Numbered from the stretch's first letter, positions 1 through 64,000 are shown. The stretch: DNA of 64,000 nucleotides from Anaerolineales bacterium (GCA_019637755.1 JAHBVC010000001.1:770480-834479); one strand, 5' to 3'. Made by a program: numbers and translations. Notes: a model not told the origin generated them from the letters alone.

Positions 1-1276
1 GGTAGCGGCGCGGGTAGCGCTTGAGCTCCACGCCATCCAGCAGGATGCGCCCGCTGGTGTAATCGTAAAAGCGCGGCAGCAGGCTGACCAGGCTGGATTT
101 GCCCGACCCGGTGGAGCCCAACAGTGCCACGGTTTGGCCGGGCTGCACGCGGAAACTCACGCCGCTCAGCACCGGTTGGCCTGGCTCGTATTCAAAGCCC
201 ACATTGTCGAAGACGATCTCGCCGCGCGGCCGCGCCTCAGGCTGGTAATCGCCCTCATCCAACGGCTCGCGATCCTCTTTGATGATGCCGGCCAGGCGGT
301 CAAACGACACCAGGCCCTGGCTCATCTGTACGATCACGCGGCCCAGGTTGCGGATGGGCCACAGCAGCCAGACCAGCACGCTGACGTAGGCAATGTAATC
401 GCCCAGCGTCAAAATGCCCTCGATCGTCATCTGTGCGCCAAGGTAAAAGCCAAATAGCATCTGCGCGCCGGTGATGATGTCAGAGATCGGCCAGAAGACC
501 GAGTGCCAGACCAACAGCTTGCGGCCCAACAGGTATTTGCTCCAGTTCTCTTTCTCAAACTTGTCGATCTCATAGTGCTGGCGGGCAAAGGCCTTCACCA
601 CACGCACACCGCTGAGGTTCTCCTGCAGCACGGCCGAGAGCACCCCATCCTGATTTTGGAAGGCTTCATAGGCCTGCGAGATGCGCCCAAAGAAGTAGAT
701 CGACATGCCCACCGTAATCGGCACGCACAGGATCGAAAGCCAGGCCAGGCGCGTGTTGATGTACAGCAGCAACGCAAAGTTCACCACAAACAGGCTGACG
801 ATGCGCCCAAACTGGATGGTTTCCTGGGCGATAAAGCGCCGCACCGCATCCACATCTGAGGTGACCTTTTGGATCAGCTCACCGGTCTTGGTGCGATCGT
901 GAAAGCCAAAGCTCAGGCGCTGCAACTGATCATACAAAAAGTTGCGGATGCGCTGGGCCACATGCTCACCCGTGCGCCCAGACAGCGTGCCGCTGACATA
1001 GGTAAAGAAGCCCTGCACCAAAGCCAGGCCCAGAAAGCCCAAGGCCACCAGGGGCACCTGGCGCTCAAAGCCGGGCTTGCCGAGCACATCATCTACAAAG
1101 TAGGCCAAAAGTAAGTACACGCCAGAGCGGCCAATGGCTGAGATCGCCAGGCTGACCACCGCAACGGCGTAGGCCCCATAATTGCCTTGCAACAGGCCAA
1201 TCACGCCCTGGAGGCGCTTCTGGCTGACCACTTGCTTGAGGTCTAACGAATTGTCGGGATTAACTTGTGTAACCAC
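1..1276 (-). CDS. ABC exporter, fused permease/ATPase (type I exporter, MsbA-like); C-terminus lies beyond the window edge
   Basis: Missing from the ORF track because it is open at position 1. Reverse-strand translation from GTG (complement of 1274-1276) reads VVTQVNPDNSLDLKQVVSQKRLQG. A hydrophobic exporter domain follows (..FHDRTKTGELIQKVTSDVDAVRRF..), then IVFDNVGFEYEPGQPVLSGVSFRVQPGQTVALLGSTGSGKSSLVSLL (Walker A). The + strand ORFs 134-1114 are R/H/Q-rich shadows. Confidence 0.85.
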   Translation of the reverse strand, partial: MVTQVNPDNSLDLKQVVSQKRLQGVIGLLQGNYGAYAVAVVSLAISAIGRSGVYLLLAYFVDDVLGKPGFERQVPLVALGFLGLALVQGFFTYVSGTLSGRTGEHVAQRIRNFLYDQLQRLSFGFHDRTKTGELIQKVTSDVDAVRRFIAQETIQFGRIVSLFVVNFALLLYINTRLAWLSILCVPITVGMSIYFFGRISQAYEAFQNQDGVLSAVLQENLSGVRVVKAFARQHYEIDKFEKENWSKYLLGRKLLVWHSVFWPISDIITGAQMLFGFYLGAQMTIEGILTLGDYIAYVSVLVWLLWPIRNLGRVIVQMSQGLVSFDRLAGIIKEDREPLDEGDYQPEARPRGEIVFDNVGFEYEPGQPVLSGVSFRVQPGQTVALLGSTGSGKSSLVSLLPRFYDYTSGRILLDGVELKRYPRRY

Positions 1277-1488
1277 GCATATAGCTCCTGATGCAGCGAG
1301 TCACGAAAACTGCATCCGTGTATAGGATGAACGAAAACAACTATCGAATGGATAGGGTTAGGTGGGGGCGAGCCGCAGCCAGAAGCCGCCAAGTGGCAGA
1401 GCCACCGGCAGAACCAACGCTGACAAGTCTATACCAAACAAAAGGTTTCGTCAAATTCTTCATGCGATACAATCCATTTTGAGCCCCT

Positions 1489-3069
1489 ATGAACCGAAAA
1501 CTCAGCCACTTTGCCCGCTCCACCCTGCTGATCGCCGCCTTTTTTGGGGTGGATAAGCTGCTGGCCTTCGTGCGCCAGTTGATCGTCAACAACCAGTTTG
1601 GCCTCTCGTATGAACTGGATGTGTTCAATGCGGCCAACAACATTCCTGATCTGCTCTCGGCGCTGATCAGCGGCGGCGCCTTGGGCGTGGCGCTGATCCC
1701 CGTGCTGGCCGAATACCTGGAAACCCGCGGCCGCTCTGGCGCCTGGGAGCTGTTTGTACGTATCCTCAACCTGGCATTTTTGGTCACCGCCGGCCTGGCG
1801 GTCGTCATCGCCCTGCTGGCGCCCTGGCTGATCGATATGCTGATCGCACCGGGCTTTCCCGCCGAGCAAAAGACCCTGGCGGTCGAGCTGATGCGGCTTG
1901 ACCTGATCGCCATCATTATTTTTTCGATCAGTGGGCTGGCCATGGCCGGCTTGCAGGCCAATAAGCATTTCCTGCTGCCCGCGTTGGCGCCTGGCCTGTA
2001 CAACATCGGGCAGATCATCGGCGCCCTGATCCTGGCGCCCAGCAGCTCCTTCCATGTTGGCGGGCTGGCCTTGCCGCATTTCAACATGGGCATTCACGGC
2101 TTGGTATGGGGCGTGATCCTGGGAGCGCTGCTACACCTGGGCATTCAGGTGCCCGGCTTGCTGCGCTACGGCTTTCGCTGGCGCCCCATCGTGGGGTTGC
2201 GCAACGAGGGTGTGCGCAAGGTGCTGGTGCTGATGGCGCCGCGCGTACTGACCATGCTGTTCATCCATGTCTATTTCGTCGCCCGCGACAACCTGGCCTC
2301 TGGCCTGGCCGAAGGCTCGATCACCGCGCTCAACCTGGGCTGGTTTATCATGCAGGTGCCAGAAACGCTGATCGGCAGCGCGCTGGCGATCGCCCTGCTG
2401 CCCAGTATCGCCGAGCTGTTTTCGCGTGGCGATAAGGCGGGCTTCACCCACACGGTCAACGGCGCAGTGCGCACCATCTTGGCCCTCACCCTTCCGGCGG
2501 CGCTGCTGCTGGGCATCGGCCTGCGCCCGCTGCTGCAGCGCGCCTTTCCGGTCTACACCCCGGCCGAGCTTGATCTGATCGTATGGATCACGCGCCTCTA
2601 CCTGGCGGGGATCAGCGGCCACGCCCTGCTGGAGATTGGCTCACGAGCCTTCTACGCCCAACAAGAAGCACGCACGCCGATGTGGGCCGCGGGGATCAAC
2701 TCGCTCGTCTTCGTGGGTTTGGCCGCGCTGCTCACCGGGCGCATGGGCGCCGGCGGCATTGCGCTGGCGGGCACGGTCGCCTTCACGCTTGAAGCGCTGG
2801 TGCTGCTGTGGCTACTGGCACGGCAGTACCCCGGCCTGGGCGAGACGCGCAGCACGCTGCTGCGCACCGCAGCCGGCAGCCTGCTGGGCGCCGCCGCGCT
2901 ATATGCGGTGATGCAATGGGCGCCGCTGCCCGGCTTCCTGGCGGCGCTGGCAGGGATGCTGCTGGGCATGCTGCTGGCGTTGGCGGTACTGTGGCCGGAT
3001 CTCAAGCTATTCGCCCAGCTCGCCAGCAGCACAGACACGAAGAAGCCACAGATAAACACAGATGCCTAA
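1489..3069 (+). CDS. murJ: lipid II flippase MurJ (MviN family)
   Basis: 526-aa polytopic membrane protein. The N-terminus STLLIAAFFGVDKLLAFVRQLIVNNQFGLSYELDVFNAANNIPDLLSALISGGALGVALIPVL is the typical MurJ/MOP signature. Confidence 0.88.
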   Translation: MNRKLSHFARSTLLIAAFFGVDKLLAFVRQLIVNNQFGLSYELDVFNAANNIPDLLSALISGGALGVALIPVLAEYLETRGRSGAWELFVRILNLAFLVTAGLAVVIALLAPWLIDMLIAPGFPAEQKTLAVELMRLDLIAIIIFSISGLAMAGLQANKHFLLPALAPGLYNIGQIIGALILAPSSSFHVGGLALPHFNMGIHGLVWGVILGALLHLGIQVPGLLRYGFRWRPIVGLRNEGVRKVLVLMAPRVLTMLFIHVYFVARDNLASGLAEGSITALNLGWFIMQVPETLIGSALAIALLPSIAELFSRGDKAGFTHTVNGAVRTILALTLPAALLLGIGLRPLLQRAFPVYTPAELDLIVWITRLYLAGISGHALLEIGSRAFYAQQEARTPMWAAGINSLVFVGLAALLTGRMGAGGIALAGTVAFTLEALVLLWLLARQYPGLGETRSTLLRTAAGSLLGAAALYAVMQWAPLPGFLAALAGMLLGMLLALAVLWPDLKLFAQLASSTDTKKPQINTDA

Positions 3070-3227
3070 CTGCTGATAAAAGCAGATTTCTTATCCTATT
3101 TATCCCTTAAATATCTGTGTGCATCAGTGGAGATTGGGTGTGCTTTGGATTCACCCCGCTTGCATAACTGCAAGAAAATGTCTAGCAGCAGGATACAAAG
3201 AAGAAACCACATACTATCCAAACAATC

Positions 3228-3304
3228 GTCATTGCGAGTGCAGCGAAGCAATCTGCTTTTTTTAAAACCAGATTGCCACGCTCGCTGCACTCGCTCGCAA
3301 TGAC
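3228..3304. repeat. REP-like imperfect hairpin element (arms gtcattgcgag..gcaatctg / cagattgc..ctcgcaatgac)
   Basis: The left arm 3228-3255 pairs with the longer right arm 3269-3304 around an A/T loop. It lies between convergent murJ and the ABC-F gene. Translation in any frame gives CFAALAMT / LLRCTRND-type peptides (ORFs 3096-3290 and 3182-3523). A related copy is at 33326-33369. Confidence 0.6.
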
Positions 3305-3311
3305 GGGTTGA

Positions 3312-4997
3312 CTACAATTCCAGCTTGGCTTTGGCCGCCTGGTAATCGCTATAGCCGCCCGGATATTCCACCAGCTTGCCATCTTCCAGCTCAACGATGC
3401 GCGTGGCCACCCGATCCAGAAAATAGCGATCATGTGAGATGGCCAGTACGCTGCCGCCAAACTCGGCCAGCGCGTCTTCGAGTACTTCGGCCGAGCGAAT
3501 GTCCAGATTGTTGGTAGGCTCATCCAGCAGCAGAAAATTGGCCCCGCTGAGCATGATCAGGATGAGCTGCAAGCGGCTGCGCTCGCCGCCCGAAAGCGTG
3601 CCCACCGGGTTGTTCATACGCTGGTAGTCATACACGAACTTATCCAGCAGCTTGACCGCGTTGGCCTCCGAGAGGTTGGCGGCGCGCCGCACCGTCTCCA
3701 TCAGGCTCATCGAATGGTCGAGCACTTCGTGCTCCTGTGCGTAGTAACCGGTCTGGATGCTGGGGCCGAGCTTGATCTCGCCGGCATCTTGAGCCTCGCG
3801 GCCCAGCAGCAAACGAAACAGCACCGATTTGCCCGCCCCGTTCGGCCCCACCAGCCCCACGCGCTCGCCATGCCACAGGGTCAGGTCCAAGCCTTGCAGC
3901 ACCTGGTTCCAGCCCCCCGGGCCATCAAAGCCCTTGGCGATGGCGTTAAGCTCCAACACTTTGTTGCTGCCGCGCCAGCCTTTGAGCTGCAAGTTCATTG
4001 CACGTGGATCCGCCTTGGGCTTCTCCACCTTCTCCATCTTCTCGATGCGCTTCATCATCGATTTGGCGCGGCGGATGAGCTTCTCGTTGTCGTGCGAGCG
4101 CCCCCAAATCAACATACGCTTGGCCGATTGCTCCAGGCGGCCGATCTCGTTCTGCTGCACTTTGAACTGGCGCTGCTGTTCCAGCAGCTTGGCCTCTTTG
4201 AGGGCCACATATTCCGAGTAGTTACCTTCGTAGACCGTTACCTTGCCATCGCGCAGCTCGGCAATTTCATCGGCCACCACGTCGAGCATAAAGCGATCAT
4301 GCGAGATCAACACCACGCCGCCGGGATAGCTGCGGATGTATTGCTCCAAAAATTCCTTGCCGGCCATATCCAGGTGATTATCCGGCTCATCCAAGAGCAA
4401 AATATCCGGCCGGGTCACCAGCAGCTTGGTGAGGCCGAGCAATTTCTTCTGGCCGCCGCTCAGATTGCTGACCGGCAGGTCAAGCTCGTGCTCGGCAAAG
4501 CCCAGGCTCAGCAAGGTGGCACGCACCTGGCCGGCATAGCCGGGACCACCGATGCGCGTGTGCTCCTCGAGCAGTTGGGCATGCTCTTCCAGCTTGCGGC
4601 TCAGGCGCTTCTCGTCACCATACACCTCCGGCTGGCCGAGTTGCTCCTCCACCAGGGCCAGCGAGCGCTCCAGCGCGAACAGGCGCGTGTGTGCGGTCAG
4701 CGCTTCCTGCAGCAGGGTGTGCTGCGGGTCGAAACGCGGCTCCTGCGGCAGGTAGCCAATGCTCAGCTTGCCGCGCATGTTGGCATAGCCCGTCTCGGTG
4801 GTCAGCTCTCCGGCGATCAGGCGTAACAGGGTACTTTTACCGCTGCCATTGATGCCGATCAGGCCCACACAGCGATCTTTGTGGATCTCCCACGAGAGGT
4901 TGCTAAAGACCGGCTCGGCATTGTAGGTAACCGTCACCTGGTCAAGACTGAAACCGATTATGGCTGCCTCCGCGTGCCGGCCTGGCCGCCGATCCAC
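3312..4997 (-). CDS. ABC-F family ATPase (two ABC cassettes, no membrane domain)
   Basis: Cassette 1: GINGSGKSTLL, LSGGQKKLLGL and LLLDEPDNHLD. A charged linker follows (LEQQRQFKVQQNEIGRLEQSAKRM). Cassette 2: GPNGAGKSVLF, LSGGERSRLQL and LLLDEPTNNLD. The start is uncertain because the ATG at 4997 overlaps the DUF4260 gene by 40 nt (see findings). Confidence 0.9.
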   Translation of the reverse strand: MDRRPGRHAEAAIIGFSLDQVTVTYNAEPVFSNLSWEIHKDRCVGLIGINGSGKSTLLRLIAGELTTETGYANMRGKLSIGYLPQEPRFDPQHTLLQEALTAHTRLFALERSLALVEEQLGQPEVYGDEKRLSRKLEEHAQLLEEHTRIGGPGYAGQVRATLLSLGFAEHELDLPVSNLSGGQKKLLGLTKLLVTRPDILLLDEPDNHLDMAGKEFLEQYIRSYPGGVVLISHDRFMLDVVADEIAELRDGKVTVYEGNYSEYVALKEAKLLEQQRQFKVQQNEIGRLEQSAKRMLIWGRSHDNEKLIRRAKSMMKRIEKMEKVEKPKADPRAMNLQLKGWRGSNKVLELNAIAKGFDGPGGWNQVLQGLDLTLWHGERVGLVGPNGAGKSVLFRLLLGREAQDAGEIKLGPSIQTGYYAQEHEVLDHSMSLMETVRRAANLSEANAVKLLDKFVYDYQRMNNPVGTLSGGERSRLQLILIMLSGANFLLLDEPTNNLDIRSAEVLEDALAEFGGSVLAISHDRYFLDRVATRIVELEDGKLVEYPGGYSDYQAAKAKLEL

Positions 4998-5332
4998 CCC
5001 AGGTGCGTATTTTGAAAGGAATCCGGATACTTGAGCCCGTACCCCAGCACGCGATCCAGGCTGGCATGCCCAAACAGGATCAGCCCGGCCAGGCGCAGCG
5101 GCAGCGAGTCCAGCGGCACACTCAGCATCAACAGCAACACGGCCAGCGCACGATGATGGAACAGGTTATAGGCAAAAGCGCCGATGCGCGGCCCGGCCAG
5201 GTAGGCGATCGCCGAAAGATCCGGCACGAAAAGTAAGGCGCCAAACCACCACCACGGCAAACCCATGCCAGCATAGACGAACAGCATCAATGCAAAAAGT
5301 GCCGCTTCTTCAAGTTTAAGTAGGTATCGCAT
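4958..5332 (-). CDS. DUF4260-like small membrane protein
   Basis: 124 aa with hydrophobic helices. MRYLLKLEEAALFALMLFVYAGMGLPWWWFGALLFVPDLSAIAYLAGPRIGAFAYNLFHHRA resembles the DUF4260 family. Confidence 0.7.
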   Translation of the reverse strand: MRYLLKLEEAALFALMLFVYAGMGLPWWWFGALLFVPDLSAIAYLAGPRIGAFAYNLFHHRALAVLLLMLSVPLDSLPLRLAGLILFGHASLDRVLGYGLKYPDSFQNTHLGWIGGQAGTRRQP

Positions 5333-5372
5333 GGCAACCTCAGCGGGGGATTATATCTGGCCTATGCGCTGC

Positions 5373-5402
5373 AAAAAAAGAGAGGCGCCGTAGCGCCTCT
5401 CT
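5373..5402 (-). terminator. Rho-independent terminator ending the BMP-type ABC importer operon
   Basis: Stem gagaggcgc/gcgcctctc with loop cgta. The A-run 5373-5379 on the + strand is a U-run after the hairpin on the - strand, just downstream of the permease stop at 5426. Confidence 0.7.
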
Positions 5403-5425
5403 TCGTTTCGAGTGCAAGGCAGCGG

Positions 5426-6694
5426 CTATTCTTTGTCGTACGGTTTGCCGTCGGCGGCGGGCGCCTGGCTGCGGCCAACCACGCCGGCCAGCACCACCAT
5501 GGTGGCGATGTAGGGAGCCATCAGCATAAATTCGGACGGAATGCGCACCCCCAAAATGGCCAGACGTGAGGCGAGCATATCGGCAAAGCCAAACAGCAGC
5601 CCGGCGCCAAACGCGCCGAACGGGTTCCAGTTGCCGAAGATCATCGCCGCCAGGCCAATGAACCCGCGCCCGGCGGTCATCACTTCGTCAAAGCGCCCCA
5701 CCGAGCCGAGCGTGAAGTAGGCACCGGCGAAACCTGCCATCAAGCCGCCCAGCAATACCGCCATGTAGCGCGTGCGAATCACATTGATGCCCAGCGTGTC
5801 TGCCGCCTTGGGGTGCTCACCCACCGAGCGCATGCGCAAGCCCCAGCGCGTGTAAAACAGGGCAAATTGCAATACGAACAGGAAAATGAACATGGCGTAC
5901 ATGAACATGTTGTGCGTGAACAGGATCGGCCCAATGAAGGGGATCTTGGACAGCAGCGGAATTTCGATCGGCTTGAAGATCGCCGGGTTGTTCAGATCCT
6001 GATACTTTTGCAAGAACTTGGCCGAAATGAACGAGGTCATGCCGGTGGAGAAGATGTTGATCACCGTGCCGGAGACGATCTGATCGGTTTTGTATTTGAT
6101 GGAAAGCACGCCATGGATCAGGGCCAGGAAGGCGCCAGTGAGCATGCCAGCGGCCAGGCCGGCCCAGTTGTTGGCCAGGCTGCCCACCAGGGCGCCCATC
6201 ATGGCCCCGGCCAACATCATGCCTTCGATGGCGATGTTGACCACGCCGGCGCGCTCACACAGAATGCCCGAGAGGGCGCCCAGCGTGATCGGCACGGCGC
6301 GCTGCAAAGTAGTGCGCAGCAGCCCGGCCAGGTTGAGCGAAGCGCCGGCGGCCGCCCAGGAGAGGAAGGCGAACAGGAACAGGCCCACCACCAGGCCGAG
6401 CACCAGGTTGGTGCGCTTGCCGAACCCACGCGCCAACTGGAAGGCGCCAATCGCGGCGCTTACGCCGGCCAGCACATGCAGCGTGCCCAGGGTGTTGAAC
6501 ACCCAATCAGGCAATTGGGCCGTGGCACCGCCGGAGTTGAGCCCGAAGGTGGTCACCGTATCTGTATCCAGCCCGCTGCCAAAGAAAAACCAAATGATCG
6601 CCGCCAGCCCGAGGAAGATCAGGCCCATCACGATGCGGCGGGTGTTGGAGACATGCACTCCGCTTTTATTCATGGTTGCAGTTTGCGCCGTCAC
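5426..6694 (-). CDS. ABC importer permease (BMP/nucleoside-sugar type, branched-chain-permease fold, NupQ/YufQ-like)
   Basis: 422-aa polytopic protein with G/A/L-rich helices. It sits in an operon with a second permease, a duplicated ATPase and a Bmp-family binding protein. Confidence 0.88.
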   Translation of the reverse strand: MTAQTATMNKSGVHVSNTRRIVMGLIFLGLAAIIWFFFGSGLDTDTVTTFGLNSGGATAQLPDWVFNTLGTLHVLAGVSAAIGAFQLARGFGKRTNLVLGLVVGLFLFAFLSWAAAGASLNLAGLLRTTLQRAVPITLGALSGILCERAGVVNIAIEGMMLAGAMMGALVGSLANNWAGLAAGMLTGAFLALIHGVLSIKYKTDQIVSGTVINIFSTGMTSFISAKFLQKYQDLNNPAIFKPIEIPLLSKIPFIGPILFTHNMFMYAMFIFLFVLQFALFYTRWGLRMRSVGEHPKAADTLGINVIRTRYMAVLLGGLMAGFAGAYFTLGSVGRFDEVMTAGRGFIGLAAMIFGNWNPFGAFGAGLLFGFADMLASRLAILGVRIPSEFMLMAPYIATMVVLAGVVGRSQAPAADGKPYDKE

Positions 6695-6695
6695 G

Positions 6696-8132
6696 TTAAC
6701 CTCCCCAGCCGCGTACCCGCAGGCTCTGGTCAGCCTCGCTGGGTTGGCGTAGGCGATACACAGTGCGGATGATGGCCGGTGCCGCGATGAAGGCCAGAAT
6801 GATGGCCTGCATCACCGAAATAATATCGATGGGAATGCCTGCGAATAGCTGCATCTGGATGGCGCCATTGCGCAGAGTACCAAACAGCAGGGCTGCCAGC
6901 ACTACGCCCAGGGGGTGGCTCTTGCCGAGCAGCGCCAGGGCGATACTATCGAAGCCGTAGCCTGAGGAAAATGCGGCGGCCAGGTTGTAGTTGACGCCCA
7001 GCACCTCGTTGGCGCCTGCCAGTCCAGCCAGGCCCCCTGCCAGGCTCATGGCGGCGATGGTGACCCATACGATGTTCATACCAGCATAGCGCGCCGCATC
7101 CGGATTGGCGCCCACCGTGCGCAGATCGAAGCCCCAGCGGGTCTTGAACAGCAAGACCCACACAAGGTAGGCAACGCCCAGGGCGACAAAGAAGCCGAGA
7201 TGGAAGCGAATGGGGCTCTCAAACAAACGCGGCAGCTTAGCCGTATCGAGAATGAAGGGGCTGATCGGGTTGGATGAATCGGGGCGTTGCAATGGGCCAC
7301 GCAGCAAATAATCGCTCAGACGAAAAGCGATGTAGTTCATCATGATCGTGTTGATGACTTCATGCCCACCGGTCTTGGCCTTAAGCAAGCCGGGGATAAA
7401 GCCCCACAACGCGCCGCCCAGGGCACCAGCCACCAATGCGAGCGGCAGGTGAATATAGGCCGGCAGCCCAGTCACGCCAAAGCCGACCCACACCGCGGCA
7501 GCCGCGCCGATGAACAACTGCCCTTCGGCGCCGATGTTGAACAACCCGGCCCGGAAGCCGAGCGCTACAGAGAGGCCAGCAAAAATGTACGGTACTGACT
7601 TGGTGAGGCTCTCCAGCAGCGGGCGCAACGAGACCATCAGGGCCGCACCGTCGCCACTGAACAACGCCTGCAGCATGGCCTTGGGGCTGCCGATGGCGCC
7701 GCTGAACAGGGCGGCATATGAGCTCCAGGCCGCCTGCCAGCCGACCTTGATCGCTTCGATCGGGGAACTGGCCCAGGCGGTATACATCGCCTCAGTGGTC
7801 AGCGCCACGATCAGGCCGCCCAGCAGCAAGCCAGTGATGATCGCCAGGGCGGTCACCAGCCAGGACGATGCGCTGAGCTCCTGCAGGAAGATGGCAAAGC
7901 CACCTGGTTTGGGCTGCGGGCTGACCGCTGCCGGCGGGGTAGTTTGAGGGCGGCCGGGCGTCTGCTTGACGGCTTTGCCCTTGGCCGCCGCGGCTTGCTT
8001 GGCGGTCTTCTTCACCGCTTTGCCCTTGGCCGCCGCGGATTGCTTGGCGGTCTTCTTCACCGCTTTGCCTTTAGCCGCCGCGGTTTGCTTGGCCGTCTTC
8101 GAGGTACGCGTGGTTTTCTTCTTCTGTGCCAT
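6696..8132 (-). CDS. ABC importer permease (NupP/YufP-like) with a Lys/Ala-rich repeat N-terminal tail
   Basis: 478 aa. The polytopic core starts about residue 85, after the tail MAQKKKTTRTS(KTAKQxAAAKGKAVK)x3. The stop is 1 nt before the next permease start, and the start is 8 nt after the ATPase stop. Confidence 0.88.
   Translation of the reverse strand: MAQKKKTTRTSKTAKQTAAAKGKAVKKTAKQSAAAKGKAVKKTAKQAAAAKGKAVKQTPGRPQTTPPAAVSPQPKPGGFAIFLQELSASSWLVTALAIITGLLLGGLIVALTTEAMYTAWASSPIEAIKVGWQAAWSSYAALFSGAIGSPKAMLQALFSGDGAALMVSLRPLLESLTKSVPYIFAGLSVALGFRAGLFNIGAEGQLFIGAAAAVWVGFGVTGLPAYIHLPLALVAGALGGALWGFIPGLLKAKTGGHEVINTIMMNYIAFRLSDYLLRGPLQRPDSSNPISPFILDTAKLPRLFESPIRFHLGFFVALGVAYLVWVLLFKTRWGFDLRTVGANPDAARYAGMNIVWVTIAAMSLAGGLAGLAGANEVLGVNYNLAAAFSSGYGFDSIALALLGKSHPLGVVLAALLFGTLRNGAIQMQLFAGIPIDIISVMQAIILAFIAAPAIIRTVYRLRQPSEADQSLRVRGWGG
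7965..8099 (-). repeat. 3 x 45-bp in-frame tandem repeat (KTAKQ[TSA]AAAKGKAVK)
   Basis: Read directly from 7965-8099. Three near-identical 45-nt units differ at only a few positions. Confidence 0.9.
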
Positions 8133-8140
8133 GCCTGTGT

Positions 8141-9667
8141 TTAGCTCCTGGCCTGCGCGCGCACGCCAGCCATCAACAAGCCAATGTGGGTCTTGTCAGT
8201 GGTCTTGGCGTCAACAATATCAACGATCTTGCCGCGGTACATCACCGCGATACGGTCAGATAACTGCATGATCTCATCCAACTCCGAGGAGACCAACAGC
8301 ACGGCCGCGCCGGCATCACGCTTCTCGAGCAGCTTGCCGTGAATGTACTCGATCGAGCCAACATCCAAGCCGCGGGTGGGCTGTGAGGCCACTACCAGGC
8401 TAACCGGGCGAGAGAGTTCACGCGCCACGATCACCTTCTGCTGGTTGCCGCCGGAAAGCGAGCCCACCGAAGTTTGCGCACCGGGGGTGCGGATGTCGAA
8501 ATCGGCGATCATCTGCTCGGCATTGGCCTGCATGGGCTTCTCCTGCAGCATGATGCCCTTGGCATACGGGGGCTGGTAGTAGGTGTTGAGCACCAGATTA
8601 TCGGCCACCGAGAAATCCAGCACCAGGCCATCCTGCTGGCGGTCTTCGGGGATGTGGGCGCTGCCCATCTCGGTGAATTGGCGCGGCGTGGCACGCGTAA
8701 TGTCGTGCTCGCCGGCAAAGGTGATCTGCCCGGAAAGCGCAGGGCGCAAGCCGGTGATCGCTTCCACCAGCTCGGTCTGGCCATTGCCCTGTACGCCGGC
8801 AATACCCAGCACCTCACCCTGGTGCAATTCAAAGCTGACGCCATCCACCATCAGGTGGTTGCGGTCATCCTGCACTTGCAGATCAGCCACCTTGAGCTGC
8901 ACCGGGCCGGGTTTGGCCGGCCGTTTATCGAGCTGCAAATCCACCGCGCGGCCCACCATCATCGCCGCCAGTTTGGCCTCATCCGCCTGCTTGGGGGTGG
9001 TGGCGCCCACCACTTTGCCGAGGCGGATGACGGTGATGCGGTCAGCGGTTTGCAGCACTTCACGCAGCTTGTGCGAGATAAAGATGATCGATTTGCCACG
9101 TTCGGTCAGCGTTTTGAGGATCTTGAACAGCTCGTCCGCTTCTTGCGGCGTGAGCACCGCGGTGGGCTCATCCAAAATCAGGATATCGGCGTTGCGGTAG
9201 AGCAGCTTGATGATCTCCACACGCTGCTGCACACCCACCGAGAGATCCGCCACATAGGCATCGGGGTCAACGGCCAGTTGGTAGGTCTCGGAGATCTCGC
9301 GGATACGTTGCGCCGCGGCCTCACGGTCCAGCACGCCGCCGTAGCGCGTGGTTTCGTCTCCCAGCATCACATTCTCGGTGACGGTGAAGACGGGGATGAG
9401 CATAAAGTGCTGGTGCACCATGCCCACCCCGGCGCGAATGGCATCCGTGGGTGAATGAAGCGCCAATTGCTGGCCGCGGATGAAGATTTCGCCTTCATCC
9501 GGCTGATACAGACCATAGAGGATGTTCATCAGGGTCGATTTACCGGCCCCGTTTTCGCCCAACAAGGCGTGGATCTCCCCGGCGTTCAGGGAAAGGTCAA
9601 TCCGATCGTTTGCCAATACTCCGGGAAAGCGTTTGGTAATCCCGCGCAGCTCTAGCACTGGAGTCAT
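8141..9667 (-). CDS. ABC importer ATP-binding protein with two fused ABC domains (sugar/nucleoside type)
   Basis: 508 aa. [12 protein letters not shown] (Walker A), [13 protein letters not shown] and [11 protein letters not shown], then a degenerate second cassette with [15 protein letters not shown] and [14 protein letters not shown]. Confidence 0.92.
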
Positions 9668-9743
9668 GCATACCTCAACGTTTGGATGGGCTGGGAAAAG
9701 CGCCGCGATTCTAACATGCTTCCTTTGGTGGCCCGCGGCTAAT

Positions 9744-9776
9744 AAAAAAGCCCCGGCAGTTGCCGGGGCTTTTTTA
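9744..9776. terminator. Intra-operon hairpin terminator/attenuator between the binding-protein and ATPase genes
   Basis: aaaaaagccccggcagttgccggggctttttt: a perfect GC stem flanked by an A-run and a T-run, 23 nt downstream of the binding-protein stop (9799). Confidence 0.75.
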
Positions 9777-9798
9777 TTACTTGCGTTAGGCTCGCGAA

Positions 9799-10902
9799 TT
9801 ACTGAGCGGCCGGGGCGGTCTGAATGCTGCCGTCGTTGATACCAGCAACAATCGCATCCAGCTCAGCCTGCAGGTCAGTGAAGCTGCCAGCAATGCCGAC
9901 GCCTTCATTGGCCAGCGTACCGATGTAGTTGGAACCACCGGCGAAGGTGCCATTGAGCACAGCCTCAACCTGGCCATACACCGCCACGTCCATGTTCTTC
10001 AACACAGAGGTGAGGATGATGTCAGTGTAGTTGGCGGCGCTGACGGTCCAGTCGGTGTCCACGCCGACGATCCAGGCGTTGCCACGTTCCTGCACGGCAG
10101 CGGCGGTGCCCAGACCCACGGGGCCAGCCACGGGCATGATGATGTCCGCGCCTTCGTCCAGGTAGGTCTCACCACGGGTGCGGCCGTCATCGGTGCTTTC
10201 GAAGTTGCCCACGAAGTCACCGGTCTGGGTGGTGGCGTCCCAACCCAAAACCTGCACGCTGGTGCCGTGCTGTTCGTTGTAGTACTGCACACCGTACCAG
10301 AAACCGTCCATGAACGCAGTCACCGAGGGGATCTGCAGACCACCGAAGGTAGCAACCTTGCCGGTCTGGCTGTTGGCCGCGGCGACGTAGCCCGCCAAGA
10401 AGGCGGCCTGGTCAGTGGCGAACAGCAGGCCCGACAGGTTCGGGCGAGCGGACTCGTCCACAGTGTAGGGGTAGTCCACGATGGTGAACTTCTGCTCGGG
10501 GTTGGCATCGGCAGCGGCGTAGGTGGCATCACCCAGCAGGAAACCAACGCTGACGATTAAGTCACAACCACGCTCAATGAACGCGTTGAGGTTGGTCTCG
10601 TAGTCAGACTGCTCCTGCGATTCGAGGTAGGCACCTTCGACACCCAGGCCAGTGACCGCATCGGTAACACCCTTGTACGCCGTGGCGTTGAAGGACTTGT
10701 CATCAATGCCGCCCGTGTCAGTTACCTGACAGATCAGGGCCGTGGTCTCAGCCGGGGCTTCAGTGTCCGCCGGGGCTTCGGTGTCAGCCGGAGCTTCCAC
10801 CATCGGAGCTTCGGTAGCCGCCGGGGCGCCAGCGCCACAGGCAGCCAACACGAGGGCGGCCACGGTCAGCAGGCCGAACAAAGAATAAAGCTTCTTGTTC
10901 AT
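9799..10902 (-). CDS. BMP-family (Bmp/PnrA/TmpC-like) ABC substrate-binding lipoprotein
   Basis: Lipobox LVLAACG, an [19 protein letters not shown] linker, then ..[38 protein letters not shown].., typical of basic membrane protein family binders. Confidence 0.88.
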
Positions 10903-10980
10903 ATACTCTCTTCCTCCTGGAAGGGTCTAGCGAGGCATTGGCGCGTGAGCGCAACACCTCAGTTCTTAGGGTTGCGCGCG

Positions 10981-11009
10981 AGTCTATCATTAAGCAAATC
11001 GAGTGTAAA
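10981..11009 (-). promoter_or_regulatory. Candidate sigma-70-type promoter for the BMP importer operon
   Basis: On the - strand: TTTACA (complement of 11004-11009), 17-nt spacer, TAGACT (complement of 10981-10986). This is about 80 nt upstream of the ATG at 10902. Confidence 0.4.
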
Positions 11010-11043
11010 TGACGAGCGGAAGGGCGCGGAATTTTTTAACCTT

Positions 11044-12015
11044 TTAGGGTAGCCCTTCCCAGCGAATCGCCCCACTGAGCAGGTCGGCGATCACCGTTTG
11101 CACCGTCTCAAGGCGGGCGGTGCTGAACAGGCTGGTGTTGAGCTGCTCCACGGTTACGCCCGCCGGCGCGCTGGGCACCTGCCCGGCCAGGGCTTGCTCC
11201 ACCTGGGTTTGCAGGCTGGCGCCGCTCTGGGCGTTCAGCGAAGCGATCCAACTGCCCGCCACTTCGGGCGGCGGGGCGCCGCTGCCCAGCAGCGTGACCC
11301 CATAGGTGGCCAGATACTGAGCCGCGCCGCTGTTTTCCATCTCAGGCGCCAGGTACACCACGCGCACAAACTCGATCATCAATTGGTCCACCGCCGCCTG
11401 CCAGTTATCCGCTGCGGCAGCCTGGGCGGCGATCGGATAGCGGCTGTTAGGCGGGCCGGAAGGTACACAGGCGCCACAGAAGTAAGTGGCGCCGGCGCGG
11501 TACGCGTCGACAAGGTCGCTGCTGGCTGCGCTATACAAGATGCCGCTGCGCCAATCCGGCGCGCTGAGCGCCGCCATGTAACCGGCAATGAACGCCGCAT
11601 CCTGGCTGCCGGCCGTGCCACCAGCGGTCACACTGGCCAGGTTGGCCAGTGCCGTCTGCGGGCTAAAGCCAATCGCCACCACGCGCGCCTGGGGCGCCGC
11701 GGCGGCCAGCGCCTCTGCCCCCGGGTCCGGCGCCATCAGCAGCAGGGCCACCAGGTTGGCCGGCAGCTCGGCGGCGGTAATGGCGCTGCGCGTCTCCACC
11801 ACCAGACCCTGCGCGGCGGCAAAGCTGGCCGCGGCCTGATTCACTTCGGCCAAGTTGGCGTCAGCTGCATCCGGGGCCACCAGTAAGACGATGCCGGGTG
11901 GCGGCGTAGGGCTGGCGGGCAGCGCAGTGGGCAAAGCCAGCGTGGGGGTGGGCTGCGCCCCACCAAACGAACAGGCGCTTAACAGCAACGCCAGGAAAAC
12001 AATCCGAATTTTCAC
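11044..12015 (-). CDS. Lipoprotein, distant BMP/periplasmic-binding-protein-like paralogue
   Basis: I place the start at GTG (complement of 12013-12015), giving VKIRIVFLALLLSACSFGG (lipobox). The longer track ORF (to 12207) would overlap the divergent gene at 12056. DAAFIAGYMAALS echoes [15 protein letters not shown] of the adjacent Bmp protein. Confidence 0.6.
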   Translation of the reverse strand: MKIRIVFLALLLSACSFGGAQPTPTLALPTALPASPTPPPGIVLLVAPDAADANLAEVNQAAASFAAAQGLVVETRSAITAAELPANLVALLLMAPDPGAEALAAAAPQARVVAIGFSPQTALANLASVTAGGTAGSQDAAFIAGYMAALSAPDWRSGILYSAASSDLVDAYRAGATYFCGACVPSGPPNSRYPIAAQAAAADNWQAAVDQLMIEFVRVVYLAPEMENSGAAQYLATYGVTLLGSGAPPPEVAGSWIASLNAQSGASLQTQVEQALAGQVPSAPAGVTVEQLNTSLFSTARLETVQTVIADLLSGAIRWEGLP

Positions 12016-12055
12016 TCCTGTATAATAACCGCCAGATGCAGTTTGACGCAAAACA

Positions 12056-13213
12056 ATGACCCTGCCTCCAACGCAAACACAACCCGAAGACGATCCGCAA
12101 CTGCCGGCGGCGCGCCGCCGCCATGCGCGCCGCAGCCTGTTCGGCCCGCTGGGCGTGGATGAACGCAGCCAGGCACTGGAAGCGCTGGCGCGTAAAACCA
12201 CGCCCACCTTTGATTTCTTTCTGTACTCATTGCTGGCCGGGCTGCTGATCGGCCTCGGCGTGGTGCTTGATTCGCCTTACCTGCTGGTGCTGGCCGCCTT
12301 GCTAGCCCCGCTGATGGCGCCGGCTGCCGGGGTGGCGCTGGGCGCGGCGCTCGGTTCAAGCAAACATTTCGTGCGCAATCTGAGCGCGCTCCTGATCGCC
12401 GGTAGCTTTGTCTTCCTGGCCGGCCTGCTGGCGGGCTGGCTGCCGGCTGCGGGCAATGGGCACAACGTGGCCGGCCTGCATGCCCTACTCAGTTGGCCGG
12501 GCGTGCTAAGCATGGCCCTGGCAGGCGCGTTCACTACCGCGTTGCTGATTCGCCAGCAGCCCGCCCAGGCGCCCAGCCTGCTGCTCAGTTATGGCTTGTA
12601 CATCCCGCTGGCGGTGGCTGGCTTCGGCCTGAGCAGTGGGCAGCCAGGTCTGTGGCCGCACGGCCTGGTGGTGTTTGCCATTCACCTGGCCGTGGCTACG
12701 CTTAGCGGGGCGATTGCCCTGGCGGCGGCCGGCTTCCGCCCGCCGGCTTGGTATGGCTATTCGTTCAGTGCGGCCTTGCTGCTGGTGGGCGTGCTGGCCT
12801 TCATCGGCTTCACCGGGGCGGGCGCAGCCTTTGGGGCGCGCATCGGCCTGCCGACGCTGACGCCGAGCGCCACGCTCACCGCCAGTGCCACGCTGACCGC
12901 TTCGGTCACCCCCACGCCCCGGCCCAGCCTCACCCCCTCGCGCACTCCCACGCGCACCGCTACGCTAACCCCCAGCCCCAGCCCCACGCCGGTGCTGGTG
13001 ATCATCAAAGCCGAAGGCAGTGGCGTGTTCATTCGTGAGGAGCCGGCCGGCTTGGCGATCACGACGATCTTGAACGGCCAGGCGGTGGAGCTGCTGCCCG
13101 AAGCGCCCCGCGAAGCCGGCGGGCAGCTATGGCTGCATGTGCGCCTGCCCGGCCGCGAGTTGAGCGGCTGGATCCTGCAGAACCTGCTAGCCACACCCAC
13201 GCCGCGCCCTTAG
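12056..13213 (+). CDS. DUF389-type hydrophobic-domain membrane protein fused to a C-terminal SH3b-like domain
   Basis: TFDFFLYSLLAGLLIGLGVVLDSPYLLVLAALLAPLMAPAAGVALGAAL matches the DUF389 hydrophobic-domain pattern. A Thr/Pro/Ser linker follows (TLTPSATLTASATLTASVTPTPRPSLTPSRTPTRTATLTPSPSPTP). It ends with VIIKAEGSGVFIREEPAG..GQLWLHVRLPGRELSGWILQNLL, which is SH3b-like. Confidence 0.65.
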   Translation: MTLPPTQTQPEDDPQLPAARRRHARRSLFGPLGVDERSQALEALARKTTPTFDFFLYSLLAGLLIGLGVVLDSPYLLVLAALLAPLMAPAAGVALGAALGSSKHFVRNLSALLIAGSFVFLAGLLAGWLPAAGNGHNVAGLHALLSWPGVLSMALAGAFTTALLIRQQPAQAPSLLLSYGLYIPLAVAGFGLSSGQPGLWPHGLVVFAIHLAVATLSGAIALAAAGFRPPAWYGYSFSAALLLVGVLAFIGFTGAGAAFGARIGLPTLTPSATLTASATLTASVTPTPRPSLTPSRTPTRTATLTPSPSPTPVLVIIKAEGSGVFIREEPAGLAITTILNGQAVELLPEAPREAGGQLWLHVRLPGRELSGWILQNLLATPTPRP

Positions 13214-13225
13214 CCTGCGTTGTTC

Positions 13226-13234
13226 TGGTACAAT
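13226..13234 (+). promoter_or_regulatory. Extended -10 element (TGgTACAAT) upstream of rplI
   Basis: tggtacaat at 13226-13234. It is followed by a ctgcccgg/ccgggcag hairpin and the AAGGA-type RBS ahead of the ATG at 13298. Confidence 0.4.
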
Positions 13235-13297
13235 GCGCCTCTGCCCGGTAACCTTGCCGGGCAGAATTCTGCCCTACTATATATAAGGATGTGAAGT

Positions 13298-13954
13298 ATG
13301 CAAGTTTTACTGTTGCAAGATGTCTACAAGCTCGGCCGCGCCGGCCAGATCAAGAAGGTAGCCAACGGCTATGGCCGCAACTATCTGATTCCGCAGGGCT
13401 TGGCCATCCCGGCCACTGCCAACGCCATCAAGATGGCAGAGAAGATCGCCGCCAATGCCGACAAAGAGCGCAACACGCGCAACACGGAGGCACACGCCCT
13501 GGCCGAGAAGCTCAAAGGCATGCAACTGCTCTTCCCGGCCCGCGCCGGTGAGACCGGTAAGCTGTACGGCTCGATCACGACCCAGATGATCGCTGACCAG
13601 CTCAGCGAGAAGCTGGGCGCCACGCTGGATCGCCGCCAGATCCACGTGCAGCCGCTGCGCTTGCTGGGTATGCACAAGATCGCCGTGCGCCTGACCCTGG
13701 ACGTCATCCCTGAACTGGATGCGGTGGTGTATCGCGAAGGCGAGAACCCCGAGAACTACATGGTGGATGCCAGCCAACTGGCCGCTGCCGCGGAAGGCGT
13801 GCAGCCCAAGCCGGTAGACGAGATCGCCGCCGCGGAACCCGAGTTGGACGAAGGCGCCGGAGAGGCTGGCGATGCCGGAGAAGCTGACGATGCCGAAGAG
13901 ACCGGCAGCGCTGAAGACGTGGACGACAGCGAAGAGGCTGGCGACGCCGAATAA
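13298..13954 (+). CDS. rplI: 50S ribosomal protein L9 with a roughly 70-aa acidic C-terminal extension
   Basis: MQVLLLQDVYKLGRAGQIKKVANGYGRNYLIPQGLA is the canonical L9 N-domain. Residues about 150-218 are D/E/A/G-rich. Confidence 0.9.
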   Translation: MQVLLLQDVYKLGRAGQIKKVANGYGRNYLIPQGLAIPATANAIKMAEKIAANADKERNTRNTEAHALAEKLKGMQLLFPARAGETGKLYGSITTQMIADQLSEKLGATLDRRQIHVQPLRLLGMHKIAVRLTLDVIPELDAVVYREGENPENYMVDASQLAAAAEGVQPKPVDEIAAAEPELDEGAGEAGDAGEADDAEETGSAEDVDDSEEAGDAE

Positions 13955-13970
13955 ACCCCCTGCAGAAAGC

Positions 13971-14008
13971 ATCAGCCTGCCGATACAATAGGCAGGCTGA
14001 TTTTTTTA
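13971..14008 (+). terminator. Rho-independent terminator after rplI
   Basis: atcagcctgcc-gatacaat-aggcaggctgat followed by ttttttt (14002-14008). Confidence 0.78.
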
Positions 14009-14012
14009 ACTG

Positions 14013-15329
14013 ATGACACCGCAAACCGTCGGCCACGCGCTGAGCCAACAACGCCAGCAACGCGGCCTCACCCTTGAACAGGCTTCCGAAGCCACTCACA
14101 TCCGCAGGCATTATTTGCAGGCGCTGGAAGCAGGCGACTTTGGCGCCCTGCCCTCCGCCGCCCAGGTGCGCGGCTTCCTGCGCGCCTATGCCAGCTACCT
14201 CGATCTGGATGGCGAAGCCTTGCTGGCGCAATTACGCCAGCCCAGCGCCAGTGACCCGGCGCCCGCGGCAGGCGCCCCGCCCGCCGCGGCGCAGCCCACC
14301 CGCCCAGCCCCAGAGCCGGCGGCCGCCCGCGCCGAGCCCGCCCCCCCTGCGGCCAGTGGTGATTTTGCGCATATTGCCGAACAGTTGCGCGGGCGGCGTG
14401 AGCAGGTGCAGCTCACCCTGGCGGAAGTGGAGCAAAACACCCACATCCCTGAGCACTATTTGCGCCGCCTCGAAGCCGGCGACTATGACAGCTTCCCCTC
14501 GCCCACCCAGGCGCGCGGCATGCTGGGCAATTACGCCGAATTTCTCGGGCTGGAAAGCGAAGCCCTGTTGCTGCAATATGCCGAAGTGCTGCAAGCACGC
14601 TTCCAACAGCGCGCCGCAGAACAGGCCGCCAAGACCAAACCCGCCAAGCCTAAGCCCGCCCGCCCCAGCTTGCCGCCACTGAAGTTTCGCCTGCCCGAGT
14701 GGGCGCAACCTTTGCTGACGCGGGATATTGCCTTCGGCGCTCTGATGGGCCTGGTCTTGCTGACCTTCATTACATTCAGCATCAGCCGGGTGCTCTCCAC
14801 GCGGGCCAACCAAAGCATCGAGCCCACCGCCCCACCGCTGGGCAGCCTGGGCTTGCCCAGCGCCACGCCTGATCTGGGGGCCGTAGCCAGCGGCAACGAA
14901 TCGATCAACCTGCTGGGCAGCCCCACCGCCACGCTCACGCCGGGCATGCTTGGCCAGGCCACGGTGCAGGCCAACGCAGGCAACATCAACCTGCGCCTGC
15001 TGGCCACCCAGCGGGTGTGGATGCGCGTTACCGTCGACGGGCAGATCCAGTTCGAGGGGCGCACAGTACCCGGCCAGAACTATTCCTACAGCGCCAACGG
15101 CCAGATCGTAGTGCTGACGGGTAACGCCGCTGGACTGCGCGCCTTCTTCAACGAGCAGGATCTGGGCAGCATTGGCCTGCTGGGCGAAGTCTCCAGCGTA
15201 GTGTTCAGCGCCGAGGGCGCGGTGACGCCAACCCCCTCGCCCACGCCGACCACGGACCCGGCGCAACTGACCGCCACGGCGCAGGCCACACCCAGCCCCA
15301 CGCCCACCGAAACGCCTGACGCGCCCTAA
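14013..15329 (+). CDS. RodZ-like cytoskeleton/shape protein with a duplicated XRE-type HTH module, one TM helix and a DUF4115-like C-domain
   Basis: There are two copies of the pattern ..LTLEQASEATHIRRHYLQALEAGDFGALPSAAQVRGFLRAYASYLDLD.. / ..LTLAEVEQNTHIPEHYLRRLEAGDYDSFPSPTQARGMLGNYAEFLGLE... A TM helix follows (IAFGALMGLVLLTFITFSI). The beta-rich C-domain is INLRLLATQRVWMRVTVDGQIQFEGRTVPGQNYSYSANGQIVVLTGNAAGLRAFFN. Confidence 0.75.
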   Translation: MTPQTVGHALSQQRQQRGLTLEQASEATHIRRHYLQALEAGDFGALPSAAQVRGFLRAYASYLDLDGEALLAQLRQPSASDPAPAAGAPPAAAQPTRPAPEPAAARAEPAPPAASGDFAHIAEQLRGRREQVQLTLAEVEQNTHIPEHYLRRLEAGDYDSFPSPTQARGMLGNYAEFLGLESEALLLQYAEVLQARFQQRAAEQAAKTKPAKPKPARPSLPPLKFRLPEWAQPLLTRDIAFGALMGLVLLTFITFSISRVLSTRANQSIEPTAPPLGSLGLPSATPDLGAVASGNESINLLGSPTATLTPGMLGQATVQANAGNINLRLLATQRVWMRVTVDGQIQFEGRTVPGQNYSYSANGQIVVLTGNAAGLRAFFNEQDLGSIGLLGEVSSVVFSAEGAVTPTPSPTPTTDPAQLTATAQATPSPTPTETPDAP

Positions 15330-15367
15330 GCACGAAGCCAGCGCCAGCGTTACAATCCTCTTTCGCT

Positions 15368-16759
15368 ATGGATACTAAAAACTTCCATCTGGTTTCATTA
15401 GGCTGCGCCAAGAACACCGTCGATTCCGAATCGATGGCGCAACTGTTACAGCGCGAGGGCTACCAACCCAGCCTCTCGCCCGAGGCGGCCGAGGTGCTGA
15501 TCGTTAACACCTGTGGCTTCATCGGCCCGGCCAAGGAGGAGTCGTACCAGGTGCTCAGCGAACTGGCCGCCAACAAGCGCGACGGCCAATGGCTGATCGC
15601 CGCCGGCTGCCTGAGCCAACGTTACGGCGCGGAGGTGATCGAGCAGGTGCCGGGCATCGATGCCTTGCTGGGCACGCGGCGCTGGATGGATGTGCTGCAA
15701 CTGATCGACAAGCTGCGCCGCCGTACCAGCCCGGAGCCGCTCTATCACCTGCCGGATGAGGCGCTCACTGTGGGCCGCGATGAGCATGACGTGCTGCGCG
15801 TCTCCAAGCAGGGCTATAGCGCCTACCTGAAGATTGCCGATGGTTGCCGCCGCCCGTGTGCGTTCTGCGCCATCCCGCTGATCAAGGGTACGCTGGTCAG
15901 CCGCCCGCTCGACGCCATCGTGACCGAGGCCCAGGCGCTGCAAGCCGCCGGCGTGCGCGAGATCAATCTGATCGCCCAAGACATCACCGATTGGGGCCAC
16001 GAGCTGGGCGTCAAGGATGGTCTGGCCACTCTGCTGGAAACACTGGTCAACGCCGTGCCGCACGTGGACTGGATTCGGATCCTCTACAACTTCCCCGGCT
16101 CAGTGACCGATCGCCAGATCGAGACGATGGCGGCGCACAAGCAGCTCATCCCGTATTTGGATATGCCGCTGCAACACGCCCACCCGGCCACCCTCAAACG
16201 CATGCGCCGCCCGGCCAATATGGACTGGGTGCACCGCACGTTGGCCAAGATGCGCGCCAACTTGCCCGGCCTGGCGCTGCGCTCCACCTTCATTGTGGGC
16301 TACCCGGGCGAGACCGAAGAAGAGTTCCAAGCCCTGATGGACTTCGTGGAAGAGATTCGTTTTGACCGCGTGGGCGTGTTCACCTTTTCGTTCGAGCCGG
16401 GCACCAGCAGCGAACCACTCGGCGACCCGATACCCGAAGAAGTGAAAGAAGAACGCAAGGGCCGCCTGATGGAGCTGCAACAGCGCATCTCACTCGAGAA
16501 TAACCAGGCGCTGGTGGGCCAGACGCTGGATGTGCTGGTTGAGGGCACAGGCGAAGTGGACGGCAGCGATGAGCCGATTGCCGTGGGGCGCAGCTACCGC
16601 GATGCGCCCGAGATTGACGGGCTGGTCTTCGTAGAAGGCGGCGCCCCGGTGGGCGAGATCGTGCCGGTGCGGATTACTGGGGCGATGCCGTATGACTTGA
16701 GCGGCGTGGTGGATACCAGCCGCAACATCATCACGCTGGACGGGCTTTCTGTTAAATAA
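15368..16759 (+). CDS. rimO: ribosomal protein S12 methylthiotransferase RimO (radical SAM MTTase with TRAM domain)
   Basis: The N-terminal UPF0004 domain is FHLVSLGCAKNTVDSESM. The radical SAM cluster is ADGCRRPCAFCAIP. The C-terminal region is TRAM-like (LDVLVEG..GRSYRDAPEIDGLVFVEG). Confidence 0.9.
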   Translation: MDTKNFHLVSLGCAKNTVDSESMAQLLQREGYQPSLSPEAAEVLIVNTCGFIGPAKEESYQVLSELAANKRDGQWLIAAGCLSQRYGAEVIEQVPGIDALLGTRRWMDVLQLIDKLRRRTSPEPLYHLPDEALTVGRDEHDVLRVSKQGYSAYLKIADGCRRPCAFCAIPLIKGTLVSRPLDAIVTEAQALQAAGVREINLIAQDITDWGHELGVKDGLATLLETLVNAVPHVDWIRILYNFPGSVTDRQIETMAAHKQLIPYLDMPLQHAHPATLKRMRRPANMDWVHRTLAKMRANLPGLALRSTFIVGYPGETEEEFQALMDFVEEIRFDRVGVFTFSFEPGTSSEPLGDPIPEEVKEERKGRLMELQQRISLENNQALVGQTLDVLVEGTGEVDGSDEPIAVGRSYRDAPEIDGLVFVEGGAPVGEIVPVRITGAMPYDLSGVVDTSRNIITLDGLSVK

Positions 16760-16820
16760 TTTTCAGCAAATCTTGTTGCAAGATATAAATAAATCGCAAT
16801 TCCTGTTGCATCGAGCCAAG

Positions 16821-16855
16821 AAAAAAAAAGCCCCGCAGTTGCGAGGCTTTTTTTG
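16821..16855. terminator. Bidirectional terminator between convergent rimO and the SIMPL gene
   Basis: aaaaaaaaagccccgcagttgcgaggcttttttt: a hairpin with one mismatch, flanked by an A-run and a T-run. Confidence 0.7.
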
Positions 16856-16876
16856 TACTCGGGGTCAAAGCAGCGC

Positions 16877-17608
16877 TTACTTGATGGCGAAGGTGATGCT
16901 GACATCCGCGCCGACGGTGATTTGGCCAGGCACGATGCTGGTGCTGGCATCCGCCGCGGCACCGCCGCCACCCATCGCATACATCGGGCCGTAGTAGTAG
17001 CCGGTGGGCGCATAGTTGATCGCCACAATGTCGCCCAGTTGCACGCCAGCCGCGGTAGCCAGTGCCTTGGCCTGTTCGATGGCGTTCTGCACGGCCAGAT
17101 CGCGCGCCTGATTCTGCGCATCGCTCTTGTCGTCCACATCAAAGGTAACACCCCAGATGGAGTTGGCCCCGGCCGAAACGGCCTGGTCCAGCAGCTGGCC
17201 GAGCTTGGCCAGATCACGCGCGATCACGGTAACGGTGTTCTCCACCGAGTAGCTGCTGATCTCGCTGGGCAGGCCGGTCACCGGGTCATAGCTCTGGTTG
17301 GCGTACACATTGAAATTGGCGGTCTGCATGTCCTCGGCAGCAATGCCCAGGGAGGCGAGCGCATCCATTACCGAGGCCACCTGGGTGGCATTGGCAGCCA
17401 CAACTTCGGAGACGTTGGTGCCGGTGGTGCGCACGCCAATCGTTACCGTGGCAATGTTCGGCACCAGGCGGATATCACCGCGGCCGGAGACGGTGAGCCC
17501 ATTGCTGGGCTGCGCCGGGTTGGCCAGCGGGGCGGGCGCGGTGGCGGCGCCACACGCGGCCAGCAGCAAGCCCGTCAAAGCCAGGAACAAAACACTCTTC
17601 TTAACCAT
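16877..17608 (-). CDS. SIMPL/DUF541 domain lipoprotein
   Basis: Lipobox LLLAACGA. ..GLTVSGRGDIRLVPNIATVTIGVRTTGTNVSEVVAANATQVASVMDALASLGIAAEDMQTANFNV.. is the SIMPL pattern. Confidence 0.82.
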   Translation of the reverse strand: MVKKSVLFLALTGLLLAACGAATAPAPLANPAQPSNGLTVSGRGDIRLVPNIATVTIGVRTTGTNVSEVVAANATQVASVMDALASLGIAAEDMQTANFNVYANQSYDPVTGLPSEISSYSVENTVTVIARDLAKLGQLLDQAVSAGANSIWGVTFDVDDKSDAQNQARDLAVQNAIEQAKALATAAGVQLGDIVAINYAPTGYYYGPMYAMGGGGAAADASTSIVPGQITVGADVSITFAIK

Positions 17609-17724
17609 TATTCACCATTCCTTTAGTATTCAGGCAGAAATGCCTGCTACTGGGTTAACGAAGTATGGCATGAAAGGTTCCCAGCCAAATTGGGGCAGGA
17701 TGAGAAAGCGATTGCAAAAGTTAC

Positions 17725-18702
17725 TTAGGGCAGCACGGTTAACGGATCGATAGCTACCCCACCCTGGCGAATCTCAAAATGCACAAATGCGCCTGCGGGG
17801 TGGGCACTGTAGCCCGCCACGCCTAGCGGCTCGCCGGCTTGTAGCGAGGCACCGCACAACGCCTGCACCTCGGCCAGGCCCGCGTACAGGCTGAATTGGC
17901 CGTTACCGTGATCGAGCATCACCGCGTAGCCATAGCCAAAGTTCGACCAGCCGGAAAATGTAACCACGCCAGCATCGGCGGCCAGCACAGCTTCGCCGGG
18001 CTGCGCGGCCAGATCGGCGGCCGGGTGCACGCCGGAGTAACCATCGCCGGCCAGCGTGCCGCCAGCCAGCGGCCAGGCATAGCGGCCCGCGCCCACTGCG
18101 CCGCCATCCACGTTGCGCGGGCAGGCGCCGGCACCAAATTCAAGGAAATCAACCGCCATCGCGGCGCGCGGCAGGTCCGGCAGGGTGCGGCGGCGCAAGG
18201 CCCGCTGGCCGCCGGGCACCAACAGCCACTGTCCGGGTTGAATGACGGGATTGTTGGCATCGAGCTTGTTGCCGGGCCAATTGAGCATGGCTTGCGGGTC
18301 CGCGGCAAAGAAGGCGGCAATGGTATTGACGGTATCGCCGCCGCCCACCTGGTGATAGACGCCATCCACCGGCAGGATAGTGAGCGGCATGCCCTCCAGC
18401 AGGAAATCGGCGATATCGGCCAAGGCATCGTAGTTGGCCCACAGCACCGTCTCCGGCTGCAGGTTGTAGGCGGCGGCAATGCGGCTCAGCGTGTCACCGG
18501 GTTGCACCGTGTAGGTTTCGATCTCACTGCGCGGTTGCGGGGTAGCGCTCGGTTGCGGCGTGGGCGTCTGTGCGGTTGCGCTGGGCTGGGCAATCTCGCT
18601 GGGCACAAGCGTAGCCTGCGGTGCCGGGCTGCTGCAAGCGGCGATAAACAACAGCAGGCCCGTGCTGAGAAGTAGCCGAGCCTGCTGGGTAGAGACGTTC
18701 AT
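17725..18702 (-). CDS. LysM domain-containing M23 family metallopeptidase (lipoprotein)
   Basis: Lipobox LLFIAACSS. The LysM domain is YTVQPGDTLSRIAAAYNL. The M23 core is HPAADLAAQPGEAVLAADAGVVTFSG..GYAVMLDHGNGQFSLYAGL..HFEI. Confidence 0.85.
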   Translation of the reverse strand: MNVSTQQARLLLSTGLLLFIAACSSPAPQATLVPSEIAQPSATAQTPTPQPSATPQPRSEIETYTVQPGDTLSRIAAAYNLQPETVLWANYDALADIADFLLEGMPLTILPVDGVYHQVGGGDTVNTIAAFFAADPQAMLNWPGNKLDANNPVIQPGQWLLVPGGQRALRRRTLPDLPRAAMAVDFLEFGAGACPRNVDGGAVGAGRYAWPLAGGTLAGDGYSGVHPAADLAAQPGEAVLAADAGVVTFSGWSNFGYGYAVMLDHGNGQFSLYAGLAEVQALCGASLQAGEPLGVAGYSAHPAGAFVHFEIRQGGVAIDPLTVLP

Positions 18703-18720
18703 AGTACGCGCTATAGACGG

Positions 18721-19995
18721 CTAGGCGTCGATCAGAGTTTCCAGGAATTCCTGATTGCTGTCGGTCTTGGCCATGCGTTGCAACATCGCTTCGGTGGCGT
18801 TGGTGGTGTCCATGCCCGCGCCGTGTGGCGGCTCGGCGATCATGGTGCCGTACATACGGCGCATCAGCCAAACACGCTGGGTAATATCCGGCCCGAGCAG
18901 CAGCTCTTCACGGCGGGTGGACGAACGCTCGATGTCGATAGCGGGGAAGATACGGCGCTCCTGCATCTTGCGCGAGAGGTGCAGCTCCATATTGCCAGTG
19001 CCCTTGAATTCTTCGTAAACGACATCATCCATGCGCGAGCCGGTGTCGACCAGGCAGGTGGCGATGATGGTCAGCGAACCGCCCTCTTCAATGTTGCGCG
19101 CCGCGCCGAAGAAGCGCTTGGGCGGATACAAAGCCGAAGGGTCAATACCGCCGGAGAGTGTACGCCCGGAAGGCGTGACGACGAGGTTGTAGGCCCGCGC
19201 CAGACGGGTGATCGAGTCCATCAGGATCACCACATCCCGGCCGATCTCGACCAGGCGCTTGGAGCGCTCCAGCACCATTTCAGCGGCGCGCACGTGCGAG
19301 GTGACCGGCTCATCAAAGGTGGACGAGATCACTTCGGCGTCCACCGAGCGATCCATATCGGTCACTTCTTCGGGGCGCTCACCAATGAGGGCCACGACAA
19401 GATGCACATCTTTGTAATTGGTGGAGATAGAGTTGGCCATCTCTTTGAGGATGGTGGTCTTACCAGACTTTGGCGGCGATACGATCAGACCACGCTGGCC
19501 ACGGCCCACGGGCGAGACCAGGTTGATCATGCGCATGGCCAGGCCACGCTTGTCGGTCTCGAGGTCAAAACGGCTATCAGGGAAGATGGGGGTCAGGTTT
19601 TCGAAACGGGGGCGGGTCTTAGCCTTCTCAGGGTCCATACCATTGACGGACTCGACTTTCACCAGGCCATAGTGCTTCTCGGATTCACGCGGCGGGCGGG
19701 CTTCACCGATGATCAGGTCACCGTTACGCAGGCCATAGCGGCGGATCTGGGTCTGCGAGACATACACATCGCCGGGGCCGCCCTGGTAGTGCTCAGAGCG
19801 CAGGAAGCCCACGCCCTCGTTCATGATCTCGAGAATGCCGCCGCGCACCTCGCGGCCCTGCTTGCTGGCCATCATCTGCGCAATCGTGATCACCAGATCT
19901 TCGCGCTTGAGGCGCGCGGCGCGTTCCACGCCGAGATCTTTCGCTTGCTTGCGCAAATCTGCGAGGGAAGTTTTTTCTAATTCAAGAATGTCCAT
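18721..19995 (-). CDS. rho: transcription termination factor Rho
   Basis: The N-terminal domain is LADLRKQAKDLGVERAARLKREDLV, with an RNA-binding OB region. Walker A is PPKSGKTTILKE, and the RecA-type core is LIGERPEEVTDM. Confidence 0.95.
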   Translation of the reverse strand: MDILELEKTSLADLRKQAKDLGVERAARLKREDLVITIAQMMASKQGREVRGGILEIMNEGVGFLRSEHYQGGPGDVYVSQTQIRRYGLRNGDLIIGEARPPRESEKHYGLVKVESVNGMDPEKAKTRPRFENLTPIFPDSRFDLETDKRGLAMRMINLVSPVGRGQRGLIVSPPKSGKTTILKEMANSISTNYKDVHLVVALIGERPEEVTDMDRSVDAEVISSTFDEPVTSHVRAAEMVLERSKRLVEIGRDVVILMDSITRLARAYNLVVTPSGRTLSGGIDPSALYPPKRFFGAARNIEEGGSLTIIATCLVDTGSRMDDVVYEEFKGTGNMELHLSRKMQERRIFPAIDIERSSTRREELLLGPDITQRVWLMRRMYGTMIAEPPHGAGMDTTNATEAMLQRMAKTDSNQEFLETLIDA

Positions 19996-20140
19996 GGTGT
20001 GTGTCTCTATAGAATGGGAGGATATAAGTACGCGGAGGGTGGCTGCCTAACGCCCGGGCAGTACAGGACTAGGTGAGTCTGCAAGTGCAAAGGAATATAA
20101 AAGTTGTAACCAAAGAGAGTGCAGGGGAAATTCGCACAGA

Positions 20141-20169
20141 ATTATAACGGAATTCCCCCGCGCTCACAA
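20141..20169 (-). promoter_or_regulatory. Candidate promoter for rho
   Basis: On the - strand: TTGTGA (complement of 20164-20169), 17-nt spacer, TATAAT (complement of 20141-20146). This gives a C-rich leader of about 140 nt before the ATG at 19995. Confidence 0.45.
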
Positions 20170-20196
20170 GCAGGAAATTTGTCCTGCGTACAAGGC

Positions 20197-20733
20197 TTAC
20201 TGCGCTGCCAGCACCTGGTGCGCCAGCAAGAGCCCCAGCATGGTCTTGGCATCTTCGATCTCGCCGCTGCCAATCGCCGCCAGGCACTCTTCCAAACTCA
20301 GGCGCACCACTTCCAAATCTTCATCCTGGTCTGGCGGTAGCGCATCCGGCTGCAGGTCCTGCGCCAGGTAGATCCACATACGTTCGGTGGAGTAACCGGG
20401 CGCAAGATAAAACTCGGCCAGCAGGGTCAGCGAGCCTGCGCCCATGCCCACTTCCTCGCGCAGCTCACGTTGAGCGGTCACCTCGGTGGCCTCACCCGGC
20501 TCCAGCGTCCCGGCAGGCAGCTCCAAGAGCTGCTTGCCGGTGGAGTGGCGGTACTGGCGCACCAGCAGGATCTTGCCATCCGCATCCACCGGCACCATCG
20601 ACACCGCGCCGATGTGCACGACCGTGTCGTAGATGGCCTCGCGGCCATCACTGGTCTCAAGAATGTCTCGGCGCACCGAGAATTTCTGGCCGCGGTAGGC
20701 AAGCTCACTGCTGATGGTTTTGTATGTGGCCAT
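20197..20733 (-). CDS. NUDIX hydrolase (ADP-ribose / nucleotide-sugar pyrophosphatase-like)
   Basis: The Nudix box is GTLEPGEATEVTAQRELREEVGM. The start ATG overlaps the upstream stop (TAATG at 20731-20735). Confidence 0.85.
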   Translation of the reverse strand: MATYKTISSELAYRGQKFSVRRDILETSDGREAIYDTVVHIGAVSMVPVDADGKILLVRQYRHSTGKQLLELPAGTLEPGEATEVTAQRELREEVGMGAGSLTLLAEFYLAPGYSTERMWIYLAQDLQPDALPPDQDEDLEVVRLSLEECLAAIGSGEIEDAKTMLGLLLAHQVLAAQ

Positions 20734-22154
20734 TAGTCTACGATCTTGTAGTCAGCCACGCGCTGCTCCAACGCACGCCAGATATCTGGCGCGGCTTCAC
20801 CCGCCGCCAGATGCTCGGCAATGAAGCGCCCCATGTCTGCACAGTGGTCGGAATTGTTGTAGTTGTACATACCAATGCGGCCCGTGGTGAGCAGGTTGGG
20901 TACTTGGCGCAGCTTATCGCTCACTAGCTTCATGCGCTCAGCATAGCCGAGGTCATAGCGCGGGTAGAAGTTGTGCTTGCGGATCACCAGGCTGTTGGTG
21001 ACTTCGTCTGCACGGATGAGGCCGGTCTTGACCATGCCATCGATGACCTGCTGAGTGAGCTCAGCATCGCTGGCTTGCCACAAGGCGCTGCCTTCGGCAG
21101 CGGTGAAGTCAGCCGTCACCACGGTGCGGTCCGCCGGGCCGAGCGCCGGGTTCATCTGCTTCTGCTCGAACAGGCGGCTGAAGACCACATTGCGCTGCGG
21201 GAAGAAGACCCACTGGTCTTCCATCACCAGCGGGCGCTTAACCCACACATACACCATGATGAGATGGCGGAACTGCAGGCCTGTCACAGCCTGGTTGAAG
21301 GTTTCGTCTGTGTTGCCAAAGACCATACGGCCGATGAGCGGCAGCGGCAGCGAGGACACCAGGTAGTCGCTGGCAATGGTTTGCGCTGTGCCAGCGATGG
21401 CGGTCTTGACGCTGCGCACGCGGCCATCTTGCATCTCCAGCCCTTGCACGTCTACGCCGGTGAGCACGCGGCCGCCGTGGGCCGCAATGCCTTCGGCCAG
21501 CGCCTGCGGCCAGTCACCGAAGCCGGCTTTAGGGTAGTAGAAAAACTCGGCGTTGGTGTCTGCGGTCTCCTTTTTCAAGCCGAGCAGCTTGAGCACCAGC
21601 TCCATGCCACCCGAGGCGGGCAAGCGCGTGCGCGCCATCTCGGGATGCAAGGTGGCTGGATCGCCCCATACTTTGTCTGCCAGTGGTTCAAAGACCAGCT
21701 CGTAGGTTGGGCGGCCAAAGCGGCGAATGATGTAGTCTTTGTAAGAACCCGGCGCCTTGCGGTTGAAGATGCCCTTAAGCACCTCAATGCCATAGCCAAA
21801 GCCAATCTGCAGGAAGCGCACCGGGCCTAAAGCCTGAGCGAGATTACCTAGCTTGAGCGGATAATCGAGCAGCTTGCCTTCAAGGTACAAGCGGTTCTTT
21901 TTGGGCAGCTGGATCAGTCGGTCACCCATCAAGGATGTGGCTTCGTCCAGCACGCCGGGGATAATGGAGTAGAGCTTATGCGCGCCATAATCGAGCACGA
22001 AGCCATCGTGCTCAAAGCTGCCGCACAGGCCGCCGATCACGGCTTCTTTTTCCAGCACAGTGACATCATATTTACCTGTACGCGCCAGGAAGTAACCAGC
22101 CGCCAGGCCGCCGACACCGGCGCCCAGCACAACGATCTTTTCTTTATTAGACAA
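20733..22154 (-). CDS. FAD-dependent flavoprotein, UDP-galactopyranose-mutase / amine-oxidase-like
   Basis: The Rossmann motif is KIVVLGAGVGGLAAGYFLARTGKYDVTVLEKEAVIGGL. GFVLDYGAHKLYS and GRIGMYNYNNSDHCADMG resemble Glf-family motifs. I place the start at TTG (complement of 22152-22154) behind a GGAG, because the track start at 22277 would overlap the methyltransferase gene. Confidence 0.75.
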   Translation of the reverse strand: MSNKEKIVVLGAGVGGLAAGYFLARTGKYDVTVLEKEAVIGGLCGSFEHDGFVLDYGAHKLYSIIPGVLDEATSLMGDRLIQLPKKNRLYLEGKLLDYPLKLGNLAQALGPVRFLQIGFGYGIEVLKGIFNRKAPGSYKDYIIRRFGRPTYELVFEPLADKVWGDPATLHPEMARTRLPASGGMELVLKLLGLKKETADTNAEFFYYPKAGFGDWPQALAEGIAAHGGRVLTGVDVQGLEMQDGRVRSVKTAIAGTAQTIASDYLVSSLPLPLIGRMVFGNTDETFNQAVTGLQFRHLIMVYVWVKRPLVMEDQWVFFPQRNVVFSRLFEQKQMNPALGPADRTVVTADFTAAEGSALWQASDAELTQQVIDGMVKTGLIRADEVTNSLVIRKHNFYPRYDLGYAERMKLVSDKLRQVPNLLTTGRIGMYNYNNSDHCADMGRFIAEHLAAGEAAPDIWRALEQRVADYKIVD

Positions 22155-22192
22155 GGTCTTACTCCATAACCTAGACAGCCTGATACGCTGAA

Positions 22193-23125
22193 TTATTTCT
22201 TCTCCGCCACAACCAGCATCTGGCCCATCCAATACGGGATCTGCCAGTGCTGCATGCCCAGGCGCTTCACCACCCAACCCGCGGCGCGAGCAACAGGGCG
22301 CACATAGGCTTCCATACGGAAGAGGACATAGCCCAGCTCCAGGCTCTGCCAGTGAGCGCGCTGCACGCGCAGCTCCAGGCCGAGCTCATTGAGCAGGCGG
22401 GTGAGCGTGGGGATGGTGAAGTAGTACAGGTGCACTGAAAGCAGGAATACCCAGCGGCGGCCCATCAGGCGCGCTACGAGGGAATGAATGTCGGGATAGT
22501 TGACCACCAGCAGGCCGCCCGGTTTCAGCACACGGATGCACTCGCGTAGCGTGGCCTTGGGGTCCGGCGTGTGCTCCAGCACATCCCACAGGCTGACGAC
22601 ATCAAAGCTGGCATCGGCCAGTTTCATATCTTCGATCGTGCCGGGCACCACGTCGAGGCTGTAGTGCTGCTTGGCCCAGTCAGACATCCAGCGGTTAGGC
22701 TCGCAGCCCGCTACCTGCCAGCCGGCGCGCTGCGCCACGGCCATGAAGGAGCCACCGGCGGTGCCAACATCCAGCAGCGTACCGCGCTGCGGGCGCATGC
22801 GCTCAATCAGCTTGAGCGAACCGGCAAAGGTGCGCTCACGGCCGGCGGCCTGTGAGACGAACATCTCATCCGTGCCAGCGCTGTAGCCGTCAATCACCAC
22901 ATCGGCGCGCAGGCGCGGGGTGAGGTACATCAGGCCGCACTGCTTGCAGCGCACCAGTTGGTCCAGCAGCACTTCATCCCCAGAGGAGCGGAAGGTATTG
23001 GCAATCTCCTCGGGCTTGGCGTCCTCGTAGCGCGGCGGGTAAACCACTTCGTAATCATCGGCACCGCACAGGTTGCATTTCACATGCTCCAGCAGCGCTT
23101 TGTAGGCTTCTACGTTGTTTTGCAT
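22193..23125 (-). CDS. class I SAM-dependent methyltransferase with N-terminal Cys4 zinc ribbon
   Basis: The zinc ribbon is CNLCGADDYEVVY...CKQCGLMYLTPR. The SAM motif I is LLDVGTAGGSFM, and motif post-I/II is FDVVSLWDVLEHTPDP..LKPGGLLVV. Confidence 0.85.
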   Translation of the reverse strand: MQNNVEAYKALLEHVKCNLCGADDYEVVYPPRYEDAKPEEIANTFRSSGDEVLLDQLVRCKQCGLMYLTPRLRADVVIDGYSAGTDEMFVSQAAGRERTFAGSLKLIERMRPQRGTLLDVGTAGGSFMAVAQRAGWQVAGCEPNRWMSDWAKQHYSLDVVPGTIEDMKLADASFDVVSLWDVLEHTPDPKATLRECIRVLKPGGLLVVNYPDIHSLVARLMGRRWVFLLSVHLYYFTIPTLTRLLNELGLELRVQRAHWQSLELGYVLFRMEAYVRPVARAAGWVVKRLGMQHWQIPYWMGQMLVVAEKK

Positions 23126-24060
23126 TATTTACTTCGCCTTAGGTAGGTCTTGATACCCGCAAAACGGGTGTTGATCGCGTTGAGTGAAAGGCCGATGCCG
23201 AGCGCCATCAGGCCGGTGGGTACCCCCAGCAACACCACACCGCCCAGGATGCTGTCAGGCAGGCTGCCCTGCCCCACAAAACTGAACAGGCGCAGGATAC
23301 CCGCTACCAGCGCCAGCGCCCAGAACAGCAGTGCGATGGCGCCAAAGAGGCGCAGCGGGCGGTGGTCACGCAACAGAATGGCGGCAGTGAGCACGATGCG
23401 GTAGCCATCAGCAAACGGGCGCAGCTTGGAGCTGCTATCCGCGGGGCGGCTGCGGTAACGCGTGGGCACTTCGACGATGTGCAGACCCTCGGCTAGGGCT
23501 TGGATGGTGATCTCGGTCTCGACTTCGAAACCGCTGGTCAGCACCGGCACTCCTTCAATGAAGCGGCGGTTGAAGGCACGGTAGCCGGAGAGCACATCCT
23601 CAAATTTTGTAGCAAAGAGACGGTTGATATAGGCCACGATCATGCGGTTGCCCAGCTGATTGAGGCGTTTCATGTTGGCGTCGCTGGCGCCGTCCATACG
23701 GTGGCCCACCGACATATCCGCCGTGCCGTCCAGCACCGGGGCCAGCACAGTATGAACATCTTCGGCGTAATAGGTGTCATCGCCGTCGGCCATGACAATG
23801 ATGTCTTCATCCAGCTGGTCAAAAATAGCGCGGATGACGTTGCCCTTGCCCAGCTGGCCCACATGGCGCACTTCGGCACGCGCCTTGCGCGCCAGCGCGG
23901 CGCTGGTGTCTGTGGAGGCGTTGTCAAACACGTACACCTTGGCGCGCGGCAGATTTTTGCGGAAATCGCCCACCACCTTGGCAATCGTGGCAGCTTCATT
24001 GTGGCAGGGAATCGCCACAGCGATGCGAGCAGTACGGGCAGAGGGACGTTTGGTGGGCAT
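23125..24060 (-). CDS. GT2 glycosyltransferase with two C-terminal TM helices (GtrB/ArnC/DPM1-like polyprenyl-phosphate sugar synthase)
   Basis: IAVAIPCHNEAATIAKVV..VYVFDNASTDTS..VMADGDDTY (DxD) is the GT-A core. The C-terminal hydrophobic helices are LRLFGAIALLFWALALVAGIL and LGGVVLLGVPTGLMALGIGL. Confidence 0.82.
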   Translation of the reverse strand: MPTKRPSARTARIAVAIPCHNEAATIAKVVGDFRKNLPRAKVYVFDNASTDTSAALARKARAEVRHVGQLGKGNVIRAIFDQLDEDIIVMADGDDTYYAEDVHTVLAPVLDGTADMSVGHRMDGASDANMKRLNQLGNRMIVAYINRLFATKFEDVLSGYRAFNRRFIEGVPVLTSGFEVETEITIQALAEGLHIVEVPTRYRSRPADSSSKLRPFADGYRIVLTAAILLRDHRPLRLFGAIALLFWALALVAGILRLFSFVGQGSLPDSILGGVVLLGVPTGLMALGIGLSLNAINTRFAGIKTYLRRSK

Positions 24061-24063
24061 GGG

Positions 24064-25545
24064 TTAGCGTGCAAACCAGCGCAGAGCCAGCGCCCGGTAG
24101 GGCACCATCTCCATCTTGGTTTGGAACTTGCGGCGCAAGAAGTTGAACGGCTGCGACAAAAGCTTGAAAGGATGATAACGCAGTTTCCACAGCAGGAAAC
24201 TAGCATACAGACGGAAGCGGAAGGAGGCCAGCGCCTGATAGTCTTGGCGCCAGGTGGGGCTGAAATTGAGCTCAGACAAATTGCCATAGCCCTGGAACTG
24301 GTCATATATAGAAGAGCCCGGTACCGGTGTGACGATGAAGAGCGCCACTTCGTCTACGCCCACGCGGGTGAGATCACGCACCAAGTCCCAGGTCATTTGC
24401 AAATCTTCAGGGGTTTCACCCGGGTAGCCGAGCACAAAGCAGGCTTGCGAACGAATGCCCACCTGGTTCATGCGCTTGACCAGGCGCACGGCATGCTTGA
24501 GGTTGAACGGCTTACGCATCAGCTTAAGCAGCCGTGGTGAGCCCGTTTCGGGCGAAATCGAAATATAGCGGCAGCCTGCGGCGGCCATCTGGTCAATGGT
24601 GTCTTCATCCTGCATCGTCTCGACCTTGGTGCCGGCGGCGATCTTCCAGGTGATCTTGAGGCCGCGGCGCAGGATCTCGGCGCAGATGGCGCGGATACGC
24701 TCATCTGAGATGGTGGGGTCAAGGTCCTCGATGTGGAACTCGCTTACACCCAGTGCGCGCTGGAAGTGCTCGATCTCGTCCACCACGTTGAGTGGCGTGC
24801 GCGGGCGCCAGCGCTGGCGGTTGGTGGCCGGCACGACGCAGAAACCACACGGGTATGGGCAACCGCGCGAGGTGAGCAGCGGCAGGTAGCGCTCCGCCGA
24901 GAGCGGGCCGTGGGCAAAGCCTAGCTGCCAGTAGTTTTGCAGCGGGAACAGATCCCACGCTGGGAAAGGCAATGCGCTCAGCTCGGCTTCATCCATGAAG
25001 CCCGCAGGCAAGTTATAGAAATCTGGCCCGCCCACCCCATCGATGGCGCGGATAGCCTGCGCATCGCCCGCTTGCAGCGCTGCCAGCAGGCGCTGGGCGC
25101 GGCGCTCCGGTTCCCCGGTGAGGATGTAATGCGCCCCGGCAGCATAAAACTCCGCGGCTACATGCGTGAGCGCGTAGGCCGTCACCGCCTGCGTGTTCTC
25201 AACCACGATGACCGTGGCCTGCGGGGCGGCCTGGCGGGCGGCACGCACCATCTCCAACGTGGACATGTGATTGGTGAGATTGATGGCGTAGACGAAGACG
25301 GTTTGCGTGTCGGCCGGGATCTGGGCCAGCACTTCAGCCGGGTCGAGCCCGTAGACGTAAAAATTGCCGTCATTGCGTGCTTGGCGCGGCGTGGCGGCAT
25401 ACGCATCCAGCACGCTGACGGCGTGGCCGGCGGCGCGCAAGCTGGCCGCCAAATACGCCAGGCTGATCGGCATGTAGACGATGCCGGTGGTCAGCGGATC
25501 GTTGCGTTGGGCAACCAGATTGGGATTGATAAGCAGCACAGACAT
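24064..25545 (-). CDS. B12-binding-domain radical SAM protein (class B type)
   Basis: The N-terminal Rossmann-like cobalamin domain is VLLINPNL..GIVYMPISLAYLAASLRAAGHAVSVLDAY. The radical SAM cluster is TSRGCPYPCGFCVVP. Confidence 0.82.
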   Translation of the reverse strand: MSVLLINPNLVAQRNDPLTTGIVYMPISLAYLAASLRAAGHAVSVLDAYAATPRQARNDGNFYVYGLDPAEVLAQIPADTQTVFVYAINLTNHMSTLEMVRAARQAAPQATVIVVENTQAVTAYALTHVAAEFYAAGAHYILTGEPERRAQRLLAALQAGDAQAIRAIDGVGGPDFYNLPAGFMDEAELSALPFPAWDLFPLQNYWQLGFAHGPLSAERYLPLLTSRGCPYPCGFCVVPATNRQRWRPRTPLNVVDEIEHFQRALGVSEFHIEDLDPTISDERIRAICAEILRRGLKITWKIAAGTKVETMQDEDTIDQMAAAGCRYISISPETGSPRLLKLMRKPFNLKHAVRLVKRMNQVGIRSQACFVLGYPGETPEDLQMTWDLVRDLTRVGVDEVALFIVTPVPGSSIYDQFQGYGNLSELNFSPTWRQDYQALASFRFRLYASFLLWKLRYHPFKLLSQPFNFLRRKFQTKMEMVPYRALALRWFAR

Positions 25546-25601
25546 AAAAGTGCGCCTCTTTCGCGAAGCGCACTCAAATTATACCCAGCCGCCATAGGCG
25601 C

Positions 25602-28193
25602 TCAGGGCAAGGCAGCACACTGCAGGCTGGCTGCGCCTGGCGCCAGGATGGCGGGGCGCGCCGCCTGCAAGTAGACCAGGGCGACGACATGCAAATACTC
25701 GCGCTGCTGGCAACCCAGCACGACTACATCGGCGGCATTGGGTAGCGCCCGCACAGGCCCGGGGATGGCCGAGCGCATGTGGCCCACCGGGCCAACCAAC
25801 TCAAACTGCACGCGCAGGAAATCCAGCGCCTCATTTTCGTTTTCGCCGCCAGGGTAGACACGCGGGTATAACGCACGCCCCCAGTAGACTTCGGCGCCTG
25901 GCTGGGCGATGAAAGCGGCCACATCCAGGCCGCTGGCCGCCACCTGCGGCGCCGCCTGGATCTGCTGCAGCGCGCTGGCCTCATCCCAGCCCGCATAGCG
26001 TTGCGGCACGGCCAGCTCAGCCAGTGGAATGAACAAGCCCGCCAGCAAGGCCAGGCCGGCAGCGGCCGCCAGGCCGCGCAAGCCCGGCGTCGCCGGCGTG
26101 GCCGCGGGCTGCGGCGCAGCCACCGGCGGTGAGTAGCCGAACAGATAGCGCGCCGCCCACACGCTGAACTGGCCGATACCCAGACAATAGAAGAGCAAAA
26201 TGACCCAATCGGCGGGCAGGATCAACCGCCAGCCGGAGACGCGCGCCAAGGCCGTGCTGGCACTGTACAGAAGATGCATGCCCACCGGCACCAGGCTAAG
26301 CCAGCCGAGCTTGCGCCAGGCCGCCCCCAAGCCCAGCGCCACCAGGGCCACGTTCAACGCCAGCGGGGCCACCCAGTCCGGCGGGATCTGCCCATCCCAC
26401 CCCTGCGCCGCCTGGCCAGTGACCCAATAGGGCGTGCTGGCAATGTACGCATCCAATGAGCAACACTGCGCCCATAGTTGGGCCTGGCGCTGCGGCCAAT
26501 ACGGCTGCAGGTTATAAAACTCCACCAGGCGCGCGGTTAGATCAAAGCGGGCCGGCAATGCCAGAAACGAGGCCACTTCGTTGTGCAAGAAGTGCGCAGT
26601 GATGAAGCGCGCCACCTCGCCGGGATGCGCCAACACAAATTGGCGCACATTGGCAAAACCCAACGCCACATAGTCGCTGGCGGGCGTGGTGGCGATATCA
26701 AAGCCAGGATCGTTGCTTTCGGGGGCCAGGCTGTATTGGCGCGCCATGTAGAGCGCCTGAAACGGCTGCGAGTAGCCGAACTCGCCGGTGCGCACAGCAT
26801 TGCGCACCATCCAGGGAAGCGCGGTGAGGGCAAAGCCCAGCAGTACCAGGCCTGCCAGCGGCAGCCGCACCCGCCACGGCCCTTTGGCGCGCAGCAGCAC
26901 CAACAGCACCAGGAACGGCAAAAAGATCAGCGTTTGTGAACGCAGCAACAGCAAGAGGCCCAGTGCGGCCCCCACCCACAGGGCACGGCGCGGTTGCTCT
27001 GCGCGGTGCTGCAACCAATCCAGCACCAGCAGGGTGAAGGCGGCCAGCGCCACAGCGGTGGGCAGATCCGTCATCAATAGTTTGGAATGCGAGACCAGAA
27101 TGCGGTTGGAGAGCGCCAGCGTATTCAGCTCGCGCAGGATGATCACCAGGGCCAGCAGCAGGCCGGAGAAACGCTGGTGCAAACGGGCCGCCAGGAAGTA
27201 CAGCACCACCGGAAACAGCGCCAGCAGCCAGATCTGGGCATTGACCACCTGGGCATACTCCTGCCCCACCAGGCTGTGCAGGACGACCAGCAGGAAAGCA
27301 TACAGTGGCTTCTCGATCACATCGGAGAAGCCATTACCAGTGAGAAAGCGCTGGGCGGCAATATCCAGGGTGGCAGCATCTGAATTTGGGTAATACTCCC
27401 AGTTGGGCGCCGCCGGGGCCAGCGAGAAATGGGTGGTGCGTGGTGGCTGGGCACTCCACAATACTGCGGCCAGCAGCCAGATGCCTAGCGCCGCCAGCAG
27501 GTCTACGCGGGTGGGCCGCCAGTTCAAACGGCGCGCCGCCCAGCCCATCAAGCTGGCGATCAGCCACGCCGCGCACCAGGCCAGCAACACCTGCGTGTTC
27601 AAGACCGGCGCACCGGGCGTATCCCAGCCGGTGCGATCGGGCTGCAGGCCCAGGCCGCTGAGCACTACTGCGCCCACCGCCAGCAGCAAGACCAGCCCCG
27701 CCAGCGCGGCCGGGCGCAGCACGCCGCGCGCCTGCGCCCCGGTGCTGGCGGGGCGCAGGCGCGGCCAGCACAGCAGGGCCGCGGCGCAAGCCCAACATGC
27801 CCAGACACTCAACGGCAGCAGGCGCAGCAAGCGCGCTTGCGCAAAAGCATCGCTAATGCGCAAGCTGAATAACACCAAATACAATGCGAGAACAAAGCCC
27901 AGCGCGGCCAGCCCGATCCAGGCGTTATGCCACGCCGGCCGGGCCAGCATCCAGGCCGCCGCGCGCGCCAGCCAGGCTTCGCGGCGCGCCAGCCAGGCAG
28001 CGCCGGCCGCCAGGCCCAGCAGCGCCAGCAGCAAGGCCCAGCGCGCTGGAGAAAGCCCCAGCACAGCCGTGCTGGCCTGGCTGGGTTGCGAGAACACCAA
28101 GCCGGCGGCCGCAACCGCGCCCAGGGCACTGAGCAGCAGCCAGCGGGCCAACCAGCGAGTGGGAGATGTATTCATATCCTCTGTTTTTAACAT
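25602..28193 (-). CDS. Large polytopic GT-C-fold glycosyltransferase-like membrane protein (PMT_2/ArnT-like core with long N-terminal membrane extension and C-terminal soluble domain)
   Basis: About 860 aa with many TM helices. YYPNSDAATLDIAAQRFLTGNGFSDVIEKPLYAFLLVVLHSLVG resembles the first-loop Asp motif region of ArnT/PMT-type GT-C enzymes. The start could be 28202 (TTG), 28193 (ATG) or 28175 (ATG). Confidence 0.6.
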   Translation of the reverse strand: MLKTEDMNTSPTRWLARWLLLSALGAVAAAGLVFSQPSQASTAVLGLSPARWALLLALLGLAAGAAWLARREAWLARAAAWMLARPAWHNAWIGLAALGFVLALYLVLFSLRISDAFAQARLLRLLPLSVWACWACAAALLCWPRLRPASTGAQARGVLRPAALAGLVLLLAVGAVVLSGLGLQPDRTGWDTPGAPVLNTQVLLAWCAAWLIASLMGWAARRLNWRPTRVDLLAALGIWLLAAVLWSAQPPRTTHFSLAPAAPNWEYYPNSDAATLDIAAQRFLTGNGFSDVIEKPLYAFLLVVLHSLVGQEYAQVVNAQIWLLALFPVVLYFLAARLHQRFSGLLLALVIILRELNTLALSNRILVSHSKLLMTDLPTAVALAAFTLLVLDWLQHRAEQPRRALWVGAALGLLLLLRSQTLIFLPFLVLLVLLRAKGPWRVRLPLAGLVLLGFALTALPWMVRNAVRTGEFGYSQPFQALYMARQYSLAPESNDPGFDIATTPASDYVALGFANVRQFVLAHPGEVARFITAHFLHNEVASFLALPARFDLTARLVEFYNLQPYWPQRQAQLWAQCCSLDAYIASTPYWVTGQAAQGWDGQIPPDWVAPLALNVALVALGLGAAWRKLGWLSLVPVGMHLLYSASTALARVSGWRLILPADWVILLFYCLGIGQFSVWAARYLFGYSPPVAAPQPAATPATPGLRGLAAAAGLALLAGLFIPLAELAVPQRYAGWDEASALQQIQAAPQVAASGLDVAAFIAQPGAEVYWGRALYPRVYPGGENENEALDFLRVQFELVGPVGHMRSAIPGPVRALPNAADVVVLGCQQREYLHVVALVYLQAARPAILAPGAASLQCAALP

Positions 28194-28200
28194 AGTTGGC

Positions 28201-28230
28201 AAAACAAAAGGGCTGGGATTTGCCCAGCCC
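28201..28230 (-). terminator. Rho-independent terminator after the LysM gene, abutting the GT-C gene start
   Basis: The - strand reads gggctgggcaaatcccagccc followed by ttttgtttt (complement of 28201-28230). Confidence 0.65.
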
Positions 28231-28256
28231 TCTGGAAGGCCGCAAGGGTATGCAGG

Positions 28257-28940
28257 CTAGGGAATGTGTAGCTGCGTGCCACCAGGAATGTTCTGGTCAA
28301 GGCTGAGGCCATTGGCTTCGGCAATGTGCTCCGGCCATACATCGCCGAAAGCGCAGGCAATACTATAGAAGCTATCCGCGCCGCTGGCCACGTAGGTGGT
28401 GGGGTGCGCACGCAGAGCACGCTCGCCACCATAGCCACCCACCCCACTGGGAATGCTGATGGTGGTGCCAACGCTGAGGCTGTTGGCGTTGTTGGCGTTC
28501 AGCCCATTGGCGGAGAGCAAAGCATCCGGATTGATGTCAAAACGGCGCGCCAGGCAATACGGCCATTCCCCTTCGTGCAGCGTGTAGCTACTCGGCACGG
28601 CCAGCTGGGTGATCGGGGCCGGCGTGGTGGTGGCCGTGGCTTCGGGGGTAGCGCTGGGCGCCACGGTGGCGGTGTTGCCGAACAGCGGGGTGGCGCTTAC
28701 GTCCAGCGTGGGCTGCACACCGGTTTTATCCTGGCCGGCCAGGGCGGTTTGGGTGGCCATCGTGTTGAAGATCGACACCAGTGGGTCCTCGGTAGCGACC
28801 GTCACCGGATCGGTGGAAGCAGAGCGCGTGCAGGCCGCCAGCAACAGCGCCAACAGCACGAAGATCAGCAGGGACAAGCGGTTTTTTCTCATGGGTTTGC
28901 GAACATCCATTCCAGTCGATTCGGATACTAGCATAGCCAA
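28257..28940 (-). CDS. Secreted lipoprotein with two LysM domains
   Basis: Lipobox LLLAACTRS. The two LysM-like modules are YTLHEGEWPYCLARRFDINPDALLSANGL and YVASGADSFYSIACAFGDVWPEHIAEANGLSLDQNIPGGTQLHIP. Confidence 0.8.
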   Translation of the reverse strand: MAMLVSESTGMDVRKPMRKNRLSLLIFVLLALLLAACTRSASTDPVTVATEDPLVSIFNTMATQTALAGQDKTGVQPTLDVSATPLFGNTATVAPSATPEATATTTPAPITQLAVPSSYTLHEGEWPYCLARRFDINPDALLSANGLNANNANSLSVGTTISIPSGVGGYGGERALRAHPTTYVASGADSFYSIACAFGDVWPEHIAEANGLSLDQNIPGGTQLHIP

Positions 28941-28983
28941 GAATCAGCGTCAAGCGCAGCCGCCAGCCAATGTGCGGCTGCGC

Positions 28984-29018
28984 AAAGCAAAACAGCCCGC
29001 CGCTTGCGCGGCGGGCTG
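28984..29018 (-). terminator. Rho-independent terminator after the siderophore-type binding protein gene
   Basis: Perfect 11-bp stem cagcccgccgc/gcggcgggctg (28993-29018), followed on the - strand by ttttgcttt. A second perfect 10-bp inverted repeat, gcgcagccgc/gcggctgcgc, lies at 28952-28983. Confidence 0.7.
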
Positions 29019-29038
29019 TGGGGGGCAAAACACAGGCC

Positions 29039-30088
29039 CTAGGGGGTCTGCAGGGTTTGGTTCAACTGCGCAAAATCGGGGCTGAGCTGCTCAATGGCAA
29101 AGGGGATGCTGAGCACCGTGGAGAAATTGAGTGCATCGTAGATCGGGCTGGTGTTGGAAAGGTAGACCACGCGGCCATCCTTCACAATGTCCAGATTGGC
29201 GTAGAGCGGGTTATTGCGCATTTCCTCAGGCAGCGAATCGATCCAGATCAGGAAATCGATGTCAATGATGTCGAAGCGCTCCAGCGAGATCGAGGCGCCA
29301 AACTCCTCACCGGCCAACTCATCGATCACGGGGGGATAGCTGAAGCCCAGCGAGGTCATAAAGCGGCCGCGCGAGTCTTGTGAGCCATAGACGTAGTAGC
29401 TGGTGGGGTAGCCCCACGGCGTGGCGACCACCGCCTCGGCACCCTGAATGTTGGGGAACTGGGCACGCGCTTCGGCGAAAGCGCTTTCAACGCCGGCAAT
29501 CAGGTTTTCCGCCTCAGCGGCCTTGCCGACGATCTGACCCATCGTGCGGGTCACTTCCTGCCAGGGCACGCCCCAATCGACATACTCGGCGGGTTGCGCC
29601 ACGGTGGGGGCGATTTGGCTCAGGGTGGTGTACTCCTCCTGGGTGATCCCGGCATACAGGCCCACGATCACGTCCGGCTCCAGCGCGGCGATCTCCTCAA
29701 AGTTGAGTTGACCGCTGCTCAAGACTACTGGGGTTGCGCCGTCCAGCGCGGCCAGCTCGTCCTGCGCCCATTCAAAAATGGCGCCGGGGCGTTCGCCATA
29801 CCACTCCCGCGTGGCCACCGGCACTACGCCGAGGGCCAGCAGGGCATCCTGCTCATTAAGGCCAACGAGCACAATGCGCTCGGGCGCGGCTTCAATGGTG
29901 GTGCTGCCATACTTGTGCTCGATGGAGACGGGGAATGCGGCCTCAGCGGTGGGCGCCTCGGTGGCGGCTTCCTCAACCGCGGCCTCAGTGACCGGCGCGG
30001 GGGTTGCAGCTGGCGCCGGTGCGCCGCAGGCAGCGGCCAACAACGCCAGGATGAAGAGTAATGAAACTACGAAACTGCGTTTGAACAT
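29039..30088 (-). CDS. ABC substrate-binding lipoprotein, iron-siderophore/cobalamin (FecB/FhuD/BtuF, cluster A-2) type; orphan
   Basis: Lipobox LALLAAACGA. ERIVLVGLNEQDALLALGVVPVATREWYG is the typical 'PERIV..L.lg..P' motif. There is no cognate permease or ATPase nearby. Confidence 0.78.
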   Translation of the reverse strand: MFKRSFVVSLLFILALLAAACGAPAPAATPAPVTEAAVEEAATEAPTAEAAFPVSIEHKYGSTTIEAAPERIVLVGLNEQDALLALGVVPVATREWYGERPGAIFEWAQDELAALDGATPVVLSSGQLNFEEIAALEPDVIVGLYAGITQEEYTTLSQIAPTVAQPAEYVDWGVPWQEVTRTMGQIVGKAAEAENLIAGVESAFAEARAQFPNIQGAEAVVATPWGYPTSYYVYGSQDSRGRFMTSLGFSYPPVIDELAGEEFGASISLERFDIIDIDFLIWIDSLPEEMRNNPLYANLDIVKDGRVVYLSNTSPIYDALNFSTVLSIPFAIEQLSPDFAQLNQTLQTP

Positions 30089-30234
30089 GTACTGCTCCTA
30101 TAGAGTGCAAAGATGGAAGCAGTATCCGATACAGCCGCCCGCAATTCTAGGTATGCGGGTTATTGCAAAGTTGCTGAGGCGGCAATGGTATGTTCAAGCC
30201 GCAGTGGGCAAATTGTTCCGCCTGGGTGGAGATT

Positions 30235-31227
30235 TCAAGCCAGTAGCGGCTCCAGAGTGCTAAAGTCAAACTCAATATATGGCTCACCCGCCTCAATGCG
30301 CTCCCTGCGGCCGCGCATGAAGTTAGCAATCCAGCCGTCTCCGATGTTGTCTATATCAAAATCCCGATGAATGACGGCAAAGAGTTCGATTTCGCGAATC
30401 TTCATGAAGTGCGGAATCTCGCGCAGCCATTGCGGCGCCAGGGGCATTTCCTGCGCGTAGCCGCGCAGGAAGTGCGGCATGAATTGCGCCGTGAAGGCGG
30501 CTTTGCCCTGCTCCGTGCTGGCGATGTAAAACAGCACCATGGCGATGTCATTCACCAGCCAGTTGTAGCCACAATCATCAAAATCAAACAAGGTAATACG
30601 CCCTGAATCATCCACAAACAGGTTGCCGCCATGCGCATCCTGATGGGTGAGGCCATACGACTGGCTGTCCTTGGGCAGTGTGCGCACATAATCACACACG
30701 TCTCGATAAGCCTGCTTTATGGCCGTCTCGTTATCGGGCAGGAAGCTGTTGACGAACTCAAAGACTGGGTCATCCCACTCCGGGCGTTTGCGTTCACCAG
30801 CGTACTGGGTTGTGAGCGCATGCATGCGGCCAATCGTCTCGCCATAGGTTTCGTACAGGGCGGGCGTCCAGCGGCCGCGTGGTGGGCCGCCGGCTGCTTT
30901 GACGAAGGCCACGGCGAGAAAATCGCCGCCGTGCCCATCCGGGATAGGCTCCACCAGCTTGTTGTTGAGCGACTGGATGGCCTGCGCCGCCGATACGCCA
31001 CCGGCCACCAGGTAGTTAATCCATTCGGTCTCGCCTTCAATCAGGGTCTGGTTGCGGCGGTGGCTGTGACCAATGCGCAGGATGTATTCTTTGCCATCCC
31101 GCGCAAACTCAAAGATAAAGCTTTCAAAACTATCCAGCACTTTGACATCGCCTGCTTCAACACCGTAGCGTTGGGCCGCCTCTTGCAAAATAGTGTCGTT
31201 AAAGCGGTCTTTGATGAACTGTTCCAT
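30235..31227 (-). CDS. Phosphotransferase of the APH/choline-kinase/homoserine kinase II fold
   Basis: The catalytic loop and DFD motif are LTHQDAHGGNLFVDDSGRITLFDFDDCGYNWLVNDIAM. Confidence 0.8.
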   Translation of the reverse strand: MEQFIKDRFNDTILQEAAQRYGVEAGDVKVLDSFESFIFEFARDGKEYILRIGHSHRRNQTLIEGETEWINYLVAGGVSAAQAIQSLNNKLVEPIPDGHGGDFLAVAFVKAAGGPPRGRWTPALYETYGETIGRMHALTTQYAGERKRPEWDDPVFEFVNSFLPDNETAIKQAYRDVCDYVRTLPKDSQSYGLTHQDAHGGNLFVDDSGRITLFDFDDCGYNWLVNDIAMVLFYIASTEQGKAAFTAQFMPHFLRGYAQEMPLAPQWLREIPHFMKIREIELFAVIHRDFDIDNIGDGWIANFMRGRRERIEAGEPYIEFDFSTLEPLLA

Positions 31228-31233
31228 GGAGAC

Positions 31234-31917
31234 CTACTCCTGCGGCACCGCCGCGGCCGCGGCTTCAAGCTCGGCGGCGAAGGGTTGCAACGCTTCGGGC
31301 AACGATGCGTCAGCTTGGGCTGGCTCATCAAAGGCCTTGCCCTGCGCCAACTGCAGCGTAAGCTGGACCAGCGCCGGATAACGAGCCGTGTTCATGCGAA
31401 TGAGGCTGCTATGCACGCCATGCAGCGCGGTGGGCATGTAGAGAAAGAGCAGGTTGGACACTGCCCACCAGAAGGGGTCGCCAAACGCCTGGTAGGCAAT
31501 GCCATCACGGCGGCCCAGACGCATTTCAAGCGACGAGTCATCCGAAGGGTCATCGGCCAGATACACCACCTTGCCAATATCAGTGAAAGCAATGGCGGCA
31601 GCGCACATGGCGCAGGGGTTTTGGGTGGCCCATAGAGTGAGTGCGTTATGTTCGGTCTCGGTGGTGAGCAGCGCCAGCGCGTTCATCTCGGCGTGCGCCA
31701 AGCGGTTGTGCTGCAAGGGATACTGCTGACGCGTGGCCAGCTCGCCGGGGGCATCATAGCTATAGTTGCGCCCGCGGGCGACCACCTCGCCGGCGGCAGT
31801 GGTGATGGCAGCGCCACACGGCAGGCCGCCGGCAGCCAGGCCGAGCCATTGCTCGTGCAGGGCGGCCTGGGCGCCTGGCGGCAAAGCCGCCCAGCGTTCA
31901 GTGATGGAAATTGCCAT
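31234..31917 (-). CDS. CMP/dCMP-type zinc deaminase domain protein with an uncharacterised C-terminal half
   Basis: The zinc ligand motifs are HAEMNAL and PCAMCAAAI. The stop is 6 nt before the kinase start. Confidence 0.72.
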   Translation of the reverse strand: MAISITERWAALPPGAQAALHEQWLGLAAGGLPCGAAITTAAGEVVARGRNYSYDAPGELATRQQYPLQHNRLAHAEMNALALLTTETEHNALTLWATQNPCAMCAAAIAFTDIGKVVYLADDPSDDSSLEMRLGRRDGIAYQAFGDPFWWAVSNLLFLYMPTALHGVHSSLIRMNTARYPALVQLTLQLAQGKAFDEPAQADASLPEALQPFAAELEAAAAAVPQE

Positions 31918-31989
31918 AGGTAGACGAGATTATATGGGCAAAACAAAAGACCGCCCTTGCTGGGCGGTCTTTGAGTGTGCTGTAGTGAA

Positions 31990-32388
31990 TTAGGCTACGG
32001 CCGGGCGGAACTTGTAACCGTAGATGAGCATACCGCGCTCATCGGTGGCGGAACGCAGCAGACGAGTGACCATCTCCACCGGCATGCCGATGGCAGGCGG
32101 CTGTTCGCCAAGGTCGGTCAATTGGGCGGTGACCAAGGGGCCTTCCTCGAGCTTGACCATGGCCAGGGTATACGGCGCCTGCTCGGCGTAGCCTTCGGGC
32201 GCGTCGTAGACGGTGGTGTAGGAGTAAACCTCACCCTTGCCGCTGAACTGGAAGAGGGTCTTGGCTTCCTCGCCGCATTCGGGGCAGATGTCACGCGGCG
32301 GGAACAGCTTGGCATCGCAGTGCGTACAGACCTCACCAGTGAGGGCGTAGCGTTGTTTCTTGAGTCTCCAATGGCGCGGGATATCCAT
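31990..32388 (-). CDS. DUF35 Zn-ribbon/OB-fold protein (thiolase-HMG-CoA synthase scaffold type)
   Basis: 132 aa. The zinc ribbon is CTHCDAKLFPPRDICPECGEE, followed by an OB-like region (YSYTTVYDAPEGY..YTLAMVKLEEGPLVTAQL). Confidence 0.85.
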   Translation of the reverse strand: MDIPRHWRLKKQRYALTGEVCTHCDAKLFPPRDICPECGEEAKTLFQFSGKGEVYSYTTVYDAPEGYAEQAPYTLAMVKLEEGPLVTAQLTDLGEQPPAIGMPVEMVTRLLRSATDERGMLIYGYKFRPAVA

Positions 32389-32491
32389 CTTTTAGTCTCC
32401 TGTTGAGCTTAATGTAGCCGCACAAGACTCTCAGAACCTATCAAATTGCCTGCGCCGCCAGCGGGCTACAATCCCCTATAATCGGGCCGTT

Positions 32492-33238
32492 ATGATCGTA
32501 AGCAAAGATAGCGAACTGCAAGGGCTGCGCGCCATCGGCAAGATCTGCGCCGCTACCCTGCAACACATGCTGGCGGCGGCCGAGCCGGGCATGACCACGC
32601 TGGAGCTGGATACGCTGGGCCGCGAATACCTGGAGCGCCAGGGTGCGCACTCGGCGCCGCAGGCGATGTACCAGTTCCCCGGGGCGACCTGTATCAGCGT
32701 TTCGCCAGTGATCGCCCACGGCATCCCCGGCGGGCACGTGTTGGCGGCGGGTGATCTGATCCATATTGATGTCTCAGCCGAAAAAGGTGGCTTCTACGCC
32801 GATACGGGTGCCTCACTCGCCATTGGCAAAGCCAGCCCTGAGGTGAGCGCTCTGCTGAAAGCTACGCAGGCCACGCTCAAAAAGACGCTGCTCGCCGCCA
32901 AGGCTGGCAATCGTCTCAATGAGCTCGGGCGCAGCATGCAGAGCGAGGCGCAGCGGCACGGGTTTAATACGATCGTTGAGTTGGCCAGCCACGGCATTGG
33001 CCGCAAACTGCACGAAGAGCCCACCGATGTGATCAATGTCTACAATCCCAACGATGCCCGCCGCATACAAGAGGGGCTGGTGCTGGCACTGGAGCCGTTC
33101 CTGACGCCGGGCAGCGGGCGCATCGCCGAGGAGCGCGATGGCTGGTCTTTGCGCACGCGTGATCGTGCCATCGCGGCCCAGTTTGAGCACACCATCGTGG
33201 TCACCAAGGGCAAGCCCATCATCCTGACCCAAGCCTGA
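32492..33238 (+). CDS. map: type I methionine aminopeptidase
   Basis: ICAATLQHML..GMTTLELD..FPGATCISVSPVIAHGIPG..GDLIHIDVSAEKGGFYADTG..HGIGRKLHEEP..LALEP..EHTIVVT carries the pita-bread metal ligands. Confidence 0.92.
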   Translation: MIVSKDSELQGLRAIGKICAATLQHMLAAAEPGMTTLELDTLGREYLERQGAHSAPQAMYQFPGATCISVSPVIAHGIPGGHVLAAGDLIHIDVSAEKGGFYADTGASLAIGKASPEVSALLKATQATLKKTLLAAKAGNRLNELGRSMQSEAQRHGFNTIVELASHGIGRKLHEEPTDVINVYNPNDARRIQEGLVLALEPFLTPGSGRIAEERDGWSLRTRDRAIAAQFEHTIVVTKGKPIILTQA

Positions 33239-33240
33239 GT

Positions 33241-33274
33241 AAAAAAGCCCGCTGCTATGCAGCGGGCTTTTTGT
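33241..33274 (+). terminator. Rho-independent terminator after map
   Basis: aaaaaagcccgctgc-tat-gcagcgggct followed by tttttg. Confidence 0.8.
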
Positions 33275-33325
33275 TGGGCGGATCTAAACCCCGATCCAAC
33301 TGAGCAATAATAAAGATGCTTGAGA

Positions 33326-33369
33326 ATTGCTTCGTCGGCGCTGCTACGCAGCGCACTCCTCGCAATGAC
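33326..33369. repeat. Second copy of the REP-like 'gtcattgcgag...gaagcaat' element with a perfect internal hairpin
   Basis: The reverse complement reads gtcattgcgaggagtGCGCTGCgtaGCAGCGCcgacgaagcaat. The inner 7-bp stem is at 33338-33354. It sits between the map terminator and the thiolase stop. Confidence 0.55.
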
Positions 33370-33379
33370 TCACCGCGCA

Positions 33380-34552
33380 CTAAACAGTTTTTAAGACGTG
33401 CGTCACGGCGGTGGATGCCGGGCCGCCCAGGCTCTGTACCAGGGCAGTCTTGGCGCCAGCGATCTGCGCCCCACCCGCCTGGCCGCGCAGTTGCAGCGCA
33501 GCCTCGGCCGCCTGGTAGGCGCCCGTGGCGCCGCCGGGGAAGCCGCGCGCTTTCAGGCCGCCCAGGGTGGTAATGGGCATCTCGCCAGTCAGCGAGATGG
33601 CGCCGTTCTGGGCCAGCTTCCAGCCTTCGCCGCGGGCAGCCAGGCCAGCAGCTTCCAGCGTGAGGGCACTATAGATGGAAAAGGCATCGAAGAGCTCGAA
33701 GAAATCAGCATCCTTAGGCAGAATGCCCGCCTGGGCGCAAGCACGTTCGATGGAGAGGCGTGCGGCGTTGAAGATGAGCGGATCGGGGCGGTCATGCAGC
33801 GCTAGCGTGTCAGTGACCGCGCTGGAGCCGGTGATCTCGACCAGAGGGTGCGAAAACTTGGGCGGCAACAGCTCACGGCGGGTGAGGATGAGCGCCGCAG
33901 CGCCATCCGCATTGGGAGCAACGTCAAACAGGTTGAGCGGCGCGCTGACCAGGCCCGCCTTGGCATACGTCTCGGGCTTGATGGCTTTGCGGAACATGGC
34001 ATTGGGGTTATGCGCGCCGTTGGCATGCGCGGTAACCGCGAACCCAGCCAGCGCGTGCTCAGGCACTTTATGCTCGTAGACGTAGCGTTGCGCCAGCATG
34101 GCGGCTTGCGCGGTCAGGGTCATGCCCTGCTCCGCTTCGTAGTCCGTATCCGAGCTCATCGCCAGGGCGGCTTCGACCTCGGCGGGCACTTGCTCGCTGA
34201 GCTTCTCGACGCCCAGCACCATGGCGAAATCCACCATGCCGCTGGAGACGGCCATTGTGCCGGCGCGCAGCGCCATGGCGGCTGAGGCGCCGGCGGCTTC
34301 CACCGTGGCGGCTTCGATACCGGTCAGGCCGGCAAAATCAGCCAGCAAGGTGGCCAGCTGGGTCTGCTTGGAAAGCTGGCCAGCCAGCATGTTGCCCACG
34401 TACAGCGCCGTAGGGCGCAGGCCGTCAGCATCCTGCATGGCGGCCTCCATTGCGTGAAAGGCCAACTCACGCAGCGAAGTGTCCCAGTGTTCGTTGACGG
34501 GCGTCTGCCCGATACCTGCGATGATTACGTTCGTCATAAATTCCTTAGTCAA
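33380..34552 (-). CDS. Archaeal-type thiolase (acetyl-CoA C-acetyltransferase, thiolase-domain protein)
   Basis: 390 aa. VIIAGIGQTPVNEHWDTSLRELAFHAMEAAMQDAG is the N-terminal region, and the C-terminal thiolase region is GGLKARGFPGGATGAYQ. Confidence 0.88.
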   Translation of the reverse strand: MTKEFMTNVIIAGIGQTPVNEHWDTSLRELAFHAMEAAMQDADGLRPTALYVGNMLAGQLSKQTQLATLLADFAGLTGIEAATVEAAGASAAMALRAGTMAVSSGMVDFAMVLGVEKLSEQVPAEVEAALAMSSDTDYEAEQGMTLTAQAAMLAQRYVYEHKVPEHALAGFAVTAHANGAHNPNAMFRKAIKPETYAKAGLVSAPLNLFDVAPNADGAAALILTRRELLPPKFSHPLVEITGSSAVTDTLALHDRPDPLIFNAARLSIERACAQAGILPKDADFFELFDAFSIYSALTLEAAGLAARGEGWKLAQNGAISLTGEMPITTLGGLKARGFPGGATGAYQAAEAALQLRGQAGGAQIAGAKTALVQSLGGPASTAVTHVLKTV

Positions 34553-34609
34553 AAGCAGTCGGTTAGTCCATTAGTCGACTAGTTGACCAAGCAACTAGTC
34601 AACTATCGA

Positions 34610-35704
34610 TTACTTCATCGCCAACTTGCCGCGCATGCGTACGTAAGCGGCATAGTCGATCTCGGTGCGGCGTTGGATGTACTGCTCAGTGGTGGGCGCT
34701 AACTGCGGCTTGCCCGCAATCTTGTCGGTCACGCGCAGCACCATCGCGTCTGAGCCGGCGCCAGAGCCGAAGGAAACCAGCATGATGCGGTCACCCGGCT
34801 TGGCAATATCCAGAATGGCGGTAAGGCCGATGATGGCCGCGCCGGAATAGGTGTTGCCGATGCGCGGCACGAGCAGGCCGGTTTGAATTTGCTCGGGCGT
34901 GAAGCCCAGCATCTGCCCGGCGCGCTGGGGGAACTTGGCGTTGGGCTGGTGGAACACGGCGAAGGTGTAATCCTCCGGCTTGGTGCCGGTGGCCTCGAAC
35001 ATGGCTTGGCCCGCGGTGGTGATGTGCTTGAAATAGGCCGGCTCACCAGTGAAACGCTGCCCATGCTCTGGGTACTTGGCGTACTGGCGACGCCAAAAAT
35101 CGGGCGTGTCGGTGACGAAAGAGTAAGTGCACTCGATCTCGGCCACGGATTCTTCGGCCGGGCCAATGATGAAGGCGGCCCCACCCGCCCCGGCGGTGTA
35201 TTCGAGGGCGTCGCCTGGGCGGCCCTGGGCGGTGTCCATGCCAATGGCCATGGCGTAGCGCGCCATGCGCGAGCCTACGAAGCCCATCGCCGCTACCATC
35301 GCCTCGGTGCCGGCTTTGCAGGCAAATTCCCAATCGGCCGCCTGGATGCTGGTGGAGGCGCCGATGGCCTCGGCCACTAGCGTGGAGCTGGGCTTGACGG
35401 CATAGGGGTGCGACTCAGAGCCCACCCAGATAGCACGCAGGTCTTTGACCGGCACCTGGGCACGCGCAACCGCGTTGCGCGCCGCTTCGATAGACATCGT
35501 GATGACGTCTTCATCCAACCCCGGCACGGATTTTTCAACGATAGGCAACCCCGCAGTGCCGTCCGTCCAGACGCGCGCTACTTCTTTGGCGGGCAGGCGG
35601 TAGCGCGGCACATAAGCACCATAACCTACGATGCCAACGGCATGTTCCGGCTTGAGCAGCCGGGCGGTTTCGTGTTCGTGGATATGCTCTGTCATTGCGA
35701 CCAT
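34610..35704 (-). CDS. HMG-CoA synthase, short archaeal type
   Basis: 364 aa. [24 protein letters not shown] and [15 protein letters not shown] (catalytic Cys context) are present. The start overlaps the HMGR stop by 13 nt. Confidence 0.88.
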
Positions 35705-36984
35705 TCCTTCAATAGTTCTTCGGCGCGGTCTACGCGCACGGTCTTTTCTGCTACTAACTGAGCGGCCAGCTTCTCGACCATTTCGCCATGCGCCCCAGCG
35801 GCAATCGCCACCTGGCGGGCGTGCAGACCCATGTGACCGCGCTGGATGCCCTCGGTGGCGAGGGCGCGCAAGGCGGCCAGGTTCTGCGCCAAGCCAACGG
35901 CAGTGATGATCTCGGCAAGCTGCGCGGCGCTGGTCACGCCCATCAGCTTGAGGGCGGCCTGGGCGGTGGGGTGCACTTTGGTGGCCCCGCCGACGATACC
36001 GACTGCCATCGGCAGCTCCAGGCTGCCGACCAGATCACCCTCGGGCGATACGCCCCAGGTGCTAAGCGAGGTATAGCGGCCATCACGCGCCGCATAAGCA
36101 TGCGCGCCCGCTTCCACGGCGCGCCAGTCATTGCCGGTGGCGATGACCACGGCGTCAATACCGTTCATGATGCCTTTGTTGTGCGTAGCGGCGCGGTACG
36201 GGTCGGCCGCGGCGAAGGCCCAGGCTTCCACGATGCCATCGCGTACCTGCTCGGTGCTGAAATCGCCAAAGGCGAGCTCACTGCGTTTGATGGTGCAAGC
36301 GGCGCGCGCCAGGCGGCGGTCGGCCAGGTTGCTGAGAATGCGCAGGTGCACGCGGCCGCCGCTGAGCGCTTCAATGCGCGGCGCGAGGCGCTCGCAGGCG
36401 GTGTTGATGGCATTGGCGCCCATCGCATCGCGCACATCGTAGATGAGGTGCAGCACCAGGAAGGGGCCAATGGGCGAATCGTCAATGCGGCGGATGACCA
36501 GCTCGCGCGGGCCGCCGCCCAGCTTGAGGAGGATCGGGTCGATCTGCGCCGCCTCGGCCAGCAGGTCGGGTGTGGAGGCCTGCAGGGCGGCGGCCGCCGC
36601 ATCCAAATCGGCCACATCCAGCAGCTGCATCTGGCCGATCATGAGCGGCGCGTCTGTGCTGGCGGTGAAACCGCCAGCAGCGCGGGCCAGCTTGGCCATG
36701 AAGGATGCGCCGGCTACGACGGAAGGCTCTTCAACGGCCATCGGTACCAGCACCTCACGGCCGTTGACCATGAAGTTGAGCCCCAGCCCCAGCGGCAGGC
36801 TATGCACGCCGATGGCATTCTCCACCATGTGGTCAGCCGCCTCGGCGTGAATGCCGCCCTGTGCCAGGGCGCCGAGCTGCTCCTCGGAGAGGATGCCAAG
36901 CGCCCGCAGGCGCTGGTGGCGCTCTTCTATAGACAGGTCGTAAAAACCGGGAATGCGAGAGGTGTTTTCAATTGGCGAATTCAT
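35692..36984 (-). CDS. HMG-CoA reductase, class II (bacterial/'degradative'-type fold)
   Basis: 430 aa. [46 protein letters not shown] closely parallels the class II MvaA motif region. [10 protein letters not shown] is also present. Confidence 0.88.
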
Positions 36985-37084
36985 ACACCCTAATTAATAC
37001 GTAGGTCTACTTGCAAAAGCTATCAAGTAAAAAACAGGCCGAAAATTCGCTGCTCTGCAACAATCCTGCCTCAGGAGACAACGC

Positions 37085-38023
37085 ATGAAATCCATCAACG
37101 GCTTTTCCCTTGTACTGGTAAGCGTGTGTGTTCTGTTATTGGCCGCCTGCGGAATGGCGCCCGGGGGCGGAGCGCCTACCCCCACCGCCCTGGCCGGCGG
37201 AACAGGCAGTGAGGCTGAAGCCGCCACCGGCAGCGAGGCCGGCAGCGAAGCTGAGGCTGGCGGCGCGGCGGGCAGCAGTGACGGGCTCACCGGCCTGAGC
37301 ATCCCGCTGGTGGCGCCTGCCCCCAGCGGCGCGGTGCAAGCGGAGCCTGCAAACAATGCCGCCCACGGCTCTGCTGTGCTGGTGATCAACGGCGATCTGC
37401 CCATCACCCACACGGGTGGTGATTGCGACATGATTGGCGATGAAACCTACTTGACCATTCCTCCAGGGGCAATCCCGGGAGCCAGCTTGGTAATCTTCCC
37501 GGGCAGCGGCACGACTCGCCAGGGCACTCTGGTGTGGGCCACCAGCGGGCGACCACAGGACAATGCCGGCGTTTCGGCTGAGAACCCACTGATCATCACG
37601 CTAAACGAAGACGGTTTCTCTGGCAGTTTTGAGGGGCTGGCCTACCGCGTGGGTGGCACGGGTGGCGTGGCCACCGAGATCGCAGTGAGCGGCAACTTCA
37701 CGTGCATTTCCCATTTGATGCGCGTGGGCGGCGCCCACCCGGTGGACCTTACTGGCGTGGAGTGCAGCGCCGACCCGTTCACGCTGCGCGTAGGCAATCC
37801 GGGCAGCGACGCGGCCCTGCTGATCGCCTAGGATGGCGCAACGGCGGGCTCTACGGTTGAAGGCGGCCTATCCTGGCGAGTTGGCGGAGTGAACTACACG
37901 ACTAACTGGCTGGTCTTGCGCATCAACGCAGATGGCTTCTCAGGCTCCTACTTTGGTGAAGGCGTCGGCCCAGACGGCACGGCTTTCCCGGTAGATGGCG
38001 CGTTCAACTGCCTGGGTGGCTAG
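37085..38023 (+). pseudogene. Secreted lipoprotein of unknown family (paralogue A), interrupted by a single in-frame TAG at 37829-37831; the intact ORF is 37085-37831
   Basis: Lipobox VLLLAACGM. After the TAG the same frame stays open for 63 more codons (DGATAGSTVEGGLSWRVGGVNYTTNWLVLRINADGFSGSYFGEGVGPDGTAFPVDGAFNCLGG*). This aligns residue-for-residue with the C-terminus of paralogue B. Confidence 0.6.
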
Positions 38024-38072
38024 AAGGAAATTGAAGTCTAATAGGCATACACGCCACTATTGGGAGAGCGAA

Positions 38073-39026
38073 ATGCATTTCACAAAGCTATTATCTAAAA
38101 ACGGAGTGATTGCCATCCTGCTGGCGCTGCTGCTGGCAGGCTGCGGAGCTGGGAGCGTTGCGCCAACCGCCACCCCCACCTTGCCCAGCGGCGGCGGAAG
38201 TGAGGGCAGCGCAACCGGTGGAGAGACAGCCAGTGGCGGCGTGGATGCGGCCACTGGATTGGGCGCACCTGCGTTCGGCACGGCCCCCAGCGGGGTGGCT
38301 GCGCCGGCCAGCCGGCCCAGCGGTGCGGCGCCTAGCGAAGCCCTGGCGGAGAACACCGCCACCATTGCCATCTCCGGCGGGCTACCACTGACGGTGACTG
38401 GCGGGTCGTGCTCCACGCTGGAGGGCGAGACGTATATCAGCGCTCCGCCTGTCTTTGATGCGCCGCCTCCGTATGCCTCGCTGGTCATCTACGCGGCTTC
38501 AGACGAGGGCAACTTGCGCGGCGGCTATCTTGTATGGGCATCCAGCGATGCGGCAACGGACAGCGCGCTGGTATCAACCCAGGACTTGTTCGTGATCACG
38601 CTCAATGATGACCATTTTTCCGGTCGTTTCGACGGCACGGCCCATCGCGTGGTGGAAGGTGTGCCAGTGCAGGAAGTCATCGAAGTCCACGGAGTGTTCA
38701 ATTGCATCGCAGGCTTGCTGCGCGTGTACGGCGAGCATCCGGTGGATATGACTGGCTCACAATGCGAAACTGTTCCACAGATCGTCATCAGCAGTGGGCG
38801 CAGCGGCGAGAATGCCGCTCTGTTCACTGTAGAACCTGGCGCATCGCCCGGCAGTGTGGCTCGGGGCGGCTTGAGCTGGCGCGTGGGCGGCGTGGAGTAC
38901 GGCACCAACTGGCTCAACGTCACCATCAACCCAGACCAACTGTCGGGCTCCTACTATGGCGAAGGTCGCCGCCCGGATGGCAGCACTTTCCCGATCCAAG
39001 GCGCGTTCAACTGCCTGGGCATGTAA
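38073..39026 (+). CDS. Secreted lipoprotein of unknown family (paralogue B)
   Basis: The start is at ATG 38073 behind GGGAGAG, giving MHFTKLLSKNGVIAILLALLLAGCGAG. The upstream part of track ORF 37995 overlaps the tail of paralogue A. It is colinear with paralogue A along its whole length. Confidence 0.75.
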   Translation: MHFTKLLSKNGVIAILLALLLAGCGAGSVAPTATPTLPSGGGSEGSATGGETASGGVDAATGLGAPAFGTAPSGVAAPASRPSGAAPSEALAENTATIAISGGLPLTVTGGSCSTLEGETYISAPPVFDAPPPYASLVIYAASDEGNLRGGYLVWASSDAATDSALVSTQDLFVITLNDDHFSGRFDGTAHRVVEGVPVQEVIEVHGVFNCIAGLLRVYGEHPVDMTGSQCETVPQIVISSGRSGENAALFTVEPGASPGSVARGGLSWRVGGVEYGTNWLNVTINPDQLSGSYYGEGRRPDGSTFPIQGAFNCLGM

Positions 39027-39039
39027 GCACACAACAGAT

Positions 39040-39076
39040 AAAAAACGCTGGCCGAACGGCCAGCGTTTTTTATTTT
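39040..39076 (+). terminator. Rho-independent terminator after paralogue B
   Basis: aaaaaacgctggcc-gaac-ggccagcgt followed by tttttatttt. Confidence 0.85.
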
Positions 39077-39090
39077 GCCGTACGGCCCCG

Positions 39091-39096
39091 TATAAT
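39091..39096 (+). promoter_or_regulatory. TATAAT -10 box 6 nt upstream of the methyltransferase ATG (possible leaderless mRNA)
   Basis: The sequence is tataat-cagcgc-ATG (ATG at 39103), with no Shine-Dalgarno in between. Confidence 0.4.
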
Positions 39097-39102
39097 CAGC
39101 GC

Positions 39103-39888
39103 ATGAGCGCCATCACCAGCCGCACGAACCCCAAAGTGAAACTTGCCCGCAGCCTGCATGAGCGCAAGGCGCGCCAGGAAAGCGGCTTGTTTTTGGTCGA
39201 GGGGGTGTTTCATATCGGCGCTGCGTTGGAGGCGAGCGCAGGACTGCAGTTGGCGCTGTATGCTCCCAGCCTGCTGCGCGGCGAGTTTGCCCAGGGGCTG
39301 CCACAGCGGCTGCAGCAGGTAGGGGTGGAAACGCTGGAGGCCAGCGCCGAAATTATGGCCAGCCTGAGCGAGAAGGACAACCCGCAGGGCATTCTGGCCG
39401 TAGCGCGGCAGCAGGCGGTGAGCCTTGCCAGCCTGCCCGTAGACGCGGCGGCCGTATACCTGGCCGCGGTGGCGCCGCAGGACCCAGGCAACCTGGGTAG
39501 CCTGTTGCGCACGCTCGACGCGGCTGGCGGCACCGGGTTGCTATTGCTTGACGGCGGCACCGACCCGTGGCATCCGCAGGCTGTGCGGGCCGGCATGGGG
39601 GCGCACTTTACCAAGCCTGTGGTGCAGGCGAGTTTTGCAGATCTTGTTGTATGGGCGGCCGCCGAGGGCGTTTTGATCTACGGCAGCTCGGCCAAAGCTG
39701 CGCAGGACTTCCGCCAGGCGGCCTACCAGCGCCCAGCAGCGCTGCTGCTGGGCAGCGAGCGCGAGGGGCTGAGCCCCGAGCAACTGGCGGCCTGCACGCA
39801 GGTGGTGAGCCTGCCGATGCGCGGGCGGGTGACCTCGCTCAACCTGTCAGTCGCTGCGGGGATTTGGCTGTATCACGTCCTGCGCTAA
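39103..39888 (+). CDS. SpoU/TrmH family RNA 2'-O-methyltransferase
   Basis: The N-terminus is MSAITSRTNPKVKLARSLHERKARQESGLFLVEG. The SPOUT motifs are DPGNLGSLLRTLDAAG, LLLGSEREGLS and LPMRGRVTSLNLSVAAGIWLY. The upstream part of track ORF 38956 overlaps the previous gene and its terminator. Confidence 0.85.
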   Translation: MSAITSRTNPKVKLARSLHERKARQESGLFLVEGVFHIGAALEASAGLQLALYAPSLLRGEFAQGLPQRLQQVGVETLEASAEIMASLSEKDNPQGILAVARQQAVSLASLPVDAAAVYLAAVAPQDPGNLGSLLRTLDAAGGTGLLLLDGGTDPWHPQAVRAGMGAHFTKPVVQASFADLVVWAAAEGVLIYGSSAKAAQDFRQAAYQRPAALLLGSEREGLSPEQLAACTQVVSLPMRGRVTSLNLSVAAGIWLYHVLR

Positions 39889-39894
39889 CCGCGC

Positions 39895-40293
39895 TCAGGC
39901 TTTCGGGAATGTGAACGAGGCATAGTCTTTGCCCTGCTTCTTATACTGAGCAATCGCCTCGGCCACTTGCGGATTGGTACTCATGGCGTCTTCCAACCCT
40001 TTGGAATCCCAGGTAACGCGGCCAGCATAGAAAGACGCCTTCATGCCGTCTACGGCCACATTGCTGCGTGCCGAGACCACCGCGTCTTTGATCTTCTCTT
40101 CCAGCTCGGCGAGTGCCGCCTCGGCTTGCTCACCCTTGCCGGCAAACTCCGCTTCGATCTCTTCTACGCGCTGGCGCACTTCGGGCGGCATAGCCTCTTG
40201 CACGAGCTTGCGTTTATCTGCTTCCAAGTTTGCAGCTTGCGTCTTGAGCTCAAGGTACTGTGTCATCAGCGCGGCAATGTCTTGATTTTCCAT
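39895..40293 (-). CDS. Small coiled-coil protein of unknown function
   Basis: The start is at ATG (complement of 40291-40293) behind AGGAGG, giving MENQDIAALMTQYLELKTQAANLEADKRKLVQEAMPPEVRQRVEEIEAEF. The gene lies 8 nt downstream of the preceding lipoprotein gene. Confidence 0.6.
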   Translation of the reverse strand: MENQDIAALMTQYLELKTQAANLEADKRKLVQEAMPPEVRQRVEEIEAEFAGKGEQAEAALAELEEKIKDAVVSARSNVAVDGMKASFYAGRVTWDSKGLEDAMSTNPQVAEAIAQYKKQGKDYASFTFPKA

Positions 40294-40301
40294 ACAGCCT
40301 C

Positions 40302-41720
40302 CTAGGGGTTGCCCCAAATACGATACGAGTCGGTCATGCACTTGCTAGTGTCATGCAGCCCATCCAGACATACCTGGTAGATCACCAGGTCCTGATTCTG
40401 ACCCTGCACCGGCGGGATGTTGAGCAGCGTCTGCCCGTTGCCATCGGTGAGCGGGAAGATGTACTCCACCGTCTCACCGCTGGGCAGCGTGAGTGTGAGA
40501 TAGGGCTGTAAGCCCTGCAACAGTTGGCCATTGGCGTGCAGGCTGGCGTAGATGGTCTGCCCTTCGGTGGAGGAGACTTGGGCACGCGCCTCCCACACCT
40601 CGATACGGATCTGGTCAAAGGCTTCTTGCACCAAGGGTGAGGGCTGCGCGTAGAAGCGCGTATTGTATTCGGCGCCCAGTGGCAGCACGTTGACCTGGCC
40701 GCCCTGGTATTGCAAGCAGGCGTTGACAAAGCACTGGCTGGCACCGCCGCTTACCGCTTGTAGCTCTTGGATAGGCACGCCGAAAAGCTCATAGCCGCCA
40801 GACTGGCGGATGTAGTCATCGAACAAGCTCAGCACGTTGTAGCCAAAGGCGCCATCGAGTGCATAGAAGACCACATTGGGATTATTGAGCTGGGTGGTGC
40901 GCGGCTCAGGCAGGATGCTGAGCAGCGCGGTAAGCGAGCGCGGCAGCACGGTCTGCGGCTGGCCGGTGGCGGTGTACAGCACTAAATTCTGGTAGATCAC
41001 TTCGATGCTGCCATCGGCCAGTTGGTATGGCCCAGCCAGCCGCGGCCCGAGCACGGCCGGGTTAAGCGCAGCGGCCACGCTGGCGAAGGGCTCGCCGTAG
41101 GTCAGCTCCGTTTGCACAACGGCCGGGCCGCTGGCCGGCGCGGCGCAGCTCTGGCCGCACACCTGGCGGCCGTAGTCCATCAGCCGCGCTACGGGCTGGG
41201 GATCCTCCAAGTTCATGTAGAAGCCCAGGTTCTCGAAGTACTGCTCAACGCGCCCCTGCTCCTCGATGTAACGCATGCCGGTGAGCGGGCGGCCCACATA
41301 GCGCCCACCGCCCAGTTGCTGGTAGAGTTGCTCAAAGCCTGAGTAGATGATGTAGCCATCCACGAACAGCGCACCCTGCAGGTTGCCATCCGGCAGTGGC
41401 GCATCCCATTGGCCCAGCTGCTGGCCTAGCGGGGCGAGACTGACGCGTTCGCTGGCCGACAGAGCCGGGTCGTAGACCATCAGCCCGGCTTCGATGTACT
41501 GCTTCTGGATGTTGCCCTCAACGATGCCGGGCGAAAGGATGGCGCCCGCTTGCTGCGGCCCGCCAAGGAAGGCATAGAAATCTGCAAAGACCGGCTCAAG
41601 CGTGTACGGGCTGGGGGTGGTTTGTGCCACGGCGCGTGTGCCCGAGCAGGCTGCCAACAACAACCCCATAACAAGCCACAGATAAAAGAATACGCGCCGG
41701 TGCATTTTGAGAGAGTACAA
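40302..41720 (-). CDS. Secreted lipoprotein with about four LGFP-like repeat modules and a C-terminal beta-rich domain
   Basis: Lipobox LLLAACSG. The pattern F..FY..LGG....G.P......G...QYFE.. recurs (FADFYAFLGGPQQAG..QKQYIEAGLMVY, FEQLYQQLGGGRYVGRPL..VEQYFENLGFYM, and others). Confidence 0.65.
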   Translation of the reverse strand: MYSLKMHRRVFFYLWLVMGLLLAACSGTRAVAQTTPSPYTLEPVFADFYAFLGGPQQAGAILSPGIVEGNIQKQYIEAGLMVYDPALSASERVSLAPLGQQLGQWDAPLPDGNLQGALFVDGYIIYSGFEQLYQQLGGGRYVGRPLTGMRYIEEQGRVEQYFENLGFYMNLEDPQPVARLMDYGRQVCGQSCAAPASGPAVVQTELTYGEPFASVAAALNPAVLGPRLAGPYQLADGSIEVIYQNLVLYTATGQPQTVLPRSLTALLSILPEPRTTQLNNPNVVFYALDGAFGYNVLSLFDDYIRQSGGYELFGVPIQELQAVSGGASQCFVNACLQYQGGQVNVLPLGAEYNTRFYAQPSPLVQEAFDQIRIEVWEARAQVSSTEGQTIYASLHANGQLLQGLQPYLTLTLPSGETVEYIFPLTDGNGQTLLNIPPVQGQNQDLVIYQVCLDGLHDTSKCMTDSYRIWGNP

Positions 41721-41751
41721 ATGATTTTAACATGCCGATACTTTTCGCCCT

Positions 41752-41781
41752 TTGCGAGCGCACGGGCGAAAGTAATATAAT
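41752..41781 (+). promoter_or_regulatory. Candidate promoter for the homogentisate operon, overlapped by an inverted repeat
   Basis: TTGCGA (41752-41757), 18-nt spacer, TATAAT (41776-41781). The 7-bp inverted repeat ttcgccc/gggcgaa (41744-41750 / 41764-41770) brackets the -35 box. Confidence 0.45.
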
Positions 41782-41811
41782 GAAACAAACCCCTACGTAC
41801 AGGAGTGGCCC

Positions 41812-42945
41812 ATGGCTCAAGCGCAATCTCAAACCGAAACACGCCCCATGACCGAGGAAGGCGATTTTCTGCCCATTCAAGGCATAGACCATATACATTT
41901 TTACGTAGGCAATGCCAAGCACGCCATGCACTACTGGTGGAAGGGCCTCGGCTTCAAGCCGGTGGCATATTCCGGCCTGGAAACTGGCAACCGTGACTTT
42001 GCCTCCTACGTTTTGGAGTCTGGCAAGATCCGCGTAGTGGTGTCGGCGGCCTATGGCCCCAGCCACGAGATTGCCGGCCACCAGCTGGCGCACGGCGACG
42101 GCGTGAAAGTGGTAGCGCTGCAAGTGGAAGATGTAGAGAAGGCCTACAAAGAGACCACCTCCCGTGGCGGTGTGAGCGCCTGGGCGCCGCGCGAGCAGAA
42201 GGACGAGTTTGGCATCCTGCGCACCTCAGCCATTCGCACCTACGGCGAAGTGCTGCATATGTTCGTCGACCGCAGCGAGTACAAAGGCCCCTATGCGCCC
42301 GGCTACCAGCCGCTGGAAAAAGAAGCCAATAACGCCGGCCTGGCTGCGGTGGACCATATTGTGGGCAACGTGCAGCTGGGCAAGATGAACTACTGGGTGA
42401 ATTTCTATCACCGCGTGATGGGTTTCCGCCAGTTGCAGCACTTTGATGACCAGGACATCAGCACGGAGTATTCAGCTTTGATGTCTAAAGTGATGGAGAA
42501 CGGCAACGGGCGCATTAAGCTGCCCATCAACGAGCCGGCAGATGGCAAGCGCCGCAGCCAGATCGAAGAATACTTGGACTACTACTACGGCCCGGGCGTG
42601 CAGCACCTGGCGCTGTCCACCGGCGACATCATCGAGACGATGACGCAGCTCAAAGAGAATGGCATTGAATTCCTGCGCGTGCCGGATGAGTACTACGCCC
42701 AGTTGCCGGAGCGCGTCGGTGACATCGTCAAGGAACCGCTGGACAAGATCAATGAACTCGGCATCCTGGTGGACCATGATGACGAAGGTTACCTGCTGCA
42801 AGTCTTCTCGCGCCCCATTCAGGACCGCCCCACTTCATTTATTGAGGTAATTCAGCGCCGCGGCAGCCGCGGCTTCGGCAAAGGCAACTTCAAGGCTCTG
42901 TTCGAAGCGCTGGAAGCGGAGCAAGACCGCCGCGGCAATCTGTAG
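41812..42945 (+). CDS. hppD: 4-hydroxyphenylpyruvate dioxygenase
   Basis: 377 aa with two VOC/glyoxalase modules (GIDHIHFYVGNAKHAMHYW.. and AVDHIVGNV..). The C-terminus GFGKGNFKALFEALEAEQDRRGNL is typical of HPPD. Confidence 0.92.
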   Translation: MAQAQSQTETRPMTEEGDFLPIQGIDHIHFYVGNAKHAMHYWWKGLGFKPVAYSGLETGNRDFASYVLESGKIRVVVSAAYGPSHEIAGHQLAHGDGVKVVALQVEDVEKAYKETTSRGGVSAWAPREQKDEFGILRTSAIRTYGEVLHMFVDRSEYKGPYAPGYQPLEKEANNAGLAAVDHIVGNVQLGKMNYWVNFYHRVMGFRQLQHFDDQDISTEYSALMSKVMENGNGRIKLPINEPADGKRRSQIEEYLDYYYGPGVQHLALSTGDIIETMTQLKENGIEFLRVPDEYYAQLPERVGDIVKEPLDKINELGILVDHDDEGYLLQVFSRPIQDRPTSFIEVIQRRGSRGFGKGNFKALFEALEAEQDRRGNL

Positions 42946-42949
42946 GCCG

Positions 42950-43858
42950 ATGCGTTACCTGACCTTTACTGCACCGAATGATGAGCGCCCCCGATTGGGG
43001 GCGCTCATTGCTGAAGACCGCGTGGTCTCGCTGGGGCGCGGCGACCTGCCGCAGGATATGCTGAGCTTCATTCGCTCTGGGGCGGATACCTGGGCGCTGG
43101 CGGCGCAGATTGCGCGTCAGACACAATCGGTGTGGCCGCTGAGCGAGGTGCGCCTGCTAGCGCCGCTGAGCAACCCACCCAGCATTCGTGATGCGTATGC
43201 CTTTGAGCAGCATGTGCGCACCGCCAACCAGAACCGCGGGCGCGAAGTGCCGGCGGAGTGGTACGAGTTCCCCGTCTTTTACTTCACCAACCCCACCACA
43301 GTGTTTGGGCCAGGCGATGAAATCCAAATCCCCAGCTATACGCAGGCGATGGACTATGAGCTGGAAGTGGCAGCCATCATCGGCAAGCCGGGGCGCGATA
43401 TCGCCCCGGAGCAGGCCGTGGAGCACATCTTTGGCTTCACCATCATGAACGATTGGTCGGCCCGCGATATCCAGCGCAAGGAAATGAAGGTGGGGCTTGG
43501 CCCAGCCAAAGGCAAGGACTTTGCCACCAGCCTAGGCCCCGTGATCGTGACGCCAGACGAGCTGGCCGCACATGCCAGCGGGCGGCCGGGAGTGTACTCC
43601 CTGGCGATGAAGGCGCGCGTGAACGGCCAGCAACTCTCGCAGGGCAACTGGGGCGACATTCACTATTCCTTCGGCGAAATCGTGGCGCGCGCCTCGCAGG
43701 GGGTAACTCTACAGCCCGGCGATGTGATCGCCTCGGGCACAGTGGGCACCGGCTGCCTGCTGGAGCTGACCAAGGCCGAAGGCCCGTGGCTGAAGGCGGG
43801 CGATGTAGTGGAGCTGGAGGTGGAGGGGATGGGAGTGCTAGCAAATCGAGTGATCTAG
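42950..43858 (+). CDS. fumarylacetoacetate hydrolase family protein
   Basis: 302 aa. DYELEVAAIIGKPGRDI..IFGFTIMNDWSARDIQ..E...GLGPAKGKDF..PGDVIASGT is the FAH-fold motif set. It lies between hppD and hmgA. Confidence 0.85.
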   Translation: MRYLTFTAPNDERPRLGALIAEDRVVSLGRGDLPQDMLSFIRSGADTWALAAQIARQTQSVWPLSEVRLLAPLSNPPSIRDAYAFEQHVRTANQNRGREVPAEWYEFPVFYFTNPTTVFGPGDEIQIPSYTQAMDYELEVAAIIGKPGRDIAPEQAVEHIFGFTIMNDWSARDIQRKEMKVGLGPAKGKDFATSLGPVIVTPDELAAHASGRPGVYSLAMKARVNGQQLSQGNWGDIHYSFGEIVARASQGVTLQPGDVIASGTVGTGCLLELTKAEGPWLKAGDVVELEVEGMGVLANRVI

Positions 43859-43862
43859 CTAA

Positions 43863-43887
43863 CAGCTATCAGCGGTCAGCTTTCAGC
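43863..43887. repeat. Left arm of a 25-nt inverted repeat flanking the four-helix-bundle gene (CAGCNNN heptad x4)
   Basis: cagctatcagcggtcagctttcagc matches the reverse complement of 44242-44266 at 22 of 25 positions. Confidence 0.7.
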
Positions 43888-43900
43888 TTAAGGAGGGTGA

Positions 43901-44260
43901 GTGAAAGATTTTCGCAAGTTGCAAGTATGGGAGAAATCTCATCTATTCGCGCTTCACGTTTACAAGGCCACCGCACAGTTTCCAGCCGCAGAACTATACG
44001 GACTTACCAGCCAGCTTAGGCGAGCCGCTGTGTCTGTTCCCTCGAATATCGCCGAGGGCGTGGGGCGCGGCAGTGATGCTGATATGCGTCGGTTCTTGCA
44101 GATAGCCTTTGGATCAGCCAGTGAGATCGAGTATCAGCTGCTGCTTGCATTTGAGCTAAAATTCCTTAATAGTGAGCAACATACGCTGCTCAATCAAGAC
44201 ATAACCGAAGTCAAGAAGATGCTCAGTTCGCTCATTCGCAAGCTGAAGGCTGACAGCTGA
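43901..44260 (+). CDS. four-helix-bundle protein (23S rRNA intervening-sequence protein / Avd-like family)
   Basis: GTG start behind AAGGAGGG. The product MKDFRKLQVWEKSHLFALHVYKATAQFPAAELYGLTSQLRRAAVSVPSNIAEGVGRGSDADMRRFLQIAFGSASEIEYQLLLA is the classic signature. The gene is visibly more AT-rich than its neighbours. Confidence 0.88.
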   Translation: MKDFRKLQVWEKSHLFALHVYKATAQFPAAELYGLTSQLRRAAVSVPSNIAEGVGRGSDADMRRFLQIAFGSASEIEYQLLLAFELKFLNSEQHTLLNQDITEVKKMLSSLIRKLKADS

Positions 44261-44266
44261 TTGCTG
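44242..44266. repeat. Right arm of the inverted repeat (overlaps the last codons and the TGA of the four-helix-bundle gene)
   Basis: The sequence is gctgaaggctgacagctgattgctg. Its reverse complement is cagcaatcagctgtcagccttcagc. Confidence 0.7.
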
Positions 44267-44279
44267 AAAGGACTTAAAA

Positions 44280-45446
44280 ATGCCCTTCTACCACTCCCTC
44301 GGTGAATTTCCGCAAAAGCGCCATACCCAGTTCCGCAAGCCCAATGGCAACCTGTATCGTGAAGAAGTAATGGGTTTGGAGGGCTTTTCTGGCATCCAAT
44401 CCCTGCTGTATCACCACTTCTTGCCCCCGCGCATCAAAAACGTAGAGCTTCTCGGCAGTGCCAAGCCCGAATATGTCGACTTTGGCGCCATTCGCCACCG
44501 CGCCTTCCGCACCGCCGATATCCCGGCGGGCGGCGACCCGGTAGCGGCGCGCCGTGTAGTGCTGGGCAACAATGACGTCACCATGAGCCTCAGCCGCCCC
44601 ACCAAGAGCATGGACTATTTCTATCGCAACGCGCAGGCTTATGAGTGCTGGTTCGTGCACGAGGGCAGCGGCGTGCTGCGCAGCCAGTTTGGTGTACTGG
44701 AGTTCAAGGCTGGCGATTACGTGGTCATTCCCTTCGGCACCACCTGGAAGCTGGAAATCTCTGGGCCGGAGGCACGCTTCTTCGTCATCGAAACGCCATC
44801 GCACATTGAGCCGCCGCGCCGCTACCGCAACGAATACGGCCAACTGCTGGAGCACGCCCCCTACACCGAGCGCGACATCCGCGTACCAACCCATCTGGAT
44901 ACGCACACGGACCGCGGCGAATTTGAAGTGCGCGTCAAAGTGCGTGACACGATCAGCCGCCATGTACTTGACCATCACCCGCATGATGTTGTGGGCTGGG
45001 ATGGCTACTTGTACCCGTGGATCTTCAACATCAACGACTACGAGCCGCATGTAGGCGCGCTGCATTTGCCCCCGCCTACGCACCAGACCTTTCAGGGGCG
45101 CAATTTTGTATTGTGCTCGTTTGTGCCACGCCTGTACGACTTCCACCCGGATGCGATTCCGGCGCCCTACAACCACTCGAACGTGCAATCGGACGAGGTG
45201 ATTTACTACGCCGAGGGCGAGTTCATGTCTCGCAAGGGCATTGACCGCTGTGATATTTCTATGCACCCCTTCGGCCTGCCGCACGGCCCGCAGCCCGGCG
45301 CCACCGAGGCTTCGATCGGCAAGAAGCGCACGGATGAGCTGGCCGTGATGGTGGATACCTTCCACCCGCTGCACCTCACCACGGATGCACTCGAGATGGA
45401 AAAGCCAGAGTATCAAGACAGTTGGATGGACGGAGACGGAGAGTAA
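44280..45446 (+). CDS. hmgA: homogentisate 1,2-dioxygenase (short Firmicutes/Chloroflexi-type)
   Basis: The N-terminus is MPFYHSLGEFPQKRHTQFRKPNGNLYREEVMGLEGFSGIQSLLYHHFLPPR. The protein has a cupin fold, and the antisense 426-aa ORF is a shadow. Confidence 0.88.
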   Translation: MPFYHSLGEFPQKRHTQFRKPNGNLYREEVMGLEGFSGIQSLLYHHFLPPRIKNVELLGSAKPEYVDFGAIRHRAFRTADIPAGGDPVAARRVVLGNNDVTMSLSRPTKSMDYFYRNAQAYECWFVHEGSGVLRSQFGVLEFKAGDYVVIPFGTTWKLEISGPEARFFVIETPSHIEPPRRYRNEYGQLLEHAPYTERDIRVPTHLDTHTDRGEFEVRVKVRDTISRHVLDHHPHDVVGWDGYLYPWIFNINDYEPHVGALHLPPPTHQTFQGRNFVLCSFVPRLYDFHPDAIPAPYNHSNVQSDEVIYYAEGEFMSRKGIDRCDISMHPFGLPHGPQPGATEASIGKKRTDELAVMVDTFHPLHLTTDALEMEKPEYQDSWMDGDGE

Positions 45447-46091
45447 ATGAAAGGCAACACCCTCACTCGCAACATTGCGCACCTGGCGCTGGCCGCCGGG
45501 CTTGCGCTGGTAGCGCTGCTGCTCGCCAGCATTCTGCAGGGCTCGGCTGATCAATCATATGAAGGCTTCCAGGCTCCTGCGCACTACGCCGACATGCTGC
45601 TGGCCAACGAGGCCAGCGTACGCACCTATGTAGCCATCGACAGCTTTTTTGTGTTGTTTTACAGCGCGCTGTTCATTCTGCTGGCAATTGCGCTTAAAAA
45701 TGCGGATAACGTATGGCTGGTAGCGGCAGGCTTGGTAGCGTTGCTGGTCACCAGTTACCTGGATATTCACGAGAACAATGAGCTGCTCGTGTTCTTGCGT
45801 ATGGCTGGGCAAGGCATACCCCCCAGCGTGGAGATGATCCATTCGCGGGCCTTGTGGAGCGCGGTCAAGTTCCAGAGCAGCTACCTGAGCTTCTTCCTGT
45901 TTGCCTTCGTACTGCCGGATAAGACTGTGTGGGAGCGCGTGCTGCGCTGGGGGCTGTGGCTGGGCTATGTGCCCGCCGGCATTTTGGTCTACGCCTTCCC
46001 CAGCCCGTGGTTTGAGCTGGCACGCTTCTTCTTCATGCTCTTCGGCCTGTTCATGCTGGCGTGGACCTTCCATCAGCGCGCCAAGAAGTAG
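45447..46091 (+). CDS. Polytopic membrane protein of unknown function
   Basis: 214 aa with about five hydrophobic helices. The ATG abuts the hmgA stop (TAAATG). Confidence 0.55.
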   Translation: MKGNTLTRNIAHLALAAGLALVALLLASILQGSADQSYEGFQAPAHYADMLLANEASVRTYVAIDSFFVLFYSALFILLAIALKNADNVWLVAAGLVALLVTSYLDIHENNELLVFLRMAGQGIPPSVEMIHSRALWSAVKFQSSYLSFFLFAFVLPDKTVWERVLRWGLWLGYVPAGILVYAFPSPWFELARFFFMLFGLFMLAWTFHQRAKK

Positions 46092-46096
46092 CCTGT

Positions 46097-46732
46097 ATGC
46101 ATATCGATCCAAAGACCGCGCCCGCCGGCGCGCTGAGTAAAGTCATCAACGGCTGCGTTGTACCGCGCCCGATTGCCTGGGTGTCCAGCGTAGATGCGGC
46201 GGGCATACACAATTTGGCGCCTTTTTCGTTCTTCAACGTAGCTGCCCATAACCCGCCCACCCTGCTTTTTTGCGCCGAGGTGCGCGGCACGGATGGCGGC
46301 GTCAAGGACACCTACAACAACATTTTGGCCACCAAAGAGTACGCGATCAACATCGTCAACGAAGACCTGGCCGAGGCCATGAACCTGAGCTCCACCGAAC
46401 TGCCCCCCGAGGGCGATGAGTTCGCACTCGCCGGGCTGACGCCTGCGCCCAGCGTGCGCGTGCGTGCCCCGCGCGTGGCGGAGAGCCCGGCCAGCTTTGA
46501 ATGTGTGCTAAGCCAGGTGGTGCCCGTGGGGGATGGGACGCCGGGCTCCTCGTGGATCATCCTCGGCGAGGTGGTGCACATCCACATTGCCGATGAGATC
46601 ATCAACGAGAAGTTCTACATCGACGCTCAGAAGCTGCGCGCCATTGGCCGCCTGTCTGGCTTCGGCTATACCCGCACCACGGATACCTTTGACATGCAGC
46701 GCCCACCCTCTCAACTTGTGAGCAAGCCATGA
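46097..46732 (+). CDS. flavin reductase-like FMN-binding split-barrel protein
   Basis: The start is at ATG 46097 (MHIDPKTAP). GCVVPRPIAWVSSVDAAGIHNLAPFSFFNVAAHNPPTLLFC is the family motif. Confidence 0.8.
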   Translation: MHIDPKTAPAGALSKVINGCVVPRPIAWVSSVDAAGIHNLAPFSFFNVAAHNPPTLLFCAEVRGTDGGVKDTYNNILATKEYAINIVNEDLAEAMNLSSTELPPEGDEFALAGLTPAPSVRVRAPRVAESPASFECVLSQVVPVGDGTPGSSWIILGEVVHIHIADEIINEKFYIDAQKLRAIGRLSGFGYTRTTDTFDMQRPPSQLVSKP

Positions 46733-47871
46733 CCCTTATCGATAGCATCAGACTCTGGATGGATACCCATGCCAGCAGCGCCCCTTGGGTGGTGCTGGGT
46801 GCAGTGATCTTCAGTTTCCTCTTTGCGCGCTATATCGTCGGGCGCGGCCTGGTGTGGCTTACTCGCCACACGCAAAACCAATGGGATGACGTGCTGGTGC
46901 AGCACATGCGCCCCAATCGCCTGGCCTGGGTTGCTCCCTTGGCTGTGGTGTATGCCTTCGCCTACCTGTGGCCGCAGCTAGCCGACGGCCTGCAAATGGG
47001 CAGCCTGTTCCTCATGCTGTGGATCCTGGTGCTGACCTTGAATGCCGTGCTCTCGGCGGCCAACGCCATCTACGAAAGCCGCGCCAATTACTCTGGCGTG
47101 CCGATCCAGGGCTATCTCGACCTGGGCAAGATCGTTTTCATGGGCGTTGGCGTGATCCTCAGCCTCTCCATATTTACCGGGCGCTCGCCTCTGCTGCTGC
47201 TGGGCGGGCTGGGTGCGCTGACCGCCATTCTCTTACTCATCTTCCAGGATACGATCCTGGCCCTGGTAGCCAGCGTACAGATCGCTGCCAACGATCTGGT
47301 TAAAGAAGGCGATTGGATCGAAGTGCCCGCCTTTGACGCCGATGGCGATGTGGCCAACATGTCGTTGCATACCATCAAGATCCAGAACTTCGATATGACC
47401 TTTACGGTCATCCCCACCCACAAGCTACTGGATGTTTCGTTCAAGAACTGGCGCGGCATGAGCCAGAGCGGTGGCCGCCGGGTGAAACGTGCCATCTCGC
47501 TGGGTATTCAAAGCGTACGCTTCTGCACCGATGAAGAAAAGATCCAGCTTCAGCAGATTGACCTGCTGCGTGATTTCTTTTCCAACCAACCAGGCCAGCT
47601 CACCAATGTCTCCGTGTTTATGGCATATGTGGACCGTTACCTGCGCCAACGGCCGGATGTAAAAAAGGATCAGACCATTCTGGTGCGCCAGCTCGACCCC
47701 GGGCCGACTGGCCTGCCGATCGAGATCTACGTCTTCACCACCACCACCGCCTGGGAGGCATACGAAGCTATTCAGGCCAGTATTTTTGATCATCTGCTGG
47801 CCATCGTGCCGCAGTTTGGGTTGCGCGTCTTTCAAAACCCCACCGGGGCCAACTTTTCCAGTTGGCAGTAG
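46729..47871 (+). CDS. mechanosensitive ion channel family protein (MscS-like)
   Basis: The pore helix and beta domain are LLIFQDTILALVASVQIAANDLVKEGDWIEV..DVANMSLHTIKIQNFD. The start overlaps the previous stop (ATGA). Confidence 0.85.
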   Translation: MTLIDSIRLWMDTHASSAPWVVLGAVIFSFLFARYIVGRGLVWLTRHTQNQWDDVLVQHMRPNRLAWVAPLAVVYAFAYLWPQLADGLQMGSLFLMLWILVLTLNAVLSAANAIYESRANYSGVPIQGYLDLGKIVFMGVGVILSLSIFTGRSPLLLLGGLGALTAILLLIFQDTILALVASVQIAANDLVKEGDWIEVPAFDADGDVANMSLHTIKIQNFDMTFTVIPTHKLLDVSFKNWRGMSQSGGRRVKRAISLGIQSVRFCTDEEKIQLQQIDLLRDFFSNQPGQLTNVSVFMAYVDRYLRQRPDVKKDQTILVRQLDPGPTGLPIEIYVFTTTTAWEAYEAIQASIFDHLLAIVPQFGLRVFQNPTGANFSSWQ

Positions 47872-47888
47872 CCGCGCCCGTTATGCAC

Positions 47889-47920
47889 GAAAAAACTCGC
47901 CTTACTGGCGAGTTTTTTCG
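47889..47920 (+). terminator. Rho-independent terminator after the MscS gene
   Basis: aaaaaactcgcc-ttact-ggcgagtttttt. Confidence 0.82.
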
Positions 47921-47923
47921 TTC

Positions 47924-47932
47924 TGATACAAT
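47924..47932 (+). promoter_or_regulatory. Extended -10 element (TGaTACAAT) for pepF
   Basis: tgatacaat at 47924-47932. The AAGGAAA RBS and the ATG at 47966 follow. Confidence 0.45.
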
Positions 47933-47965
47933 CCGTCCACTATCGGTACTGTAAAAAGGAAACCT

Positions 47966-49912
47966 ATGGCCCCCAAGAAAAAAGTCACCAAAAAGACCGC
48001 CAAGAAAGCTGCCCCCAAGCCTAAGGCGAAAGCGCCCAAGAAAATGATCCGCAAGGCGGCCAGCAAACCCAAGGCCGCTGCCAAGCGCAAAGCCAATCTG
48101 GGCAGTGTGCCGCGCTGGGATCTGAGCAATGTCTACCCTGGCCTGGAAAGCGCCGCCTTCCAGGCGGCGGTGACAGAGCTCTCGGCGCAACTGGATGGCA
48201 TTGACGCCTATCTGGTGGAGCAGCGCATCGAAAAGCACGCCGCCGGGCCGCTGCAAACCAGCAGCGACGCGCAAGCGCAGGTGCTGGCCGCGGTACTGGA
48301 CAAGATGAACGCGGCCATGCGCCTGTACGGCACGCTGAACGCCTACATCGCCTCGTTCACCACCACCGATTCGTTCAACCAGACCGCCCGCCGCATCGAA
48401 TCCGAGGTGGAGCAATACGGCGTGCGGTTACGCAAGATCGATGTGAGTGTGCGCGGCTGGGTAGGCAGCCTGAGCGCCGGCCAACTGGCCGAGCTGACCC
48501 GCCGCCCCGGCACGTTGGCGGAGCACAGCTTCTACCTGCAAGAGATGCACGCCCAGAGCGGCTACCTGATGGACGCCAAAGAGGAAGCCCTGGCGGCTGA
48601 GCTCTCGCTCAGCGGCTCCAACGCGTGGGGCAAGCTGCAGAACACCACCAATTCGCAACTGAGCGTGGAATTCAAGCTGGATGGCAGACTGCAAAAGCTG
48701 CCCATGCCGGCGCTGATCAACCTGCGCAGCCATGCAGACCCTGAAGTACGCCGCCGCGGCTACGAAGCGGAGATTGCCGCGTTTGACACGGTGAAGGAAG
48801 TGTATGCCGCGGCGATGAACGGCGTTAAAGGCGAAGTGAATACGCTTAACCAGCGCCGCGGGCGCAGTGATGCCCTGCATGCCTCGATCGATACGTCCCG
48901 CATCGATCGCCAGACCCTGGACGCCATGATGGAAGCGATGCAAGACAGCTTCCCCACCTTCCGGCGCTACTTCAAGGCCAAGGCCAAGCGCCTGGGCAAA
49001 AAATCGCTGGCCTGGTGGGATCTGTTCGCGCCGATGGGCAGCATGGATCGCACCTATACCTATCAGCAGGCGCGTGATTTCATCCTCGAGCAGTTTGGCA
49101 ACTTCTCCCCCGATCTGCAGGCGCTGGCCCAACGCGCCTTTGACAACAACTGGATCGACGCCGAGATGCGTGAGGGCAAGAGCGCAGGCGCCTTCTGCAT
49201 GGAAGTGCCCGGTGTGGATGAATCACGCATTCTGGCCAACTTTGATGGCTCGATGGACCAACTGAGCACCCTGGCCCACGAGCTGGGGCACGCCTATCAC
49301 AACGAATGCCTGGTGGGCAAGACCTACCTGCAGGCGACCACCCCGATGACGCTGGCCGAAACCGCTTCGATCATGTGCGAGACGATCATCAATAACGCTT
49401 CGCTCAAGCTGGCGCAAACCCCGGGCGAGAAGCTGGCGATCCTTGAGAACCAACTGCTCAACGCTTCGCAGGTGGTGGTGGATATCACCTCGCGCTTCCT
49501 GTTCGAGAAGGAAGTTTTCGAACGCCGCGCCAAAGCTGAACTCTCCGCCGATGAGCTGTGCGAGATCATGGAACGTGCCCAGTTGGCCACCTATGGCGAT
49601 GGCCTGGACCCGAAGCAACTGCATAAGTACATGTGGACCTGGAAACCGCACTACTACTATGCGGGTTTCTCGTTCTACAACTACCCCTATGCCTTTGGCC
49701 TGCTGTTCGGCACCGGGCTGTATGCAATTTACCAGCAGCGTGGCGCCGAATTCACCAAGGATTACCGCGACCTGCTGGCCAGCACCGGCCTGGGGGATGC
49801 GGCCACCTTGGCACAACGCTTTGGCATCAACATTCGCGAGAAGAAATTCTGGCAAGACAGCCTGGCGGTGATCGGCCAGCAAATTGAGGAGTACGTCAAC
49901 CTCAAGGCCTAG
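47966..49912 (+). CDS. pepF: M3B oligoendopeptidase F with a Lys/Ala/Pro-rich N-terminal tail
   Basis: The HELGHAYHNE zinc motif is present. The body aligns with PepF (WDLSNVYPGLESAAFQAAV...), and the first 44 aa are MAPKKKVTKKTAKKAAPKPKAKAPKKMIRKAASKPKAAAKRKAN. Confidence 0.88.
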   Translation: MAPKKKVTKKTAKKAAPKPKAKAPKKMIRKAASKPKAAAKRKANLGSVPRWDLSNVYPGLESAAFQAAVTELSAQLDGIDAYLVEQRIEKHAAGPLQTSSDAQAQVLAAVLDKMNAAMRLYGTLNAYIASFTTTDSFNQTARRIESEVEQYGVRLRKIDVSVRGWVGSLSAGQLAELTRRPGTLAEHSFYLQEMHAQSGYLMDAKEEALAAELSLSGSNAWGKLQNTTNSQLSVEFKLDGRLQKLPMPALINLRSHADPEVRRRGYEAEIAAFDTVKEVYAAAMNGVKGEVNTLNQRRGRSDALHASIDTSRIDRQTLDAMMEAMQDSFPTFRRYFKAKAKRLGKKSLAWWDLFAPMGSMDRTYTYQQARDFILEQFGNFSPDLQALAQRAFDNNWIDAEMREGKSAGAFCMEVPGVDESRILANFDGSMDQLSTLAHELGHAYHNECLVGKTYLQATTPMTLAETASIMCETIINNASLKLAQTPGEKLAILENQLLNASQVVVDITSRFLFEKEVFERRAKAELSADELCEIMERAQLATYGDGLDPKQLHKYMWTWKPHYYYAGFSFYNYPYAFGLLFGTGLYAIYQQRGAEFTKDYRDLLASTGLGDAATLAQRFGINIREKKFWQDSLAVIGQQIEEYVNLKA

Positions 49913-49930
49913 CCCTGTGCTACGTACAAG

Positions 49931-49959
49931 AAAGCCCGCCATTCTGGCGGGCTTTTTTT
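49931..49959. terminator. Bidirectional terminator between convergent pepF and the TadE-like genes
   Basis: aaagcccgcc-attct-ggcgggcttttttt. Confidence 0.75.
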
Positions 49960-50362
49960 ATGGGCAGGTGGCGCGCAGTATTGTGCTCGTGGATGAAGCC
50001 GAAAGGGGTATGGTTTGGGTGCCCAGGATAGCCCCAACAAATGGCATGGTGAGTTGGAACTGCTGGGTTACGGTAACCGTCAGCGACTGGCCGGCCACAT
50101 TTCCGCCCGGCCGGGCTACATTGACAGTAATGTTCAGATTCTCTGAGCTACTGCGGGCTCGATTGGCGATGGGCGTATCGGTAGTGGGGCAAAAGGAGCC
50201 GAAGATAGCGCCCTCTTCCGCAGCTTCGCGCAGCGAGATCATAGCAAAGTAGGCGCGCCCGAGGTCTACCCCTACGGCCAACACCAGCACCAGCACCACA
50301 AAAGAAATGGCTAGCTCGGTCAAACTTTGGCCACGTTCACGCGGACAATTGGGAGTGCGCAT
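49958..50362 (-). CDS. TadE/TadG-like pilus-assembly (pseudopilin-like) protein
   Basis: The start is at ATG (complement of 50360-50362), giving MRTPNCPRERGQSLTELAISFVVLVLVLAVGVDLGRAYF (TadE N-terminal motif). The longer track ORF overlaps the upstream gene. Confidence 0.7.
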   Translation of the reverse strand: MRTPNCPRERGQSLTELAISFVVLVLVLAVGVDLGRAYFAMISLREAAEEGAIFGSFCPTTDTPIANRARSSSENLNITVNVARPGGNVAGQSLTVTVTQQFQLTMPFVGAILGTQTIPLSASSTSTILRATCP

Positions 50363-50363
50363 G

Positions 50364-50930
50364 CTACTCAGCCTCTGCGGCCACATTGATCTGCAGGTCA
50401 GCCAGCATGGGCAACCAGCCAGTGAGATCAACGCCTTTAACGATGGTGCGGCGCGTGATGCTGGTAAATGTTAATGATGGGAACTTAAAGATAGGCATCG
50501 GCGCACCGGGCGTGAACGTTCCCATCACTTGAACCACAATGCGATCGCCTGTTTCCAGGGTAGCCGAGGCAGAGCAGTAGCCCAACTCCGGCGTTCCAGT
50601 TGGCGGTTGCGGTGTGGGCGGTGGCACCGTGCGTTCATACCAAATCAGTACATTGGCGGGGAGCACATTGCCCGGCCGCCCCAATTCCACTGCACGGGCG
50701 CGAATGGCGGCGCAATCGAGATACGGCGTGGTAGTGACCGCTTCGCTGGCGCCGGAGCCCAAGCGCGCCGCCTCACGGCTGGCGCTACTGATCGACTGGT
50801 AGACATACAGCATGCGGCCGGCCTCAAAGATGCCCACAATGATCAGCAACAGGACTGGGATGGTGAGAGCAAATTCCACCATGCCCTGGCCCCGGCCAGC
50901 GGGAAGGTGTTGCCGCAATCTACGCCACAT
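50364..50930 (-). CDS. TadE/TadG-like protein
   Basis: GQGMVEFALTIPVLLLIIVGIFEAGRMLYVYQSISSASREAARLG is the TadE motif. The stop lies 1 nt before the next TadE-like start. Confidence 0.7.
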   Translation of the reverse strand: MWRRLRQHLPAGRGQGMVEFALTIPVLLLIIVGIFEAGRMLYVYQSISSASREAARLGSGASEAVTTTPYLDCAAIRARAVELGRPGNVLPANVLIWYERTVPPPTPQPPTGTPELGYCSASATLETGDRIVVQVMGTFTPGAPMPIFKFPSLTFTSITRRTIVKGVDLTGWLPMLADLQINVAAEAE

Positions 50931-50960
50931 AATCAGATTATAGCGATTCGCCGCAGGCGC

Positions 50961-51356
50961 TCACTTCTTTTTGGCGGCCTTGCTCTTGGGCGCCGCCGGC
51001 GCCTGGCGGCCCATGCTATACAAGCGGTTGAGGCTCTTGACCAAGAAGAACAAGGCTACGGCCACGATCAGGAAGTGAATCAGCGCATTGGCAAATTCAC
51101 CGTAGTTGAGCGTGACTGCGCCGGCCGCCTTGGCGGCCTCCAGGCTGACATAGGGGCCAGCCGGTTCACCCGGCTTGAGCAGCACGAACAGATCTTTAAA
51201 ATCGGCGCCGCCCAGCAACAAACCCAGCGGGGGCATAAGCACCCCATTCACCAGGGTGTTGACGATTCCCGTGAAAGCGGTGCCCAGGATCAAACCAATC
51301 GCCAGATCCATGGCGTTGCCGCGGGTTGCAAATTCTTTGAACTCCTTAAACATCAT
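50961..51356 (-). CDS. mscL: large-conductance mechanosensitive channel MscL
   Basis: The product begins MMFKEFKEFATRGNAMDLAIGLILGTAFTGIVNTLVNGVLMPPLGLLLGG. Confidence 0.93.
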   Translation of the reverse strand: MMFKEFKEFATRGNAMDLAIGLILGTAFTGIVNTLVNGVLMPPLGLLLGGADFKDLFVLLKPGEPAGPYVSLEAAKAAGAVTLNYGEFANALIHFLIVAVALFFLVKSLNRLYSMGRQAPAAPKSKAAKKK

Positions 51357-51362
51357 TTCCTC

Positions 51363-51890
51363 CTAAGCAGATGCGTCAATTTTCTGTTGCAGATAGGTTG
51401 AAAAGTGCCCGGCATAGCGTTGTTGCAATTCGGGCAACTGCCAATCTGCGCTGGTTATCGTGCCGCGGCATTGCGCCGTGCCACACGAGCAGGTGAAGTC
51501 CTCGCCCGGGGTGCTATCGCACATGGCGTAGTCAATACACACTTCTTCGCCCGCCGCAATCTCACGTAGTGCCACAATCACGATCTGGCCCTGCAGGCCG
51601 GCGTTGGCATCGCAACTGTGGTTGATGAAATCGCCCGGCCCGGGCTTGCTGGACACCAGGTAAAAGCCATCGGCCACCTGAGCGCTCTGGCGCTTTTGAT
51701 GCTCCGGCAATTCCTTAAAGATGGCGGTGGGCACTACATCGCCGCCCCAGATGGTGACGATCTCGCCTTTGGCGATCGGCTGGGTGGCAAACATGCCACG
51801 GCCCTCGATCGTAGCTTCCTGGCGGATCTCCAGCTTGGGAGACAGCCACGAATTGGGATACGGCAGGCTAAAGTCTTCAGTTGCGGTCAT
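51363..51890 (-). CDS. SET domain protein (putative protein-lysine methyltransferase) with post-SET Cys cluster
   Basis: RGMFATQPIAKGEIV.., NHSCDANAGL and IAAGEEVCIDYAM are SET-domain motifs. The post-SET cluster is FTCSCGTAQCRGTIT. Confidence 0.8.
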   Translation of the reverse strand: MTATEDFSLPYPNSWLSPKLEIRQEATIEGRGMFATQPIAKGEIVTIWGGDVVPTAIFKELPEHQKRQSAQVADGFYLVSSKPGPGDFINHSCDANAGLQGQIVIVALREIAAGEEVCIDYAMCDSTPGEDFTCSCGTAQCRGTITSADWQLPELQQRYAGHFSTYLQQKIDASA

Positions 51891-51986
51891 AGGGATTCAC
51901 TCGGGCGGGCAGGATAGGTGCTACAGTCTATCATGCCCGCCCGCTGTGCTTCAATAGGAGCTATGGGGTGCGCGCCGCGCGTTGAG

Positions 51987-53792
51987 CTAGGTGGTCAGGC
52001 CAAAGCCAAACGGAAAGAGCGGGTCCCCGGATTGGATGGCGGACTTGAGCGGAATTTGTTGCATGCTGCGCGGCCAGGTATACGAGAGGGTGCCGGTGAA
52101 GGGCTTATCGCCAAACAGCAGGTCGCTCAGGCCGGCGGCTTCGCTGCCGGGCCAGAAAGCCGCCACGAAGGCATCCGCCTGGGCGAGCTCGTCGGTAATG
52201 ATCAGTGGGCGCCCCGAATACAGCAGAATGATGACGCGCCTGGCGCGCGCCTTGACGCGGGCAATCAGCTCGCGGTCTGCTTTGGGCAGCGTAAGGTCAA
52301 CGCGGTCACCCTTGCCTTCGGCATAGGGCGGCTCGGCGATCACCACCACGGCCACATCGGCCTCGATGGGCTGGCCGTCCTTGGTACGCTGATCATCAAA
52401 ATGGCCGAAGCGATCAAACACAATCGCGCTGTCACTGGAAGGGTGTGCTTTCATAGCCTCCAGCAAGGTCTCGCCGCGCGTGATCGGGCCATTCTTGCCC
52501 TGCCACTCGATCGTCCAGCCGCCGGATTGCAAGCCGATATTGTTGGCCTCGCCCGCCACGAAGATCAAGCGCGTATCCTTGCTTAGCGGCAGCAGCGCCT
52601 CCTCGTTCTTGAGCAACACGGCGGATTGGGCCACCGCTTCGCGCGCCAGTTGGCGGTGTTCCTCGCAGCCCACTTGCGGCAGCAGGGCTGGATCGGCATA
52701 GGGGCGCTCAAACAAGCCCATTTCGGTCTTGACGCGCAGGATGCGGCGCACGGCATCATCAATGCGCTCGATCGGCACCGCCCCGTTCTCTACGGCGGTG
52801 GTAAGTGTGTGGATGAACTTCTTGAAGTCAAAGGGCACCATGTTCATATCGATGCCGGCATTCACCGAAGTAACCACCGCCTGGTAGTAATCCGGGGTGA
52901 TCTGGTTGATCGCCTCCCAATCGGTGACGACGAAGCCACTGAAGCCCAGTTCGGTCTTGAGCACCTCGGTGAGCAGGTAGCGCTGGGCGTGCATCTTCAT
53001 GCCGCCCCAACTGGAGAAGGAGGCCATCACGCAGCGCGCCCCCGCAGCCAGCGCGTCGAGGTATGGCGCCAGGTGCAGGCGGCGCAAGGTGGCTTCATCG
53101 CCTTCGGTGACGCCTTGATCGAGCAGGTACTGCACTTCGATAAACGTGGTGGAGCTGCCAAAGCTGGTGCCGCCATCACCGACAAAATGCTTGGGCGTGC
53201 CGAGCACCGCGGTGGGCGCATCCAACTGCGGCTCCCCCTGCGGGTTTTGCAAGCCTTGCAGATAGGCCACACTCAACTCAGTGACCAACTCGGTGCGTTC
53301 GCTGAAGCCCTCAAAAGTGCGCCCCCAGCGAATGTCCTGCGGAACGGAGAGCGCCGGAGCATAGTTCCAGTAGATGCCAGTGGCGGCCATCTCCACCGCG
53401 GTGGCGCGCGCAATACGGCGCACCAGCTCAGGGTTGCGCGTGGCGCCCAGGCCAATGTTGTGCGGGAAGATGGTGGTGCCGAAAACGTTGTTGTGCCCAT
53501 GCACCGCATCCACCCCATAGATCATCGGGATGGACAGGCGGGTGCGCATGGCATAGCGTTGAAAGCCATCTACCATGCTGCGCCAGTTCTCGGCGGTGTT
53601 GGGGTTGGGGTAACCGCCGCCCCCGCTGAGCAACCCACCGATAAAGTAGGTTTCCACCTCCTCGGGGGTGATGCTGTTTTTCTCCACCAGGGTCATCTGG
53701 CCGATCTTTTCAGCCAGGGTCATCTGGCGTAGCAAGTCCTCCACACGAGTGTGCAAGGTAGTGGGTTGTGCAGGTTGCATGAATCTCCTCAA
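51987..53792 (-). CDS. glycoside hydrolase family 3 (beta-glucosidase-like), cytoplasmic
   Basis: LTLAEKIGQMTLVEK, GVDAVHGHNN, KHFVGDGGT and GFVVTDWEAI (nucleophile Asp context) are present. No signal peptide is evident. Confidence 0.88.
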   Translation of the reverse strand: MRRFMQPAQPTTLHTRVEDLLRQMTLAEKIGQMTLVEKNSITPEEVETYFIGGLLSGGGGYPNPNTAENWRSMVDGFQRYAMRTRLSIPMIYGVDAVHGHNNVFGTTIFPHNIGLGATRNPELVRRIARATAVEMAATGIYWNYAPALSVPQDIRWGRTFEGFSERTELVTELSVAYLQGLQNPQGEPQLDAPTAVLGTPKHFVGDGGTSFGSSTTFIEVQYLLDQGVTEGDEATLRRLHLAPYLDALAAGARCVMASFSSWGGMKMHAQRYLLTEVLKTELGFSGFVVTDWEAINQITPDYYQAVVTSVNAGIDMNMVPFDFKKFIHTLTTAVENGAVPIERIDDAVRRILRVKTEMGLFERPYADPALLPQVGCEEHRQLAREAVAQSAVLLKNEEALLPLSKDTRLIFVAGEANNIGLQSGGWTIEWQGKNGPITRGETLLEAMKAHPSSDSAIVFDRFGHFDDQRTKDGQPIEADVAVVVIAEPPYAEGKGDRVDLTLPKADRELIARVKARARRVIILLYSGRPLIITDELAQADAFVAAFWPGSEAAGLSDLLFGDKPFTGTLSYTWPRSMQQIPLKSAIQSGDPLFPFGFGLTT

Positions 53793-53800
53793 TTAAGCAT

Positions 53801-55048
53801 TTACTGGTTTTTGTGCGCAGCTGCCATGGCTTGCAGATAGCGCGGGTAGAGCTGGCGAACCTGGGTATTGGGGTCGGCGTTGAACGCCGCTGGCTCCACC
53901 GCCAGTTGCGCCCAGGCCGGAATGGGCTGGACGCGCGGCTGGCTGGCGGCAAACTGGCGGATCACTTCGGCATGCGGCTTCAGGCTGCCATCCGGCCGCA
54001 CCAGGCCGAAGAAGCGTTCGTGCCGGCTGGCATCACAGGGCGGCTGATCCCATAGTGCTTCGACGTAATCGGCAAAGCACCAGGTGATCGCCCCGGTGGT
54101 GCCGACCTCGACCAATTTAGGCAGCACCTGGCGAAAATATTCGGCCAAGTCTTCTTCGGAAGCCATGAAGCGGCGATAGTGCTGGCCGAGCGCATCCCAC
54201 TCCCAATGATAGGAAGCCTGGCCGGGTGCCGCGGTGCAGCCACCGAACTCTTCCATCAGCACCGGCTTGCCACACAAGGCCGCAGTGAGGGCGCAGGTAT
54301 ACGGCACAAAATCCGGATCGAGCGGGTGGCGTGACCAATCGACATACATCGGGTAGGAGTGCATCACAGCCACATCGGTCTCGGCGTACACATCGCTGAC
54401 CATCAAGCCGTTGCGCTCGTGCAGGCTGCCGCCGTGCAGCCCGAGGGTAACGGGGTGCACGGGGTCGATCTCGCCAATCAGCTGGGTCATCTCGCGGGTC
54501 CAAGCGCGGCCGGCCGCGGCGTTGGCCGGCCAGGCGAACAAGTCAGGCTCGTTGCCCAGGTTCCACATCCAGATCGCCGGATGATCCTTGAAGCGCGTGA
54601 CAACGGTGCGCAGTAGCAGCCGCTCGGCAGCCAGCGCCACAGGGTCGGCAAACATATTGCGGTAACCCTGGGTTTGCACCTGGCCCTGGCTCACCACCTG
54701 GCGGATCCACTGGTGGTGCGGCAATGGCCCGCCCAGCAGCCAGCGCGGCGCCCAGTTGGGGCCGCTCATGTGGCCGGTGAAAAAGGTCACATCGAGTTGC
54801 AGGCCGGCATCGGCGGCGGTGTTGCACACCGTTTCGAGGTGCGCCAGCGCGTCCGCGGAGACCGCATCGGGCTGAGGCTGAAAGTCATCCCATAAAAGGA
54901 AGATGCGCGCCACATTCAAGCCGAGCTCACCCATCAGCGCGAACTCTTCCTTGACCTCGGCGGCGTCGAACTGGCCCCACCAGTACATCGCTTTGCGGCG
55001 CGGCCAATAATTGGCCCCTAAAATGAAAGGTTGTGCAGTTTCGGCCAT
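53801..55048 (-). CDS. clan GH-A TIM-barrel glycoside hydrolase (GH5-like), cytoplasmic
   Basis: FILGANYWPRRKAMYWW..EEFALMGELGLNVARIFLLWDDFQP is the N-terminal barrel region, and IWMWNLGNEPD gives the acid/base NEP motif. Confidence 0.72.
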   Translation of the reverse strand: MAETAQPFILGANYWPRRKAMYWWGQFDAAEVKEEFALMGELGLNVARIFLLWDDFQPQPDAVSADALAHLETVCNTAADAGLQLDVTFFTGHMSGPNWAPRWLLGGPLPHHQWIRQVVSQGQVQTQGYRNMFADPVALAAERLLLRTVVTRFKDHPAIWMWNLGNEPDLFAWPANAAAGRAWTREMTQLIGEIDPVHPVTLGLHGGSLHERNGLMVSDVYAETDVAVMHSYPMYVDWSRHPLDPDFVPYTCALTAALCGKPVLMEEFGGCTAAPGQASYHWEWDALGQHYRRFMASEEDLAEYFRQVLPKLVEVGTTGAITWCFADYVEALWDQPPCDASRHERFFGLVRPDGSLKPHAEVIRQFAASQPRVQPIPAWAQLAVEPAAFNADPNTQVRQLYPRYLQAMAAAHKNQ

Positions 55049-55055
55049 GACGGTA

Positions 55056-56432
55056 TTAGGGAGCAGGAACCACCAACAGCAGCATCGATTCGGGGCTGAG
55101 CTGCAGCTCGCTTTGCGGGTTGAGGCTCAGCGCCGGCTGCGGCACGGCGGCGTGGTCTTTGTCGAACAGCAGCACCTCTGCCTGGGCGGGCAGCTGCCAG
55201 CCGGCAATGGTCAGCGGCACCTGCTGCGCCTCGGCGCTGAGGTTGACGATGATCAGCGCCAGGCGGCCATCCTCGCGCAACGAGGCAAATACCGATACCA
55301 GCGCCTGGTCGGAACTGGCTTGCAGGCGCTGCTGGCCGAATTCCTTGTACATTAAGTAGACGTTGTAGATCGGGTTGACATCGTAATTGTTCATCAGCCC
55401 AAATTCGCCAATGATGGCAAATTGATTGACCATGTAGACGCCATTGCGGATCATGCGCCCGAGCGCATCGCCCCACCAGATGGCGTTGAGGTGCGAATCC
55501 ATGGTGGTTTCCCCGCCACTACTGGCCGCCCAACTGGAATTGACTTCGGTCACGGCGATGGGCAGGTCCCGCCCGGTGTGCTGGCGCACCAAGGCGCGCG
55601 CATAGGGAATGAGCGCATCCCATTCGGCGGAGGCGTGCCGCAACTCATCGGCGCTGGGTGGGCCGGCCAACTGTGAGCTGGGAAACGGGTAGCGATGGAA
55701 CGAAACCACGTCAACCAAATCGCCATTGGCCTCGAGGAAGGCCACCATCCAACGCTCCAGCTCCAGTTGGTGCGCCTGGCTGGGGTTGGCATAAAACTGG
55801 TTGATCTCCGGGCCAATGAGCACGATGCTGGGGTCTACGGCCTTCATTGCCTCGGCCCATTGGCGCCACTCACGCACGTACTGGTCCGTGTCGTAGCCAT
55901 CCCCAAATAGGTTGGGCTCATTGCCGATCGACCAGAAGCGTACGCCATACTGCTTTTGCACATTGAGCAAACGCACGATCTCGGCGGCCTTTTCCGGAGT
56001 GCCGTTCAGCAGACGCACATGTACATACGGCTCAGCGCCGAATTGGCGGGCGAGCTGAATGTACTGATCCAGGTTCCATTCATCCATATCGTTGCGGTCA
56101 CCCCAGTTGCCGCCGGGGTAGCGCAATACGCTAAGGTTGGCCGCCTCAGCCGCCGGCTGCATTTGCAGCGGCACGAACAGCCACGGGCCATAGTTGGTGC
56201 CATACACCCACGGGCTCACCGGGCCAGCCGGCTGGCCAGCATCCACGAACAAGCCGGCGTGGCTGACGGCCACAGTCGGCGTGAGCGTGGGCAAGGGCGG
56301 CGGGCTAGCCGGGGCCAGCGCGTCTGCGCTGGGCGCGGCGGGGCTGGCCTGGCAGGCGGCCAAGGCCAGGGCCGCCAGGCTCACGGCCAGGCCGCGGCGC
56401 CACGCGCGGCGCGCCGGGTGCCGAAGGCTCAT
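55056..56432 (-). CDS. Secreted/lipoprotein clan GH-A glycoside hydrolase (GH44/GH51/GH39-like)
   Basis: Lipobox LALAACQA. LSVLRYPGGNWGDRNDMDEW, FWSIGNEPNLF (acid/base) and IAVTEVNSSW (nucleophile) are present. Confidence 0.68.
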   Translation of the reverse strand: MSLRHPARRAWRRGLAVSLAALALAACQASPAAPSADALAPASPPPLPTLTPTVAVSHAGLFVDAGQPAGPVSPWVYGTNYGPWLFVPLQMQPAAEAANLSVLRYPGGNWGDRNDMDEWNLDQYIQLARQFGAEPYVHVRLLNGTPEKAAEIVRLLNVQKQYGVRFWSIGNEPNLFGDGYDTDQYVREWRQWAEAMKAVDPSIVLIGPEINQFYANPSQAHQLELERWMVAFLEANGDLVDVVSFHRYPFPSSQLAGPPSADELRHASAEWDALIPYARALVRQHTGRDLPIAVTEVNSSWAASSGGETTMDSHLNAIWWGDALGRMIRNGVYMVNQFAIIGEFGLMNNYDVNPIYNVYLMYKEFGQQRLQASSDQALVSVFASLREDGRLALIIVNLSAEAQQVPLTIAGWQLPAQAEVLLFDKDHAAVPQPALSLNPQSELQLSPESMLLLVVPAP

Positions 56433-57499
56433 TTCTCTACACCGGTGATGACGATGCCTTGAACAAAGACGCGCTGCGCCAGGAAGAACATCACCATCGG
56501 CAGAGCAATCGCCATCATCGAGGCCGCCATCGCCAGGCCGGGCTGAGTAGTGAAAATGTTGTTGAACTGCGTCATGCCGATCGAAATGGTGTAGAGCTCT
56601 TCGCGGCCTTGCAGGTAGACCAGCGGTTCGAAGAAATCGTTCCAGGCGTAAAAGAAGTGGAACAAGCCCACGGCGACGATCGCCGGGTACGACTGCGGCA
56701 GAATGACGTGCAGCAACACCTGCCAGGGCGTAGCGCCATCCAAGGTGGCCGCCTCATCCAGATCGCGCGGGATGGCGCGGAAGTATTGGCGCAGCAGGAA
56801 GACGTTGTAGGCGTTGGCAAAGAAGTGCGGCACGATCAGCGGCAGCCAGGTGCCGCCCCAGCCGATGGCGCGGAAGAAGATGTAGGTGGGGATCAGGGTT
56901 ACCTGGCGCGGCAGGATGATGGTGGAGATCAGGATGATGAACAGCACGCCAATGCCTGGCACGCGGAAACGGGCGAAGCCATATGCCACCACGATGGAGG
57001 AGAGCAGCGTGCCCACGGTGCCAGCCACCGCGATAAAGATGGTGTTGCGGAACAGGCGCCCGAGGTTGATCTGGTTCCAGGAGGTGGGGAAGTTATCGGT
57101 AGTGGGGTTGAAGGCATACACCGGGGTGAAGGTACGCCAGCGCCCGGGCACGGTGAACAGCCCAGCTTCGGGTGCCTGCGGGTCAACATATTCGCTGGCT
57201 TCGCGGCCGGGTTTTACCAGTGCCAGCTCACGCACGCCATCCTCGGTGGGCACTTCCAGCAGTGGATATTCTTTGCCCTCATAGGTGAAGTTGATCGGGC
57301 TGGCGGGCAGGAACTGCGAATTGGCATCGCGGATCTGGTTGAGGGTCTTGAAAGAGGTCAGGGTCATGTAACCTAACGGCGCCAGGAAGAGCAACAAGAC
57401 GGTAAGGCCGAGCAGGCTCATGCCGATATAAGGCAGGCTGCGGCGCAGCTTGCCCGACCACGAGCGCGGTGGAGTGGAGATCACCTGTGATGCCATCAT
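56429..57499 (-). CDS. carbohydrate ABC transporter permease (MalG-like)
   Basis: The EAA loop is DEAATLDGATPWQVLLHVILP, in a 6-TM pattern. The gene overlaps both neighbours by 4 nt. Confidence 0.9.
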   Translation of the reverse strand: MMASQVISTPPRSWSGKLRRSLPYIGMSLLGLTVLLLFLAPLGYMTLTSFKTLNQIRDANSQFLPASPINFTYEGKEYPLLEVPTEDGVRELALVKPGREASEYVDPQAPEAGLFTVPGRWRTFTPVYAFNPTTDNFPTSWNQINLGRLFRNTIFIAVAGTVGTLLSSIVVAYGFARFRVPGIGVLFIILISTIILPRQVTLIPTYIFFRAIGWGGTWLPLIVPHFFANAYNVFLLRQYFRAIPRDLDEAATLDGATPWQVLLHVILPQSYPAIVAVGLFHFFYAWNDFFEPLVYLQGREELYTISIGMTQFNNIFTTQPGLAMAASMMAIALPMVMFFLAQRVFVQGIVITGVEK

Positions 57500-58434
57500 T
57501 CGCCTCCGGCGTAATACACCCAGCGCTGCTGCGTGCGGAACAAAAAGATGGTGATGAGCAAAACGATGACAAACATCACCCAGGCCAGGGTGGCACCGTA
57601 GCCCATATCGAGGAAGTTGAACGCGGTGCGATACAAATACAGGTTGTAGAACATGGTAGCCCCGTTGGGGTCACCACGCCCGTTGCTGACAATGTAGGCC
57701 TGCGTAAAGTACTGAAAGGAGCCGATCAGCGCCAAGACCAACTGGTAGAAAATGATCGGCGAGATGATCGGCAGGGTGACGTGGCGAAAACGCTGCAAGC
57801 CGCTGGCGCCATCCACCTTGGCGGCATCGTACAACTCCGTGGGCACATTCTGCAAGCCGGCCAACATAATGATCATGGCGTTGCCGGCGCCCCAGATGCC
57901 CATAATGGTCAGCCCAGGGATGACCCATTTTTCATCCTGGAACCAGTTGGGCCCCTGAATGCCGAACAAGGCAACCAGCGCTTTGTTAAGCCACCCCGAT
58001 TCGGAGTTCATAATGCCGCGCCATACCATCACATTGACCACCAAAGGGATCATCGAGGGCAGGAAGAACAAGGCGCGATAGATATTTTTGCCCAGCAAGT
58101 TAGGTGAATTTACCAGCAGGGCCAATCCCAACGGGATGATGAGTGCAAACGGAATGGAAATAAGGACGAAGCGAATGGTCACGGCCATCGCCTGGCGGAA
58201 GAAAGGATCAGTCAGCAGGCGCGCATAGTTGTTGAGCCCGGCGAAACTGATATTTTCCGGTTCGAGCGGGTTGTAGTTGGTGAATGAGAAGGCCAGCGAG
58301 GCCAGGGTGGGCAGCAATGTAAACAGCAGAAAGCCAACCAGCCAGGGGCTAAGAAACAGCAATCCCCAGCGCGTTTCGCGCTTCTGGATGTTATTGCCTG
58401 ATTTTTTCTTGCCGTCAGTTTTTTTGGCAGCCAT
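57496..58434 (-). CDS. carbohydrate ABC transporter permease (MalF-like)
   Basis: The EAA loop is YDAAKVDGASGLQRFRHVTLP, in a 6-TM pattern. Confidence 0.9.
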   Translation of the reverse strand: MAAKKTDGKKKSGNNIQKRETRWGLLFLSPWLVGFLLFTLLPTLASLAFSFTNYNPLEPENISFAGLNNYARLLTDPFFRQAMAVTIRFVLISIPFALIIPLGLALLVNSPNLLGKNIYRALFFLPSMIPLVVNVMVWRGIMNSESGWLNKALVALFGIQGPNWFQDEKWVIPGLTIMGIWGAGNAMIIMLAGLQNVPTELYDAAKVDGASGLQRFRHVTLPIISPIIFYQLVLALIGSFQYFTQAYIVSNGRGDPNGATMFYNLYLYRTAFNFLDMGYGATLAWVMFVIVLLITIFLFRTQQRWVYYAGGE

Positions 58435-58506
58435 GAAAAAAACCTCGTTGCGAAACTACTCTCTGGCGGGCCAAACCGCGGCCCGCCAGAGAGTGTGGGG
58501 TGAAAG

Positions 58507-59955
58507 TTATTCGGCTTCCTTGTAAATGGCCGTCTCATCCGCCAGGAACTGCTGGATGTAGGCGTCCAGATCCAAGTCAGGGTTGCTGCGCAACGCGCTA
58601 CCAAACTGCAGGAAAGCATCGTGCGCCTTGGCTACGTTGGGCAGAGCCAGCTCGTGGCCGGGCACTTCCAGGTAACCAATCATCTTGGTGAAGACATCCC
58701 AATCGACTTCATTGGGAGCGAAGTTGGCTGCCTGCGCATCGTAGAAAGCCGCCTGCTGCGAGGTGCGCGCGGGCAGACCACCATAGATGGTGTACAGCTC
58801 CGCAGCGCCTTCACCCAACATGTAGGCGTAGACTTCGAAGGCCTCTTCGGGATGCTGGGAGTCCTTCATGATGGCGAAGGTGTCACCATGCATCTTGGCA
58901 GTGGTGTTGCCGTTGTAGGAAGGCACCACGGCCACGTCCCAGCTGGGCACCGATTCTTTGTCGATGCAGCAGGTGTACCACAGGTGGGTAAGACCCATGG
59001 CTACCTTGCCGGAGCTGAAGGAGTTGCCGCTGATCAGGTCGCTATCCATGGCGGCCTGGGTGGGCAGGAAGGGCGCATCGCCCCACATGGCATCGTAGTA
59101 CCACTTGATCGCGTCGATCTGCCCGTCAGACAGCACCGCGCTGCCATCGTCGGCCACAGGGTAGAAGGGCTCGAAGTAAGCGCTGAACCAGCGCGGGGAG
59201 TCCTTGGTCCACTGGAAGTCGAAGCCGTACTGCACGATGTTGCTCTTGTCAAAGTCCGGGCTGGAGGCATCGTTACCGGCCGCGTCCACCGTCAGGCGGC
59301 GGGCCACTTCAGCCATGGTGTCGAAGCTCCATTCCACTTCTGCGCCATCCAACACGTACTTCTCGCCCACTTCGTGCGGCGGGTACGCCAGGCCGGCTTC
59401 GTCAAACAGCTCGCGGTTGTAGAACAGCGCCGAGGGGAAGATGGCGAACGGCAGACCGATCAACTCGCCCTGGTCCTTGTAGAACTCCAGGAAGGCCGGG
59501 TCGATGTCGCTGGTGTCGTAGCCGAACTGATCCACCAAGGGCTGCAGGTCCAGGAAGGCGCCGGGGAAGAAGCCACGGCCTTCGGTGCCCACAGGGCCAA
59601 CAATGTCGGGGGCGTTACCGGCCGCGATCTGTGCGGTCAGGTTGTCGCGAGCGAACTTGTTGTCCACGATGATGGCAATCAGCTGGATGTGATCCTGGGA
59701 GGCATTGAACTTGTCCACCCATTCCTTCTCCAGGGGGATCTGCTGCGCCTGCGCGCCTGCGCCCAAACCGATGTACCAGTAGATCTGCACGCGGTCGGTC
59801 TGCACGTCAACGGCATCGCTCAGGACGCCATCGTCTTGCGTTTCCGCCCCGTCATCGGCCGTGGCCGCCGGGGTGGCAGCTCCGCCGCCACAGGCCGCCA
59901 GGATAAACGTGGCAACCATCAGCAGCGAGAGTAAAGCGAGTAACTGCTTCTTCAT
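58507..59955 (-). CDS. extracellular solute-binding lipoprotein, family 1 (oligosaccharide)
   Basis: The start is at ATG (complement of 59953-59955) behind AGAGGAGAAG, giving MKKQLLALLSLLMVATFILAACGG. The body is a large SBP_bac_1-like domain. Confidence 0.86.
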   Translation of the reverse strand: MKKQLLALLSLLMVATFILAACGGGAATPAATADDGAETQDDGVLSDAVDVQTDRVQIYWYIGLGAGAQAQQIPLEKEWVDKFNASQDHIQLIAIIVDNKFARDNLTAQIAAGNAPDIVGPVGTEGRGFFPGAFLDLQPLVDQFGYDTSDIDPAFLEFYKDQGELIGLPFAIFPSALFYNRELFDEAGLAYPPHEVGEKYVLDGAEVEWSFDTMAEVARRLTVDAAGNDASSPDFDKSNIVQYGFDFQWTKDSPRWFSAYFEPFYPVADDGSAVLSDGQIDAIKWYYDAMWGDAPFLPTQAAMDSDLISGNSFSSGKVAMGLTHLWYTCCIDKESVPSWDVAVVPSYNGNTTAKMHGDTFAIMKDSQHPEEAFEVYAYMLGEGAAELYTIYGGLPARTSQQAAFYDAQAANFAPNEVDWDVFTKMIGYLEVPGHELALPNVAKAHDAFLQFGSALRSNPDLDLDAYIQQFLADETAIYKEAE

Positions 59956-60089
59956 GTGCACTTCTCCTCTAAAAAGGGTTAAGTTGTAACACTTGTGAGC
60001 GAATAGCTAACTTTCGCAAATAGGGCAACCACCTCCTCCACGCATACGCTGTAACCAGCAAAACAAAAAAGAACCGGCCCTTGCATCCT

Positions 60090-61085
60090 TCAGGCCGATT
60101 CCCGGATAATTAATTCAGATGGCAACACCTGGGTCATGCGGCCCTGGTCAGGCCCGTCGATCAACGTCACCAGCATCTCCACCGCATGGCGGCCAAGCTC
60201 GGCGATCGGCTGCCCGACGGTGGTGAGGGCCGGCTTATAGCTGGCGGCGAAGGGGGCATCATCAAAACCGACGATGGCAATATCTTCCGGCACGCGCACG
60301 CCCTGTTCCAACAGGTAGCGAATGGCGCCCACCGCCATGGCATCGTTGGTGGCGAACACCGCATCTGGGCGATGCGGCCAGAGCTTGCTCATGGCGGCAT
60401 AACCACCCTCTTCCACAAAGCCGCCCTCGGCGATCAGGTCTTCGCTTACCTCCAGCCCGGCGTTTTGCAGCGTGGTGCGGTACGCCTCAAGGCGTTCACG
60501 GGTAACTAGCGTGCTATTCACTCCAGTGATGGTGGCAATGCGCTTGTGGCCGCTACGGATCAGATGATTGACTGCCATCTGGGTGCATTGCTCATTGTCG
60601 ATGTCTACAAAGCTGACCGGCAGATTGCCGCGGTAACGCCCAATGAGCACAAACGGGATGCGCGAATGGTGCAGCGCCTCGACGATTGGATCGCGATCCT
60701 GCAGAGACGAAACAATGACCCCGTCAAGGAGGTCATTGCTGAGAATCTGGGTAATGCTTCGGCGCTCATGCTCTGGCTCGCCCAGCCAGAACATCACGGA
60801 ACGATTGAGATGATTGCAGTGATTGGTGACGCTCTGGATCAGGATCGGGAAGAAGGGCTCCACGAACAGGCGTGAGACGCCGATCGGGATCACCAGCCCC
60901 ATCACCCCCGTGCGCCCACCCGCCAGCTTGCGCGCGGCGCGGTTGGGCACATAGTTGTTGGAGCTAACCACGGCCAGCACGCGTTCCCGCGTGGCGGCAT
61001 TCACGTTCGGGTCATCATTGATCACGCGTGAGACCGTGGAACGGGATACGCCAGCCTGCTTTGCAATCTCTTCAATCGTGCTCAA
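60090..61085 (-). CDS. LacI family transcriptional regulator
   Basis: I place the start at TTG (complement of 61083-61085). This gives (M)STIEEIAKQAGVSRSTVSRVINDDPNVNAATRERV, a canonical LacI HTH N-terminus of 331 aa. The track start at 61178 would put two operator-like palindromes inside the ORF. Confidence 0.82.
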   Translation of the reverse strand: MSTIEEIAKQAGVSRSTVSRVINDDPNVNAATRERVLAVVSSNNYVPNRAARKLAGGRTGVMGLVIPIGVSRLFVEPFFPILIQSVTNHCNHLNRSVMFWLGEPEHERRSITQILSNDLLDGVIVSSLQDRDPIVEALHHSRIPFVLIGRYRGNLPVSFVDIDNEQCTQMAVNHLIRSGHKRIATITGVNSTLVTRERLEAYRTTLQNAGLEVSEDLIAEGGFVEEGGYAAMSKLWPHRPDAVFATNDAMAVGAIRYLLEQGVRVPEDIAIVGFDDAPFAASYKPALTTVGQPIAELGRHAVEMLVTLIDGPDQGRMTQVLPSELIIRESA

Positions 61086-61098
61086 ATCCGTAACTTTC

Positions 61099-61112
61099 TG
61101 AGAGCGTTCCCA
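61099..61112. promoter_or_regulatory. LacI-type operator-like palindrome O1 (TGAGAGCGTTCCCA)
   Basis: 14-bp near-palindrome with a central CG, 14 nt upstream of the proposed LacI start. Confidence 0.55.
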
Positions 61113-61163
61113 GCTCTGTGGACAAAAAAGCCGGCGGGGGATCAACTCTCGATTGGCAGATAT

Positions 61164-61177
61164 TGGGAGCGTTCCCA
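61164..61177. promoter_or_regulatory. LacI-type operator-like palindrome O2 (TGGGAGCGTTCCCA)
   Basis: 12 of 14 positions are self-complementary, with the same core as O1. Confidence 0.55.
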
Positions 61178-61191
61178 TTCTAAGAGGAGTC

Positions 61192-61205
61192 TGAGAACGC
61201 TGTCA
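61192..61205. promoter_or_regulatory. LacI-type operator-like palindrome O3 (TGAGAACGCTGTCA)
   Basis: It fits the TGnnAnCGnTnnCA pattern shared with O1 and O2. Confidence 0.5.
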
Positions 61206-61231
61206 ATGGTGGAATATCCAACTCTAATCCC

Positions 61232-61259
61232 TTGACTTTGTGGAGACATATCATATAAT
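61232..61259 (+). promoter_or_regulatory. Candidate promoter of the metal ABC importer operon
   Basis: TTGACT (61232-61237), 16-nt spacer, TATAAT (61254-61259). The inverted repeat TTAGGcaccCCTAA (61259-61272) and a GGAGGG RBS follow. Confidence 0.5.
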
Positions 61260-61290
61260 TAGGCACCCCTAAATATGGAGGGTATCGAAC

Positions 61291-62205
61291 GTGAAAAGAA
61301 TCCTTTTAGTTTCCTTGGCCGTGCTACTGGCGGCCTGTGCCGCCCCCACCCCGGATAGTGGCAAGCTGCAAGTCGTAACTACGATCGGCCAGATCGGTGA
61401 CGCGGCACGCGTCATCGGTGGCGATCTGATCGAAGTACATGCCCTGATGGGGCCGGGGGTGGATCCGCACCTCTATGTGGCCTCCGAGGGCGATGTCAGC
61501 ACTTTGCAAAATGCCGATGTGATCCTTTACAACGGCTTGTTCCTCGAGGCTCAGATGGACAACATCCTCGAGCAGATCAGCGAGTACAAGACCGTGGTGC
61601 CCGTCGCCGAGAACATCCCCGCCGAGCGACTGCTGGCCTCGCCGATCTACCCGGATGAGCACGACCCGCATGTGTGGTTCGACGTGCAACTGTGGCGCTA
61701 TGCGGTAGAGGCGGTACGCGACGCGCTGATGGCGGCTGACCCGGCCAACGCCGCCGCCTTTGAAGCCAACGCGGCTGCCTACCTGGCCGAGCTGGATGCG
61801 CTGGACGCGTACGTGCGCACAGAGGCAGAGCGGCTGCCGGCAGGGCAGCGCATCCTCATCACCGCGCACGATGCTTTCAACTATTTCGGGCGCGCCTACG
61901 GCTTTGAAGTCATGGGCTTGCAGGGCATCAGTACGCAATCCGAAGCCAGCACGGCCGATGTGCAGGATCTGGCCGCGCTGATCGTGGCCCGCCAGGTGCC
62001 GGCGGTGTTCATTGAATCCTCGGTGCCGGTGCGCACGGTGGAAGCCTTGCAAGAGGCGGTGCGCGCCCAGGGCCACGAAGTGGCCATCGGCGGGCAACTC
62101 TTCTCCGACGCGATGGGCAACGCCGATACGCCCGAGGGCACCTACATTGGCATGGTACGCTACAACATCCAAACCATTGTGGGCGCACTCCTAAACGAGA
62201 AGTGA
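61291..62205 (+). CDS. metal (Mn/Zn/Fe) ABC substrate-binding lipoprotein, TroA/MntC/ZnuA cluster A-1 family
   Basis: GTG start, lipobox [55 protein letters not shown] carries the metal-ligand His/Asp contexts. Confidence 0.87.
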
Positions 62206-62212
62206 GGCAGCT

Positions 62213-62968
62213 ATGCAAGCAAAACCTTTTGCCGTTCAAGTCGCTGACCTTACGGTGGCGTATCAGGAGAAGCCCGTTTTGTGGGACGTCGATCTCGACG
62301 TCCCACAAGGCGTTTTGATGGCGATTGTTGGGCCGAATGGCGCCGGCAAAACCACCATGCTTAAAGCGATCCTCGGCCTGCTTACCCCGGCGGCCGGGCA
62401 GGTATCGATTTTTGGCAAACCCTACAAAGAGCAGCGCAGCCTGGTGGGCTACGTACCGCAACGCGGCAGTGTGGATTGGGATTTCCCAACCAGCGTGCTG
62501 GACGTGGTGATGATGGGCAACTACGGGAAGCTCGGCTGGCTGCGCCGCCCTGGCGCAGCCGACCGGCGCGCCGCGGAACAAGCCCTGGAGAAAGTGGGCC
62601 TGGCCGATTACGCCAACCGCCAGATCAGCCAACTCTCCGGCGGGCAGCAACAACGCACCTTCCTGGCGCGCGCCCTGATGCAGGACGCGCAGATCTATTT
62701 TATGGATGAGCCCTTCCAAGGTGTAGACGCCACCACCGAACGGGCGATCGTTGAGCTGCTCAAGGAGCTGCGCGCCCAGGGCAAGACCGTGCTGGCGGTT
62801 CACCATGACCTGCAAACTGTGCCCGAGTATTTTGACTGGGCCGTGCTGCTCAACGTGCGCCGCATTGCCAGCGGCCCAGTGGCGCAAGTCTTCACCGAGG
62901 AGAACCTACGCGCCGCCTATGGCGGCCGGGTTAGCGTGCTGGCGCCAAAAGCGAGGCCCGACGCATGA
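62213..62968 (+). CDS. metal ABC transporter ATP-binding protein (TroB/MntB/ZnuC-like)
   Basis: [27 protein letters not shown] and [11 protein letters not shown] are the ABC motifs. Confidence 0.9.
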
Positions 62969-64000
62969 ACATCCTCGACCTTCTCGCCAGCCTGCTGTTT
63001 GACCACACAATCCGCACGGTCGCGCTCGGCACGGCTACGCTCGGCATAGTCAGCGGCGTACTGGGCAGCTTCGCCGTGTTGCGCAAGCAGAGCCTGCTGG
63101 GGGATGCGCTCTCGCATGCGGCCCTGCCCGGCGTGGCGCTGGCCTATATGCTCACCGGCAGCAAATCGAGCCTGGTGCTGATGCTGGGTGCCGGTGTGGC
63201 TGGCGTGCTGGCAATCCTGCTGCTGGTGGGCATCACCACCCGTACGCCCCTCAAAGAAGATAGTGTGCTGGGCATCGTGCTCTCGGTATTTTTTGGCCTG
63301 GGCTTGATGCTACTCACATTTCTGCAACGTAACCCGGATGCGCGCCAAGCTGGGCTGAACACCTTCCTCTTCGGGCAGGCCGCCACCCTGTTGACCCGCG
63401 ATGTGCTCACGATGGCAGTCTTTGGTGGGCTGGCACTGCTGTTAGCGCTGGCATTCTGGAAAGAATTCAAGCTACTTAGTTTTGATCGTGATTTCGGCGC
63501 CAGCCTGGGCTTGCCCATGGGAGCGATGGACATTTTGCTCACTACCCTACTGGTGGTGGCCGTGGTGATCGGCCTGCAAGCCGTGGGCGTAGTGCTGATG
63601 AGTGCCATGCTGGTGGCCCCCGGAGCCGCGGCGCGCCAATGGACGGACAACCTGGGCCGCATGACCCTGCTCTCGGCCTTGTTCGGCGCGGTGGCCGGCG
63701 TGGCCGGTGCGCTGGTGAGCAGCCTGGGCAGCGGGCTTTCCACCGGGCCGGTGATCGTGCTGTGCATCAGCCTGATCGTACTGATCTCGCTGACGCTGGC
63801 ACCCAACCGCGGCCTGTTATGGAACAGCCTGCGCCAATGGCGTACACGCCGCCGGCTGCGCAGCGATGTGGTGCTGGAAAACCTGTACCAGATGAGCTCG
63901 CAACATGCCGACCCCACCCACCCGCATGCCGTCGCCGCGCTGGAAGCCGTGAGCGGGAGCGGCGCGGTACGCCGCTCGCTACAGGATCTGCAGCACCGCG
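62965..64000 (+). CDS. metal ABC transporter permease (ABC-3 family) continuing into a C-terminal extension; 3' end is beyond the window
   Basis: The ATG overlaps the ATPase stop (ATGA). My own translation gives [61 protein letters not shown]... and 8-9 TM helices up to ..[33 protein letters not shown]... then follows and is still open at 64000. Confidence 0.85.

Follow-up and report, generated by a model that had tools for sequence, protein, structure and literature searches.

Between positions 20197 and 28202 of a 64,000-nt window (the whole stretch of DNA that was analyzed) from an Anaerolineales bacterium, the minus strand carries six co-directional ORFs, raising the question of whether their products work together and, if so, which sugar they might modify and to what it would be attached. 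In a preliminary description, the genes were regarded as one tightly coupled operon and a candidate for an undescribed envelope glycan modification system, comprising a GT-C membrane enzyme, a B12-type radical SAM enzyme (rSAM), a GT2, a methyltransferase, a Glf/amine-oxidase-like flavoprotein and a NUDIX hydrolase.

Gene order and junctions

ORF calling and reading of the sequence confirm the six genes and their junctions. The features are, in the direction of transcription:

28207-28233, minus strand: terminator-like hairpin of the upstream LysM gene (11-bp stem, 7 GC pairs, T-run)
25602-28202, minus strand: ORF of the candidate GT-C, 866 aa from a TTG; the ATG at 28193 is the likelier start (863 aa, P0121)
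25546-25601, minus strand: intergenic GT-C/rSAM region with conserved −10-like box and hairpin
24064-25545, minus strand: B12-type radical SAM enzyme (ORF call and Radical_SAM match)
23125-24060, minus strand: GT2, polyprenyl/dolichyl-phosphate sugar synthase-type (Glycos_transf_2, AglJ-like match)
22193-23125, minus strand: class I SAM methyltransferase with N-terminal four-cysteine zinc ribbon (Methyltransf_23)
20733-22154, minus strand: flavoenzyme, probably of the eukaryote-type UGM kind, TTG start after GGAG (Amino_oxidase/GLF, PRK07208)
20197-20733, minus strand: NUDIX hydrolase, NudE/ADP-sugar pyrophosphatase-like (NUDIX and NudE model matches)

The strong LysM-gene hairpin lies directly before the GT-C start and forms the upstream edge of the unit. 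GT-C and rSAM genes are separated by 56 nt, rSAM and GT2 genes meet at TAAcccATG, and GT2 and methyltransferase genes overlap in TAATG. A gap of about 38 nt with a GGAG precedes the flavoenzyme gene, which is translationally coupled to the NUDIX gene by a second TAATG overlap. Mevalonate genes are present in the same window.

The view of a single, tightly coupled operon may have to be revised, as the GT-C/rSAM gap holds a −10-like GGTATAAT at 25591-25584 and a conserved, terminator-like hairpin (25575-25548) ending just before the rSAM ATG. Across 12 Anaerolineales loci, the elements GTATAAT and GCGC...GAGGCG show no or hardly any variation, while the surrounding intergenic sequence is unconserved. 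Hence, the array may consist of 1 + 5 transcription units, and 25546-25601 probably represents an own promoter plus structured 5'UTR of the core cassette, judging from this conservation pattern.

Enzyme families encoded at the locus

Five of the preliminary domain calls (rSAM, GT2, methyltransferase, flavoenzyme and NUDIX) are upheld by matches to Pfam and NCBIfam models, with a sub-threshold score for B12 binding. The rSAM matches Pfam Radical_SAM at 77.5 bits and B12-binding PF02310 at 23.2 bits (cut-off 32.1), and the three cysteines of its C229-x3-C233-x2-C236 motif are all invariant. Over its full length, it aligns below cut-off with the Sden_1168, ApyD and BchE models (best Sden_1168 with 144 bits versus a cut-off of 575). 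A class B architecture with N-terminal B12-type domain is thus suggested by the sequence, and cobalamin binding is predicted. GenK, Fom3 and MoeK5 are class B (cobalamin) methylases with sugars or nucleotide-linked alcohols as substrates. With these enzymes as well as their non-methylating relatives HpnJ, Cds and AprD4, the window rSAM shares the CxxxCxxC core, a carbohydrate context and, as predicted, the N-terminal B12-type domain, whereas it does not reach the cut-off of any model and its PDB neighbors, AprD4 and TsrM, are found only at E values of 1e-14 to 1e-12. C-methylation is a possible rSAM reaction, albeit not an assured one, since class B enzymes also catalyze ring contraction, cyclization and dehydration, and AprD4, HpnJ and BchE are non-methylating.

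In line with the earlier assignment to the polyprenyl-phosphate type, the GT2 (Pfam Glycos_transf_2, 58.8 bits) matches three models below their equivalog cut-offs, namely AglJ with 213 bits (cut-off 325), Dol-P hexose transferase with 81 bits and PpgS with 58 bits, and its sole PDB match is the DPMS structure 5mlz (E 1.2e-6). D92-x-D94 is retained without exception across 37 family members, and the translation shows two hydrophobic TM helices at the C-terminus, as had been described. A polyprenyl/dolichyl-phosphate sugar synthase type transferring sugar to polyprenyl phosphate is consequently predicted. Also the statement that the gene set lacks a GtrA-type flippase holds, as 20197-28202 leaves no room for another gene; a flippase gene (GtrA, MATE, SMR-like) is not present in the locus, and a GtrA-like small 4-TM ORF was not recognized when hydropathy was counted crudely across the window, the small ORFs being taken without Pfam scan.

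The methyltransferase (310 aa; Pfam Methyltransf_23, 93 bits) possesses a zinc ribbon with family-wide invariant C17, C20, C60 and C63. Foldseek top matches of its AF2 model (pLDDT 83) are MtmC, KijD1 and TcaB9 with about 317 aligned columns, TMq of about 0.6 and E of about 1e-12, compared to TMq of about 0.45 for generic methyltransferases. Zn-ribbon N-terminus and Rossmann methyltransferase core are common to the window protein and these three dTDP-sugar C3-methyltransferases (about 405-420 aa), whereas the former, only 14-18% identical in sequence, falls short of them by about 100 residues and has no C-terminal Methyltransf_14 domain. Matches to the Methyltransf_13 and Methyltransf_14 Pfam signatures were not obtained. 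The modeled architecture thus resembles NDP-sugar C3-methyltransferases, suggesting a relative rather than a member of this group, and this likeness indicates that some of the tailoring probably proceeds on a nucleotide sugar. The C3-methyltransferase relatives require a 4-keto sugar; a dehydratase forming such a sugar is not encoded in the cassette.

The flavoenzyme scores 265 bits with the PRK07208 family (cut-off 389) and 26.4 bits with Pfam GLF, barely above the cut-off of 26.3, and Amino_oxidase is matched as well. In the PDB, full-length matches are found to the UGMs of T. cruzi (4dsg) and A. fumigatus (3ute), the alignment to 4dsg spanning flavoenzyme residues 6-448. G11-x-G13-x-x-G16 and E35 are invariant in the flavoenzyme family, and H59, R177, W315, R327, Y397 and Y432 are conserved to at least 93% in 42 members. 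The latter residues align to H63, R182, W315, R327, Y419 and Y453 of AfUGM, among which H63 represents the histidine loop, R182 and R327 the diphosphate-binding arginines, and Y419 and Y453 the active-site tyrosines. While full-length alignment, histidine loop and both pairs of arginines and tyrosines are shared with the eukaryote-type UGMs, the pairwise match is weak (E 5e-10, 42 bits) and the window protein falls into PRK07208, an unnamed family of 'hypothetical proteins'. With only 28 bits for the NCBIfam UDP-GALP_mutase model (cut-off 304), orthology with bacterial Glf can be dismissed. Probably, the flavoenzyme is an NDP-sugar pyranose/furanose mutase of the eukaryote-type UGM kind; the UGM part of the earlier label is retained, whereas 'amine-oxidase-like' is less apt because the hallmark UGM residues are family-invariant.

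The NUDIX protein matches the Pfam model at 66.5 bits and the NudE model at 113 bits (cut-off 169). Next to the cassette, its gene occurs in the window and in the three nearest relatives (L001-L003) but in none of the other 77 loci, suggesting a passenger or recent recruit; it might be a passenger specific to this lineage or an addition for nucleotide-sugar housekeeping.

For the 863-aa membrane protein, Pfam or NCBIfam matches of its own were not found (none at E ≤ 0.01). However, 13 of 21 aligned orthologues, which are 30-68% identical to it, match PMT_2 (PF13231; best E 2.5e-11). In a profile-profile comparison (hhalign) with the PMT-positive neighbors, probability was only 30% (E 5e-4). 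The AF2 model (pLDDT 83, pTM 0.86) comprises about 20 helices, including an extra N-terminal multi-helix extension of about 250 aa, and a C-terminal beta-domain at residues 770-844. Its top Foldseek matches, STT3A (prob 1.00), PglB (0.93) and ALG3 (0.72), are weak (E 0.011-0.35, TM 0.19-0.39). After the TM helix 230-250, S274-D275-A276...D280 and P299-L300-Y301 are invariant and K298 nearly so; in the model, the loop 251-274 leads to a short helix (275-287) bearing D275 and D280, followed by K298-P299-L300-Y301 and the next TM helix. From the predicted topology, a polytopic core is likely in which the first extracytoplasmic loop, following TM1, bears an acidic residue and juxtamembrane helices are present. 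Accordingly, the preliminary GT-C assignment is carried by the PMT_2 matches of the orthologues, whereas a direct family match is lacking and the weak structural similarity to solved GT-C enzymes adds a little; the protein is best viewed as a putative, divergent PMT_2-type GT-C.

Conservation and genomic context

For evaluating whether the genes co-occur elsewhere, 80 related loci from many phyla were compared. The rSAM gene is the most conserved of the system, with 44-98% identity in these loci. In 39 of them, the order rSAM>GT2>methyltransferase>flavoenzyme is fixed (38 co-directional), under the labels Chloroflexota, Nitrospirae, Lentisphaerae, Omnitrophota, Acidobacteriota, Deltaproteobacteria and Planctomycetes, and a Woesearchaeota locus (L070) shows the same four-gene order with a divergent GT2. 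The same order in 39 loci across many phyla places the four-gene core far beyond chance. Moreover, methyltransferase and rSAM genes are paired in 61 of 74 loci. Compared to L001, the four core enzymes show 94-99% protein identity at about 83% DNA identity, which is indicative of purifying selection; the GT-C is 68% identical to its L001 orthologue.

The GT-C family of the window is confined to Chloroflexota, where its gene is located directly upstream of the rSAM gene in all loci with enough flank except L016. Outside this phylum, other adjacent polytopic proteins match PMT, PMT_2 or YfhO (L011, L050, L047 and L061; L034 weakly). Such recurrence of GT-C-type neighbors from at least three subfamilies in unrelated phyla is hard to account for without a functional link and supports the proposed pairing logic of GT2 and GT-C. 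Hence, the co-occurrence expected from the preliminary description is found for four genes, whereas the six are not hard-wired: NUDIX is not a conserved member and the GT-C family is restricted to Chloroflexota, leaving a four-gene cassette with exchangeable GT-C partner as the conserved unit.

In most Anaerolineales, the cassette resides inside a Wzm/Wzt polysaccharide cluster, surrounded by genes for GT1, GT2, epimerases/dehydratases, an ABC-2 permease and a Wzt_C ATPase. The same cluster is found without the cassette in L082, which shows that the cassette is modular. In the window, LysM proteins flank the unit instead, the remaining polysaccharide cluster not being found nearby in this lineage. 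A conserved acceptor gene adjoining the cassette was not observed. Besides, type B loci possess HAD and nucleotidyltransferase genes in place of the FAD enzyme, with GT2s that are short and soluble, and a sister architecture (rSAM-MT-HAD-nucleotidyltransferase-CofD::GT2) occurs in SAR11, Bdellovibrionota and Elusimicrobia. Considering the polysaccharide-cluster context, and as no curated model reaches its cut-off and neither a curated family nor a paper covering the gene set was found, 'undescribed envelope glycan modification system' is a fair description.

A putative donor-tailoring pathway and its alternatives

With a probability of about one half, the locus represents a mobile four-enzyme donor-tailoring cassette combined with a lineage-specific GT-C, in which a methylated sugar in furanose form would be loaded on polyprenyl phosphate and transferred outside the cytoplasm. 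In the putative sequence of steps, the flavoenzyme would convert a nucleotide-activated hexopyranose to the furanose form, the Zn-ribbon methyltransferase would add a methyl group, probably at a heteroatom or activated carbon, and the rSAM might methylate an unactivated carbon, both acting while the sugar is linked either to the nucleotide or to the lipid. The GT2 would then place the sugar on polyprenyl phosphate at the inner membrane face and, after flipping of the donor by a putative flippase, the GT-C would move the single modified sugar to an exported polysaccharide of the envelope, which in related Anaerolineales would be the product of the Wzm/Wzt ABC-transporter-dependent cluster. Conservation of the cassette with purifying selection on its four enzymes, the GT2 type, the GT-C partners, the mutase residues, the methyltransferase fold and the cluster context speak for this reading. 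The conserved promoter-like element counts against it, as it separates GT-C and cassette transcriptionally, and so do the missing flippase gene, the lacking direct family match and the weak structural and profile matches of the window GT-C, the missing polysaccharide cluster nearby in this lineage, the missing dehydratase, the other reactions of class B enzymes and the sub-threshold B12-binding score.

Several known systems employ a comparable logic. In GtrA/GtrB/GtrC (Shigella/Salmonella), CsbB/GtcA/YfhO and GacI/GacJ/GacL, a GT2 with C-terminal TM helices likewise cooperates with a GT-C, often as a module in or beside a polysaccharide cluster. In contrast to these, the window locus has no GtrA-type flippase gene, adds rSAM, Zn-ribbon methyltransferase and UGM-type mutase, which are missing from all of them, and encodes a putative GT-C of a distinct Chloroflexota-restricted family with large N-terminal extension. 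The ArnA-ArnT aminoarabinose pathway also involves a tailored nucleotide sugar, loading by a GT2 (ArnC), further modification, flipping and a PMT_2-type ArnT, but differs in tailoring chemistry, its lipid A acceptor and taxonomic range, and Arn orthologues reaching cut-off are not present here. To our knowledge, GT2 loading of a hexofuranose onto a lipid carrier is without precedent, which also counts against the proposed pathway. Extracytoplasmic glycosylation by three components, assisted by auxiliary enzymes that modify the donor, is established (PMC11127046). In the pentofuranose systems of this kind (Kelly et al., 2024), a polyprenyl phosphoribose synthase, a MATE flippase and GT136 are joined by an auxiliary epimerase. 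These systems, as well as the Emb/Aft enzymes of mycobacteria with their decaprenyl-phospho-arabinofuranose donor, have in common with the proposed pathway a lipid-linked furanose made in the cytoplasm, an auxiliary modification and an outside GT-C. While their donors are pentoses that come from PRPP via a UbiA-like phosphoribosyltransferase, with epimerization as tailoring, a hexose provided via a UGM-type mutase, methylation and GT2 loading are predicted for the window.

An extended reading, which we consider rather unlikely, would be a pan-phylum, horizontally mobile module for a polyprenyl-phosphate-linked hexofuranose that is C-methylated by the cobalamin rSAM on an exocyclic or ring carbon. 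It would provide the first hexofuranose donor on a lipid carrier and the first rSAM-tailored donor for extracytoplasmic glycosylation by a GT-C, with the sister architecture using the same methylation pair on a nucleotide-activated polyol.

The cassette is strongly conserved across many bacterial phyla and DPANN archaea, always in a glycan context and without a characterized member, and the chemistry of surface glycans is unknown for Chloroflexota and many uncultured lineages. If the proposed donor-tailoring pathway holds true, donor modification by cobalamin rSAM would join the repertoire of extracytoplasmic glycosylation, methylated hexofuranoses would constitute a new class of lipid-linked donor, and a surface structure would be coupled to the supply of cobalamin in communities such as those of activated sludge and sediments. 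The four-gene order would provide a simple bioinformatic marker for such glycans, and the enzymes are candidates for glycoengineering with C-methyl or furanosyl sugars.

Alternatively, though somewhat unlikely, the cassette might belong to a cytoplasmic pathway in which flavoenzyme, methyltransferase and rSAM provide a modified NDP-sugar, with the GT2 as ordinary membrane-anchored Leloir transferase on a growing lipid-linked repeat inside the cell, while the GT-C neighbors would serve polymerization, ligation or other decoration. Conservation of the diphosphate-binding mutase residues, the dTDP-sugar methyltransferase-like fold, the type B loci with their short, soluble GT2s and with HAD and nucleotidyltransferase in place of the FAD enzyme, the apparent own promoter of the cassette and the lack of a visible flippase in locus and window would all be compatible with this. 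However, the best GT2 matches are all polyprenyl/dolichyl-phosphate monosaccharide synthases, including the C-terminal TM hairpin, and the recurrence of at least three GT-C subfamilies beside the cassette in unrelated phyla suggests a functional link.

Quite improbable is protein glycosylation along the lines of O-mannosylation by PMT or the AglJ-dependent pathway of archaea. Here, the PMT_2-type GT-C would attach the lipid-linked modified sugar to Ser/Thr (or Asn) residues of proteins that are secreted, form the S-layer or bind to the cell wall. PMT_2 as matched family, oligosaccharyltransferases as best structural matches of the GT-C, AglJ as best GT2 model and the flanking LysM proteins in the window, where the polysaccharide cluster is missing, point in this direction. 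Against it stand the location within a Wzm/Wzt cluster with many GT1/GT2 genes in most Anaerolineales and the lack of a conserved adjoining acceptor gene; PMT_2, moreover, also takes in ArnT-like lipid and glycan transferases.

Remodeling of a lipid head group would combine glycosylation of a membrane lipid by the GT2, rearrangement of the sugar by the rSAM, for example contraction to a carbocycle as with HpnJ (hopanoid cyclitol ethers) or Cds (calditol), and finishing by flavoenzyme and methyltransferase. HpnI/HpnJ and Cds provide known cases in which a GT and a B12-domain rSAM are paired for work on a lipid-linked sugar, and sub-threshold matches of the rSAM to HpnJ (99 bits) and of the flavoenzyme to HpnE (58 bits) as well as the mevalonate genes might be taken as further hints. 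Nevertheless, this is very improbable, as the HpnJ match covers the radical SAM core only and is weaker than those to unrelated models, the flavoenzyme bears UGM rather than desaturase residues, squalene/hopene genes are not found nearby, and glycan-cluster context, ABC exporter and GT-C enzymes are not in line with it.

Finally, that the six genes are accidental neighbors not working together has a negligible likelihood despite the lineage restriction of NUDIX and window GT-C family and the promoter-like element splitting the array: for the four-gene core, chance is effectively ruled out by the synteny in distant phyla with overlapping or near-abutting junctions, and the GT-C/rSAM adjacency persists within Chloroflexota down to 59% rSAM identity.

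Gene array and conserved four-gene core

The preliminary description had proposed a six-gene operon, and six ORFs are indeed found head-to-tail on the minus strand of the window, with junctions as claimed there. They encode, in order, an 863-aa membrane protein (GT-C), a B12-type radical SAM enzyme (rSAM), a GT2 glycosyltransferase, a zinc-ribbon methyltransferase (MT), a flavoenzyme (FAD) and a NUDIX protein.

Features of the window (coordinates counted within it)
20197-28202, minus: six head-to-tail ORFs, from GT-C (25602-28193) to NUDIX (20197-20733)
Junction GT-C stop to rSAM ATG: 56 nt
Junction rSAM to GT2: TAAcccATG
Junction GT2 to methyltransferase: TAATG overlap
Junction methyltransferase stop to flavoprotein TTG start at 22154: about 38 nt with GGAG
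Junction flavoprotein to NUDIX: TAATG overlap
17725-18702 and 28257-28940, minus: LysM-domain protein genes bracketing the unit
28233-28207: strong terminator-like hairpin closing the LysM gene upstream, directly ahead of the GT-C start
25546-25601, minus: GT-C/rSAM gap with GGTATAAT, then an 11-bp hairpin up to the rSAM ATG
33380-36984, minus: thiolase, HMG-CoA synthase-like and HMG-CoA reductase genes (upper mevalonate pathway) in a row

Pfam and NCBIfam searches confirmed five of the six proposed domain calls, the remaining one being the large membrane protein, which gave no match of its own in either database. The rSAM protein matches Radical_SAM (77.5 bits) along with a sub-threshold B12-binding domain in Pfam and aligns over its full length with B12-type NCBIfam models, while the best models for GT2 are AglJ (213 bits), dolichyl-phosphate hexose transferase and PpgS. 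The methyltransferase matches Methyltransf_23, the flavoprotein belongs to the unnamed PRK07208 family with additional Amino_oxidase and GLF matches, and the NUDIX gene product is NudE-like. For none of the six proteins did a curated Pfam or NCBIfam model reach its equivalog cut-off, all matches being generic or below it.

The nearest proteins are from Anaerolineales MAGs. Scanning an rSAM alignment against one genome per GTDB species resulted in 93 loci, 80 of which were kept (numbered L001 onwards, with L001-L003 being the nearest relatives of the window), at rSAM identities from 98% down to 44%. Their labels include Chloroflexota, Nitrospirae, Lentisphaerae, Omnitrophota, Acidobacteriota, Deltaproteobacteria and Bdellovibrionota as well as Elusimicrobia, Pelagibacteraceae, Dependentiae, Woese- and Nanoarchaeia, whereas labels of Planctomycetales and Xenococcaceae may be due to binning errors. 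Conservation was assessed by tblastn of the six window proteins against these loci and by clustering of all locus ORFs.

Partners of rSAM in the 80 loci
rSAM, GT2, MT and FAD in that order: 39 loci (38 fully co-directional)
rSAM and MT with other partners: 31 loci
Contig ending too soon: 9 loci
None of the partners: 1 locus

Hence, of the six genes proposed as one operon, the ordered four-gene core, here termed the cassette, is the part that stands. NUDIX, described as a hard-wired member, adjoins the cassette besides the window only in L001-L003 (3 of the 80 loci) and is ruled out as a conserved component, and the GT-C family of the window is restricted to Chloroflexota loci. Within these, GT-C directly precedes rSAM in all loci with sufficient flank except L016, down to an rSAM identity of 59%. 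Compared with L001, the four core enzymes show 94-99% protein identity at about 83% DNA identity, while for GT-C the identity with the orthologue of this closest genome (L001 7266-9950) drops to 68%. These values indicate that the enzymes are under strong purifying selection and that the membrane protein is fast-evolving. A strong AT skew (0.32) at 26-28 kb is likewise due to the GT-C gene.

Several cassette-bearing contigs are labelled Xenococcaceae (Cyanobacteria) or Planctomycetales/Planctomycetia (L011, L017, L019, L032, L040, L041, L043, L064). Gene order on these contigs is unchanged and their rSAM shares 54-70% identity with that of Anaerolineales, reflecting either horizontal transfer or mis-binned contigs.

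Enzymes of the cassette and the membrane protein

The flavoenzyme aligns over its full length with the UDP-galactopyranose mutases (UGM) of T. cruzi and A. fumigatus (AfUGM). Across 42 aligned family members, H59, R177, W315, R327, Y397 and Y432 are at least 93% conserved and correspond to AfUGM H63, R182, W315, R327, Y419 and Y453, which we take to be the histidine loop and the residues holding the UDP diphosphate. Conservation of these residues speaks for a putative mutase interconverting the pyranose and furanose forms of a nucleotide sugar, and against an amine oxidase or desaturase, so that from the initial labelling as UGM/amine-oxidase-like only the UGM side is retained.

In the methyltransferase, four invariant cysteines bear out the zinc ribbon previously ascribed to it. 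Its structural model (pLDDT 83) is closest over the whole length to the dTDP-sugar C3-methyltransferases MtmC, KijD1 and TcaB9 (TMq about 0.6, compared to about 0.45 for generic methyltransferases). Because the C-terminal domain and the Pfam signatures of these enzymes are absent, it is related to them in architecture but not a member of that group. GT2 carries a DxD motif and a C-terminal pair of TM helices, and its sole PDB match is dolichol-phosphate mannose synthase. The rSAM protein shows a CxxxCxxC motif and class B architecture; the nearest curated models (Sden_1168 with 144 bits, ApyD, BchE and HpnJ) and structures (AprD4 and TsrM) are all distant.

For the membrane protein, the GT-C assignment made from sequence inspection gains from its orthologues (30-68% identical to the window protein), as 13 of 21 aligned ones match PMT_2 in Pfam (best E 2.5e-11), but not from any direct family match. 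The AlphaFold model (pLDDT 83, pTM 0.86) comprises about 20 helices and a C-terminal beta-domain. In this model and the alignment, a helix at 230-250 is followed by a loop and a short helix with the invariant D275 and D280, and then by a K-P-L-Y motif in which P299, L300 and Y301 are invariant and K298 is nearly so, an arrangement that, going by ArnT and PMT, would be expected of the first extracytoplasmic loop of a GT-C enzyme. Best PDB matches in Foldseek were STT3A, PglB and ALG3, all with weak scores, hhalign against PMT-positive neighbours reached a probability of only 30%, and a profile search against PDB sequences gave no match. Considering both the orthologue matches and model layout and these weak or empty searches, the protein is likely a divergent PMT_2-type GT-C. 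Two further regions had no match: an additional N-terminal block (residues 1-250) made up of some eight helices and carrying the conserved loop GLGLQPD..GWD.PG, and a C-terminal domain resembling a beta-sandwich (residues 770-844).

Outside Chloroflexota, a polytopic protein with 7-12 predicted helices almost always adjoins the cassette. The neighbour in L011 matches PMT and PMT_2, those in L050 and L047 match PMT_2, that in L034 does so weakly and that in L061 matches YfhO, while 5 of a set of 10 tested neighbours that includes L050, L047, L034 and L061 gave no family match. GT-C-type proteins of several subfamilies thus recur beside the cassette, as would be expected if its product is a lipid-linked donor and the acceptor dictates which transferase is used.

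Genomic context and putative transcription signals

In most Anaerolineales, the cassette lies inside a larger polysaccharide cluster. It is preceded by a methyltransferase, GT1 and GT2 genes, a 690-aa membrane protein without assignment and GT-C, and is followed by a second GT-C paralogue, a PMT_2-like 517-aa protein and a MarR-like regulator and, further on, by epimerase/dehydratases, an ABC-2 permease and an ATPase with Wzt_C domain. This is the layout of an ABC-transporter-dependent polysaccharide pathway. The 16-kb Anaerolineales locus L082 possesses such a cluster (GT1, GT2, a 699-aa protein of no known family, GT-C, PMT_2-like, MarR-like, epimerases and Wzm/Wzt) without the cassette, which therefore behaves as an insertable module, making L082 a natural minus-cassette comparator. 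In the window and in L001-L003, only GT-C, cassette and NUDIX are left between a LysM protein gene and rho; the rest of the polysaccharide cluster was not found within the window.

One of the two bracketing LysM proteins is an M23 peptidase and the other a Thr/Pro/Ala-rich secreted protein; low-complexity secreted proteins are typical glycosylation targets. The mevalonate genes mentioned in the preliminary description are present in the window, without linkage to the cassette in other genomes.

Across 12 Anaerolineales loci (window, L001, L003-L010, L031 and L038), the GT-C/rSAM gap shows little or no variation in GTATAAT and in the GCGC and GAGGCG bases at the core of the stem, the hairpin before the rSAM start having the form GCGC(C/T)TC-loop-GAGGCGC. 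Since these elements are kept amid unconserved intergenic sequence, the core cassette is probably transcribed from a promoter of its own, with a structured leader containing a GAGG Shine-Dalgarno sequence, which the hairpin likely sequesters. The predicted transcription start is about 7 nt past TATAAT, near 25577 on the minus strand. Stem conservation is mostly at the sequence level, and no covariation is claimed. A gene for a Peripla_BP_2 binding protein (BtuF/siderophore-type; 29039-30088, minus) lies on the far side of the LysM gene, some 840 bp upstream of the GT-C start. An Rfam search of the whole window gave no matches, and thus no cobalamin riboswitch linking this gene to the cassette; tRNAs were not found in the window either.

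Proposed pathway and alternatives

From the family assignments, conserved residues, synteny and context observed, we infer a pathway with the following substrates, step order and acceptor. The mutase would convert an NDP-hexopyranose to the NDP-hexofuranose, which would be methylated by the methyltransferase and the radical SAM enzyme. GT2 would then move the sugar onto polyprenyl phosphate, a flippase would flip the lipid-linked donor and GT-C would pass the sugar to an exported polysaccharide.

Regarding the flipping step, the absence of a GtrA-type flippase stated earlier agrees with a crude count of the window in which, going by hydropathy only, no small 4-TM ORF stood out. With the locus devoid of a flippase gene, a candidate for this role is the N-terminal block of GT-C. 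The only recognizable flippase for lipid-linked sugars in the window is encoded by a MurJ-family lipid II flippase gene (1489-3069, plus), 17 kb off and unlinked.

A sister architecture (type B) bears on the substrate. Here, an rSAM-MT pair, the element common to both arrangements, is followed by a HAD hydrolase, a MobA/IspD-like nucleotidyltransferase, a CofD::GT2 fusion and a short soluble GT2, with polytopic or PMT-type proteins nearby as well. It is found in Bdellovibrionota, Elusimicrobia, SAR11, Nitrospina and SAR324 (L027, L044, L045, L060, L062, L065, L066, L068, L071, L073, L075 and L078, around 10-16 kb each). The fusion protein joins a CofD-like domain to a glycosyltransferase within a glycan cluster. 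Inclusion of a nucleotidyltransferase suggests that the rSAM-MT pair acts on nucleotide-activated substrates. Speculatively, the exocyclic diol of a hexofuranose, which chemically resembles an NDP-polyol, might be a common handle.

The main rival explanation is a purely cytoplasmic NDP-sugar pathway with GT2 as an ordinary transferase; it would be compatible with the lack of a flippase gene, while the TM pair of GT2, its polyprenyl-type best matches and the recurrent GT-C neighbours favor a lipid-linked donor. Protein glycosylation, a lesser rival, differs in the acceptor, for which the Anaerolineales clusters point to polysaccharide, and the PMT_2 matches of the transferases fit either. Lipid head-group remodelling of the HpnI/HpnJ or Cds type is likewise a lesser rival, with HpnJ among the distant rSAM models; an HpnJ/HpnE-like hopanoid reading was down-weighted, the matches being partial and the flavoenzyme carrying the UGM residues.

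The proposed lipid-linked route resembles in its logic three-component glycosylation (GtrABC, CsbB/GtcA/YfhO, GacIJL), ArnA-T and the pentofuranose systems (Kelly et al., 2024; PMC11127046). Compared with these, the cassette locus lacks a flippase gene and includes a UGM-type mutase, and in contrast to the pentofuranose systems loading would proceed via GT2 instead of a PRPP-dependent synthase. The chief difference, however, is the B12-domain radical SAM enzyme and the Zn-ribbon methyltransferase as obligatory companions. Full-text literature searches yielded no description of the gene set, only the general three-component concept (PMC11127046). Despite its wide distribution and strong conservation, the cassette is entirely uncharacterized.

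In some cassettes, two or three paralogous rSAM genes stand in tandem (L034/L035 at 5.6-11.1 kb, L051 at 2.7-7.4 kb, L067 at 10.0-12.9 kb, and L077), a hint that one sugar may undergo more than one radical modification.
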